Positions 1 to 64,000 of a DNA stretch of 64,000 nucleotides are shown one piece after another (position 1 is the first letter of the stretch; each line of letters begins with the position of its first letter). The DNA is taken from contig JAIRWI010000030.1 in NCBI GenBank assembly GCA_031269095.1, forward strand, positions 27,212 to 91,211. Reading direction: 5' to 3'. The position numbers and the translations under genes are program-made. The notes beneath the pieces are model-generated. The model made no database searches and was not told where the DNA came from. It was given only the letters and a program-made list of their open reading frames with translations. This stretch comes from Holosporales bacterium (GTDB lineage: Bacteria > Pseudomonadota > Alphaproteobacteria > RUG11792).

Positions 1-1
1 T

Positions 2-250
2 ATTCTAACAACGACGAGCGAGCATTCAAGGAATCTGAATTTCGGAGTAATGTTAGCAAGAGGATTAGGGAATAATAACCGAGGATTAGACACCCCAGTT
101 TGTGAAGGAGAATCGTGCATAGCAAATCTTATGAAGATTTGTCATAACAATGATTCAAAAATAGATCTTCCGATTTGTAGAGCAGTTTTTGATATAATAA
201 GAGGGAACAAACAGCCAAGTTATATCCTCGATGTCCTCGAAAGAAAATAA
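2..250 (+). CDS. gpsA: NAD(P)H-dependent glycerol-3-phosphate dehydrogenase, C-terminal fragment (5' end outside window)
   Basis: Frame 2 is open from the window edge. Translation ILTTTSEHSRNLNFGVMLARGLG...PVCEGESCIANLMKI...DLPICRAVFDIIRG fits the conserved GpsA C-terminal half (TC.S..SRN..fG..lg.G ... aEG ... mPI...vy.il). Confidence 0.8.
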   Translation: MLTTTSEHSRNLNFGVMLARGLGNNNRGLDTPVCEGESCIANLMKICHNNDSKIDLPICRAVFDIIRGNKQPSYILDVLERK

Positions 251-1901
251 CAAAATAACTTTTACCGATAAATTGGCCATTCTATCTAAAATGGTTAGGC
301 AGTATGAAAAACATACTAACATCATTTCCTCCATTCAAACAGCTAAAGAGCTTACGAAAATCATAGACGAACTCAGATTTTTCAGTATGTCTGAGTATAG
401 TTTTATGAATGAACATTATTCCCAAAATTCTCAAAAAAAACTGGAATTTTTGAACATAATTTTGGAAAATTGGCCCAAAATATTAAAAGAATTAGATTTA
501 GATGATTGTGAAAACAATTATTTTTATTCCCCATGCCACCAAGATAATAATGGCGGTGTCGTAGTCCCCAACTCTCTAACAGTTTTTGAAACAGAGAACA
601 TTTTCGAAGAGGCTGAATGTATATCTAGTATTGTTAAACAAAATAAACAGTTAAGAATTTGTATAATAGCTCTTGATGAAAGTTTCGTAAGAATATTAAT
701 AAACAATTTATTTAAAAAATATTCATATAATATCGATCTTAATGAAATAAAAAAAAAGTTTGATTGTACTAGTGATACCGAGGCGATATCTATCGAAAGT
801 ATGATACAAACTTCAAATTTTTATAGCGATAATATTTTAATAATACCTTTACAAGATATAAAAAAAACTCATACAGATTTAACTATTATTTCAAGTACTA
901 CAGATAAACAGTGGAGAAGTAACATTAAATGGAGTTACTGGATAGATGATAATATTCGAAAGAAGATAGGGCTTCCAACGAGTGGGGATATTAATAATTT
1001 TTTGAAAACTAATTTCTATCACGCAATCGCTCTTGATAAGGTTTACGCAACATTTTCACAGAAAATTAATAATTCATTTGCGAAAAAGGCTAGCGTTTTG
1101 TATGAATTTCAACCGAGCCAATATGTTCGTTATAAAGTTATTCCAAAGATTTTTTCCGAATCCTCTATCTCTTCTTCAAAATTAATGAACCAAAAAATTA
1201 TCAATACCCTTTCTGGAAAAGATATTGAACTCTTAACTAGGGATCCTTTTTCTTTTTATATAAAAAATGAACTCAATATAAAGCCTGAAACGTATTCAAT
1301 CGAGAACAGTAATTTGCGAAAACTTTATAAAAAACTCGTAAAAAATATTTTAAAAAATGAACTATTTGATATAGAAAAGACACTATATGAGATATCAAAA
1401 TTTGATTTTTATAAATACCAAAACTGCAAAAATATTACAAGATGGTTTAAAGAAAATCTTGATATATTAAACAATATTTATACAAACATTTATGGGGAAT
1501 GCGATTTTAAGATTAGCGAAAACTATAATATAAAACTATATGGATATGCCGACGGGATAATCGAAAATAAACTCATTATATGCCGTATATTCGCCCCGAA
1601 AGTGTCAATAAACGATATAATTTTAGAAAATAGCGAGAATGCTCCACTTATTTCTTGTGTAATTGCTCAAAATTGCGGGTTTTTGGATAGAAAAATTGAT
1701 ATAACTAAAATAGAAATTTGGAATATGAACGGAATTGGGACAGACCCCGTCGATATACTTACCATAGAAATTTCTAATACTCTTATAGAAAATTTTGAAA
1801 AAAGATTACAAAAACTTGTTTCTGATTACATGAACAACCAAAGCGAGTCTTCTTTGTTAGTTAATGATATTTATAGGCACTATAAAAGGATAAAAATATG
1901 A
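231..1901 (+). CDS. hypothetical protein (weak, degenerate resemblance to the AddB/PD-(D/E)XK nuclease C-terminus)
   Basis: 556-aa uninterrupted ORF. It overlaps the gpsA end by 20 nt, and its stop overlaps the tpiA ATG (ATGA). No strong family motif recognised. C-terminal LYGYADGIIENK...IEIWNMNG...YRHYKRI only loosely recalls AddB nuclease motifs, and the catalytic residues are not evident. Confidence 0.6.
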   Translation: MSSKENNKITFTDKLAILSKMVRQYEKHTNIISSIQTAKELTKIIDELRFFSMSEYSFMNEHYSQNSQKKLEFLNIILENWPKILKELDLDDCENNYFYSPCHQDNNGGVVVPNSLTVFETENIFEEAECISSIVKQNKQLRICIIALDESFVRILINNLFKKYSYNIDLNEIKKKFDCTSDTEAISIESMIQTSNFYSDNILIIPLQDIKKTHTDLTIISSTTDKQWRSNIKWSYWIDDNIRKKIGLPTSGDINNFLKTNFYHAIALDKVYATFSQKINNSFAKKASVLYEFQPSQYVRYKVIPKIFSESSISSSKLMNQKIINTLSGKDIELLTRDPFSFYIKNELNIKPETYSIENSNLRKLYKKLVKNILKNELFDIEKTLYEISKFDFYKYQNCKNITRWFKENLDILNNIYTNIYGECDFKISENYNIKLYGYADGIIENKLIICRIFAPKVSINDIILENSENAPLISCVIAQNCGFLDRKIDITKIEIWNMNGIGTDPVDILTIEISNTLIENFEKRLQKLVSDYMNNQSESSLLVNDIYRHYKRIKI

Positions 1902-2566
1902 AAAAATTAATAATAGCCAACTGGAAAATGAATGGGAACACCGAACTGGTACGACAGTTTGCCGATATTTTAAACAATAAAAATTTTGTTTTAGCCCCCC
2001 CTTTCCCACTTATATCTATAGCAAAATACCTTAACAGTAATGCAATAATTGCTGCACAAGATTGCTCTATTTATAATGAAAAAGGGGCGTATACCGGAGA
2101 AATATCTGCTAAAATTTTAAAAGAAAGTGGTGCGGAATACGTTATCCTAGGTCACAGCGAACGCAGGAAATTTTTCAATGAATCAGCAGAAATATTAAAT
2201 AAAAAACTAACTAATGCCAAAAATGCTGGACTAGAAGTAATATTTTGTGTATCTGAGGCTTATGAGCAGCAACTCAAGGAAGTCGATAATATTAATAATT
2301 TGATTATTGCATACGAACCAGTTTCTGCTATTGGGACGGGAATTATCCCTGCCGCGGAGGAAGTTAATAGCATCTTGGGAGAAATAAAACTGATAGCTGG
2401 TAGTGGTATAAAAACTCTCTATGGGGGGAGTGTTTCGAGCAATAATATTGCTGATTTTTTTAATTTGAAAAATCTAGATGGTGTTTTGGTTGGGGGGGCT
2501 AGCCTAAATAGGACCGAGGTAGAGCATATGTGCAATCTCCTTACCGATAAAGTTGGGAGTAAGTAA
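1898..2566 (+). CDS. tpiA: triosephosphate isomerase
   Basis: 222 aa. Motifs ANWKMNG, ILGHSERR, AYEPVSAIGTG and YGGSV. Confidence 0.95.
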   Translation: MKKLIIANWKMNGNTELVRQFADILNNKNFVLAPPFPLISIAKYLNSNAIIAAQDCSIYNEKGAYTGEISAKILKESGAEYVILGHSERRKFFNESAEILNKKLTNAKNAGLEVIFCVSEAYEQQLKEVDNINNLIIAYEPVSAIGTGIIPAAEEVNSILGEIKLIAGSGIKTLYGGSVSSNNIADFFNLKNLDGVLVGGASLNRTEVEHMCNLLTDKVGSK

Positions 2567-2613
2567 CAAGTTTTTGGCAAAAATATTTTTTATAAACTAT
2601 TCCAATAACATCA

Positions 2614-3285
2614 CTACATCGATCTAAATTCGAGCTTAACCATTTGCGACAGTTCATCAATAACTTTTTGATTTGTTAGTTTATACCTAGAGGTTATGCC
2701 AGAACTTACCCTTAAAATACATTCTTGAATAACCCATCTCTCAATTTTTAGTTTTTGTAATACCCCAGCTATTTCGAATAAATCATCGTAAGTAATGGTC
2801 CTACTATCATAAGTTGTGCGAACTTCGAAGTTACTTTTCCTATCATTTAATATTTTTAAACTTTCCAAGGCAAACTCGCCAGAGCCTTTAAGATTAGTTA
2901 CAGCTTCATATCTATGAAATGATGTTTTAATATCCAAACCAATCCAATCAATTCCTTCTAGCGCGTATATCAAGGCATCAGGATCGATTCCTGAAGTATG
3001 AAGCCCAGTTTTGAATCCCATACACCGCATATGAAAGGCCGTTTCATAAAGATCTTTTTGTAACAATGGCTCTCCTCCACTAAAAACCACAGCATCTAAA
3101 AGATTTTTCCTTTTTTTTACAAAATCATATAATTCATTGTTTGTAATCTTACCAGGTTGAACTTTTTGCAAATCAGGGTTATGGCAATAATTACATTTTA
3201 GAGGACAACCATAACAAAAAACTACTGCAGATAGCATCGTTGGATAATCTATAACGGAAAAAGCTTGTATACCAGCTATTTGCAC
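2614..3285 (-). CDS. radical SAM activase, small NrdG/PflA-like (glycyl-radical-enzyme activating) family
   Basis: 223 aa. N-terminal CPLKCNYCHNP (CxxxCxxC 4Fe-4S/SAM motif) and FSGGEPLL. Size and layout match the small anaerobic RNR-activase-like family. Confidence 0.7.
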   Translation of the reverse strand: MQIAGIQAFSVIDYPTMLSAVVFCYGCPLKCNYCHNPDLQKVQPGKITNNELYDFVKKRKNLLDAVVFSGGEPLLQKDLYETAFHMRCMGFKTGLHTSGIDPDALIYALEGIDWIGLDIKTSFHRYEAVTNLKGSGEFALESLKILNDRKSNFEVRTTYDSRTITYDDLFEIAGVLQKLKIERWVIQECILRVSSGITSRYKLTNQKVIDELSQMVKLEFRSM

Positions 3286-3324
3286 AATAATTCCCTCTTT
3301 TTAAAAATATGTTCTTTTGTAAAA

Positions 3325-5076
3325 TTACTTACTTAGTTCCTCAAAATATCTTTGCATATCAGAAACTGATATAACCTCGGTCTCTTTTGAGTCCATCTTT
3401 CTTATAGAAACAGTATTATCATCTTGTTCTTTTTGCCCAATCACAATAATTACTGGAACTTTCATCGTAGAATGCTGTCTAATCTTATATGTTATTTTTT
3501 CATTTTCAGTATCGAGAACACACCTGTAACCGATATTTTCCAATTTTTCATAAATTTCAGAGGCATATTCGTTAGATCTGTCGGTAACGGATGCAACAGC
3601 TATCTGAACCGGAGCTAACCAAAATGGAAACTTTCCAGCGTAATGTTCTATAAGTATACCAATAAATCTCTCGAGAGACCCAACCAAAGCCCTGTGTATC
3701 ATAACTGGACGTTGTTTTTCTCCGTTCTTATCTATGTAATGAATATCAAACCTCTCTGGCAAAACAAAATCGACTTGAAGAGTTCCACATTGCCAATCTC
3801 TTCCTAAACTGTCTTTTAAAACAAATTCAAGTTTTGGCCCATAAAACGCTCCTTCTCCTTCGTTTATTGTATAAGCTAAACCAGAAATGTCAGCAGCTTC
3901 CATAAGAGATTTCTCAGCTATATCCCAAACTTCATCAGAACCTACCCTTTTTTCTGGTCTATTTGAAAATTTTACTAAAATTTCATTAAATCCGAAGTGG
4001 GAATATATTTCCTTGAGAGTTGCACATATGTTCTGGGTTTCAGAAATAATTTGATCTTGAGAGCAGAATACATGCCCATCATCTTGTGTAAACGCCCGAA
4101 CCCTCATTAACCCATGTAACGATCCAGATGGCTCATTTCTATGACATAATCCAAATTCAGCTATTCGGCATGGAAGATCTCGATAGCTTTTAACTGAACC
4201 AGTTTTATATACGATAACATGCCCCGGACAATTCATTGGTTTAATAGCCATAGTTTTGTCGTCATCCTGAACAATAAACATACTTTCTCGGAATTTCTCC
4301 CAATGTCCTGACGTTTCCCATAGCGATTTATTTAAAATCTGAGGGGTTTGAACCTGAAAATATCCATATTTTTTAATAACACGACTAATATAGTTTTTAA
4401 CAGTGTTAAAAAGGATGGTGCCATTTTTTAGCCAAAAAATGCTTCCAACTGCTTCCTCATCTATATGGAAGATATCTAAAACCGGACCAAGTTTTCTATG
4501 ATCCCTTGCTTCAGCCTCCTCAATTATTTGAAAGTAATTCTCCATATCAGATTTGGTAAACCAAGCTGTCCCATATATTCTCTGTAGCATATCGCGTGTA
4601 CTATCCCCTCTCCAATATGCTCCAGCAACATTGATAAGCTTAAAAGCATCAAGGGGAATATGTGAAGTATCAGGCACGTGGGGCCCTCGGCATAAATCAA
4701 TAAATTCACCAAGCTTATAGATAGTAACCGAATCAACATCTAGATCCTTTATTAGTTCTACCTTAAATTCTTCCCCCATACCAGAAAATAACTCTATTGC
4801 TTTATCTGACTTTAATTTGAACATTTCAAATGGTATAGCCTGCTTGATTATTTCTTTCATCCTCTTCTCAATAAGAGAAAAATCTTCTTTAGTGAAAGTT
4901 TTTGAGGACTTTATATCGTAATAAAAACCATCTTTAATGGTTGGCCCTATTGCCAGCTGTACCATCGGATCAATGGTGGTTTTTATAGCCATTGCGAGGA
5001 CGTGTGCCGTGCTGTGTCTAACAATATCCAGCGATTCAGAATCAATAGCCATTGAATTATTATTAATTTTATCCAT
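3325..5076 (-). CDS. thrS: threonine--tRNA ligase (no N-terminal TGS domain)
   Basis: 583 aa. Starts directly in the editing/second-additional domain (RHSTAHVLAMAIK...GPTIKDGFYYD). Class II core CHRNEPSGSLHGLMRVRAFTQDDGH and GEGAFYGPKLEF. C-terminal anticodon-binding domain present. Confidence 0.93.
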   Translation of the reverse strand: MDKINNNSMAIDSESLDIVRHSTAHVLAMAIKTTIDPMVQLAIGPTIKDGFYYDIKSSKTFTKEDFSLIEKRMKEIIKQAIPFEMFKLKSDKAIELFSGMGEEFKVELIKDLDVDSVTIYKLGEFIDLCRGPHVPDTSHIPLDAFKLINVAGAYWRGDSTRDMLQRIYGTAWFTKSDMENYFQIIEEAEARDHRKLGPVLDIFHIDEEAVGSIFWLKNGTILFNTVKNYISRVIKKYGYFQVQTPQILNKSLWETSGHWEKFRESMFIVQDDDKTMAIKPMNCPGHVIVYKTGSVKSYRDLPCRIAEFGLCHRNEPSGSLHGLMRVRAFTQDDGHVFCSQDQIISETQNICATLKEIYSHFGFNEILVKFSNRPEKRVGSDEVWDIAEKSLMEAADISGLAYTINEGEGAFYGPKLEFVLKDSLGRDWQCGTLQVDFVLPERFDIHYIDKNGEKQRPVMIHRALVGSLERFIGILIEHYAGKFPFWLAPVQIAVASVTDRSNEYASEIYEKLENIGYRCVLDTENEKITYKIRQHSTMKVPVIIVIGQKEQDDNTVSIRKMDSKETEVISVSDMQRYFEELSK

Positions 5077-5085
5077 GAAACACGA

Positions 5086-5379
5086 TCACTCTATAACTTT
5101 TGGAACAGCGAACATGTCAAATTTTGAAGAAGGAGCGTTATTAAGTACTTTGTCTTTGTTGCATAGTAAACCTAATGAACAAACTTCATCTTCCTCTCCA
5201 AAATTAACTGGATAATCTTCAAGATTTTGTAAATTAACACCAGAAACATCGATTTCTTTAAGTTCTGATATCCAATCAAATAATCCATTTAGCTTATCAA
5301 TAAACGAACTATATTCTTCCACACTGATAGACAGCTTGGAAAGCTTACAAAGCTTAAGGATCTCTGTTTCTTCTAACAC
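5086..5379 (-). CDS. gatC: Asp-tRNA(Asn)/Glu-tRNA(Gln) amidotransferase subunit C
   Basis: 97 aa. LCKLSKLSISVEEYSSFIDKLNGLFDWISELKEIDVSGV is the typical GatC pattern and size. Confidence 0.85.
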   Translation of the reverse strand: MLEETEILKLCKLSKLSISVEEYSSFIDKLNGLFDWISELKEIDVSGVNLQNLEDYPVNFGEEDEVCSLGLLCNKDKVLNNAPSSKFDMFAVPKVIE

Positions 5380-5494
5380 AACAATGTTATTATGAAAAAT
5401 ATTTAGTACATATTAGCACCAAAAAGGCTACGCCTGCAAAGGTTATTATGGTATAAATTACAGTGAGTAGAATTAGTAATGCTTTCACTAAGAT

Positions 5495-6586
5495 ATGAAG
5501 AAAAAGAAAATAGGGATTCTAACAAATGGCGGAGATTGCTCCGGATTAAATTCAGTCATAAGAGGGGCTTCTATAAGAGCCAAAATTCTGGGACATGAAC
5601 TGATAGGAATAAAACGTGGGCTCAAAGGGATGATAGAGCCAACAAAAGATATTGTAAGTATGGTAGGAAATGTTTACTCCGAAGAGTCGCTACTAACCAG
5701 GTCAGGCAGCATTCTTCTTTCAAACACAAAACCAGCTAGAAAGGATGAAAATTCATTTTATTCAATAAAGGAAGGTGCAGTAGCTGCGGCACAGGCTTAC
5801 AAAGAACTTTGTTTAGATGGGCTTATATATATTGGAGGAGACGGAAGCTTAAGTGTGGTAGATCTAATTCTATCTGAAAACAAAGATGTTAATATAATAG
5901 CTATCCCAAAAACTATAGATAACGATGTTGATAGAACTGATATATCGATAGGTTTTACAACGGCTGTCGAAATAGTTTCTTCTGCAATAGAAAACATAAG
6001 AACGACAGCTATAAGCCATGAAAGAGTTATGGTTATAGAAGTAATGGGAAGAGATGCTGGTTTTATAGCTCTTTATTCGGGAATTGCGACGGGAGTTGAT
6101 GTCATACTAATGCCCGAATTTAGATTTAATATTGAACAATTGATAAACAAAGTAAAGGAGTGTTATACATCTCATAAAAACCACTGTTTGATTGTTGTTT
6201 CAGAGGCAGTTGAATCTGAGACGCTAAAACACAGCAAAGCGGAAACTGATCCATATTTTGTCAAAACACAGTACAATGGAATTGGGGAGCATATTTCTTT
6301 AATCTTAAAGAATTATGGTTTTGATTCAAGGGCTGTTGTACTAGGACATACCCAAAGAGGTGGGAAGACTTCGATACTAGACAGAATAATTGGCTCAGGA
6401 TTTGGAGTCGAAGCAATAAACGCAGTAGATAATGATGAAAAAAACCTTATGCTTGCATATAAAAATAATAAAATATTAAAATTACCAATAAAAGATATTG
6501 TTATAACATTGACCCGGCAAGTATCGGTAGATCATTTGTATGTTAATATAGCGAAAAACCTTGGGATATATATTGGAGAAATTTAA
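5495..6586 (+). CDS. pfk: 6-phosphofructokinase
   Basis: 363 aa. Motifs GILTNGGDCSGLN, IGGDGSL, PKTIDNDV, MGRDAGF and LGHTQRGG. Confidence 0.9.
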   Translation: MKKKKIGILTNGGDCSGLNSVIRGASIRAKILGHELIGIKRGLKGMIEPTKDIVSMVGNVYSEESLLTRSGSILLSNTKPARKDENSFYSIKEGAVAAAQAYKELCLDGLIYIGGDGSLSVVDLILSENKDVNIIAIPKTIDNDVDRTDISIGFTTAVEIVSSAIENIRTTAISHERVMVIEVMGRDAGFIALYSGIATGVDVILMPEFRFNIEQLINKVKECYTSHKNHCLIVVSEAVESETLKHSKAETDPYFVKTQYNGIGEHISLILKNYGFDSRAVVLGHTQRGGKTSILDRIIGSGFGVEAINAVDNDEKNLMLAYKNNKILKLPIKDIVITLTRQVSVDHLYVNIAKNLGIYIGEI

Positions 6587-7064
6587 AATTTACATTACAT
6601 GTTTTTTTTTGTGCTTTGAATGTATAGCATCCCAGGTAATTGAGAGTGGTATATGTGATCCATATTTTGTTTCTATAAAAGCGAGTGAAGCAAATTTGCA
6701 CGTTGGCCCTGGGAAAGAATATAAGACTTCTTTAAAATACATCGTTTCTAAAATACCGATCATGGTTATTGCGAAATATGACCACTGGAGAAAAATTCAA
6801 GACATAGATGGAACAACCGGCTGGATCCACAAATCCCTCCTTTCGAATGAAAGATATGTTATGGTCAATTCTGACACATGCATACTATACGCGAACTCTT
6901 CCACAAATTCGAAACGAATCGCCTATATTAAAAAAAACGTACCAGCAAAATTACTAGATATAAAAGATAAATGGTGTAAAATTAAGCTCAACCATAATAA
7001 TTCAAATTATATTGGATGGACACAGAAGAATCTCGTATTTGGAGTATTTAAAAACGAGAAATAA
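6561..7064 (+). CDS. SH3-like (DUF1058-type) domain protein with N-terminal hydrophobic signal-like segment
   Basis: 167 aa. ANLHVGPGKEYK...VIAKYDHWRKIQDIDGTTGWIHKSLL matches the alphaproteobacterial bacterial-SH3 pattern, and a second SH3-like half follows. No in-frame ATG near the start, so a TTG start (6561 or 6573) overlapping the pfk end is assumed. Confidence 0.7.
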   Translation: MGYILEKFKIYITCFFLCFECIASQVIESGICDPYFVSIKASEANLHVGPGKEYKTSLKYIVSKIPIMVIAKYDHWRKIQDIDGTTGWIHKSLLSNERYVMVNSDTCILYANSSTNSKRIAYIKKNVPAKLLDIKDKWCKIKLNHNNSNYIGWTQKNLVFGVFKNEK

Positions 7065-7112
7065 ATTTTGCTAATTAAGATTCTAATTTATGCCTAAGCA
7101 AAAATCTAAACA

Positions 7113-8393
7113 TTACGTCGATTTTTGAGAATGGTATTTCACAAATTCGGTGATTGATCGTCCACTGATTGATATGTTTTTGGACTTACTATCATTAGAT
7201 CTCAAGAATTTTACAGTAATTGTCTTGTTGACTCTTTCATCTTCTCCAATAATAAGTGCCATATCACATCCCAATTTATCTGCGGTTTTTACACGTTTAG
7301 TAACAGAACCAATATCAATAAATTCTGCACAAATCGAATTGTCATAAAGTTTCTTAATGATTTTAAAAGCTTCATCATTATCCGAGTCTGAAATTGGAAC
7401 AACTGCAACCTTATATATTTTTTTGGGCACAATTCCATCAAGTCCAGATTCATCCAAAAAAGACATAATTCTTTCAATTCCAAGCGCGAAGCCAATTCCA
7501 GATATATCGGGACCACCAAATTCTTTTACAAGATTATCATACCGACCTCCTCCTCCTATCGCTCCCAAATCTTTCCGATTATTTACTTTTATTTCAAAAG
7601 CTGTATGACAATAGTAATCAAGTCCTCTAACCAAAAAGTCATCTTTTTCAAAAGCTATTCCATAACTCTCAAGAAGCTTGCTGACCTTTTCAAAAAATAC
7701 TCCTGAATCTTTTGACAAATAGTCGGATAAAATTGGAGCCATTTGACATATTTCTATATCCTTATCATCTTTAGAATCTAAAATACGTAACGGATTTTTT
7801 ACTAATCGTTTTTTCGAATCTTCTGATAATTCATTTTCATGGCGAGAAAAATATTTTACTATCGCTTTCGAATATGCCTTTCTAGTTTCTACATCACCAA
7901 GAGAATTTATATACACTGTAAAATTAAATATACCTACACTATTCAATATCCCGCTAGACAAAGCTATAGTCAATGCATCTGTATAAGGAGTTTTTTCTCC
8001 TATATTTTCACAACCAATCTGGTGAAACTGTCTATACCTCCCTTTTTGGGGTCTATCATATCTAAACATTGGGCCATAGTACATAAGTTTTAGCGGAAGA
8101 GTTTGTAACAAATTTTCGGTCACAATCGAGCGAATAACACCAGCAGTTCCTTCTGGGCGCAGGGTTATAGATTCCCCCCCCTTGTCTTCAAACGTATACA
8201 TTTCTTTAGAAACCACATCAGTTTCCTCTCCTATAGATCTATTAAAAACGTCTGTGTATTCGAGAATAGGAGTTTCTATTATTTTATAACCAAATACCTT
8301 AGCTACCTCGACTGATTTTTCTATAATATAATTATATTTATCGATATCCTCTCCATAGATATCCTTCATTCCCCGTACTGGCCTAAAAAGCAT
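7113..8393 (-). CDS. hisS: histidine--tRNA ligase
   Basis: 426 aa. Motifs RGMKD, LRPEGTAGV, YGPMFRYDRPQKGRYRQFHQ and GGGGRYDNL. Confidence 0.95.
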   Translation of the reverse strand: MLFRPVRGMKDIYGEDIDKYNYIIEKSVEVAKVFGYKIIETPILEYTDVFNRSIGEETDVVSKEMYTFEDKGGESITLRPEGTAGVIRSIVTENLLQTLPLKLMYYGPMFRYDRPQKGRYRQFHQIGCENIGEKTPYTDALTIALSSGILNSVGIFNFTVYINSLGDVETRKAYSKAIVKYFSRHENELSEDSKKRLVKNPLRILDSKDDKDIEICQMAPILSDYLSKDSGVFFEKVSKLLESYGIAFEKDDFLVRGLDYYCHTAFEIKVNNRKDLGAIGGGGRYDNLVKEFGGPDISGIGFALGIERIMSFLDESGLDGIVPKKIYKVAVVPISDSDNDEAFKIIKKLYDNSICAEFIDIGSVTKRVKTADKLGCDMALIIGEDERVNKTITVKFLRSNDSKSKNISISGRSITEFVKYHSQKST

Positions 8394-8716
8394 ATGGTTA
8401 ATTTTTTAGAAACATATCAACAGCATTATAATATTATATATATCACAAAACTACGTAGAATATTTCAATGTATGTACTTTTGTTTATGTCCTTTTCCAGA
8501 ATCCTTAGAATCTCTCCATAATTTTCTACTACTTTTCCTTTTTCATACTGTTAGTTATGCTTCATAGAATACAAAACTCACCCTGTGATTAGGTATCGAA
8601 CTAAATTCTACCAAATATATTTTTAATTCCTATTTGTTTTGGATAAGATCTTGTACTACGCAAAACATTTTGGTAGACTCAAGATGGTGAGGTGCGATTT
8701 TGTTTATGGAGTGTCT

Positions 8717-9139
8717 ATGTTTGCCAGGGTGTTATTATTTTGTTGCATGGGTATGTTTTTGATGGGAGATAATGTATCGGCTTCGAGTGATAAAGGAGAA
8801 GTCGGAGACTGCAGCACAAGCTCATTGAAAAGTTCTTCATCGATGGGGGGCAGTGTGCCGGATTTAAGTAAAAGGAAAAGAGATAGAGGCTATACAAGCT
8901 CATTGGATAGTTCTTCGCAAGAAGATCTAAGAAGAACAGATAGGAAAGAGTCCGATTACATTCCTGTTGATCAAGACCCAGATGTTGTTTACGCTTACAT
9001 GCAAGAAAGACTTAATTTGACTGACAAATTGAAAAAAAAACTTGCTTCAAGGGAAAGAGAACTTGCCTTGCTAAAAAAAGAACTTGCTGTGGAAAAAAGA
9101 AAGCATAGCTCAAAGGAAAGACGTAGTTCGAAGAAATAG
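8717..9139 (+). CDS. hypothetical secreted Ser-rich protein with basic coiled-coil C-terminus
   Basis: ORF 8639-9139, with the likely start at M27 (MFARVLLFCCMGMFLMGDNVSASS, signal-peptide-like). Internal duplication TSSL(K/D)SSS. Basic clusters KRKRDR and KRKHSSKERRSSKK. No family recognised. Confidence 0.55.
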   Translation: MFARVLLFCCMGMFLMGDNVSASSDKGEVGDCSTSSLKSSSSMGGSVPDLSKRKRDRGYTSSLDSSSQEDLRRTDRKESDYIPVDQDPDVVYAYMQERLNLTDKLKKKLASRERELALLKKELAVEKRKHSSKERRSSKK

Positions 9140-9175
9140 AAAAGGAATTTTCGTAATTTATTGGGGAGAAAAAGT

Positions 9176-16828: not shown

Positions 16829-18751
16829 TCACGATGATGTTTGTAAAATTTTTCTGATTGCTTCGATACATTCGGGATTTTGCAGTGAACTCGTGTCTCC
16901 AAGATTTTTATAATTTTTTGCTGCAATTTTCCGAAGAATCCTCCTCATAATTTTTCCAGAGCGAGTTTTAGGTAAATCATCTACAAAAGTAACGATATCT
17001 GGCTTAGTTATGGGGCTAATCACTGTCTTTACCCTATTAATTATACGTTTTCGTGCTTCTTCTTCAGTAATTTTAGAATTTTTCTTAAGGACGATGAAGG
17101 CGTATATTCCTTCCCCCTTAAGATCGTGCGGATATCCAACTATAGAGACTTCTGAAACCACGTCTTCAAGGTATATTACATCTTCTATCTCGACAGCGCT
17201 TACCCTGTGTCCAGAAACGTTTAAAACATCGTCTACTCTACCGGTTATCCATATAAATCCATCACTGTCATAATATGCTTCATCTCCAGTGCAATAGATC
17301 CCCGGACATCTTGAATAATAAATATTATACATTCCCTCTGGCTCCGCTTGTATTCTTTTGAGCATTCCTGGCATACTATCTTTTATAAAAAGTGCCCCTG
17401 TTTTCATTGCTTCTATTACATCGATATTGTCTTCATCTTTAATAATAAAATTACACCCTAAAAATGGCCGACCTATATGTCCATAAGTCTTCATATCATC
17501 CATATTACAAAGAGGTGCTGTTGGGACCCCTCCCAATTCCGTTTGACCCCACATATTGACCACAATTGTTTTGTTATTCCCAAATTTCTCAAAATACCAA
17601 GACCAAACCTCTTTATTTAAAATTTCTCCAAAAACTCCTGCAACTTTTAGAGTATCTCGGGTTGTATCTTGAAAAACCTCAGGATCACTATACTGCATCA
17701 TGGCACGAAGAGCTGTTGGAGCGGTATTGAAAGAGGTAACCTTATGTTTGTCTATTATCTTCGAAAAAATAGACGGATCTGGGTACGTTGGAACTCCTTC
17801 ATAGATTAAGGTAGTAATTCCATTACAGAGAGGAGCGTACATGGAGTAAGCATGCCCCCCCATCCATCCAATGTCTCCACTACACCAAAATATACTATCT
17901 TCATCTATATCAAAAAAATATTTATGAGTTAGTGACGAAAAGAGCAAAAATCCACCAGTTCCTTGAACGATTCCCTTGGGTTTACCGACAGAACCCGAGG
18001 TATGTAAAACAAAAAGATCATCATTAGAATCAGAATGAATAACTGGACAGTCATCATCCACAATGCTAGTTGAAATTTCAGAATAATCTATATCAAGTTC
18101 TTTATTGAAAGGTATATCGATATTTTGCTTTCTAAAAACAAGGGTTTTGATAGGCTGTCCCCCGTAAAGTTTTCTAACTTCATCTATATTATTTTTTAGA
18201 GGTATAACCTTTCCCCCTCTCCTATTAGCATCGCAAGTTATAACAAAATTTGATCCACAACTTTGCATGCGAAGCGCAATTGCACTTGGAGAAAATCCTG
18301 CAAAAACCGTTAAGTAAGGAATCCCGAGACGCGCGCATGCAAGACACGAATATATAGCTTCCTTAACCATTGGCATATATATCGTTACATAATTATCTCT
18401 ATCAAGCCCCAGTTTTTTTAAAACATTTGCAATTTTTATAACCTCTTTGTGAAATTCATTATAGGTTATCTTTTCGCAAACATTTATATCTTCACTTTGC
18501 CAAATAAGGGCAACTTTATCCGGATTTTTTTCGTAATGTCTGTCTACACAGTTATAGCAGGCATTTATTTTTCCGTCTGTAAACCACGAATTTCCGTCAT
18601 ATGAAATTGTAGGTTTTTTTATCCAGGAAAGTCTGTCGATTTGCGCCATCCAATATTCCTCTGGATATTTACTTGCATATTCATACAGCTCCCTATATAT
18701 ATTCTCATCCCGCCACGCATCTCTATGGGTTAAAAATTCTTTAGAAAGCAT
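16829..18751 (-). CDS. acs: acetyl-CoA synthetase (acetate--CoA ligase)
   Basis: 640 aa. Motifs LHTSGSVGKPKG, WGQTELGG, GDEAYYDSDGFIWITGRVDDVLNVSGHR and PKTRSGKIMRRILRKI. Confidence 0.93.
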   Translation of the reverse strand: MLSKEFLTHRDAWRDENIYRELYEYASKYPEEYWMAQIDRLSWIKKPTISYDGNSWFTDGKINACYNCVDRHYEKNPDKVALIWQSEDINVCEKITYNEFHKEVIKIANVLKKLGLDRDNYVTIYMPMVKEAIYSCLACARLGIPYLTVFAGFSPSAIALRMQSCGSNFVITCDANRRGGKVIPLKNNIDEVRKLYGGQPIKTLVFRKQNIDIPFNKELDIDYSEISTSIVDDDCPVIHSDSNDDLFVLHTSGSVGKPKGIVQGTGGFLLFSSLTHKYFFDIDEDSIFWCSGDIGWMGGHAYSMYAPLCNGITTLIYEGVPTYPDPSIFSKIIDKHKVTSFNTAPTALRAMMQYSDPEVFQDTTRDTLKVAGVFGEILNKEVWSWYFEKFGNNKTIVVNMWGQTELGGVPTAPLCNMDDMKTYGHIGRPFLGCNFIIKDEDNIDVIEAMKTGALFIKDSMPGMLKRIQAEPEGMYNIYYSRCPGIYCTGDEAYYDSDGFIWITGRVDDVLNVSGHRVSAVEIEDVIYLEDVVSEVSIVGYPHDLKGEGIYAFIVLKKNSKITEEEARKRIINRVKTVISPITKPDIVTFVDDLPKTRSGKIMRRILRKIAAKNYKNLGDTSSLQNPECIEAIRKILQTSS

Positions 18752-18853
18752 ATTTTTTCGTATTAGTTCTGTAAACTTGTTGGTAGTTTATACCAAAAAG
18801 TAAAAACCTGTAGTAAATTTTAGTTAGGCGAAAAAAAAATATAAAAAAAATAT

Positions 18854-21800
18854 TTATTTTCTTACTAAGTATTTTAATAACTTTACCCCATTTAACGTTA
18901 ATATCTTTTTTCTGTTTTCTATATTCATATTTTTTTTGTATTTTGTTTCAATTTCTGTTTTTCGAATGTCATCTGTATCAACGATAAATGAAATAACATT
19001 TTCTCCATACTCCATATTTTCAATTAAAGAACAAAGTTTATTTATATCCGCTTCAGTAGAAATTTTTATATAAACCTTCTGTTTTTCCATAATAGCGTCT
19101 ATATCATCAATTGAATTTGCGGTTATTCTATTATTACCATCTGTATTTTTGATAAAAATATCCAATAGTAATGGCCTTCCAACTTTTAGAATTTCATATG
19201 TTTGTTTGTATATATCGGGAAGAACACTAACTTCAAAAGAGTTATCCTGATCGGAAATTGTTAAGAATGCATATTTTTGAGCGTTTTTTGAAAGTTTTTC
19301 GGTTTTTGCCAAAAGAATTCCAGCAACGGTAAGATTTTCACCTAATTTTCTCCCAAAATCTTTACTCCTTGTTACGTTTATAAAATCCGAATAACTGTCC
19401 ATGGGATGAGCACTTAGATAAAAACCGATAACCCCCCTCTCTTTTTCTAGCTTTACAACGGGATTCCAATCTGGAATATGCGATAGTGTATCACTAGCAA
19501 TATCTTCTGCCATAGATCCAAAAAGAGATCTCTGAATAACATTTTCGTTAAGTTTTATCGTACCACTGGCAACTTTAGTATAGTATTCCATTACCTGATT
19601 TCTATTATTGTTAAGACTATCGAAGACACCGGACATAATAAGTCCTTCAATTATTCTTTTATTCGATCCTCCAATCTTTGAAATTCTTTTGAAAAATTCC
19701 TGAACGCTCTTGAACGGTCCATTTTTTTCCCTTTCTTCTACGATGTATTTAACAGAGGTTACACTTGATCCCTTAAGCGCTCCAAGTGCGTATCTTATAT
19801 GGTTTTCCTCTTTTTTGAAACAAGCATCAGATTTGTTAATATCTGGCAAAAGAATATCGATCCCGTTGCTTTTTGCATCTTGAACAAAAATGGCAATTTT
19901 ATCTGTGTTGTCTATATCAATACTCATTGCTGCTACGAAAAATTCATTCATATGATTTGCTTTTAGGTAGGCAGTTTGGTAAGAAAGTAGAGCGTATGGT
20001 GCTGCATGAGATCTATTAAAGCCATACCCAGCAAATTTTTCCATAACAGCAAAAACAGCGGAAGCTGTTTGTGAGTCTATACCATTTTTAGCTGCTCCAT
20101 CTCTAAATATCTGTCTATGTTTTACCATCTCAGTAGCGATTTTTTTTCCCATTGCCCTTCTTAATAAATCCGCTTCAGCCAAAGTGTATCCCCCCATTAC
20201 TTGTGATATTTTTATAACCTGCTCTTGATACACCATAACACCGTATGTATCGGAAAGGATCGGTTTAAGACAGGGATGTAAGTATGTCACTTCTTCTTCG
20301 CCATGCTTACGAGCGAGATATTTTGGTATATCATCTATTGGTCCTGGCCGATACAGTGAAACTAAAGCGATTAAATCTTCGAGTCTATCAGGTTTAAGTT
20401 TTTGTAAAACATCACGTATTCCAACACTTTCAAGTTGGAATACTCCCATAACATTAACATCCTGCAAAATTTTAAACGTCTTACTATCTTCGAGGTCTAT
20501 CTTTGTAATATCTAGATTACCTACAAGGTCACATACTTCCTTAATAAGAGTCAAAGTTTTTAACCCTAAAAAATCAAATTTAACAAGACCGGCTTTTTCA
20601 ACAAACTTCATATTAAATTGCGTGATTGTCATATTCGATTCTCCATCGTTATATATAGGAACAATTTCATCAATTGGTCTATCCCCTATAACGATCCCAG
20701 CAGCGTGGACGGAAGCATGTCTATACAACCCCTCTAAAACGAGCCCCGTATTTATGAGAAAATTAACGGATTCATCTTCAGCCATCATATTAACTAGAGT
20801 TGGCTCAATTTCTAGAGCTCTTTTTAAATCGATGGGGTAGGTCGGATTGTTTGGAACAAGTTTACAAATTCTATCAACTTTCCCATACGGCATCTGTATA
20901 ACCCTACCGACATCTCGAAGAACAGCTCGAGCCTGGAGCTTCCCAAGGGCAATAATGTGTCCAACCTTCTCTTTACCGTATTTTTCCTGCACATATTTTA
21001 TGACTTCATCTCGCCTGTTTTGACAGAAATCTATATCAAAATCCGGCATAGATACTCTATCTGGATTTAAAAACCTCTCAAAAATAAGATTGTATTTTAT
21101 TGGATCCATGTCTGTTATAAAAAGAGACCATGCGATAATAGAACCCGCACCTGAACCGCGCCCCGGACCAACAGGTATGTCCTGGTTTTTCGCCCATTTA
21201 ACAAAATCTGAAACAATAAGAAAATAACCAGCAAAACCCATATTTTTTATAACATTGTATTCATATTCTAGGCGTTCGTTATACTCTTTCGCTTTTTTTA
21301 TAAGTCTATTCTCTTCTATTCTCTTCGCTAATCCTATTTTTGCTTCAATTTCTAGAATTTCATCTTCTTCGTGAGAAAGGTCATTACTAAATCCTGGAAG
21401 CATAGGGAACTGCGGTTCTGGCATATAACTACAACGTCGTGCTATAATAGAGGTATTAAAAACTGCTTCAGGAATATCTCTAAAAAGTTCATACATCTCA
21501 TCAGAATTTTTGAAATAACTGTGTTCTGATATAATTCTTCTTTCGGGCTGAGATATGTACATACCATCATTAATACACATAAGAATTTCTTGAGCCTTGT
21601 GCATTCCCTTATCCAAGAAAAACACCTCGTTTGTTGCAACTAGTGGAATATTTTTATCTAGAGCATAACGAACAAAAAAATCTTCTGTTCTTCTTTCTAA
21701 CATAGAAAATGTTCTAGATATTTCTATATACAGATTTTCCCTATATATAGAATGAATATCGTTTAAAAATTGAGACGCTTTGTCTTTTTGTTCTTGTAAA

Positions 21801-22231
21801 TAAAAAATCCCTGATATTCCTTTGTATCCACCACTTAACGCAATAATTCCTTCATTATAAGTTTGTAAATTTTCTATAGTAACCGGATAAATATTGTAAA
21901 AACAGGTCATTAATTTTAGAAGATTTTTGTATCCAGCTTCATTTTGGGCGATAAGAACAAGTGGTGCCATAGCATCCATATATTTAATTTCAATTTGGCA
22001 CCCTATTATTGGTTGTATACCACTGTTTGAAGCTTGGATTGCAAAATCAAGCGCTCCAAACATATTATTCGTATCGGTTATAGAACATGCTGGCATATTG
22101 TTTACAGTACACCAAGAAATAATATCCTGAGTTTTTGCTGCACCTTCACAAAGAGAATACTCTGTATGTACTCTAAGATGAATAAATGGATGTTCCTGTT
22201 GTTGCTTTACTTCAGCATAAGATCTATCCAT
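18854..22231 (-). CDS. dnaE: DNA polymerase III subunit alpha
   Basis: 1125 aa. PHP N-terminus FIHLRVHTEYSL. Motifs PDFDIDF, GLVKFDFLGLKTL, LYRPGP and GYGFNRSHAAPYA. C-terminal OB-fold region. Confidence 0.97.
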   Translation of the reverse strand: MDRSYAEVKQQQEHPFIHLRVHTEYSLCEGAAKTQDIISWCTVNNMPACSITDTNNMFGALDFAIQASNSGIQPIIGCQIEIKYMDAMAPLVLIAQNEAGYKNLLKLMTCFYNIYPVTIENLQTYNEGIIALSGGYKGISGIFYLQEQKDKASQFLNDIHSIYRENLYIEISRTFSMLERRTEDFFVRYALDKNIPLVATNEVFFLDKGMHKAQEILMCINDGMYISQPERRIISEHSYFKNSDEMYELFRDIPEAVFNTSIIARRCSYMPEPQFPMLPGFSNDLSHEEDEILEIEAKIGLAKRIEENRLIKKAKEYNERLEYEYNVIKNMGFAGYFLIVSDFVKWAKNQDIPVGPGRGSGAGSIIAWSLFITDMDPIKYNLIFERFLNPDRVSMPDFDIDFCQNRRDEVIKYVQEKYGKEKVGHIIALGKLQARAVLRDVGRVIQMPYGKVDRICKLVPNNPTYPIDLKRALEIEPTLVNMMAEDESVNFLINTGLVLEGLYRHASVHAAGIVIGDRPIDEIVPIYNDGESNMTITQFNMKFVEKAGLVKFDFLGLKTLTLIKEVCDLVGNLDITKIDLEDSKTFKILQDVNVMGVFQLESVGIRDVLQKLKPDRLEDLIALVSLYRPGPIDDIPKYLARKHGEEEVTYLHPCLKPILSDTYGVMVYQEQVIKISQVMGGYTLAEADLLRRAMGKKIATEMVKHRQIFRDGAAKNGIDSQTASAVFAVMEKFAGYGFNRSHAAPYALLSYQTAYLKANHMNEFFVAAMSIDIDNTDKIAIFVQDAKSNGIDILLPDINKSDACFKKEENHIRYALGALKGSSVTSVKYIVEEREKNGPFKSVQEFFKRISKIGGSNKRIIEGLIMSGVFDSLNNNRNQVMEYYTKVASGTIKLNENVIQRSLFGSMAEDIASDTLSHIPDWNPVVKLEKERGVIGFYLSAHPMDSYSDFINVTRSKDFGRKLGENLTVAGILLAKTEKLSKNAQKYAFLTISDQDNSFEVSVLPDIYKQTYEILKVGRPLLLDIFIKNTDGNNRITANSIDDIDAIMEKQKVYIKISTEADINKLCSLIENMEYGENVISFIVDTDDIRKTEIETKYKKNMNIENRKKILTLNGVKLLKYLVRK

Positions 22232-22268
22232 ATTTTGTTTGCCATTCCATAAAATTTCTCTGGAATCA

Positions 22269-22568
22269 TCAATTAAAAATCATAGCAATTTGTATAATCA
22301 AAACTTTTAAAAAATAAAAAGCAAAAAATACAACAATAGCGGAAAAATCCAATCCAAATGCTGAAGGAACATATCTCCTTATAACTAAAAGTACTGGTTC
22401 TATCTTAGACATCAACAAAATATATATTTTAAAAAATATGGAATCTTGATTTTTAACAACTCCAAACATAACAACCCATCCCATTATTATGTAGGCTATT
22501 AATACATATTCCAAACACCCTATAGTTTCTATTAAAAGTTTTATCAGTCCATAAAAAATTAGCCACAT
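22269..22568 (-). CDS. yggT: YggT-family membrane protein
   Basis: 99 aa, 2-3 TM segments. IRRYVPSAFGLDFSAIVVF resembles the conserved YggT ..P..gGlDfSpi.. motif. Confidence 0.65.
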   Translation of the reverse strand: MWLIFYGLIKLLIETIGCLEYVLIAYIIMGWVVMFGVVKNQDSIFFKIYILLMSKIEPVLLVIRRYVPSAFGLDFSAIVVFFAFYFLKVLIIQIAMIFN

Positions 22569-22575
22569 GTTTTTT

Positions 22576-23637
<1,062 letters not shown>

Positions 23638-23855
23638 TTATGAAGAAATTATACGAAAAAATCGAGTAAAATAATAAGGGAAAATGGAATATGCGAAAAT
23701 TGAATACTGACTAGATTCTGCCTGCTCACTTCTTAGACAAACGTTCATATATCTTTAATAAATATAAGTTAAAAACCCCTATCACTAATACTTACACAAG
23801 TATACCTCCAAAAAAAAGAATATAATAAAAAGCTTGTAGCAAATTTTTACGTGTT

Positions 23856-25628
23856 TTACACAAGCTCTTTTCTGCCTGAGGTATCTTCCCATGAAGCCAT
23901 TTTTTCATTAGTTTTTTCTGATACGAGATTTAGTTGTACGAAGGAATTTATAGAAATACATGAAGAAAGATATTGGTTTATAAAACACCCAAGAAAAAAT
24001 GACATATAACTATTTTCTTCGTTTCGGCAAAGAATATTATATTCCATCCCTTGGACGAAACCTCTCCATGCATCAGAACCAAATCTTTTTACAACTTTTG
24101 AACTATTAATTTTTGATATTCCAGATATTAACTCTTCTGATTTGATTTTTGCCCCGGTACTAAACAAATCCATAATTTTTCTTACCGAAGATAACAAAGA
24201 ATCTCCATGTGAAATGGATATATAAGTCGATGCTAGTTCCGAAACCAAAGCCCAAAGATTATTCGGCACCTCTTTCGGATTTGTATTCTTATATAAAAGT
24301 GTTGCGTATACTCCTCCTGTTTCGAGGTTTTCGATATCCATTCTAGCAAGGACTGGTATATCACGTGATGCGAATTTGTTCATACACATGAGTTTCGTAT
24401 AAATGATATTGTCATACACTTTATCTGCTATCAATTCTGTATCAACAAATGAAATACTCGAATTTTCATCATTTTTTGAGTAAATCCAAAATAGGTTGTG
24501 GGAAACATTTGTATCAGAATCAATAGCAAGGGAGAAATATGGCTGAATAATTTTGTCTTCATATGTATTTGAATCTATATAATGTACGCTGTTTATGCTA
24601 TGGATTAGCAATTCCTTATTGCGTGTTTGGTCGGGTAACAAAAGATATTTATTTTTTTCGTTAGTAAGACGAAAAGGGTCGGCGGTAAATGGAAATAAAT
24701 TAACTATAGGAGTACAATTTAGCAAAAATGTATTTTTATTAATTATTTGAAATAATCTGTCCTTTGGTTTTGATGTTTTTATTATAAGCGAAATTTCAGA
24801 AATATCTGTAATTCCCGAGCGTTTAATGGATTCATTTATGCCGTGAATTTCAAAAAACATGAACTTTTGTTTAAAATTTAGCATTTCACCAAACAATTGA
24901 AAAATATTAGAAGAGTATTTTTTAATGGGGCAGGCCATTTCATTATCACAAAAACCACATGGTAGTATCTCTCCTGTTTCTATTATGCTATCTCCTATTT
25001 TTAGATATACACCCGAGGTGTCGCAATTAGCAAATATTGCTTCGTAAACGATGAGAGCATCTTCTATTATATTAGAGTTAATGTGGAACAATATCTTTTC
25101 GCAATTCATTCCCTCGATAGGAACTGAGTTCGTTTCTAAGTCGATTTTTATATACCATCCGTTGGTTTGCTCTATTGAATACAAAGAATTTCTTTCAATA
25201 GAGACATTTGTAATCAATAGTGGGTATATATCGAGGGGATATATCGTCCTAAATAAAGATACACCACCAGTTTTTGTTGAGTGGGAAATACTTGTTCTAC
25301 TAGGGATATTAATAAGGTTGTTTGGAGGTTCCCCTACATTTGAGTAAAATGATACAACAGAACATGGAGGGAATGGGGCTGCTAGATTAGGCGCTATCGC
25401 GTTGAGAATATAAAAAGCAATATGCTCAGAATTAATTTCAATTTTTTGGTGCAACCTTGCAGCCATAAAAGCGACAGATTCTATGATTCTTTCTGTATGA
25501 GGGTCGGTTGATTCTCCATCTTTTATATCAATTGCACTGGCGATTTCTGGATATTTTTTAGCAAATTCTCTGCCTTTTTGTCTTAAAAGTAGTAGTTCAT
25601 CTTTATAGTAATTTAAAATATCATTCAC
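23856..25628 (-). CDS. tssF: type VI secretion system baseplate subunit TssF-like (ImpG/VasA family)
   Basis: 590 aa, the expected TssF size. The N-terminus MNDILNYYKDELLLLRQKGREFAKKYPEIASAIDIKDGESTDPHTERIIESVAFMAARLHQKIE follows the canonical TssF start (..LL.YY..EL.yLR..g.eFa..yPkiA..L......DP.vERLlEgfAfLaARv..Kld). Confidence 0.75.
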   Translation of the reverse strand: MNDILNYYKDELLLLRQKGREFAKKYPEIASAIDIKDGESTDPHTERIIESVAFMAARLHQKIEINSEHIAFYILNAIAPNLAAPFPPCSVVSFYSNVGEPPNNLINIPSRTSISHSTKTGGVSLFRTIYPLDIYPLLITNVSIERNSLYSIEQTNGWYIKIDLETNSVPIEGMNCEKILFHINSNIIEDALIVYEAIFANCDTSGVYLKIGDSIIETGEILPCGFCDNEMACPIKKYSSNIFQLFGEMLNFKQKFMFFEIHGINESIKRSGITDISEISLIIKTSKPKDRLFQIINKNTFLLNCTPIVNLFPFTADPFRLTNEKNKYLLLPDQTRNKELLIHSINSVHYIDSNTYEDKIIQPYFSLAIDSDTNVSHNLFWIYSKNDENSSISFVDTELIADKVYDNIIYTKLMCMNKFASRDIPVLARMDIENLETGGVYATLLYKNTNPKEVPNNLWALVSELASTYISISHGDSLLSSVRKIMDLFSTGAKIKSEELISGISKINSSKVVKRFGSDAWRGFVQGMEYNILCRNEENSYMSFFLGCFINQYLSSCISINSFVQLNLVSEKTNEKMASWEDTSGRKELV

Positions 25629-25767
25629 AAATTTTTTACTAAAAAGTTATAAACATTCATAATTTATCACTTTTTTTGATAAAAATCACCGCGTATTAAT
25701 AGAAAATTAAGATTTTTTGTTTAGTCTTGAACAAGGTAGTATATATAAAATAAACAAAAAGGTTAAG

Positions 25768-27684
25768 ATGCTTGTAAAGTCATGCTTATATAGTTTATCA
25801 ATAATTTTCAGTAATGTTCTTCTGCTTTTACCTGCATCTGCAGCCGTAGCTGTGAGTGATACCACAACTCTGCCGAAAGAGGATGTCCTTGTTCAGGAAG
25901 AAGTTACAAAACTTCCTATTGCCGAAGCAGAATCATCGTCTGACCAAGGAGCGTCTGATACGTCATCTAATACTGAAGGCGCACAGTCTATACCTCAAAC
26001 AGAAGAAACAACAACTACTCAATCAAACGAAAATGCTGTGGTTGTATCAGAAGGGCAAGGCACTGTCGATCCACAACCAGCTGCAGCAGATACTGCTACT
26101 ACAGTACAACAAACTCAAGAGGAAGTAACTACTCCACAGCCAGCTGCAGCAGATACTGCTACTACAGTACAACAAACTCAGGGGGAAGTAACTGTTCCAC
26201 AACCAGCCGCAGCAGATACACCTAGTACAGTACAACAAACTCAGGGGGAAGTAACTGCTCCACAACCACCTGCAACAGATACACCTAGTACAGTACAACA
26301 AACTCAGGGGGAAGTTAGTTCTCCACAGCCAGTTGCTACAGATACTGCTACTACAGTACAACAACAAACTCAAGAGGAAGTAACTGCTCCACAGCCAGTT
26401 GTAACAGATACTGCTACTACAGTACAACAAACTCAAGAGGAAGTAACTGCTCCACAGCCAGTTGTAACAGATACTGCTACTACAACACAGCAAACTCAGG
26501 AAGTAACTGCTCCACAGCCAGTTGTAACAGATACTGCCGCTACAACACAGCAAACTCAGGGGGAAGTAACTGCTCCACAACCAGCTGCTACAACAGCCGC
26601 GACGCAATCTAATTCGAGTAATACTGGGGGGACACAGACTGCTGCAGTTTCAAAGGCTGGAGAGACTTTTACATCCCTAAAAGATTTACCAGAGGGATGG
26701 TATTACATTACAAAAGATATTAATGCCTTAAGAAATAAAGTTAAAAAAATAAAACAAGATAATGCTGGGGCTCAATCTGGTAGTCCAAATTCTGCAACAC
26801 AAGAGACCGTTCCTACAACACCGACAACATCTGAGGACTCCCCTAAAACAGTTGAAGAGATTCAATCTCAGCCAGTGATTGCTTCAGATTCTGAAATACA
26901 ACAAAAACCTACAGAAGAGGTAACACAACCTTCTGCTATTCCTGAACAATCATTACAAACAGCTTCTCCTCTAACTCCTGATGCTGTAACAGAATCAATA
27001 ATTGTGGATATAGCTGGGAATCCAGTGAATGTAGTTGATACAAATGGCCAACCGGTTCAATTTCAACCAACCCAATCTGTGGATCAAAATGGAAATATCG
27101 TTACTTTAACCGATACGAACGGGACCCCAATTACGGTTGTTGATGATTCTGGAAAACCGCTTGATAAAGTGGATGCAAATTGGCCGGAAAATACCACTTC
27201 AACAACTCAACCTGAGGGAGAGGCAAATGGCAATATGGCGGCAGAGCCCTCGATCCAAGAACAACAACCAGTTTCTCAACAACCAACTCCTGAAACGCAG
27301 CAAGTTAACGTTCCATCGGCTCAGGCAGATTCGTCGGTAGCAACAACTGCAACGATAGATAATACACCTCAACAACAGGTCGTTTCAGAAACACAGCCTG
27401 CAACAACAGTAGATAACACACCACAACCACAGGTCGTTTCAGAAACACAGCCTGCAACAACAGTAGATAACACACCTCAACAACAGGTCGCTTCAGAAAC
27501 ACAGCCTGCAGCAACGGTAGATAACACACCTCAACAACAGGTCGCTTCAGAAACACAGCCTGCAGCAACGGTAGATAACACAACAGCAAAGGAAGTCCCA
27601 GCTTCAAACAGAGGGGTATCTCCACGAAAAATAGAAGAGGGTTTTCCAGATGCTCCAAGTAATGCAGTATACTTTACATTTTAG
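25768..27684 (+). CDS. secreted T/Q/P-rich protein with two independent tandem-repeat arrays
   Basis: ORF 25717-27684, with the likely start MLVKSCLYSLSIIFSNVLLLLPASAAVA (signal peptide). About 8.4 x 21-aa PQP(A/V)(A/V)(A/T)DTATTVQQTQ(E/G)EVT. and about 4.3 x 18-aa VDNTPQQQV(V/A)SETQPA(T/A)T. No family recognised. Confidence 0.75.
   Translation: MLVKSCLYSLSIIFSNVLLLLPASAAVAVSDTTTLPKEDVLVQEEVTKLPIAEAESSSDQGASDTSSNTEGAQSIPQTEETTTTQSNENAVVVSEGQGTVDPQPAAADTATTVQQTQEEVTTPQPAAADTATTVQQTQGEVTVPQPAAADTPSTVQQTQGEVTAPQPPATDTPSTVQQTQGEVSSPQPVATDTATTVQQQTQEEVTAPQPVVTDTATTVQQTQEEVTAPQPVVTDTATTTQQTQEVTAPQPVVTDTAATTQQTQGEVTAPQPAATTAATQSNSSNTGGTQTAAVSKAGETFTSLKDLPEGWYYITKDINALRNKVKKIKQDNAGAQSGSPNSATQETVPTTPTTSEDSPKTVEEIQSQPVIASDSEIQQKPTEEVTQPSAIPEQSLQTASPLTPDAVTESIIVDIAGNPVNVVDTNGQPVQFQPTQSVDQNGNIVTLTDTNGTPITVVDDSGKPLDKVDANWPENTTSTTQPEGEANGNMAAEPSIQEQQPVSQQPTPETQQVNVPSAQADSSVATTATIDNTPQQQVVSETQPATTVDNTPQPQVVSETQPATTVDNTPQQQVASETQPAATVDNTPQQQVASETQPAATVDNTTAKEVPASNRGVSPRKIEEGFPDAPSNAVYFTF
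26071..26595 (+). repeat. in-frame 63-bp tandem repeat, about 8.4 copies
   Basis: ccacaaccagctgcagcagatactgctactacagtacaacaaactcaagaggaagtaact reiterated with point variants and one 3-bp and one 6-bp length variant. It generates the spurious antisense ORF 26047-26607. Confidence 0.9.
27355..27585 (+). repeat. in-frame 54-bp tandem repeat, about 4.3 copies
   Basis: gtagataacacacctcaacaacaggtcg(c/t)ttcagaaacacagcctgca(a/g)caac(a/g) repeated. It generates the spurious antisense ORF 27305-27658. Confidence 0.9.
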
Positions 27685-27736
27685 TCAGATAAAGTGATAA
27701 ACTATCTACAGAATAAACTGATTTTTGTCGGGATTT

Positions 27737-28402
27737 ATGAAAATTTCTAAAAACCTTTTGTTAGCCAGTTTGCTCGGATTTGGAGCAGTTTCCGTTTATT
27801 TTATCGGTGGGAATGCTGATCTTTGGGCAAATACAAAAAAAGTAAAAAAAACAGAATCCGTAACTTCAAAATTAGAGAAAGGATCGCCTGAATTTGCCAA
27901 ATTTGAAAAAATAATCAGAGATTTATTCTCTGAATTTAAGGCTGCAGCTCAACAAGCTAATCAAAATGAACAAAAAGGACAAGCAGAATACACGAACATA
28001 ATTAAATCGGCTATCGATCCCCAAACTGTTTCGAAAAAAATATGTGGAGTTTTCAACGATGAAGTTGTGAAATCAATAATTTTGTACTGCACTAGAACAT
28101 TTATGACAGGAACTATTAGTCAGCAATTCAGAGAATTCGAAAACTTAAAAATAGTTGAAATACAGAAGGTTACTGCTAGTGGCAAACAATTCCATTATGT
28201 AATTAATTGTGTTTTAGAAAAAGCCGACAATCCTATTAATATTGTTATATATTTCTCAGAAAATGGAAAATTCTACGAGATCAAAATAGGTGGAGTAGCG
28301 TTTTTGCAAAGTATAAAATCTCAGTTAGCTCCAAAATTGGCAGGAAAAAGTAAAAAAGAAAGACCAGGTATTGTTAAGAAAGAGATAGAAAATCTAAGTT
28401 AA
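27737..28402 (+). CDS. MlaC/Ttg2D-like periplasmic lipid-binding protein (tentative)
   Basis: ORF 27725-28402, with the likely start MKISKNLLLASLLGFGAVSVYF (signal). Size of about 220 aa and the C-terminal GKFYEIKIGGVAFLQSIKSQL resemble the MlaC ..W.v.Dv.veGvSlv..yRsqF segment. Confidence 0.45.
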   Translation: MKISKNLLLASLLGFGAVSVYFIGGNADLWANTKKVKKTESVTSKLEKGSPEFAKFEKIIRDLFSEFKAAAQQANQNEQKGQAEYTNIIKSAIDPQTVSKKICGVFNDEVVKSIILYCTRTFMTGTISQQFREFENLKIVEIQKVTASGKQFHYVINCVLEKADNPINIVIYFSENGKFYEIKIGGVAFLQSIKSQLAPKLAGKSKKERPGIVKKEIENLS

Positions 28403-28555
28403 TAGGAAATCTAATAAAATCACCTAGTAATTAGCGTTTAAAGTCTCGTAAGATATAATTTAGAGGACAGGAGCGTGAGATGATGCAACAGGTCGAGCAA
28501 ACTTGTATGTTCGATTTCCTTAGCACAAATGAGAAATTGGATTCTTTTTATGATA

Positions 28556-28643
28556 CCAGGAAACTTATAAAAATACAAAATGCTTCCGAAAATTAACGAT
28601 AACTTCTTCGTGATAAAAAAACCAACTTCTCAATATGTTTGGG
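28556..28643 (+). repeat. R2 dispersed repeat (inverted copy of 16416-16503)
   Basis: See 16416-16503. About 85 bp align with few mismatches, judged by eye. Confidence 0.7.
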
Positions 28644-28739
28644 TATATATAGTAACTCCGTATACCATGAAGAAATGACAAAAAAAACTGTTAATAAGAG
28701 AAGAAAAAGTGCGTATAATCGCGATTCACTAGGTATTAA

Positions 28740-28846
28740 TAATTCTCTCTAGCTAGCGAAGAAATAATTTTTCCAAACCTATCCCAAGAATTACTAAAGT
28801 TTTAGGTACATTGGTCGATATCAATGTTAAGTGGGACAACTATATA
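28740..28846 (+). repeat. R1 MITE-like unit, subfamily R1a, head at left
   Basis: taattctctctagctagcgaagaaataatttttccaaacctatcccaagaattactaaagttttaggtacattggtcgatatcaatgttaagtgggacaactata. Confidence 0.8.
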
Positions 28847-28861
28847 TCACCCACTCTACTT

Positions 28862-29030
28862 AACCTTAGTTTCATATAAGAGAAGGATTTCCTATAATGT
28901 TGATGCGAATAATCCTGTTACTTTTGTGCTAAATATCTAACCTCTTATAGGAGGATCATCTAAGTGTAACGACAGTATGCTTATATGGTAAGTCTCCTCG
29001 CTCTTTGCGCGATTGAACAATGGTTTTTCA
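28862..29030 (+). repeat. R3 dispersed repeat (about 170 bp, inverted copy of 32094-32266)
   Basis: aaccttagtttcatataagagaaggatttcctataatgttgatgcgaataatcctgttacttttgtgctaaatatctaacc...gattgaacaatggtttttca aligns along its whole length with the reverse complement of 32094-32266. Confidence 0.75.
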
Positions 29031-29140
29031 TTTTTTTACACGAAACTAACTTTAACTAGAATGAGTATACAATGTAAAACTTCTGCAATAAATATAACTT
29101 ACTACACGCCTAGGTAGCACTGAAATACCAGTTCTTTATT

Positions 29141-29235
29141 TATGCTCGTTCTAGTTGGTAATATGTTAATTCTTTAAAATATATTTCAAGGAAATGTATG
29201 GGATTTAACATTTTTGTTATACTTGTTTCAGTCAA
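29141..29235 (+). repeat. R1 MITE-like unit, subfamily R1b, head at left, tail fused to next unit
   Basis: tatgctcgttctagttggtaatatgttaattctttaaaatatatttcaaggaaatgtatgggatttaacatttttgtt... Confidence 0.75.
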
Positions 29236-29322
29236 CATTGATATCAACAAATATACCTAAAACATTAGTAATTCTTGGAATAGGTTTTGAAAAATTATTT
29301 CTTCGCTAGCTAGAGAAAGTAT
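29218..29322 (-). repeat. R1 MITE-like unit, subfamily R1a, head at right
   Basis: tatacttgtttcagtcaacattgatatcaacaaatatacctaaaacattagtaattcttggaataggttttgaaaaattatttcttcgctagctagagaaagtat. Confidence 0.8.
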
Positions 29323-29397
29323 CCCCCCAAAAACACTTTTAGGAAGAGCGCTTTCGAACCCAAATTTTAACTCTATTTTATCGTCAAAATTTCCGTA

Positions 29398-29967
29398 TTA
29401 ATTGTTATTTTTGATTTTTCTTATCTCCCTTTCAATGATTTCTTGTGCTACAGATTCTAAATTGTTTTTAACCCAGGTCTCTATTGCATGAGTTGCTATA
29501 TCTGAAAAAAATTTATCGAGAGTTAAAGACGCCACTTTTTGCTCAATTTGATCATTATTATTTTTCGGTTTTCCATATTCTTTAAGTGTGCTTGATAATT
29601 TGTTAAATGGATTCCCCTTTTTCGAAATACTCTTTTCTTGTTCAGAATTTGCTATATTGGCTTCAGACTCATGAACTTTTGCTTCGTTATAAACAGCATT
29701 ATCATCATTACTCCCCATATCCAAAACATTGTTAGTAGTTTTCCCCCCACTAAAACTAGGGTAAGTTTCTGAAGAGACTTTATCATTTATAATCTGAGAT
29801 TCGTTTAGTTTTATTATAGCTTCTCCTGGTGTTTTTTCTTCTGTAGAATTTACTAGAGTACTAGATTGCTGCTCATTACTGTCGCTAATATCATCTGCAA
29901 CATATTTTCTAATAGAAGCTAAAATATCTTCCATACTCATTTCATTTTTATCTTCAAAGTTATTCAT
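29398..29967 (-). CDS. popZ: pole-organizing protein PopZ (DUF2497)
   Basis: 189 aa. N-terminal MSMEDILASIRKYVADD, an acidic/low-complexity middle, and C-terminal LDKFFSDIATHAIETWVKNNLESVAQEIIEREIRKI, as in Caulobacter PopZ. The start overlaps the tolC stop (ATGA). Confidence 0.8.
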   Translation of the reverse strand: MNNFEDKNEMSMEDILASIRKYVADDISDSNEQQSSTLVNSTEEKTPGEAIIKLNESQIINDKVSSETYPSFSGGKTTNNVLDMGSNDDNAVYNEAKVHESEANIANSEQEKSISKKGNPFNKLSSTLKEYGKPKNNNDQIEQKVASLTLDKFFSDIATHAIETWVKNNLESVAQEIIEREIRKIKNNN

Positions 29968-31337
29968 TTTTCTCTCCTATGATAAAATTTCCGCTTTTGT
30001 ATATGTTCTATAGTCATTTCTCCAAGAAGGGCTAAAGCATTACACTGGTTTTTTAAATAGTTGTTTTGTGTTTGGACTTCAATAGTCTGTGCTTCAAATA
30101 ATTTTTGCTGCGCTTCCAAGACGTCATTCATAATTTTTACACCGGCTTTATATTCTTCTTCTGTGTCATGTAAAACCAGTCTTCTCATCTCTACAGCAAC
30201 TTCAGCATCATCGGTACTTTCTTTGAAGGCTTTTATGGCTGCTAGTATTCTAATAATTTCAGATTTTGTCTCATCAATAGTTTTATCGTGTTCAATAGCG
30301 GTTTTAGCAGCTTGCTCTATAATCTGTCTTTTCCCAGCAGCCCCTTTTCCCCCATCGTATATTGGAATGGTGAAACTAACACCGACAGAATGATTTTTAG
30401 CATTTGTAGTGGTCGTGGGAGTAATTGTACCTAAATCAAATGATCTATCGAACCTATAAAACACATCAAGTGATGGATAAATCCCCTGATTTGGTTTTTT
30501 AACACTATCCTTAGCCGCATTTAATCTATCAAAACTTGCTATAATCTTTGGATTATGTCTAAGAGCGATATCTTGAACTTGGATTCTTTTCATCCTATCG
30601 TCAAACAAATTAGTCGGAATTACCATATTGTCTTGGATTTCCACTCCAGTTGTTTCTTGGAATTTTGCACATAAAGTTTTGTACTCCGCCTCAGTTTTTG
30701 CTAAATGGCTTTCTGTTTCAGCACATGCAGCTCTGGCTTGCATAACTGCGACATATTTTTCAACACCGGTATTATACATTTCTGTAGCAACCTCAAGTGA
30801 GCTCTTTCTCGCTTTCAATAAAGACTCTAAGTGTAACATTTCTTTTTTTTTCGCAATAACATCCAGAAAAATAAAAGCGGATTCACATAAAACATTTTGT
30901 TTAATGGATTCAAATTCGCTTTTTTTAGCTTTTGCAATAGACTCAGCTTCTTTAACCGCGGCTTTATCTGCCCCCCCTCTAAAAAGATTATGGCTAACGA
31001 TAAAGTGTCCTTTTGTATCATGATCTCTCCTGAAATTCTCAGGTTCTTCTTGCCTTCGATTTTTTTCGCTGGAATCAATACTCCAATGTTTATTTTCCGC
31101 GAGAGTATGATCCACTCCGATTCTAATTGAGGGTCTAAACGCTGATTTTTGAACATCTATTCCTATAAGAGAAGACGACACATCCTTCTCTGCTGCTTTA
31201 ATTGTTTTATTGTTTTTCAAAGTTTGCTCAAGTACAAAACGTAAATCAAATCTACATTCGACTTTCTTGGCACACAAATCTGATCCCATAAAACTTACCA
31301 GAAATACTAGAATCAGTCCTATCTTTCGAAAGAACAT
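29964..31337 (-). CDS. tolC: TolC-family outer membrane efflux protein
   Basis: ORF extends to 31364. The likely start is M10 (MFFRKIGLILVFLVSFMGSDLCA, signal peptide). Two-fold helical OEP-type architecture, including LEQTLKNNKTIKAAEKDV and a second half after YPSLDVFY. Confidence 0.8.
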   Translation of the reverse strand: MFFRKIGLILVFLVSFMGSDLCAKKVECRFDLRFVLEQTLKNNKTIKAAEKDVSSSLIGIDVQKSAFRPSIRIGVDHTLAENKHWSIDSSEKNRRQEEPENFRRDHDTKGHFIVSHNLFRGGADKAAVKEAESIAKAKKSEFESIKQNVLCESAFIFLDVIAKKKEMLHLESLLKARKSSLEVATEMYNTGVEKYVAVMQARAACAETESHLAKTEAEYKTLCAKFQETTGVEIQDNMVIPTNLFDDRMKRIQVQDIALRHNPKIIASFDRLNAAKDSVKKPNQGIYPSLDVFYRFDRSFDLGTITPTTTTNAKNHSVGVSFTIPIYDGGKGAAGKRQIIEQAAKTAIEHDKTIDETKSEIIRILAAIKAFKESTDDAEVAVEMRRLVLHDTEEEYKAGVKIMNDVLEAQQKLFEAQTIEVQTQNNYLKNQCNALALLGEMTIEHIQKRKFYHRREK

Positions 31338-31471
31338 AATACGAAACACACCAATATTATGCAATAATACAGGTATAATATCACAATAACAAAAAACATA
31401 TGATACTTTTTAGAAAATTGACCTTAATTTAAGATAATTTTGGTCAATAAGAAGCTTAGAAACTATTCTAT

Positions 31472-31500
31472 AAAAAAGGTGGTGTACATATAAACACCTT
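31472..31500 (-). terminator. possible weak intrinsic terminator between csp and tolC
   Basis: The minus strand reads aaggtgtttatatgtacaccacctttttt. A 5-6 bp stem (aaggtg/cacctt or ggtgt/acacc) is followed by a T run. The stem is short. Confidence 0.3.
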
Positions 31501-31568
31501 CAATATTCTGTTGGTTTTACACATGAATTTAAAACTAACACTGATGAACTAAAATCTGAAGCAAGTAC

Positions 31569-31646
31569 AACAAATTCTGAAATTTAAAACAAGTTTATAC
31601 AATACAACTATCTACTGTAAAATCACCTATTATTTCAGAATTTGTT
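31569..31646. other. 15-bp perfect inverted repeat with about 48-nt spacer, just 3' of csp
   Basis: aacaaattctgaaat (31569-31583) and atttcagaatttgtt (31632-31646) are exact reverse complements. Confidence 0.7.
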
Positions 31647-31664
31647 TTATCTGTCTTGGAAAGA

Positions 31665-31871
31665 CTATTTCACTATCTTAATGTTTACAGCTGAGGTTTT
31701 TCCATTATTTGTTGCAAGTTCGTACTCCACCTGTTGGTCGTCATTGAGCACTCTAATACCAGCTCTTTCAAGTGCGCTCATGTGAATGAAGACATCTCCA
31801 CCACCACTATCTGGCTGAATAAATCCATAACCTTTTGTCGTGTTAAACCACTTAACTTTACCTGTTGCCAT
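31665..31871 (-). CDS. cspA: cold-shock protein (CspA family)
   Basis: 68 aa from MATGKVKWFNTTKGYGFIQP (RNP1 KGYGFI) and DVFIHMSAL (RNP2). The longer ORF to 31949 is an upstream extension without homology. Confidence 0.93.
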   Translation of the reverse strand: MATGKVKWFNTTKGYGFIQPDSGGGDVFIHMSALERAGIRVLNDDQQVEYELATNNGKTSAVNIKIVK

Positions 31872-32093
31872 TGTTTTTTCTCCTAAAATAAAAAGGCACC
31901 TATAAAATGTGACATTTAGAAATCTGATATTTCTCAGAATTAGTCGCAAGTTTTAGGAGAAGTAAATCAAAAAAACTAGAAAACTTCAAAAGAACATCGT
32001 ATATCAACAGCCACTCGTTACATAATCCTCTAATTTAGATGAATCAGTCAAGATATTTCTCTATTTTATTAACCTAAATTTCGAGTAAGGAAA

Positions 32094-32266
32094 CGAAAAA
32101 CCATTGTTCAATCACATAAAGAACTCGAAGATTCCCCTTATAAGACCCCGTAACTGCTACACTTAATATAATTCACTATACAAAAGGTTAGATGTTTAAC
32201 ACAAAAGTCACAGAATTATTCATATCAACAATATGAAAATCCTGATTTCTTACACAAAGCTTAGTT
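32094..32266 (-). repeat. R3 dispersed repeat (inverted copy of 28862-29030)
   Basis: cgaaaaaccattgttcaatcacataaag...aggttagatgtttaacacaaaagtcacagaattattcatatcaacaatatgaaaatcctgatttcttacacaaagcttagtt. Confidence 0.75.
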
Positions 32267-32327
32267 TTATTAAATAGAGAGTTTTACTATCTGGTTGTTT
32301 TTGCTAAATAGAGATATAATACTCTTT

Positions 32328-33962
32328 ATGCAAAATAATGATTTAAACAGAATTCTAGACGCTATACGTTCCAGAGTTTCTATAGCAGAAATAATTGGAA
32401 AAGATGTGTCTTTGAAAAGAAAAGGCCGAGAGTTTGTAGGGAACTGTCCTTTTCATAATGAAAAAACAGGATCATTTTTTGTAAACGACGAAAAAGGAAA
32501 ATATTATTGTTTTGGTTGCGGAGCCCATGGAGATATTTTCTCATACATTATGCAATCAAAAGGACATTCATTTAAACAAGTCCTCGAAGTTTTAGCCGAC
32601 ATGACAGGAGTTAAACTCCCTAAGTATGAGCTTAAACAAAACAATGAAAAACATTTTAAACAAATGAGGGAATATAATGTTTTTTTTAAGGATGAACTAT
32701 CTCGAAGTAATGTGGTTAAAGAATATTGTGATATTCGTGGAATACACAGTGATTTAATAGAAAAATTCTCCATAGGATACTGTCCCGAGAACAGTTCCAA
32801 AATTACAAAAGAAATTTCCAAGTTTAAGGGAAGGATAATCTTCCCAATATTTAATAACAATGGAACATCGGTTATAGGTTTTGGAGGCAGATCTCTGCAA
32901 GAGGGGATACAACCTAAATATATAAATTCCAGCGAAAGCGAAGATTTTCAAAAAAAAGAAATATTATATGGCTATCATATAGCATCGAAAAATATTTCCA
33001 AAAATGAACCATCATACATAGTTGTCGAGGGGTATATGGATGTCATTACAATGCATAAATTCGGATTTAATACGACTGTTGGTTCTATGGGAACTTCTTT
33101 CACTAGTGATCAATTGTTTAGACTTTGGAAATATTGCGATGAACCCATACTATGTTTTGATGGAGATACAGCTGGTTGTAATGCCATGGTTAGAGCTGCG
33201 TTTTTGACACTCGAATATATATCTCCTGGGAAAACCCTTAAATTTTGCAACCTACCCAAAAACAATGACCCGGATTCGTATTTAAAGGAAAATTCACGTG
33301 AATCCATGGTGAAACTTTTAGAAAAATCAGTTTATCTTATAGATTTTGTATGGGAACGCTTTTTGGATCTTTATTATCGCATAGGGAGTAAAAATCCAGA
33401 ACATGTTTCTAAATGGAAACTAGAATGTATTTCAAAACTGAACAGTGTAAATAACGAAGAACTGAAAAAAATGTATATTTTGGATATAAAAAACCGCATT
33501 TATATGTTGTTTAGATCAAAAGGAAATGTAAAGTTTGATGCGGTTAATATTGATAAAACAAACAAAAAAATATTAAGAGAAGCGATTTTGCTGTACACTT
33601 TAGCAAGACATCCATCTATTGTCCCATATGTGTTTGAAAAAATGGCTCTCATAAGTTTTTCAAATTCTTCATTCGAAGCAATGTCACGTTCTATTCTAAT
33701 TGGGGATAATTCGTTATCTTTAGGGGATTTGAAAAAACTAGAAAACATAGCAGGAAAATACTGTTTGATTGATGATAGCGTTTCAGATAAAGAAGCTATT
33801 GAATTTTGGGATGAAATTTTTAGTAATCACTTTTTCCATAATGAATTTGTAAAAGACATAGAAGAGGCGAAACATGAATTAAAAGATGAGTTTAACGAAA
33901 GTGCATGGGAGCGACTCAAAGCTCTTAAACTCAACATATTGAAATATAGGAAAAACACATGA
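32328..33962 (+). CDS. dnaG: DNA primase
   Basis: ORF from 32295, with the likely ATG at 32328 ([13 protein letters not shown]). CHC2 zinc finger [36 protein letters not shown] motifs VVEGYMDV and FDGDTAG. Confidence 0.93.
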
Positions 33963-35920
33963 CAAAAGACACAAAAAATAGTACCAATACAACACTTGAA
34001 GAACAAAGTTATAATGAAAACATAATAGCCAATGATCCGAATATCACTGGATTAATAAAACTCCATGGAATTAAGGGGTATATCACGTACGATGAGTTGA
34101 ATGATGCTCTACCAAGTTCTGAATACGATTCAGATAAGCTCACCGCTATTATGTCATATTTACTGGACAGCGATATCAATCTAATAAGTGTCGAAGAAGA
34201 AGAAGCAATGATACTGGGGCAGGTTCAAAGTGACGCGATAAATAAAGTCGATTATGAGGAATCTGAATTAGTTAGTAATCCCTCCACCAGCAAGGATTTG
34301 GAAAATGGAGATGAAACGGTTATATCAGAAGCAGTTATTGAGGAAGTAGCTGATGAGGTAAAAAGCGATGATCCAGTTAAGTTGTATTTAAAAGAAATGG
34401 GAAACGTTACCCTTTTAACTCGTGAAGGAGAAGTTATCATTGCAAAAAAAATGGAAGCTGCGAAAGAGTCTCTATACACTGCTCTTTCTGAAAGCCCATT
34501 TACCCGCGAGCTTTTAACGGGGTTTCGTGATAAGTTACGAGACAATATTCTTTACACTAAGGATATTATAGCGACTGAAAATTCAGTTATGGATGAGACT
34601 ATTTCATTTGGAAATATTGACGATAGTTATGATATTTTGGATGACGAGGTTTCAGAGGAAACTGGCTCCGTAACTGTTGTTGTTGATGATGAAGAAACAA
34701 AACAAAAGGTTATTGATCTATTAGATAAATTTATAGAATTAAGCGAGAAGATGTTTGCAAAACAAAGAAAATTTAATTTCAATATAGACAAACTCTCGGC
34801 GAATACCAGATATTGTGAATTAAAAAAAGAAATATGCGAGATTTTTTCTGAAATAAATCTCAACGAAAAAAAGATTGCGCTACTTAAGCAAATGCATGTG
34901 GCTTCGCTTGAAGGTATTCCCATAATAGAGAGAAAACTGATATCTCTAGCAGAAGATTATGGCCTTAAGAGGAAGGAAATTATAGATATACTCTATGGTA
35001 AAAATTTCGACCAAAACTGGTTGGATGGGGTTGCTTCTAAAAAGGGAGCTGATTTTAAAAAGTTTTTTGTTGATAATATTTCTCATTTTGAAAATCTTGT
35101 ACAAATGGCGAATCAAATTGAAGGGTACGCTAAAATACCATTTTCAGTATTCAGACATATATTTCAAACGATGCAAAAAGCGGAACGTGACCAGGCGAAT
35201 GCCAAAAAAGAAATGACTGAAGCAAATCTTCGTCTTGTTATATCGATTGCAAAAAGGTATACGAGTCGTGGATTGCTGTTCTTGGATCTTATTCAAGAAG
35301 GAAATATTGGTCTAATGAAAGCAGTAGATAAGTTTGAATATAGAAGAGGGTATAAATTCTCAACATATGCCACGTGGTGGATTAGGCAGGCTATAACTCG
35401 TGCAATTGCTGATCAAGCACGAACTATTCGGATCCCTGTCCATATGATTGAGACTATAAATAAAATTGTCCGCATGTCTAAGCAGATGATGAGTGATATG
35501 GGACGCGAACCAACTAACGAAGAATTATCCGAAAAACTGGCTATTCCTGTCGAAAAAATTAGAAAAGTTATGAAAATAGCGAAGGATCCAATAAGTCTTG
35601 AAACTCCGATTGGAGACGAAGATGAAAGCCATCTTGGTGATTTTATTGAGGATAAATCTGCTGTTATGCCATTCGATGCAGCTATTCAATCCAATTTAAA
35701 AGATACAACAACAAGAGTACTCGCGACCCTCACTCTTCGTGAAGAAAAAGTTCTTCGTATGAGATTTGGAATAGGCCTTCAAACAGATCATACTCTAGAA
35801 GAGGTCGGACAGCAATTTGCTGTTACAAGAGAGCGTATTCGGCAAATAGAGGCGAAAGCTCTTCGTAAATTGAAACATCCTAGTAGATCTAGAAAGCTTC
35901 GAAGTTTTTTAGATGGATAG
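33959..35920 (+). CDS. rpoD: RNA polymerase sigma factor RpoD (sigma-70)
   Basis: 653 aa. Region 2 is [41 protein letters not shown]. Region 4 is [31 protein letters not shown] overlap with dnaG. Confidence 0.97.
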
Positions 35921-36057
35921 ATGGAATTATACCCAGCCAATTTTTATATCTTAGATAAAAAAACCCACTTAATTCTAGTATTTATATAGCTTAAAAAAAC
36001 TTGGCATATCGCTAGCACTGGTGTAAGAGACATTGGTAGTTTTAAAAAATTATGTTA

Positions 36058-36172
36058 TATACTCCCTCCAGTTAATGAAGAAATAATTTTTCAAAACCTA
36101 TTCCAAAAATTACTGATATTTTAGGTGCCTTTGTCGATGTCAAAGTTAACTGGAACAACTACAATATTTTGA
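36058..36172 (+). repeat. R1 MITE-like unit, subfamily R1a, head at left
   Basis: tatactccctccagttaatgaagaaataatttttcaaaacctattccaaaaattactgatattttaggtgcctttgtcgatgtcaaagttaactggaacaactaca. A truncated oppositely oriented unit may abut it at about 35990-36050. Confidence 0.8.
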
Positions 36173-36248
36173 GTAATAGTATTTGTATTTTGCTAATTTT
36201 TATAACAAAATATGCACTATATCGTTTGTAAGTCATTTTGTTATTTGT

Positions 36249-36797
36249 ATGTTAGTAAGACCAGCAATTCACGTTCTGATTAGTATTATTACTCTTAATA
36301 ATGCCGTATATTCCTCTGCCCTAACACAGGTTATACCGTCTACAGAATCACTTAAACATTTAGATAGTTTTGGTTCTTCGAAGGAGGATTTTTCGGATTT
36401 TACCGAACAGTTAGAGAAAATCTTTGTTTTAGTTAACAAAAAAGAAGATATTAAACAAGGGAGAGGAGTAGCTTTTATCGAAAATTTTCAGTGTTGTAAA
36501 AACTCCTTAACCTTTGCTTCGGAGAGCGAAAATAATCTCCTGAAAGTAATTTTTCTTATGACTCCTGGCTCTAGGTTTCTTGTCCATTCGAAAACAGAAT
36601 ATAGTCCTATCTTCTCTCTAGTGTCTAACTATTATCGGGATAAAACAGATTCGTTTCCATTGCAGGGAGCTTGTACAAGCGAAGAGACAAAGTTTTGGGA
36701 AGATCTGAAAAAGAAAACGCGCATTCACAAGTCAGGAGAATCTTTAGAACCTTTTTGGGTAGAAAAAAGAAAACCAAATTCTCTTTCCTCTGAATAA
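36249..36797 (+). CDS. hypothetical protein, signal-peptide-like N-terminus
   Basis: ORF 36183-36797 (TTG). An internal ATG gives MLVRPAIHVLISIITLNNAVYSSA, which is signal-like. No family motif recognised. Bracketed by R1 units. Confidence 0.45.
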   Translation: MLVRPAIHVLISIITLNNAVYSSALTQVIPSTESLKHLDSFGSSKEDFSDFTEQLEKIFVLVNKKEDIKQGRGVAFIENFQCCKNSLTFASESENNLLKVIFLMTPGSRFLVHSKTEYSPIFSLVSNYYRDKTDSFPLQGACTSEETKFWEDLKKKTRIHKSGESLEPFWVEKRKPNSLSSE

Positions 36798-36947
36798 GCA
36801 TGGTTTTCTGGAAACTCTCATTCTCTTTTTATAAATGTATTAATTAAATTCATTTTTATCTATATGCATTGCCTCTTCTGTTTAAAATCTAGATACTAAT
36901 TTATAGTAATATCTTTACAAATTTTTAGTATCAATTTTATTATCTGT

Positions 36948-37054
36948 TATACTTATTTTAGTTGGAAAAGAGTTAATTTTTTTAAAATATATTTCAAGGA
37001 ATTGCATAGGGTTAGCATTTTTATTGATCGCCAAATCAACTAGAACAACTATAT
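36948..37054 (+). repeat. R1 MITE-like unit, subfamily R1b, head at left
   Basis: tatacttattttagttggaaaagagttaatttttttaaaatatatttcaaggaattgcatagggttagcatttttattgatcgccaaatcaactagaacaactatat. Confidence 0.8.
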
Positions 37055-37167
37055 CAATAAGCTTATATATACCCAAAAAATCTTAAAAGGCCTATTAGTT
37101 ATTAAAAATCTACATATATTGGGAAAATCCTGTAATATATTGATGAAAATCTACTCTAATAACAGAG

Positions 37168-38559
37168 TTGAACAAAGTGAAAGTAGTAGTAGTTAGGTTC
37201 GCCCCAAGCCCGACAGGGGTTTTACATATCGGTTCAGTAAGAACAGCGTTGTTTAATTGGCTTTATGCTAGACATACTAATGGCAAGTTTCTTCTTCGTA
37301 TTGAGGATACTGATAAATTACGTTCAACCGATGAGAATAAGCAGCTGATTTTTGATGCTCTTAAATGGATCGGTATAGACCATGATGGAGAGGTAGTTAT
37401 TCAATCAGACCGCCTTGAACGTCATAAACAGGTTGCATATGAACTTGTAGAAAACGGAATGGCATACTTTTGTTATTGTTCCCAAAAAGAACTCGTGGAG
37501 AAAAAAGAAATTGCTATAAATAGTGGGAAATCCTATAAGTATGACAGGACATGCCGCGATTTATTAGAAAAAAAAACGGGGATCCCTTATGTTATTCGCC
37601 TCAAATCCGAAATAGATGGAAATACAATTGTAAATGATCTAGTGCAAGGAACCGTACGGGTGAATAACTCTCAACTCGATGACCTTGTTTTGTTGCGATC
37701 AGATGGAACCCCAACGTATGCACTCTCAGTAGTTGTTGACGACCACGACATGGGGATCACGCATGTCATAAGAGGGGATGACCATCTAACTAATACATTT
37801 AGGCAAATCCAGATATACAAAGCCTGTGGGTGGAATATCCCAAATTTTGGACATATTCCTCTTATATATGGGGTCGATGGAGCGAAGCTTTCAAAAAGGC
37901 ATGGAGCAGTTAGTATAGTTGAATACAAGGATCTTGGATATCTTCCAGAGGCGTTATCGAATTATCTGCTTAGATTAGGATGGGCACATGGTGATGACGA
38001 AATTATTTCCAAAGAACAGGCAATAGCATGGTTTGATATTAAAAACGTCGGTAAATCTCCATCAAGGTTTGATATAAATAAACTAACCCATTTAAATGAA
38101 CACTATATTAAAGAAAAGAATGGGGAGGATGTTATTGAATATATGTCTCAGTTTATGGGAGTTCAGCCAGATGGGGCTGCCAAAACTCGTATACTAAAGG
38201 GTTTAAAAAGTTTAAAAGAAAGAGCAAAAACTATAGTGGATTTGGCAAAATCATCTATGATTTATGTTGAAATACCCTCAGAATACGACGAAAAGTGTTA
38301 TAAATTTACAGAAGGGATCCATCTAAAGCTTCTGAGAGAGTTTTGTAAAAATATGGAAGATTCTTCGTCGGATTTTTATGAGAAGGCAAAAAAAATTGCT
38401 GAGAACAACAATGTTAAATTTGTGGAAATGGCTCAAAGTTTACGTGCAGCTTTAACGGGAAATACAATTTCTCCAAGTGTTTTTGAGATTATTGATATTA
38501 TTGGTATCGAAGAGTCTCGTAAAAGAATTGAAAAATTTATAGAAATTTTTGAAAAATGA
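37168..38559 (+). CDS. gltX: glutamate--tRNA ligase
   Basis: 463 aa, TTG start. RFAPSPTGVLHIGSVRTALFNW (HIGH) and KLSKRHG (KMSKS). Confidence 0.95.
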   Translation: MNKVKVVVVRFAPSPTGVLHIGSVRTALFNWLYARHTNGKFLLRIEDTDKLRSTDENKQLIFDALKWIGIDHDGEVVIQSDRLERHKQVAYELVENGMAYFCYCSQKELVEKKEIAINSGKSYKYDRTCRDLLEKKTGIPYVIRLKSEIDGNTIVNDLVQGTVRVNNSQLDDLVLLRSDGTPTYALSVVVDDHDMGITHVIRGDDHLTNTFRQIQIYKACGWNIPNFGHIPLIYGVDGAKLSKRHGAVSIVEYKDLGYLPEALSNYLLRLGWAHGDDEIISKEQAIAWFDIKNVGKSPSRFDINKLTHLNEHYIKEKNGEDVIEYMSQFMGVQPDGAAKTRILKGLKSLKERAKTIVDLAKSSMIYVEIPSEYDEKCYKFTEGIHLKLLREFCKNMEDSSSDFYEKAKKIAENNNVKFVEMAQSLRAALTGNTISPSVFEIIDIIGIEESRKRIEKFIEIFEK

Positions 38560-38945
38560 TTATAGGACTAGGAATTGATTTGCTTGATTCTCGTAGAATA
38601 GATGGGATTATGCAAAGACATGGGGATAGATTCCAAAATAAAATATATACCAGAGGAGAGAGAGAATTTGCTTTAGATAGAACGAAACCTAACGAGAGTT
38701 TTGCCAAGATTTTCTCCACAAAAGAAGCAGTTATTAAAGCTATTTCAAATGTTTCAGGAGTTTTTTGGCATGATATAGAAGTATTCCACGATAAAAATGG
38801 CAAACCGATCATCAAACTTCATAACATGGCTCACAAAAATTTGCTAAAAAAAACTAATGGAGCTGCGTATAAAATAGACGTAACTGTATCTGACGAAAGG
38901 CACTATGTAATTGCATTTGCCATTGTTACGCTTGAAAAAACGTAA
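38556..38945 (+). CDS. acpS: holo-[acyl-carrier-protein] synthase
   Basis: 129 aa. MIIGLGIDLLDSRRI, FSTKEAVIKA and a C-terminal ..VTVSDERHYVIAFAIV. ATGA overlap with gltX. Confidence 0.9.
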   Translation: MIIGLGIDLLDSRRIDGIMQRHGDRFQNKIYTRGEREFALDRTKPNESFAKIFSTKEAVIKAISNVSGVFWHDIEVFHDKNGKPIIKLHNMAHKNLLKKTNGAAYKIDVTVSDERHYVIAFAIVTLEKT

Positions 38946-39006
38946 ATCTTAGTGTACCCTTGATCCGAGAAAGTTATAGTAGTTATGTTATATACGTATA
39001 TATTGT

Positions 39007-39080
39007 GGCCGAGTGGCAGAAAGGCTATGCAGCGGATTGCAAATCCGTGTATGTCGGTTCAATTCCGGCCTCGGCCTCCA
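39007..39080 (+). tRNA. tRNA-Cys (anticodon GCA), CCA encoded
   Basis: Manual fold. Acceptor ggccgag/ctcggcc. Anticodon stem gcgga/tccgt with loop ttGCAaa. T arm gtcgg-ttcaatt-ccggc. Discriminator t, then cca. 74 nt. Confidence 0.9.
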
Positions 39081-39114
39081 ACTTTGTGTTATTTTAGGGT
39101 GTGATAACAAATAA

Positions 39115-40083
39115 ATGTCTGGGATTTTTTTAGATTTTGAAAATCAGGTTTCGATTCTTGAAGAAAAACTTAGAGAACTTCGTACCATATCGATTGATGG
39201 GAATATTAATAATGTCTCTGCTGAAATTTTAAAAACTCAGCAAAAAATCGACAAATTACTAAAAAATATATACCATAATTTAACTCCTTGGCAAAAAGTT
39301 GCTGTTGCAAGACATCCTGATCGTCCTAAATTTCTTGATTATTTAAATATACTCTTTACCGATTTTATCGAACTATCTGGAGATAGGGTGTTTGGAGACG
39401 ATATGGCAATTGTCGGCGGGATAGCTAGGTATAATCAAATACCGTGCGTTGTTATCGGTCAGGAAAAAGGAAATGATACAGAATCCCGCTTAAAACATAA
39501 TTTTGGTATGGCAAAACCAGAGGGATATAGGAAAGCTTATAGACTTTTCGAACTCGCTGATAAATTTTCCCTCCCTATTCTGACTTTTGTTGATACATCA
39601 GGGGCATACCCAGGAATAGAATCAGAAGAAAGAGGACAGGCAGAAGCTATCGCGAAATGTATGGAAAAAAGTTTCCAAATTAAGGTTCCGTTTATAAGTG
39701 TTATTATAGGAGAAGGAGGATCTGGAGGAGCCATAGCTCTTGCATCATCGGATTATGTTCTTATGTTAGAGCATTCTATATACTCAGTTATTTCTCCCGA
39801 AGGTTGTGCGTCGATCCTCTGGAAGGATGATAGTAAAGCGGAAATAGCAGCAAATTCTCAAAAACTCACTGCTCAAGATCTTATTAATTTAGGAATCATA
39901 GATTGTGTTATAGCAGAACCAACCGGAGGGGCACATAGAAATAAGGATGAGACTGTAAAAAATGTTGGAGAAACAATTTCCCAATTTTTAGACAAATCTC
40001 TAAAAGTAGGCAGTAATGAAGAACGCAGAGCTCAAAGGCGACAAAGATTTATAAAAATTGGAGACATGTACATTGAAAATTAA
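39115..40083 (+). CDS. accA: acetyl-CoA carboxylase carboxyltransferase subunit alpha
   Basis: 322 aa. Motifs ARHPDRPK, FVDTSGAYPGIESEERGQAEAIA and IGEGGSGGAIA. Confidence 0.95.
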   Translation: MSGIFLDFENQVSILEEKLRELRTISIDGNINNVSAEILKTQQKIDKLLKNIYHNLTPWQKVAVARHPDRPKFLDYLNILFTDFIELSGDRVFGDDMAIVGGIARYNQIPCVVIGQEKGNDTESRLKHNFGMAKPEGYRKAYRLFELADKFSLPILTFVDTSGAYPGIESEERGQAEAIAKCMEKSFQIKVPFISVIIGEGGSGGAIALASSDYVLMLEHSIYSVISPEGCASILWKDDSKAEIAANSQKLTAQDLINLGIIDCVIAEPTGGAHRNKDETVKNVGETISQFLDKSLKVGSNEERRAQRRQRFIKIGDMYIEN

Positions 40084-40108
40084 TATTTTTAGTATAAAAA
40101 ATTCAAAA

Positions 40109-40558
40109 ATGATTATTATCATAACGTGTTTGTTTTTGGTTGGGGGATCATTTTTTATAGATAATTTTTTAGGGAAAAAACCCTGTGATTTGTGTTTAAT
40201 AACACGGTATTCGCATCTAACGATAGCTTTTTTAGCTATAGCTTCTTTGTTTTTTACCAATACCACTCTAAAGAAAGGACTGATAGTTATGTTGTTTGGA
40301 GCTTTGTGTTTTGGTTTTTATCATGTGGGAGTTGAGAATCATTGGTGGAGCGGACCCGCTCATTGTACAACAGACCTATTACCGACTCTTTCGACAGCTA
40401 TTGATGGTCAAATAAATGGAATTAGATGCGATGTTGTAAATTTTGCAATTTTCGGTATTTCTTTAACAGTTTATAATTTTGTTGCTCTTGCTGGTCTTTT
40501 TTGGATATTCAGCATTGCCATAACCATAGAGTCATTTAAAAAAAAATATGATATATAA
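40109..40558 (+). CDS. dsbB: disulfide bond formation protein DsbB-like
   Basis: ORF from 40058, with the likely start MIIIITCLFLVGG. Four hydrophobic segments. First loop PCDLC (CxxC). Second Cys pair HCTTD...GIRCDVV. Confidence 0.7.
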   Translation: MIIIITCLFLVGGSFFIDNFLGKKPCDLCLITRYSHLTIAFLAIASLFFTNTTLKKGLIVMLFGALCFGFYHVGVENHWWSGPAHCTTDLLPTLSTAIDGQINGIRCDVVNFAIFGISLTVYNFVALAGLFWIFSIAITIESFKKKYDI

Positions 40559-40925
40559 GTATAGCCTTAGTGATTTAGAGGTTATGGCAATTGAATATGC
40601 TAATATGGTTAAAACACCTCCATTTACATTTCTTTTATATGGGGATTTAGGTTCTGGGAAGACAACTTTTACACAGTTTTTTATTAATAGATTACTTATT
40701 AACAAGACTGATGTCGTCACAAGCCCGACATTCAATATGGTACAAATCTACGAAACAATAAAGGGAGGAATATGGCATGCTGATCTTTATAGGGTAAAAA
40801 ATAAAACAGAGCTTGAAGAACTTGGTTTAATTGAGGCAATGCATAGCAATATATGTATAATAGAGTGGCCAAAAATCATAGAACCATACATAAAAAACTG
40901 TAAAAATAAAATTATTAATTTTTAA
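40548..40925 (+). CDS. tsaE: tRNA threonylcarbamoyladenosine biosynthesis protein TsaE
   Basis: 125 aa. Motifs LYGDLGSGKTTFTQ, SPTFNMVQIYE, HADLYR and IIEWP. Confidence 0.9.
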   Translation: MIYKYSLSDLEVMAIEYANMVKTPPFTFLLYGDLGSGKTTFTQFFINRLLINKTDVVTSPTFNMVQIYETIKGGIWHADLYRVKNKTELEELGLIEAMHSNICIIEWPKIIEPYIKNCKNKIINF

Positions 40926-40927
40926 TT

Positions 40928-41030
40928 TATGCTCAATTGGTTTAACACTCAAATCAACAAAAATGCGAAAATCCAAGCAATCCCAAGGAAGATGTAGCTT
41001 CAAAAATTATTTTCCTGCTTAGTGATTATA
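40928..41030 (-). repeat. R1 MITE-like unit, diverged R1a-like copy
   Basis: tatgctcaattggtttaac...caacaaaaatgcgaaaatccaagcaatcccaaggaagatgtagcttcaaaaattattttcctgcttagtgattata. Starts 3 nt after the tsaE stop. Confidence 0.5.
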
Positions 41031-41168
41031 CTACAAAACAAATATACTTAGTAAAAACCTGGAGCATTGTGCTTATCTCAATTTTAGCATATAGTAGAAG
41101 AGAAATTAATAAGGTATTTGGTCTCTTTTTACGCTGTAATTCTAAATATTTTTGAACTAGAAGGATAT

Positions 41169-42176
41169 ATGAAAAACAAAAGAATTATCGTTGTTGGCGC
41201 AACAGGGAGAGTTGGACGAGAAATTCTATCTATCCTATTAGAAAATAATGTTCCTATCAGCCATATAGAGTGTGCTGCCTCTGCAAAATCTGACGGTATA
41301 AAAATTCAGTATGGTGACGATTTTCTAGTGGTACGAGCAATAGATAAAATCGATTTCTCGAAATATAATATAGGTCTTTTTTCAGCTGGATCCGAGGTTT
41401 CAAGGAAATATGCCCCGATAGCTGCTAAGCTGGGGTGCATTGTTATAGACAATACATCATATTTTAGAATGCACGATGATGTTCCGTTAATTGTTCCAGA
41501 AATTAATCTTGCTTCATGTAAAAATCATAAAAACATCATAGCAAATCCAAACTGTTCAACAATTCAGATGGTTATGGTGCTAAAACCTCTCCATGATACG
41601 TTTGGAGGATTGTCGGAGGTCGTCGTTTCTTCATATCAATCAGTTTCTGGAGCTGGGCAAAAAGGAATCGAGGAACTACTCCAACAAACTATGAATATTA
41701 TTAATAATAATAGCGAACGTATAGAAATCAATACATTTAAAAAACAAATAGCATTCAATCTTATACCGCAAATAGATTCGTTTACAGATTCTCTATATAC
41801 AAAAGAAGAACTAAAAATGATGGACGAAACAAAGAAAATTTTGGGTTTGGATAACGTTGATATAACTGCTACATGTGTTAGGGTGCCGGTTTTAGTATCC
41901 CATTCCGTTTCTGTCTTTGCAAAATTTGAAAAAAATGTAAACCTAAATATAGCTATAGATTCTTTGAAAAACTTCCCAGGGATTAAAATTATGGATAACA
42001 CAGAAAATTATATATATACCACCCCTATCGACGCTGTTTCTAAAAATGATGTCTATGTAAGTAGAATTAGAAAACATCCAAGGATAGATAACTCCATTTC
42101 GTTTTGGTGTGTATCTGATAACCTTAGAAAAGGAGCAGCGTTAAATGCTGTACAAATTGCTAAAAAACTTAAATAA
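41169..42176 (+). CDS. asd: aspartate-semialdehyde dehydrogenase
   Basis: ORF from 41118, with the likely ATG at 41169 (MKNKRIIVVGATGRVGRE, NAD-binding motif). NPNCSTIQM active-site Cys. SVSGAGQKG. Confidence 0.93.
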   Translation: MKNKRIIVVGATGRVGREILSILLENNVPISHIECAASAKSDGIKIQYGDDFLVVRAIDKIDFSKYNIGLFSAGSEVSRKYAPIAAKLGCIVIDNTSYFRMHDDVPLIVPEINLASCKNHKNIIANPNCSTIQMVMVLKPLHDTFGGLSEVVVSSYQSVSGAGQKGIEELLQQTMNIINNNSERIEINTFKKQIAFNLIPQIDSFTDSLYTKEELKMMDETKKILGLDNVDITATCVRVPVLVSHSVSVFAKFEKNVNLNIAIDSLKNFPGIKIMDNTENYIYTTPIDAVSKNDVYVSRIRKHPRIDNSISFWCVSDNLRKGAALNAVQIAKKLK

Positions 42177-42179
42177 CTT

Positions 42180-42245
42180 ATGCCTACGCTCTGTTAACAA
42201 AGTTTTAGCTTTAGGAAAACCAATACTAAAAAACACAAAATGTAC
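42180..42245 (+). repeat. truncated R1 unit (head only), forms a head-out dimer with 42246-42345
   Basis: tatgcctacgctctgttaacaaag resembles the R1 head tatgctcgctctagttagcgaag. The rest is short and diverged. Confidence 0.4.
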
Positions 42246-42345
42246 TATAGTTGCTCAAGTTAATATTGATACATATACCTAAAACATCAGTAATTCTGGG
42301 GATGTGTGTTGAAAAATTATTTCTTTTCTAACTAGATCGAGTATA
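42246..42345 (-). repeat. R1 MITE-like unit, subfamily R1a, head at right
   Basis: tatagttgctcaagttaatattgatacatatacctaaaacatcagtaattctggggatgtgtgttgaaaaattatttcttttctaactagatcgagtata. Confidence 0.8.
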
Positions 42346-42472
42346 TCAGTTTGGTTATCGAATTAATCAAATATACTTACGCCAGCTTCTTAGTAGTTTT
42401 TTTTAGGTAATCAAATTTGCATGTTCTCAGTTCAGTTAATGATTAAAAATATAAAGGCGGGCATATTAAAGA

Positions 42473-43888
42473 TTAGTCCATTAAATTCCCAAATTTTGTC
42501 AGCCTACCATCGAAGAAAAGCTTTATTGATCCAACTGGGCCATGTCTCTGTTTAGCAATAATAATTTCAGCTCTGTTATATATCTTTTCCATTTCAAGTT
42601 GCCATTTATCATGCTCAATTGTTCCTTCCTGTGGCTCTTTACGTGCTTTGTAATATTCTTCACGAAAAACAAACATTACAACATCGGAATCTTGTTCAAT
42701 TGATCCGGATTCTCTAAGATCAGAAAGCTGTGGTTTCTTGTCTTCCCTTTGTTCAACTGCCCTAGAAAGTTGGGAAAGTGCAACTACGGGAACGTTCATT
42801 TCTTTAGCCAGTCCTTTAAGAGCTCTTGTTATCTCTGAAATTTCGTTTACTCTATTATCCGAGTTTCTTCTTCCTCCCGATTCGACGAGTTGCAGGTAAT
42901 CAATGACGATTAATCCGATATTATACTTACGTTTCAGTCTTCGTACCCTACTTCTTATTTGCCCAACCGTTATATTTGGGGTATCATCTATAAAAAGTTC
43001 AATTGATTCAAGTTCTCTGCTTATTGTTAAAAATTTATCGAAAGAATCTTTTGGAATCTCTCCACGTCTAATGCTATCAGATGATATACCAGATTCACTC
43101 GATAAGATTCTAGTTGCTAATTGCTCTGCTGACATTTCAAGAGAGAAAAACACTACAGCTGTTCCATCTTGAAAATTTTTTAACTTCTGTTTTGCCGCAT
43201 TGAATGCAATATTAGTTGCAAAGGCGGTTTTTCCCATAGATGGTCGACCTGCGACAACTATTAAATCAGATTTATGCATACCACCAAGCCACTTGTCCAA
43301 AGCTTTAAACCCCGTGGTAACCCCCACTATATGGGTATCACGCTTATACGCACTTGCAGCTGCTTCTATAGAAGAAGCCAACGCATCACTGAAGGCGAAT
43401 AGCCTATTATTATCTCCAATTCCGTTAGCAATATTGTAAAGTTTTTTTTCCGCATCTTCTATGAGGCCGTTTGTTGTTTCTTCTTCCACCATGTTTTTTG
43501 CGCGAGAAGCGATTTCGTCTCCTATATTCATAATCTGTCGTCTTAAATGAAGATCATGTATTATGCCTGCGTAATCAGCAATTCCACTCAATCCTATAAC
43601 CGCATCTGCAAGATCGATAATATATTTCTGTCCATCTGATTTTACAAACATGTCATCCTGGGTCAGATACGCCGTTATTGTAATCGGATCTGCTACAGAT
43701 CCTAAATCTCTGATTTTTTTAATAGTATTGAATATTTTTGCATTTAAAGGGCTCGAAAAACTCTCAGAGACAAAATAATCCGGAATTCTTTCCAAAAGAT
43801 CATTATCTAGGATAACTGCACCGAGCAAGGCTTGTTCAGCCTCGATGTTATGGAGAACGGTGGATAATAGGTGATTAGTGTCCTCCAT
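42473..43888 (-). CDS. dnaB: replicative DNA helicase
   Basis: 471 aa. Motifs IEAEQALLGA, GRPSMGKTAFA (Walker A), LIVIDYLQL and AKQRHGPVG. Confidence 0.96.
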   Translation of the reverse strand: MEDTNHLLSTVLHNIEAEQALLGAVILDNDLLERIPDYFVSESFSSPLNAKIFNTIKKIRDLGSVADPITITAYLTQDDMFVKSDGQKYIIDLADAVIGLSGIADYAGIIHDLHLRRQIMNIGDEIASRAKNMVEEETTNGLIEDAEKKLYNIANGIGDNNRLFAFSDALASSIEAAASAYKRDTHIVGVTTGFKALDKWLGGMHKSDLIVVAGRPSMGKTAFATNIAFNAAKQKLKNFQDGTAVVFFSLEMSAEQLATRILSSESGISSDSIRRGEIPKDSFDKFLTISRELESIELFIDDTPNITVGQIRSRVRRLKRKYNIGLIVIDYLQLVESGGRRNSDNRVNEISEITRALKGLAKEMNVPVVALSQLSRAVEQREDKKPQLSDLRESGSIEQDSDVVMFVFREEYYKARKEPQEGTIEHDKWQLEMEKIYNRAEIIIAKQRHGPVGSIKLFFDGRLTKFGNLMD

Positions 43889-43892
43889 ACAT

Positions 43893-44414
43893 CTATGCAG
43901 CTTTTAACAACGTTTTAAGTTTTTGTACGGCTTCTTCTTCTTGTATTTCTTCAAGAACAGCTATTTCTCTAGCCAATCTATCTATAGCATTTTGGAAAAT
44001 TTGTCTTTCACTGAAAGATTGGACGGCTTCGCCCCCATCTTTATATAAATCTCGAAGAACTTCAGCGATTGCAACGGGGTCACCGGAATTAATCTTTGCC
44101 TCATATTCCTGTGCTCTTTTGCTCCACATCATTTTCTTTTTTCTGCTTTTTTGTGAAAGTATATCAAGAGCTGTTTGCATATCCTGTTTAGATAGCAATT
44201 TTCGTAATCCTGAACTAATCGCTTTTTCAACTGGAAGTTTCAGTATCAATTTATTTTTGTTAAATGAAATGACAAAAAACTCAACACTTCCCCCATCAAT
44301 TTCAAATTTTTCTACGTTTTCGAGACGACCTACACCATGAGATGGGTACACAACCCAGGTTCCAATTTCAAAAATGGAGCTCTTCTTTGTCTTGTTAGAA
44401 TTATTATCCGACAT
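43893..44414 (-). CDS. carD: CarD/CdnL-family transcriptional regulator
   Basis: 173 aa. The N-terminal FEIGTWVVYPSHGVGRLENVE Tudor-like RNAP-interacting domain pattern, followed by a helical C-terminal domain. Confidence 0.88.
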   Translation of the reverse strand: MSDNNSNKTKKSSIFEIGTWVVYPSHGVGRLENVEKFEIDGGSVEFFVISFNKNKLILKLPVEKAISSGLRKLLSKQDMQTALDILSQKSRKKKMMWSKRAQEYEAKINSGDPVAIAEVLRDLYKDGGEAVQSFSERQIFQNAIDRLAREIAVLEEIQEEEAVQKLKTLLKAA

Positions 44415-44561
44415 GCGTCAAATCACTTCCAAAATATTTTCGTAATACTATCACAGTCTTTTGCAAAAATCAACGACAGAAGTACCCTTTAGAAGGTATT
44501 TAAAAGTGAGTATTTAAAGTATTTTTATTTATAAATCAGTTTATTTTTTATATACCAACAA

Positions 44562-45893
44562 TTACTGTCTTAAATCTCCAAACAAACTATTTTGAAACGC
44601 ATTTTTTATGTCAACTCTGAGAAATTCCCCAATTACGTTATGGTCACTTTCGATAACGACGGATTGCATATATGGAGACCGACCGATATACTGTTTTTCC
44701 TTTTTACCGAGTTTTTCGATTAAAATAGTTTGGCTAGTGTCGATACAGCTTTTATTAAATTTTAGTTGTTGTTCCATTAAATTTTGGTGCAGAATTTCAA
44801 ATCGTTTGTTTTTTTCAATCATTGGTATTTGATTTTTCATATTATATGCAGGAGTATTTTTTCTACGACTATATTTAAAAGCATAAAACAAAGAAAAATT
44901 GACCTTCTTAACAAGGTTAATGGTGTCATAAAAATCTTTTTCAGATTCACCTGGAAAACCGACTATAAAATCTGATGAAAACGATATTTCATTGCAAATT
45001 TCACGAAATCTTTCTGTTTTTTTAATGTAATCCTCAGCGGTATGTCCCCTGTTCATTAATTTTAATATCCTATCACTTCCAGATTGAACAGGTATATGTG
45101 CGAATGGAGGCATAATTTCTTTTAATTCTTGGTGAACGTTCATCAGTTCCTCTGTAAAATCTTTCGGATGGGAGGTAGTGTAACGCAGCCTCCTTACTCC
45201 ATTTATGTTCGCAACACTGCGAAGTAATTTTTCAAAACTATACTCAGATTTATATGAATTAACATTCTGTCCAAGCAAGGTAATTTCCTTAGCACCATTT
45301 TCAACCAATTCTCTAACCTCGTTTACAATATCAGTAGCAGGTCTCGAATATTCACGCCCTCTTGTATATGGGACAACGCAGTACGTGCAAAAATTATCAC
45401 ATCCCTCTTGTATACTTACAAACTCTGAAAATGAAACAATTTTTTTTGAGGGGAGGTACACGAATTTTTCTGCTTGTGTAAATTTTATATCGAGTATTTT
45501 TTTAGATTTATCGACAAAAACTTCTTCTATATACGTATGGAGGTTATGATAAGTTTGCGGACCAAAAACTATACTAATATCTTCGCATTTATTAAAAAAT
45601 TCATTTTGTTCAGCTTGGGCAACACATCCTCCTACAGCTATAATTTTTTTTTCTCTATTTTTTATTCTCCCAATATCTGAAAGTAATTTACTAACAGCTT
45701 TTTCTCGGATATTGCACGTATAAAAAATGATTATATCAGAGTTTTCCATACTGGCGCTTTCGACATAGTCATTTTTTGTTAAATGATCTCTAATCCTTAT
45801 GGAGTCGTATACATTCATCTGGCAGCCATAAACTTTAATAAAAAAAGATTTCATGGCACCACTGTAATGATCACGATTTTCAGAAAAAGACAT
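44562..45893 (-). CDS. miaB: tRNA-2-methylthio-N6-dimethylallyladenosine synthase
   Basis: 443 aa. N-terminal FIKVYGCQMNVYDS (UPF0004). Radical SAM motif EGCDNFCTYCVVPYTRG. C-terminal TRAM-like region. Confidence 0.93.
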   Translation of the reverse strand: MSFSENRDHYSGAMKSFFIKVYGCQMNVYDSIRIRDHLTKNDYVESASMENSDIIIFYTCNIREKAVSKLLSDIGRIKNREKKIIAVGGCVAQAEQNEFFNKCEDISIVFGPQTYHNLHTYIEEVFVDKSKKILDIKFTQAEKFVYLPSKKIVSFSEFVSIQEGCDNFCTYCVVPYTRGREYSRPATDIVNEVRELVENGAKEITLLGQNVNSYKSEYSFEKLLRSVANINGVRRLRYTTSHPKDFTEELMNVHQELKEIMPPFAHIPVQSGSDRILKLMNRGHTAEDYIKKTERFREICNEISFSSDFIVGFPGESEKDFYDTINLVKKVNFSLFYAFKYSRRKNTPAYNMKNQIPMIEKNKRFEILHQNLMEQQLKFNKSCIDTSQTILIEKLGKKEKQYIGRSPYMQSVVIESDHNVIGEFLRVDIKNAFQNSLFGDLRQ

Positions 45894-46076
45894 TAATGAA
45901 TTTTAAAGATTCTCACTTACAAGTCAATAAAAAAAGAACAAAGAAGAGACGATGAGGAAATTTTTTATAAAATAAAGTTAAACTTTTACTAAAGATTGAA
46001 GAAATAAAATTATTATTTTTTTGGTTTATGTAAAAATATATTTCATATGGTCAGGATGTGGGAAAGAGGTTAGGAA

Positions 46077-48572
46077 ATGAAAAAACTTCCATTGATATCT
46101 GGGTGCTTAATTTTTGTAGCATACGTACAGCCACTTATGTCGTTTCCAGCCGGAAATGTTGAAATCTTTAATTCAAAATTAAAAACAGGAGATAAAGTTA
46201 CAAACAAAAAAGCTCCTGTTACAGTTCCTGTTCAGCAAACGGTAAAAAAAGAATCACCATCTCTATCTCAAAAAGGGTTACCTACTAGTGAGGATTTTAA
46301 GGAACATATTACTACCCCCTCACCTGTAGCCAAAGCTCCTGTTGCAGTTCCTGTTCAGGAAACGGTAAAAAAAGAATCACCATCTCTATCTCAAAAAGGG
46401 TTACCTACTAGTGAGGATTTTAAGGAACGTATTACTACGCCCTCACCTGTAGCTAAAACTCCTGTTGCAGTTCCTGTTCAGCAAACGGTAAAGAAAGAAT
46501 CACCATCTCTACCTCGAAAAGGGTTACCTACTAGTGAGGATTTTAAGCATGTTCCAGTAAAAATATCGAAAACAAATGAGCTAATAAAACGTATAGGCGA
46601 ACTTTCAGATACATTAAAAGATGTTTCAGAAGAAATAAGGGCTATAGATATTTCGAAAGAAACAGTTGGAATTGAAACTCCTCAGGTCTCTGAGTATAAA
46701 GAAATTAGTACGCCAAAGAATTCTCATTTTTACGTTGGTGGAGGACTGGAATTTGAAGTCTTGATGTTTGATGACAAAATCAAATCTGATAGAAGAGTAT
46801 TTTCTTGGAGCGAACAAAAAATCGATTACTACTCCATGGTGTCATCTGTGTTCTCTATTATTCAAAGAGATTCTTATGGAAATATAATATACGGAGATGA
46901 CGGATATCCAAAATATAGTTACAGAATAAACCCAAAGGATATTCCAGAAATTAAGGCTTGTTATGAAACGCGAGAAGACCCTGCTACTGTAATTGGAGGA
47001 GTAGCAGGTACTGGCCAAAAAAAGATGATGCTTATAGCTGGGAAGCAATATGAAGTTCAAAACCTCTTAAAAACTAGAGTAGATGAACTTATTGGTATAA
47101 CAAGCAAAGATCCAATTAAAAGTTTGAATCTGGTTACAGGTAGTGGGAAAGAAATATCGATTACACATACTCATGTAAATATTGGCCAAAATGAATATGG
47201 TCATGAGCATAAAGAACAATTTTATTTCAGTGCAAATGAGGGAAATGGACTCACATACAAAGATGGTATTCAATATTTGGATGCATTAATATGGGGGAAT
47301 TTGGTATTTACGGATGATGCAGAAACTGCTGTCGGTGCTAAAGTTGAAGCAGGAGCTCACGTCCCTTTAACTCAAGTTTTAGGAGATATAATTGAGCAAA
47401 CTGATGAAACTGTCCAATACACGACAAATTCTGGACAAATAGCTACATTCACAAATCTATATTCAGAAAGAGTCAAATCAAATGGATCAGATGTATTCAA
47501 AAAAAGTGCTGAATTAGCTGCTATAAATGAAAACGTAAGACAAAATAAGTTTTCATTTGGTGGAAATATATTGTTGGGTTGGGGAGCGTATACAGGGAAG
47601 GTCTATTATGGTGCAGAAGTTTCAGCAGGATATTCGGCTGCTGTTTCGAAAATTTCTAAACAAGATGAAAGTGAACCCGTTGTAAAAGATCTATTCGCCG
47701 ATGGAAACATGCAGTATGTTAGCTCAACTTCAACAGCTCAGAATAAAGCGTCTGGTGAAGTTCGTAAAGTTTATGTTCCTCTAGCTGGAACAGTCCAACC
47801 AGTTTATGTCTCTGGAATGGGGAGATTAACGGCTGTAACACCTAGCTCCCTTCCGGACATAAAGACCGCATACGAAGTGGAAATCAAAAAGGGATTTAAT
47901 TTTTCTATTACACCAATTTTGGGGTTGTCCCATGCTAGTACAGTTTATTACCTTTCATTAGGCATGACGTGTGATGCATATGAAGTAAAAATTTCTCCAA
48001 ATACCAATATGCTAGATGCGTATAGCAATATGTTACCAATAACATATATTAACGGCTATCTCGAAGGATTTGGGGGAAATACATATCTGCATAAATACAA
48101 AACAAGGATTACGGATGGAGGTCAGCTTATAACTCAAGAGGAATTACTCGCAGAAAAAAAGAAAGTGGAAAAGATGGAGCCTATATACCCTGCTGCTGTT
48201 CTAGAAACAAATACAGCGGGAGAGCAAAATACGTTTTCTGGAATTAGAATTACCTACCCTCACTATGCAGATGGAGGTATATCAGTTGAGGGGGAAGGTG
48301 ATGCAAGACCATGGTTGAACCAGGAAAATGTGAGCAAAGAAATAAAAATGAAAAAATATATGTTCCGCTTCGAGCCAGGAATTGGATTTAGAACATACCT
48401 TACATCAAAATATTTCATTGATCTAAGAACCTCAGTGGGTTTAGGAGAAAAAATTAAGATTGATCATGATTCATTCGCTGCTTATCCAGCTCATATAGGG
48501 CGCCCGAAACTTCGACATGAGATTGATATAATAGAATGTAAGGTGAAATTAAGTTTTGGCAGAAAACTTTAG
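46077..48572 (+). CDS. surface/outer-membrane protein with N-terminal 41-aa tandem repeats and beta-rich C-terminal region
   Basis: 831 aa. Signal peptide MKKLPLISGCLIFVAYVQPLMS. About 2.7 x APVAVPVQ.TVKKESPSLSQKGLPTSEDFKE.ITTPSPVAK. Alternating-hydrophobic beta-strand-like segments (HFYVGGGLEFEV, FSFGGNILLGWGAY, FRFEPGIGFRTYL, CKVKLSFGRKL). No specific family recognised. Confidence 0.7.
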   Translation: MKKLPLISGCLIFVAYVQPLMSFPAGNVEIFNSKLKTGDKVTNKKAPVTVPVQQTVKKESPSLSQKGLPTSEDFKEHITTPSPVAKAPVAVPVQETVKKESPSLSQKGLPTSEDFKERITTPSPVAKTPVAVPVQQTVKKESPSLPRKGLPTSEDFKHVPVKISKTNELIKRIGELSDTLKDVSEEIRAIDISKETVGIETPQVSEYKEISTPKNSHFYVGGGLEFEVLMFDDKIKSDRRVFSWSEQKIDYYSMVSSVFSIIQRDSYGNIIYGDDGYPKYSYRINPKDIPEIKACYETREDPATVIGGVAGTGQKKMMLIAGKQYEVQNLLKTRVDELIGITSKDPIKSLNLVTGSGKEISITHTHVNIGQNEYGHEHKEQFYFSANEGNGLTYKDGIQYLDALIWGNLVFTDDAETAVGAKVEAGAHVPLTQVLGDIIEQTDETVQYTTNSGQIATFTNLYSERVKSNGSDVFKKSAELAAINENVRQNKFSFGGNILLGWGAYTGKVYYGAEVSAGYSAAVSKISKQDESEPVVKDLFADGNMQYVSSTSTAQNKASGEVRKVYVPLAGTVQPVYVSGMGRLTAVTPSSLPDIKTAYEVEIKKGFNFSITPILGLSHASTVYYLSLGMTCDAYEVKISPNTNMLDAYSNMLPITYINGYLEGFGGNTYLHKYKTRITDGGQLITQEELLAEKKKVEKMEPIYPAAVLETNTAGEQNTFSGIRITYPHYADGGISVEGEGDARPWLNQENVSKEIKMKKYMFRFEPGIGFRTYLTSKYFIDLRTSVGLGEKIKIDHDSFAAYPAHIGRPKLRHEIDIIECKVKLSFGRKL
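46212..46547 (+). repeat. in-frame 123-bp tandem repeat, about 2.7 copies
   Basis: gctcctgttgcagttcctgttcag.aaacggtaaa.aaagaatcaccatctcta.ctc.aaaagggttacctactagtgaggattttaag repeated nearly identically. Confidence 0.9.
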
Positions 48573-48668
48573 AAAAAGGAATAATAAAAGTATTATGAAT
48601 AATTTAAGTTTTATAAATAATAACTTTAACTTTATAATAAAATATGATAATATATTAATATATTTATT

Positions 48669-48674
48669 AGGAGG
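48669..48674 (+). promoter_or_regulatory. Shine-Dalgarno sequence aggagg, 6 nt upstream of ATG 48681
   Basis: ttattaggaggattgatATG, read directly. Confidence 0.6.
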
Positions 48675-48680
48675 ATTGAT

Positions 48681-48956
48681 ATGTTTAAAGTATTAGGATA
48701 CGGTTTAACTTTATCTCTAGTAATGACTTGTTCTGGAATTTCTATGGAATCTATGTACGAAGATTATGGGAACAAAGAGGATAGTTACGTTAAATCACAT
48801 TTAACTAAATATTGGGATGACGACTGGAGGTGGAAAAAATCCAAAAACAAACAGTTCCAAGGAAAAAGGTTTGACAAAAGGCTCGATAAAAAGCAATTTG
48901 ACCGACCGAAAGGGGTAAATTCTATGAAAAATTGGGATAAAAAATACGGGAAATAA
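48681..48956 (+). CDS. small hypothetical secreted/lipoprotein-like Lys-rich protein
   Basis: 91 aa. Strong SD upstream. Hydrophobic N-terminus MFKVLGYGLTLSLVMTCSG, possibly a lipobox. Basic C-terminal half KKSKNKQFQGKRFDKRLDKKQFDRPKG. Confidence 0.55.
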   Translation: MFKVLGYGLTLSLVMTCSGISMESMYEDYGNKEDSYVKSHLTKYWDDDWRWKKSKNKQFQGKRFDKRLDKKQFDRPKGVNSMKNWDKKYGK

Positions 48957-48985
48957 AATTCCATTTTTTCAATTTCGTGACAAAC

Positions 48986-49183
48986 TTAAACTGATTTTTC
49001 GGTTAACATTTCAATTTTGAGTTCGGCATCCTTGAGTTTTTCTTCACAGATTTTCTTGAGTTCAGTGCCGCGCTCGAAAGATTTTACTGCATCCTCTAGA
49101 GGGAGTTTTCCTTCTTCTAGTTTTTTTATTATAATTTCAAGTTCGCTAACTGCCGCCTCAAAACTGATATTTTCACTTGCCAT
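48986..49183 (-). CDS. xseB: exodeoxyribonuclease VII small subunit
   Basis: 65 aa. [44 protein letters not shown] is the typical XseB pattern. Confidence 0.9.
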
Positions 49184-49272
49184 AATATATTATATTTCTT
49201 GATTTTAGATGGAATATCTAGGATCATACGATACATGTTGACCGGCTCCACTTGCAATAAGAAAAAAATACT

Positions 49273-49749
49273 ATGGCAGCTATAACGGAAAAAATTAAAA
49301 ATCATGTCGAAGATCTTGTGCGTGGTCTTGGGTGTAATATTGTTAAAGTTGCAATTTTAGGCGATGCTAAGTGCAAAACTATACAAATTATGATAGAGAG
49401 GATTGATAACGAACCTGTAACTGTAAATATTTGTGAATCCGTAAGCAAAATAATTTCTCCAGCGATTGATGTTATGGACCCTATCAAAGGAAGATACAAT
49501 CTAGAAATATCTTCTCCGGGGATAGATAGACCCCTTATGAAGCCAGCTGATTTTATCAGATTTATTGGAAAAAATATTGTTGTAAAAACACCTGGCCTTA
49601 AAAGTAACAGGAAAGTGTTTAAAGGATCGCTGGATTTTGCTGATGATCATGGCATAAAATTAAGTCTAGAAGAACCAGGTAATGAGATAATAGATTTTAT
49701 TTATAGCGAAATAAAATATGCGCATATAGATGGAGAAAAAGAGTTCTAA
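49273..49749 (+). CDS. rimP: ribosome maturation factor RimP
   Basis: 158 aa. LEISSPGIDRPL motif. Conserved rimP-nusA-infB context. Confidence 0.9.
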   Translation: MAAITEKIKNHVEDLVRGLGCNIVKVAILGDAKCKTIQIMIERIDNEPVTVNICESVSKIISPAIDVMDPIKGRYNLEISSPGIDRPLMKPADFIRFIGKNIVVKTPGLKSNRKVFKGSLDFADDHGIKLSLEEPGNEIIDFIYSEIKYAHIDGEKEF

Positions 49750-49780
49750 GGGAGATAAGAAAGTGAGTCGTAAAATAAAA

Positions 49781-51283
49781 ATGGAGAATAAAACCACAGC
49801 ATTCGCTGCTAGAAACAATGAGATTATTCAGGTCGCTGATATTGTCGCAAAAGATAAAGGGGTTGATAGGGAAGAGATACTGGAAGCTATGGAACTTGCT
49901 ATCCTCAAGACTTCACAATTAAAATACGGCCTAGAAAAGGACATTATAGCAGGTATTGATAGAAAAACTGGAGAAATTTCGATCAAAAGACGAATGACTA
50001 TTGTCGATAGCGTTACTGATCCCCAAAGGGAGGTTAGCCTAACAGAAGCCAAAGAAAAAAATAAAGATGCTGAAGTAGGAGATTTTTTATGTGAAACATT
50101 GCCAATTATTGAGTTTGGAAGAATTGCTGCTCAATCAGCAAGGCAAATTATAACTGAAAAAATCAGGAACATCGAAAGAGAAAGGCAATTTGAAGCCTTT
50201 TCTGGCAGGGTTGGAGAAATAATAACAGGTATCGTTAAGAGAACTGAATTCCAAGATATAGTTCTGGATGTTGGAAAAACTGAAGGAATTCTAAAAAGAA
50301 ATGACACAATAAAAAATGAAACTTTCAAGGTTGGAGATAGGATAAAGGTTCTTTTAGTTAGTATTAACAAAGAAAGCTCGGGACCTATGCTTCATCTATC
50401 TCGTTCACATAATGACTTTTTGAGGAAGCTTTTTGAACAAGAAGTTCCAGAAATTTACGATGGTATTGTTCGAATCGTCCATGTTGCAAGGGATCCTGGA
50501 AGCAAAGCAAAAATAGCGGTTACAACTTCCGATTCAAAGCTGGACCCTATAGGGGCGTGTGTTGGTGTAAAAGGTTCTCGTGTACAGGCAGTAACTGATG
50601 AGCTTAAAGGGGAAAAAATTGATATTATAGAGTGGTCTGAAAATCAGGCCGCTTTCATAGTAAATGCCCTCTCTCCAGCGGAGGTTATCAGAATAGTTAT
50701 GGATGAAGATAGAAGAACTGTGGATACAGTAGTTCCTAACGATCAATTGAGCTTGGCTATAGGTCGACGCGGGCAGAATGTCAGACTTGCTTCAAGACTT
50801 ACTGGTTGGACTATCAGTGTTATGACGGGAGAAGATGACGTAAAAAAGAGAGCATTCGAAAGCGCTAGATTATTGAAGCATTTTATGGAGAATTTGGATA
50901 TTGATGACATGGTTGCTCATCTTCTAATGGCAGAAGGGTATTTGAACATAGATGAAATAGCAGAATGCGATCTTTCAGAATTAGCAGGGATTGAAGGTTT
51001 TGACGAAGATACAGCTAAAGAAATCCAAAAAAGAGCATCTTTGGCTATTGAGAAAAAAAAGAAATCTATCGAAAGTATGTGCAAGGAAAAAGGGGTAGAA
51101 AGTGGCCTTATTAATTATGGAGTTATTAGCGCTGAACTCCTTGAAGTGTTAGTTGGTGCAAATATAAAAAGTTTGAATGATCTAGGAGACCTTTCCACAG
51201 ATGAGCTTCTTGATATAACAGGAGAAATGCTTAACAGGGAAGAGGCAGAAGCTCTAATTATGGACATAAGAAAAAATTGGTAA
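49781..51283 (+). CDS. nusA: transcription termination/antitermination factor NusA
   Basis: ORF from 49730, with the likely start MENKTTAFAARNNEIIQVADIVAKDKGV. S1 domain, then KH domains (GACVGVKGSRVQAV, LAIGRRGQNVRLAS). C-terminal acidic repeat domain. Confidence 0.95.
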   Translation: MENKTTAFAARNNEIIQVADIVAKDKGVDREEILEAMELAILKTSQLKYGLEKDIIAGIDRKTGEISIKRRMTIVDSVTDPQREVSLTEAKEKNKDAEVGDFLCETLPIIEFGRIAAQSARQIITEKIRNIERERQFEAFSGRVGEIITGIVKRTEFQDIVLDVGKTEGILKRNDTIKNETFKVGDRIKVLLVSINKESSGPMLHLSRSHNDFLRKLFEQEVPEIYDGIVRIVHVARDPGSKAKIAVTTSDSKLDPIGACVGVKGSRVQAVTDELKGEKIDIIEWSENQAAFIVNALSPAEVIRIVMDEDRRTVDTVVPNDQLSLAIGRRGQNVRLASRLTGWTISVMTGEDDVKKRAFESARLLKHFMENLDIDDMVAHLLMAEGYLNIDEIAECDLSELAGIEGFDEDTAKEIQKRASLAIEKKKKSIESMCKEKGVESGLINYGVISAELLEVLVGANIKSLNDLGDLSTDELLDITGEMLNREEAEALIMDIRKNW

Positions 51284-51286
51284 AAT

Positions 51287-53971
51287 ATGACAATTGAAAA
51301 CAACAACACAGATAAATGTAACAAAACAGAGGGCAGTACGGATGATAGTTCTCAGCAACCGCCAAAGAGAAGCACTCTTTCATTAAAAAAGGTTGTTGTT
51401 CCTAGAAGGGTTTCTTTAACCTCGAAAACAGTTGAAGTCGAAGTTAAGCGTAAAAAGTCTGCCGGTCTTAGGATTGATATAACAGCAAAGAGAGAACATT
51501 TTTTAGAAGAATCTGAAATAGCAATATCACACACTGATGAACAAGCTTATCATCATGCTGGAAATTTGACTGATTCTGAGTTCCAGACAAGAATGAAGGC
51601 ATTGCAGGATGCAAAAAAAACTGAAGAAATTGTTGTTACCCATAATGAAGAGGATACTACTATAGATGATATACTTCTGGAAGAGAATTATGCTGAAACT
51701 GGAACTGAAATAGCTGAAACAAAAAAAATAGAAGAAACTATTTCAACAATAACCGAACTACCAATACCACTAAAAAAAAGACAAATTAGCAAAAAACTTG
51801 AACAAGAAAAATATGTTCCAGGTCGGGAGCAGGTTGTTTTTAAGGCAAATGAATATGTGAAAAAGCAGCGCCCCACAGAAAAACTTAAAAAAACAGAAAC
51901 GGTTGTTACGGCAACGACATCGACCGTATCTTACCATAAAACAGATATAGAATCTGGTTATAATATTTCGGATGCACCGCGATCATTATCAAAAGAAACT
52001 TTAAACGAGAGACCCCGAAAAACTACAGGAAATATTGATTTAGACGAAAAGAAAAAAACAAAATCTTCTCTTGCAAAAAACATAAGTATGGGGAAAAGGG
52101 TATCTAGAATTGTTATAGAGAGAGCCTTAGACGGGGGAGATCCTGACGAGAGAACTAGATTTGGAAAAAAGAAGAATAATAGGCAAAAATCTGAGTACAC
52201 TGAAGCCGCTAGGGTTGTTAGGGAGGTTAACATACCAGATGTTATAGCCGTTTCTGAATTGGCAAATAGGATGGCTATTCGAGGAGCTGATGTCGTTAAA
52301 TATCTTATGAAAATTGGCACTATGGCGACACTTAACCAGGTGATTGATGGTGATACTGCAGAGGTTATCTGCACAGAATTTGGCCATATTCCAAAAAGAG
52401 TATCTGAATCTGATGTGGAAACCCAGATCGAAAATATTGAAGACAGGCCTGAAGATCTTGAAGTTAGAGCTCCAATTGTAGCTATTATGGGGCACGTTGA
52501 CCATGGAAAAACAACGATTCTCGACACGCTTCGAAAAACAAATGTAGCAGCAAAAGAAGCGGGGGGAATTACACAACACGTCTCTGCATACCAAGTCGAA
52601 TCAAAATCTGGTAATAAAATAACATTTATTGATACTCCAGGACATGCTGCTTTTTCTAGGATAAGATTACGAGGGGCGGTAATAACTGATATAATTGTTC
52701 TGGTTGTAGCAGCTGATGATGGAGTTAAAGAACAGACAATTGAGGCAATATCTTATGCAAAATCTGGAAATGTTCCTATTATAGTCGCGATTAATAAAAT
52801 CGATAAACCAAATACTAACGTAGATAAATTAAAAAACGAGCTTATGGCTCAAGATGTTGTCATTGAGGAATTTGGAGGAAACGTATTGTCTGTGCAGGTT
52901 TCCGCTCTCAAAAACATGAATCTCGAAGGGTTGATAGAAACAATTCTTCTTCAAGCTGAAATGATGGATTTGAAAGCGAATCCAAACAGAAAGGCAATTG
53001 GCACAGTTCTCGATTCACGGGTAGTAAAAGGGGTAGGGCTTATGGCGATGTCTATTATCCAGCATGGAACACTTCGCCCTGGAGATATTTTTGTTGCTGG
53101 TGCTTCGTATGGAAAAATACGTTCTCTTTATAATGAAAATAATCAAAGAATTGAATATGCTGGCCCTTCGACCCCAGTTAATATCGTTGGTTTCAATAAT
53201 AATCCGGAGCCGGGAGATATTATATCTGTTATGGATTCAGAGCAAAAAGCTAGGGAGATTGCTGAGTATAGAGCGAGATTATTGAAGGAAAAAGCGACAA
53301 TAAATTCTGCTCAAACGATGGAACAGCTTATGGCAGGACAAGCAGCTTCTAAACTTGAACTAAGAATACTTGCTAAAGCTGATGTTTATGGGTCGCTTGA
53401 AGCCCTTGTTGCTTCAATTGGAGCAATACAGCATGAAGAAATAGAGCTTAAGGTAACGGAAGCTGGTGTCGGCATGATAAACGAAAGCGATGTTGATTTT
53501 GCCCAGCACACCGATTCTCTGATAATAGGTTTTAATGTTAGTGTAACTTCCTCAGCAAAGAATAGTGCGAAAACCAACAATGTGCCAATTTATAATAGTA
53601 ATATCATCTATCATGTTATAGAGGAGATCAAAAGGAGGATGGCTGAGATTTTGCCTCCAATCATAGAGGAAAATTACATAGGAGAAGCTGAAGTTCGCAA
53701 AATATTTACGATAAGTAGATTTGGAACAATAGCTGGATGTTTTGTTAGAGATGGGATTATTAAAAGGACTAACTCAAAAATAAAAATTATTCGTGGTAAG
53801 GACTGTTTATTCGAAGGCAAAATACGCTCAATGAAACATGAAAAAGACGAAATTAAGGAATCCAAACAAAATCACGAATGCGGAATTCTAGTAGAAGGAT
53901 ATGATGAGTTCAGTGAAGGGGATAGGATTGAGTGCTATGAGATTATAGAACGAATAAGGACTATATCGTAG
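51287..53971 (+). CDS. infB: translation initiation factor IF-2
   Basis: 894 aa. G domain with IMGHVDHGKTT, DTPGHAAF and NKIDK. Long low-complexity N-terminal region. Confidence 0.97.
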   Translation: MTIENNNTDKCNKTEGSTDDSSQQPPKRSTLSLKKVVVPRRVSLTSKTVEVEVKRKKSAGLRIDITAKREHFLEESEIAISHTDEQAYHHAGNLTDSEFQTRMKALQDAKKTEEIVVTHNEEDTTIDDILLEENYAETGTEIAETKKIEETISTITELPIPLKKRQISKKLEQEKYVPGREQVVFKANEYVKKQRPTEKLKKTETVVTATTSTVSYHKTDIESGYNISDAPRSLSKETLNERPRKTTGNIDLDEKKKTKSSLAKNISMGKRVSRIVIERALDGGDPDERTRFGKKKNNRQKSEYTEAARVVREVNIPDVIAVSELANRMAIRGADVVKYLMKIGTMATLNQVIDGDTAEVICTEFGHIPKRVSESDVETQIENIEDRPEDLEVRAPIVAIMGHVDHGKTTILDTLRKTNVAAKEAGGITQHVSAYQVESKSGNKITFIDTPGHAAFSRIRLRGAVITDIIVLVVAADDGVKEQTIEAISYAKSGNVPIIVAINKIDKPNTNVDKLKNELMAQDVVIEEFGGNVLSVQVSALKNMNLEGLIETILLQAEMMDLKANPNRKAIGTVLDSRVVKGVGLMAMSIIQHGTLRPGDIFVAGASYGKIRSLYNENNQRIEYAGPSTPVNIVGFNNNPEPGDIISVMDSEQKAREIAEYRARLLKEKATINSAQTMEQLMAGQAASKLELRILAKADVYGSLEALVASIGAIQHEEIELKVTEAGVGMINESDVDFAQHTDSLIIGFNVSVTSSAKNSAKTNNVPIYNSNIIYHVIEEIKRRMAEILPPIIEENYIGEAEVRKIFTISRFGTIAGCFVRDGIIKRTNSKIKIIRGKDCLFEGKIRSMKHEKDEIKESKQNHECGILVEGYDEFSEGDRIECYEIIERIRTIS

Positions 53972-53994
53972 TGTTGGGGATTTGTTATGGTTAC

Positions 53995-54053
53995 GCGTTA
54001 ATATGAGTGATTTTTGGGTCTGTGTTAATTTGATCGTAAAACTGATCGAGTAT
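53995..54053 (-). repeat. 5'-truncated R1a unit (head at right)
   Basis: gtgatttttgggtctgtgttaatttgatcgtaaaactgatcgagtata parallels agtaattctggggatgtgtgttgaaaaattatttcttttctaactagatcgagtata. Confidence 0.6.
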
Positions 54054-54068
54054 AACTGAAATTAGTAT

Positions 54069-54196
54069 TATAGCTGTTTCAGTTGACATTATAATGATTT
54101 ACTTGACACTAGCATTAAGAAAAATACCCAAAATCCACGTAATTTCAGGAGATACAGCTTAAAAAATTAACACCCCTTGCTAACTAGAGCGAGTAT
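54069..54196 (-). repeat. R1 MITE-like unit, subfamily R1b, head at right
   Basis: tatagctgtttcagttgac...cgtaatttcaggagatacagcttaaaaaattaacaccccttgctaactagagcgagtat. Confidence 0.75.
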
Positions 54197-54258
54197 GCTC
54201 CCCAGATAAACAAAAATGCCAATTTTGCAACTCCGAAAGGTATAGGTTGAAATACTGT

Positions 54259-54364
54259 TATACTCGTTCTAGTTGGCAATAGGTTAATTTTTCAAAATAT
54301 ATTTCAATGAAATGTAAAGGGGTTAGCATTTTTGTTGATGCCTAAGTCAACTAATATAACTATA
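54259..54364 (+). repeat. R1 MITE-like unit, subfamily R1b, head at left
   Basis: tatactcgttctagttggcaataggttaatttttcaaaatatatttcaatgaaatgtaaaggggttagcatttttgttgatgcctaagtcaactaatataactatat. Confidence 0.8.
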
Positions 54365-54382
54365 TCTGTTGAGTGGAGTGAG

Positions 54383-54487
54383 TATAGTTGGGTAACTCGA
54401 CAACCAAGTAATTTTTGAAGTAATTTTCTCTAGAATCATTGGGGTTTTTATGTTTGTACCAATTTGGTTATCAGGTTAAGCAACTAT
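54383..54487 (-). repeat. R1 MITE-like unit, subfamily R1c
   Basis: tatagttgggtaactcgacaaccaagtaatttttgaagtaattttctctagaatcattggggtttttatgtttgtaccaatttggttatcaggttaagcaactat. Confidence 0.65.
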
Positions 54488-54586
54488 TATAGTTAACATT
54501 AACTTCGACAAATGCACCTAAAACATCAGTAATTTTTGGAATAGGTTTTGAAAAATTATCTCTTATCTAACTAGAGAGAGCATATA
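54488..54586 (-). repeat. R1 MITE-like unit, subfamily R1a, head at right
   Basis: tatagttaacattaacttcgacaaatgcacctaaaacatcagtaatttttggaataggttttgaaaaattatctcttatctaactagagagagcatat. Ends 15 nt before the ffh stop. Confidence 0.8.
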
Positions 54587-54600
54587 TAAAACAAATTTCT

Positions 54601-55902
54601 CTATTTCCCCAAAATATTCATAATTGAACGCGGATTTCCATTTCCTTTTTCCATTTTACTCATCATATTTTTTAGCCCCTCGAATTGTTTTATGAGCTTA
54701 TTAACTTCCGAAACAGGTTTTCCACACCCAGCTGCTATCCTCCTTCTCCTAGATGCATTGAGTATCCTTGGAGTTGTACGTTCTCTTTTCGTCATAGATC
54801 TAATAATTGCGACCTGATTTTTAATAAAATCGTTATCTATAGCACTTTCTTTGAGCATATCTTTCATTCTCCCCATCCCTGGGATAAACTTCAAAAATCC
54901 CCCAATTCCCCCCAGTTTTTCGAGCTGTTTCAAATGTTTTTCCATATCATTCATATTGAATTCTTTACTTTTAACTATCTCTGTTGATACGTTTTCCTCC
55001 ATAACTTTTTCAACTAACGATATGATATCTCCGTTATCCATAATTCTTGATGCAATTCTTTCTGGATAAAAATCTTCAATATCATCTATCTTTTCTCCCA
55101 TCCCCAGATATCTTATTTGACAATTTGTAACAGATTTGGCAGAAAGGCAGGCTCCTCCTCTGTTATCACCATCAATCCTCGTCATTATAAGTCCACTTAA
55201 ACCGTTAATAGCTTCATTAAAGGAAATAGCGGTTTTTAAAGCATCTTGCCCCATCATACTATCAATAACTAAAAAGATTTCTCTTGGGGTAATTATATTT
55301 TTGAGCTCTGCTAACTCATTCATTAAATTATCATCAACATACATTCGTCCAGCAGTGTCAAATACAGTGATATCAAAATTTTTAGAAACTTTTACAGCTT
55401 GTTTCGCTATAGAAATCGGAGAATTTTCAGAATTTTCGAAAAATTCTAGAGAGTTATTTTTTGCCAGTTTTCTGAGTTGATCTATTGCCGCGGGACGAGT
55501 GGTATCAAGAGATACAAGCAATACACCCTTGTTATGCTTCTTTTGGAGAATATTAGCAAGTTTAGCAGAGGTTGTTGTTTTACCAGACCCCTGCAATCCA
55601 CACATAAGTATTGCCCCATTTTTTACAGTAATATTATTTACACCGAGTAAATTAACCATTTCATCATATACATATTTATTAATGGTTTGTTCAGGCGATG
55701 TACTTTTTATAATTTCTTCTCCGTTCAGTTTTTCTTTTAAATTAGAGGTAAACGATTTAACAACAGATAGAGCGACATCAGCTTCAAGCAAAGAAACCCT
55801 AATCTCCCTAATTGTTTTATCAATAATCTCTGTAGTTAAAATCCCACGGTTCCTGATCCCATCAAAAATTCCTAACAATTTCTTCGATAAAATCTCAAAC
55901 AT
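54601..55902 (-). CDS. ffh: signal recognition particle protein Ffh
   Basis: 433 aa. N domain, then G domain (GLQGSGKTTT, DTAGR, TRIDGD). The C-terminal segment has the expected M-domain position and size (RSMTKRERTTPRILNASRRRRIAAGCG). Confidence 0.96.
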   Translation of the reverse strand: MFEILSKKLLGIFDGIRNRGILTTEIIDKTIREIRVSLLEADVALSVVKSFTSNLKEKLNGEEIIKSTSPEQTINKYVYDEMVNLLGVNNITVKNGAILMCGLQGSGKTTTSAKLANILQKKHNKGVLLVSLDTTRPAAIDQLRKLAKNNSLEFFENSENSPISIAKQAVKVSKNFDITVFDTAGRMYVDDNLMNELAELKNIITPREIFLVIDSMMGQDALKTAISFNEAINGLSGLIMTRIDGDNRGGACLSAKSVTNCQIRYLGMGEKIDDIEDFYPERIASRIMDNGDIISLVEKVMEENVSTEIVKSKEFNMNDMEKHLKQLEKLGGIGGFLKFIPGMGRMKDMLKESAIDNDFIKNQVAIIRSMTKRERTTPRILNASRRRRIAAGCGKPVSEVNKLIKQFEGLKNMMSKMEKGNGNPRSIMNILGK

Positions 55903-56285
55903 AACATCTCTTGTTTATAAAAAAACCAAACTACGATGGAATTTTACCAGATTTTTAATCGAAAGACCAATTACAGATAATCTCTTACTTAATTCCTTAA
56001 TTATTATAACCCTTTATAAAACAATTATAATAAATAATCAATAAATATTTTTAATAATTAACAATAATTGTTATATAACAAAACAATATACTATAACATA
56101 TCTCTGTTTGCAATTTAATAAAGAAGCTAGTAATAGGATCTAATCTGAAAAAGATATAAAATGCAGTTCTATGGGGATATAGCCTGCAGTGAAGCCATGT
56201 CGTCTATTAACACTAAAATTAGCTTTACTTAAAGCATTTTTTAAAAGAAAATTTGTGATAATGGATTTTAAAATATATATTAACC

Positions 56286-64000: not shown

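What the first reader, a model, noticed from the sequence alone, without database searches (positions are those of the whole stretch)
23856..25628. Isolated tssF-like type VI secretion baseplate gene with no other T6SS gene in 64 kb
The 590-aa product begins MNDILNYYKDELLLLRQKGREFAKKYPEIASAIDIKDGESTDPHTERIIESVAFMAARLHQKIE. This tracks the highly conserved TssF (ImpG/VasA) N-terminus, and the length is right. In canonical loci tssF is followed by tssG and embedded among tssBC, hcp, tssE, tssK and others. Here it lies between mreB and a divergently transcribed repeat protein. None of the listed ORFs resembles TssA-M, Hcp, VgrG or ClpV. There are three possibilities. The T6SS genes may be scattered in this reduced genome. 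This may be a relic. Or the TssF-like protein may have been recruited to another contractile-injection or baseplate-like function.
Basis: partly seen in the sequence, partly recalled or inferred. Interest (0 to 1): 0.65.

Follow-up and report, generated by a model that had tools for sequence, protein, structure and literature searches.

The report
Lone tssF of a scattered T6SS
This is a genuine, intact type VI secretion baseplate gene (tssF) in an uncultured gut-associated Holosporales bacterium. It stands alone because this group of endosymbiont-like bacteria keeps its secretion-system genes scattered around the chromosome, which is already described, so the finding is largely ordinary.

Summary
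Window 23856-25628 (-) is an uninterrupted 590-aa ORF and an unambiguous TssF: PF05947 at 351 bits, TIGR03359 at 353 bits against a cut-off of 260, and a predicted fold matching solved TssF (6N38) at TM 0.71-0.78. No other T6SS gene lies in the 64 kb. That was tested with Pfam, NCBIfam, PHROGs, 13 local T6SS profiles and tblastn with clade TssK/L/M.

The protein is already annotated as TssF of a Holosporales MAG (MDR1488570.1). Published work describes Holosporales T6SS genes as dispersed over four or more loci and conserved in nearly all genomes.

In 15 related lineages tssF is never next to tssG. In 13 of them no other T6SS gene lies in the flanks seen. Six sibling genomes carry tssK-tssL-tssM on another contig. 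TssF and TssK divergence co-vary (r = 0.92).

Two things are new but minor. tssF is unlinked even from tssG. It also carries its own conserved ~45-bp upstream module containing a CtrA-type box (TTAA-N7-TTAA).

The main caveat is that I could not show any partner T6SS gene in this MAG itself, and its TssF is the most divergent of the clade. A decaying relic is therefore not excluded (about 0.2). Interest is low.

The parts
23856..25628 (-). tssF coding sequence (590 aa, GTG start), the T6SS baseplate wedge subunit
   Evidence: The ORF is listed. It matches PF05947 at 350.9 bits and TIGR03359 at 352.6 bits against a cut-off of 260.3. It is 100% identical to NCBI MDR1488570.1, 'TssF [Holosporales bacterium]'. 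The clade profile matches solved EAEC TssF 6GIY/6GJ1/6N38 at E 5e-78. The AF2 model has pLDDT 86 and its best fold match is 6N38 TssF at TM 0.71/0.78.
25679..25724 (-). Conserved upstream module of tssF: CTAA, then N10, then TTAATTTTCTATTAAT (25695-25710, a TTAA-N7-TTAA CtrA-type box 82-67 nt before the GTG), then N8, then ATTTTTAT
   Evidence: This is the only conserved block in the alignment of the divergent spacer from four lineages. The 16-mer pattern has 2 hits in the window against 0.18 expected. The same motif lies on the same strand 72-120 nt before tssF in L001/2/3/9, L005, L006, L007/8 and L012, with TTAAC variants in L010 and L016. That is 8 of 15 non-redundant lineages. Its function as a promoter or CtrA site is inferred, not shown.
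25629..25767 (.). AT-rich divergent spacer between tssF and gene X (X probably starts at the ATG at 25768)
   Evidence: Sequence read. Only weak sigma-70-like matches were found, no more than in shuffled sequence.
25717..27684 (+). Gene X: an exported low-complexity repeat protein transcribed divergently from tssF. It is a conserved neighbour in the window's subclade. A functional link to T6SS is unproven.
   Evidence: Homologues occupy the same divergent position in L005, L006 and L007/8. Three blocks outside the repeats are conserved, with a domain E of 4.5e-19. There is no Pfam, NCBIfam or PHROGs hit. Only 10 weak relatives exist among 1.84 billion representatives, several of them RHS/YD-repeat proteins.
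23629..23855 (-). 227-bp spacer between the tssF stop and the mreB start (same strand). No terminator was detected, so read-through into mreB is possible.

Best explanation
The ORF encodes the orthologue of TssF. In T6SS baseplates, TssF forms the wedge core with TssG (two TssF to one TssG), together with TssE and TssK.

The organism is an uncultured, gut-associated Holosporales bacterium. Its relatives come from termite gut, rumen and mouse gut. In this lineage the ancestral T6SS cluster has been broken up by genome rearrangement into single genes and small islets among housekeeping genes.

tssF travels as a one-gene unit with its own roughly 45-bp upstream module, which contains a CtrA-type TTAA-N7-TTAA box. 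Its product is expected to assemble in trans with TssG, TssK-TssL-TssM, TssA, the sheath and VgrG, all encoded elsewhere in the chromosome. Together these would give the 'reduced but potentially functional' T6SS that is thought to mediate interaction with the eukaryotic host.

Shown: family, full length and fold of TssF; its isolation in 64 kb; dispersal and co-inheritance of tssF and tssK-L-M in sibling genomes; conservation of the upstream module.

Inferred: that this MAG encodes the partners; that the module is a CtrA-dependent promoter; that the apparatus works.
For: Identity:
- The profile, solved-structure and fold matches all identify TssF.

Lineage and literature:
- The protein is 100% identical to a Holosporales MAG protein.
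- Holosporales T6SS genes are published as lying at four or more loci and as transcribed (PMC8163844).
- The system is conserved in almost all Holosporineae genomes (PMC11909080).
- It is described as modified or reduced but retained even in 0.6-Mb genomes (10.1101/719211).

Context in relatives:
- In 15 non-redundant clade loci, tssF is never next to a TssG.
- In 13 of them there is no other T6SS gene in the flanks available. Neighbourhoods differ between lineages.
- L015 keeps tssF-tssK-tssL-tssM together. L001 has tssA 9.5 kb away.

Same-genome pairs:
- TssF and TssK NCBI accessions pair within 27-317 of each other in five sibling MAGs, on different contigs.
- One such pair is L004 (tssF) and L091 (tssK-DotU-IcmF) in GCA_031268935.1.
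- The nearest sequenced relative, GCA_052847495.1, has tssF on contig 67 and tssK-L-M on contig 61.

Co-inheritance:
- TssF and TssK identities correlate at r = 0.92 over 21 genome-pair comparisons.

Integrity:
- The ORF is uninterrupted in 33% GC DNA. By my own calculation about 7.5% of random codons would be stops.
- 75 of 82 strongly conserved family positions are kept.
- The model is confident.
- The upstream module is conserved exactly.

CtrA:
- CtrA-type regulators exist in the clade and sit beside T6SS islets.
- The CtrA consensus is documented, and there is an Agrobacterium precedent for CtrA sites before T6SS genes.
Against: No other T6SS gene could be tied to this MAG itself:
- No named NCBI Holosporales TssK has an accession near MDR1488570.
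- No TssK hit lies on a 92,177-bp contig.
- The rest of the contig (28 kb) and of the MAG could not be read.

The window's TssF is the most divergent of its clade. It keeps 91% of conserved positions against 95-100% in clade-mates, has an 8-aa deletion after residue 388, and has the lowest profile score.

Where L094 has tssK-L-M (between xseB and carD-rimP-nusA-infB), the window has other genes and no remnant.

TssG was not found anywhere in the clade loci I could see.

The CtrA-type box is absent before tssK (3 loci), before tssA, and before tssF in 7 of 15 lineages.
Confidence: 0.7

Rival explanations
1. Relic. In this particular lineage the T6SS is being lost, and tssF is a still-intact leftover with no working partners.
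For: No TssK from the same MAG was found. TssF is the longest branch of its clade, with seven departures at conserved positions and an 8-aa deletion. tssK-L-M is missing, without trace, from the slot where L094 has it. Split T6SS genes elsewhere in the clade hint at ongoing decay: L016 tssF as 174+442 aa and L092 tssM as 1191+326 aa. Holospora has lost the system altogether.
Against: A 1.77-kb ORF without a single stop or frameshift in 33% GC DNA, together with an exactly conserved upstream module and a confident full-length TssF fold, argues for continuing selection. MAG incompleteness or unbinned contigs explain the missing partners equally well. JGI-only TssKs of the right subclade exist (P0150, P0166) and fit as partners in the mirror-tree test. 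tssK-L-M sits in a different place in every lineage, so its absence from one slot means little.
Confidence: 0.2
2. Recruitment. The TssF-like protein now serves another contractile-injection or baseplate-like apparatus (eCIS, tailocin or GTA-related), or has an unrelated moonlighting role.
For: Only its isolation from other T6SS genes. A GTA-type head-tail connector gene lies 3.4 kb from tssF in L005. GTA clusters are reported in protist endosymbionts (PMC9254644).
Against: The best fold match is T6SS TssF (TM 0.71-0.78), while eCIS and phage gp6-type proteins reach TM 0.34 or less. The protein passes the TssF equivalog model. There is no sheath, tube, baseplate_J, gp25 or other tail gene in the 64 kb by Pfam, NCBIfam, PHROGs or local profiles. 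TssF co-varies with TssK across genomes (r = 0.92). GTAs are not contractile and, to my knowledge, have no TssF-type wedge.
Confidence: 0.04
3. Extra copy. The genome has a complete T6SS cluster elsewhere with its own tssF, and this gene is a stray paralogue.
For: This cannot be excluded without the genome.
Against: All roughly 65 close homologues form one orthologous clade with a solitary context. The sibling genomes examined show an islet organisation rather than a full cluster. The window's TssF groups with the nearest relatives' single copies.
Confidence: 0.04

Closest known systems
Dispersed T6SS of Holosporales endosymbionts (Ca. Bodocaedibacter vickermanii; Paracaedibacteraceae, Caedimonadaceae; PMC8163844; review PMC11909080)
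   Same: The order is the same. T6SS core genes are split over several chromosomal sites among housekeeping genes, and a tssK-tssL-tssM islet is also seen in this clade (L015, L091, L092, L094). The system is conserved across the group and presumed to act on the host.
   Different: The published arrangement keeps tssG-tssF as an adjacent pair and tssA with tssK-L-M. In this gut-associated clade tssF is a single-gene unit with no recognisable tssG beside it in any of 15 lineages, and tssA is separate (L001). tssF has its own conserved upstream module with a CtrA-type box. Partners in this MAG are unproven.
Canonical clustered T6SS-i, e.g. the EAEC Sci-1 TssK-TssF-TssG-TssE baseplate (PDB 6N38, 6GIY)
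   Same: The protein family and fold are the same (E 5e-78 by profile, TM 0.71-0.78). The length is similar and conserved residues are kept.
   Different: Sequence identity to canonical TssF in other phyla is 25-30%, and 16-17% to the solved EAEC chain in the fold alignment. In the 71 canonical clusters fetched, the genes lie in one block, tssB-tssC-hcp-tssE-tssF-tssG-clpV-vgrG. Here they do not.
Modified T6SS of highly reduced diplonemid endosymbionts (Cytomitobacter, Nesciobacter; 10.1101/719211)
   Same: These are Holosporales with tiny genomes that retain most T6SS core genes while apparently lacking Hcp and TssJ.
   Different: They belong to a different family and host. Gene order around tssF was not compared here.
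gp6 / Baseplate_J-type wedge proteins of eCIS, tailocins and contractile phages
   Same: They are distant structural relatives of TssF and have the same position in the baseplate wedge.
   Different: The fold match is only weak (TM 0.34 or less). There is no profile match. No accompanying tail genes are present.

Membership tests
TssF (ImpG/VasA) protein family | Full-length match to the curated family profiles above their cut-offs | tested here: met
   PF05947 scores 350.9 bits against a cut-off of 25, covering profile positions 3-607 of 608. The TIGR03359 equivalog scores 352.6 bits against a cut-off of 260.3.
TssF (ImpG/VasA) protein family | Fold of solved TssF (three-domain wedge subunit) | tested here: met
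   The AF2 model has pLDDT 86.1 and pTM 0.84. The top Foldseek hits are 6N38 chains H and I, at E 8e-34 and TM 0.71/0.78. The sequence profile hits 6GIY/6GJ1/6N38 at E 5e-78.
TssF (ImpG/VasA) protein family | Conserved family residues retained; ORF uninterrupted | tested here: met
   All 20 invariant columns and 75 of 82 columns conserved at 85% or more are kept, although this is the lowest value in the clade. There is no internal stop.
TssF (ImpG/VasA) protein family | Genetic linkage to tssG (typical, not strictly defining) | tested here: not met
   There is no TssG (PF06996, or the local C3 profile verified) next to tssF in the window or in any of 15 clade lineages.
Functional T6SS-i apparatus in this organism | Presence of the other core genes (TssA, B, C, E, G, K, L, M, Hcp, VgrG, ClpV optional) in the same genome | tested here: inconclusive
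   None lies in the 64-kb window. None could be tied to this MAG by accession or contig size. In six sibling genomes TssK/L/M are present on other contigs.
Functional T6SS-i apparatus in this organism | Expression, assembly and secretion | not testable with these tools
   The only evidence is indirect: the conserved upstream module, and transcription reported for a different Holosporales species (PMC8163844).
Dispersed Holosporales-type T6SS organisation | Holosporales lineage, with T6SS genes at separate loci among housekeeping genes | tested here: met
   The NCBI name is 'Holosporales bacterium'. The flanks of tssF are housekeeping genes: mreB, dnaE and TolC-DUF2497. Relatives show solitary tssF plus a tssK-L-M islet.
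Dispersed Holosporales-type T6SS organisation | Published conserved blocks [tssG-tssF], [tssK-L-M-tssA] | tested here: not met
   tssF is without tssG (see above). tssA is separate from tssK-L-M in L001, and no tssA follows tssM in L091, L092 or L094.
eCIS / phage contractile-tail baseplate (gp6, Baseplate_J) | gp6-type profile or fold, plus neighbouring sheath, tube and gp25 genes | tested here: not met
   There is no such Pfam or PHROGs hit for the protein or its neighbours. eCIS and phage baseplate chains reach TM 0.34 or less.
CtrA regulon member (cis-element only) | TTAA-N7-TTAA box in the promoter region, conserved in orthologous promoters | tested here: met
   An exact box lies 82-67 nt upstream. 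It is conserved at -72 to -120 in 8 of 15 lineages. The consensus is given in PMC11264516. The generic pattern is not enriched in the window: 6 hits against 10.4 expected.
CtrA regulon member (cis-element only) | CtrA binding and CtrA-dependent transcription | not testable with these tools
   CtrA-type regulators exist in the clade, scoring 316-324 bits on NF045991, just under the 350-bit cut-off. No ctrA lies in the window.

The most novel reading that the evidence does not exclude
In gut-associated Holosporales the T6SS is fully atomised, and tssF has become an autonomous single-gene unit. It is uncoupled even from its obligate partner tssG. It is kept under a conserved promoter module with a CtrA-type box that tssK-L-M lack. 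TssF supply, and hence baseplate assembly, would then be gated by the cell-cycle or differentiation regulator CtrA. That would make it a checkpoint tying T6SS firing to a particular developmental stage of the symbiont.
Probability: 0.2. Interest if true: 0.5.

Novelty: new member of a known kind. Interest (0 to 1): 0.2.

Why it matters
It matters little for T6SS biology as such. The gene is already annotated as TssF, and the scattering of T6SS genes in Holosporales is published.

The case is useful in three small ways:
- It extends the dispersed-T6SS picture to an uncharacterised gut-associated (termite, rumen, mouse) Holosporales clade.
- It shows that even the tight TssF-TssG pair can be unlinked.
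- It offers a concrete handle, the conserved CtrA-type module before tssF, on how a dismembered secretion system might be regulated.

If the relic reading were right for this lineage, it would instead be a snapshot of T6SS loss, as in Holospora.

Tried and rejected
- **TssB-TssC-ClpV suspicion.** I suspected the abutting 158/517/894-aa genes at 49273-53971. They are rimP-nusA-infB.
- **Cryptic T6SS parts among unannotated ORFs.** I tested 231-1901, 8639-9139, 9161-10090, 11549-12292, 36183-36797 and 46077-48572. They gave no profile signal, and five of the six have signal-peptide-like N-termini, so they are exported and not TssG, E, B or Hcp.
- **Hidden TssG among tssF's neighbours in relatives.** These genes turned out to be UvrB, YceG, a lytic transglycosylase, a UCH-domain protein, or unknowns with no TssG signal.
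- **Reaching the window's own contig or MAG.** Exact look-ups of both start variants of TssF failed. The MAG is not a GTDB representative. The metagenome scan did not contain it.
- **Joined query.** A joined TssK+TssL+TssM query (2080 aa) returned nothing, probably a query-length artefact, and wasted one search. TssK alone worked.
- **Accession matching.** It found no TssK for this MAG.
- **The JGI-only candidate P0150.** It could not be located.
- **CtrA box as a shared signal of all T6SS islets.** Rejected: the box is absent before tssK in L015, L091 and L092 and before tssA in L001.
- **Gene X as an Rhs-type effector.** Not supported: there are only a few degenerate YD-like units, X itself has no Pfam hit, and it has a Sec-type N-terminus.
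Full report
**1. The observation**

Window 23856-25628 (minus strand) is an uninterrupted 590-aa ORF with a GTG start and the quoted N-terminus. It matches Pfam T6SS_TssF end to end, at E 1.9e-104 and 350.9 bits over profile positions 3-607 of 608. It passes the NCBIfam equivalog TIGR03359 at 352.6 bits against a cut-off of 260.3. A profile of 39 family members matches the solved EAEC TssF (6GIY/6GJ1/6N38) at E 5e-78. An AlphaFold2 model (pLDDT 86.1, pTM 0.84) has TssF of the TssK-TssF-TssG wedge as its best structural match (6N38, TM 0.71/0.78). eCIS and phage gp6-type baseplate proteins reach only TM 0.34 or less. The TssF call is therefore secure.

**2. Nothing else T6SS in the window**

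mreB (22576-23628), a YGGT gene and dnaE lie downstream on the same strand. A divergently transcribed repeat protein lies upstream.

I scanned every sizeable ORF with Pfam or NCBIfam. The window is housekeeping: thrS, pfk, hisS, rnhA, tmk, an ABC transporter, acs, dnaE, mreB, tolC-DUF2497, dnaG-rpoD, gltX, accA, dsbB, asd, dnaB, carD, miaB-like, rimP-nusA-infB, ffh, tdk, murC-like, mutL, bamA/tamA-like and murJ. It also has seven ORFs with no family.

I then built local profiles from 71 canonical T6SS clusters. Their labels were verified as TssG, TssE, Hcp, TssC, TssB, VgrG, PAAR-like, ClpV-type and TssA and as TssK, TssL and TssM. Among all six-frame ORFs of 50 aa or more in the window, these profiles hit only tssF.

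tblastn with the clade's own TssK/L/M/A finds no remnant in the raw DNA (best E 0.014). PHROGs finds no phage-tail-like protein. Five of the six unannotated ORFs examined start with a signal-peptide-like segment. Gene X, the seventh, does too. They are therefore exported proteins, not cytoplasmic T6SS parts.

**3. Who this is**

The protein is 100% identical to NCBI MDR1488570.1, 'MAG: type VI secretion system baseplate subunit TssF [Holosporales bacterium]', on a 92,177-bp contig that is also in IMG. About 65 orthologues at 41-56% identity form a clade whose named members are Holosporales or alphaproteobacterial MAGs. They come from termite gut (WGS prefixes JAIR, JAIS and JAIT), rumen (RUG, RGIG) and mouse gut (MGBC). 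The Holosporales review describes such an uncharacterised, animal-gut and especially termite clade within 'Ca. Paracaedibacteraceae'. The next relatives are canonical TssF proteins of other phyla at 25-30% identity.

**4. What is already known**

Midha et al. (PMC8163844) state that T6SS core genes lie at four or more genomic locations in Bodocaedibacteraceae, Paracaedibacteraceae and Caedimonadaceae. [quoted passage not shown] The 2025 review (PMC11909080) calls the T6SS conserved in almost all Holosporineae genomes except Holospora, and 'probably non-standard'. George et al. (10.1101/719211) found most core genes retained even in 0.6-Mb genomes, with Hcp and TssJ apparently missing.

**5. 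What relatives show**

I examined 15 non-redundant clade loci: the window, L001, L004-L007, L010-L017 and L089.

- tssF is never adjacent to a recognisable tssG.
- In 13 of them no other T6SS gene lies within the flanks available. Some of these contigs are short.
- Neighbourhoods differ from lineage to lineage: leuS, nrdD, ubiA, holB, uvrB, pntA and others.
- The exceptions are L015, which keeps tssF-tssK-tssL-tssM, and L001, which has tssA 9.5 kb away.
- Even the 61%-identical relative of L015 (P0064) has a solitary tssF.

The partners do exist in the same genomes:

- The TssK search found about 88 clade TssK clusters.
- NCBI accessions of TssF and TssK pair within 27-317 of each other in five sibling MAGs, while lying on contigs of different length.
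- In GCA_031268935.1, tssF is on a 98.8-kb contig (L004) and tssK-tssL(DotU)-tssM(IcmF) is on a 57.6-kb contig (L091), both among housekeeping genes.
- In GCA_052847495.1, the sequenced genome nearest the window's lineage, tssF is on contig 67 (L006) and tssK-L-M on contig 61 (L092).
- Across seven genomes where both proteins are known, TssF and TssK identities correlate at r = 0.92 over 21 comparisons. This is what co-inherited parts of one machine should show.

**6. The gap: this MAG itself**

I could not show any partner gene in the window's own genome.

- Exact look-ups of the protein failed.
- The MAG is not a GTDB representative.
- The one metagenome scan did not contain its contig.
- No named NCBI Holosporales TssK has an accession near MDR1488570, and none sits on a 92,177-bp contig.
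- JGI-only TssKs of the right subclade exist (P0150, P0166). They fit best as partners in the mirror-tree test (rmse 0.043-0.045).
- P0150 is, like the window's TssF, absent from the contig index. This is circumstantial only.

Three observations lean the other way:

- The window's TssF is the most divergent of its clade. It keeps 75 of 82 conserved positions against 95-100% in clade-mates, and it has an 8-aa deletion after residue 388. It also has the lowest score against the canonical profile.
- In L094 the tssK-L-M islet sits between xseB and carD-rimP-nusA-infB. The window has these housekeeping genes, but the slot holds a miaB-like gene and an 831-aa exported protein, with no tssK-L-M remnant.
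- Split T6SS genes occur elsewhere in the clade: L016 tssF and L092 tssM. These may instead be assembly errors.

Against a relic reading:

- At 33% GC, about 7.5% of random codons are stops (my own calculation). A 590-codon ORF would not stay open without selection.
- The predicted fold is complete.
- The upstream regulatory module is intact (section 7).

I put a working dispersed system at about 0.7 and a relic at about 0.2.

**7. A conserved cis-element**

I aligned the divergent spacer from four lineages. The only conserved block was GTTAATTTT-N3-TTAAT.

- The pattern TTAATTTTNNNTTAAT occurs twice in the window against 0.18 expected.
- It lies on tssF's strand 72-120 nt before the start codon in the window (25695-25710), L001/2/3/9, L005, L006, L007/8 and L012. 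TTAAC variants occur in L010 and L016. That is 8 of 15 lineages, including ones whose upstream gene is different.
- Anchoring on the motif reveals a longer shared module, [C]T(T/A)AA-N10-TTAATTTT-N3-TTAA(T/C)-N7-8-A(T)6-8A.
- TTAA-N7-TTAA is the CtrA consensus, usually found at the -35 position (PMC11264516).
- CtrA sites precede T6SS genes in Agrobacterium (PMC7003649).
- CtrA-type regulators scoring 316 and 324 bits on NF045991 (cut-off 350, twice the next family) lie beside tssF in L089 and beside tssK in L091.

There are limits. The generic pattern is not enriched in the window, at 6 hits against 10.4 expected. The box is absent before tssK (3 loci), before tssA, and before tssF in seven lineages. 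Binding is untested. I read the element as tssF's own promoter or regulatory module, which moved with the gene. That supports the view that tssF is an expressed, self-contained unit.

**8. The divergent neighbour, gene X**

The repeat protein (25717-27684; its true start is probably the ATG at 25768) has homologues at the same divergent position in L005, L006 and L007/8. Three blocks outside the lineage-specific low-complexity spacers are conserved:

- 'DLPEGWYYITKD...'
- a roughly 65-aa 'VDxxGNPVNVVDxxGxP...NWP' block (domain E 4.5e-19)
- a C-terminal 'SPxxIEEG...F' tail

Part of the wider order, tolC-DUF2497-[unknown]-tssF, is shared with L007. X has no Pfam, NCBIfam or PHROGs hit. It has only 10 weak relatives among 1.84 billion representatives, several of them RHS/YD-repeat proteins. 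Other subclades have a different unknown family in the same slot: L001 at 385 aa and L016 at 379 aa. With a Sec-type N-terminus, X is not an obvious T6SS substrate. A functional link is not shown.

**9. Comparison and novelty**

The protein is a TssF by every intrinsic test. The organisation is the dispersed Holosporales type, with two departures from the published blocks: tssF is without tssG, and tssA is apart from tssK-L-M.

Nothing supports recruitment to an eCIS-like system. There are no tail genes, the fold is the T6SS type, and TssF co-varies with TssK.

The gene is already annotated as TssF in GenBank, and the scattering is in the literature. I therefore rate this 'new member of a known kind' with low interest (0.2).

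The most novel reading still open is a fully atomised T6SS in which TssF supply is gated by CtrA. I give that probability about 0.2 and moderate interest if true.

The decisive step is simple: read the whole assembly that holds MDR1488570.1 and count the T6SS core genes.

Noticed in passing
window 25717-27684 (+); L005 1-1518 (-); L006 8256-9869 (-); L007 8607-9887 (-): A conserved family of exported low-complexity proteins ('gene X') sits divergently upstream of tssF in the window's subclade. Three blocks are conserved between hypervariable repeat spacers. The middle block weakly resembles YD/RHS hairpin repeats. No database family matches it.
   Followed up: partly
window 25679-25724 (-), core 25695-25710; same position in L001, L005, L006, L007, L010, L012, L016: A roughly 45-bp module containing a CtrA-consensus box (TTAA-N7-TTAA) is conserved 72-120 nt upstream of tssF in 8 of 15 lineages, whatever the upstream gene is. 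It is absent before tssK and tssA.
   Followed up: partly
window 11487-11502 (-): This is the only other exact copy of TTAATTTTNNNTTAAT in the window. It lies 47-62 nt upstream of an exported repeat-protein ORF (11549-12292, +), in the opposite orientation. It may be a second target of the same regulator.
   Followed up: no
L089 6546-7250 (+); L091 8643-9386 (+): CtrA-type response regulators (NF045991, 316 and 324 bits) lie right beside T6SS genes in two different lineages: ctrA-Band_7-tssF, and ctrA-rbfA-tssK-L-M. Together with L015 (tssF-K-L-M), this suggests an ancestral ctrA...tssF-tssK-tssL-tssM locus that was later fragmented.
   Followed up: partly
L094 9625-21377 versus window 43893-53971: L094 has xseB, tssK-L-M, a pseudouridine-synthase-like gene, then carD-rimP-nusA-infB. 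The window has carD, xseB and rimP-nusA-infB, but a miaB-like gene and an 831-aa exported protein where tssK-L-M would be. The arrangement looks inverted, and no T6SS remnant is present.
   Followed up: yes
L016 6368-8211; L092 10592-15157: tssF is split into 174+442 aa in mouse-gut MAG MGBC162888. tssM is split into 1191+326 aa in GCA_052847495.1. These are either pseudogenisation of T6SS genes in some clade members or assembly and frameshift errors.
   Followed up: no
L017 15953-18565 (-): An 870-aa protein with a eukaryote-type ubiquitin C-terminal hydrolase (UCH) domain lies about 4-7 kb from tssF in a rumen MAG. It is an effector-like deubiquitinase, consistent with an intracellular lifestyle.
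   Followed up: no
window 8639-10090, 11549-12292, 36183-36797, 46077-48572: Several unannotated ORFs have signal-peptide-like N-termini and tandem low-complexity repeats or acidic tails. The 831-aa ORF has a tripled ~50-aa N-terminal repeat. They are lineage-specific exported proteins, possibly host-interaction factors.
   Followed up: partly
L005 6863-7273 (+): A Phage_connect_1 (head-tail connector) gene lies 3.4 kb from tssF. This fits the GTA clusters reported in protist endosymbionts (PMC9254644) and is probably unrelated to tssF.
   Followed up: no
window 231-1901 (+): A 556-aa ORF has only a faint AddB-like match (E 0.002). It may be a degenerate or truncated addB-type repair nuclease.
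   Followed up: no
TssF/TssK protein sets (P0009/P0139, P0059/P0120, P0042/P0135, P0047/P0142, P0053/P0125, P0045/P0126, L015): Pairwise identities of TssF and TssK from the same genomes are tightly correlated (r = 0.92; TssK identity is about 1.5 x TssF identity - 0.14). The dispersed genes evolve as one co-inherited system.
   Followed up: yes
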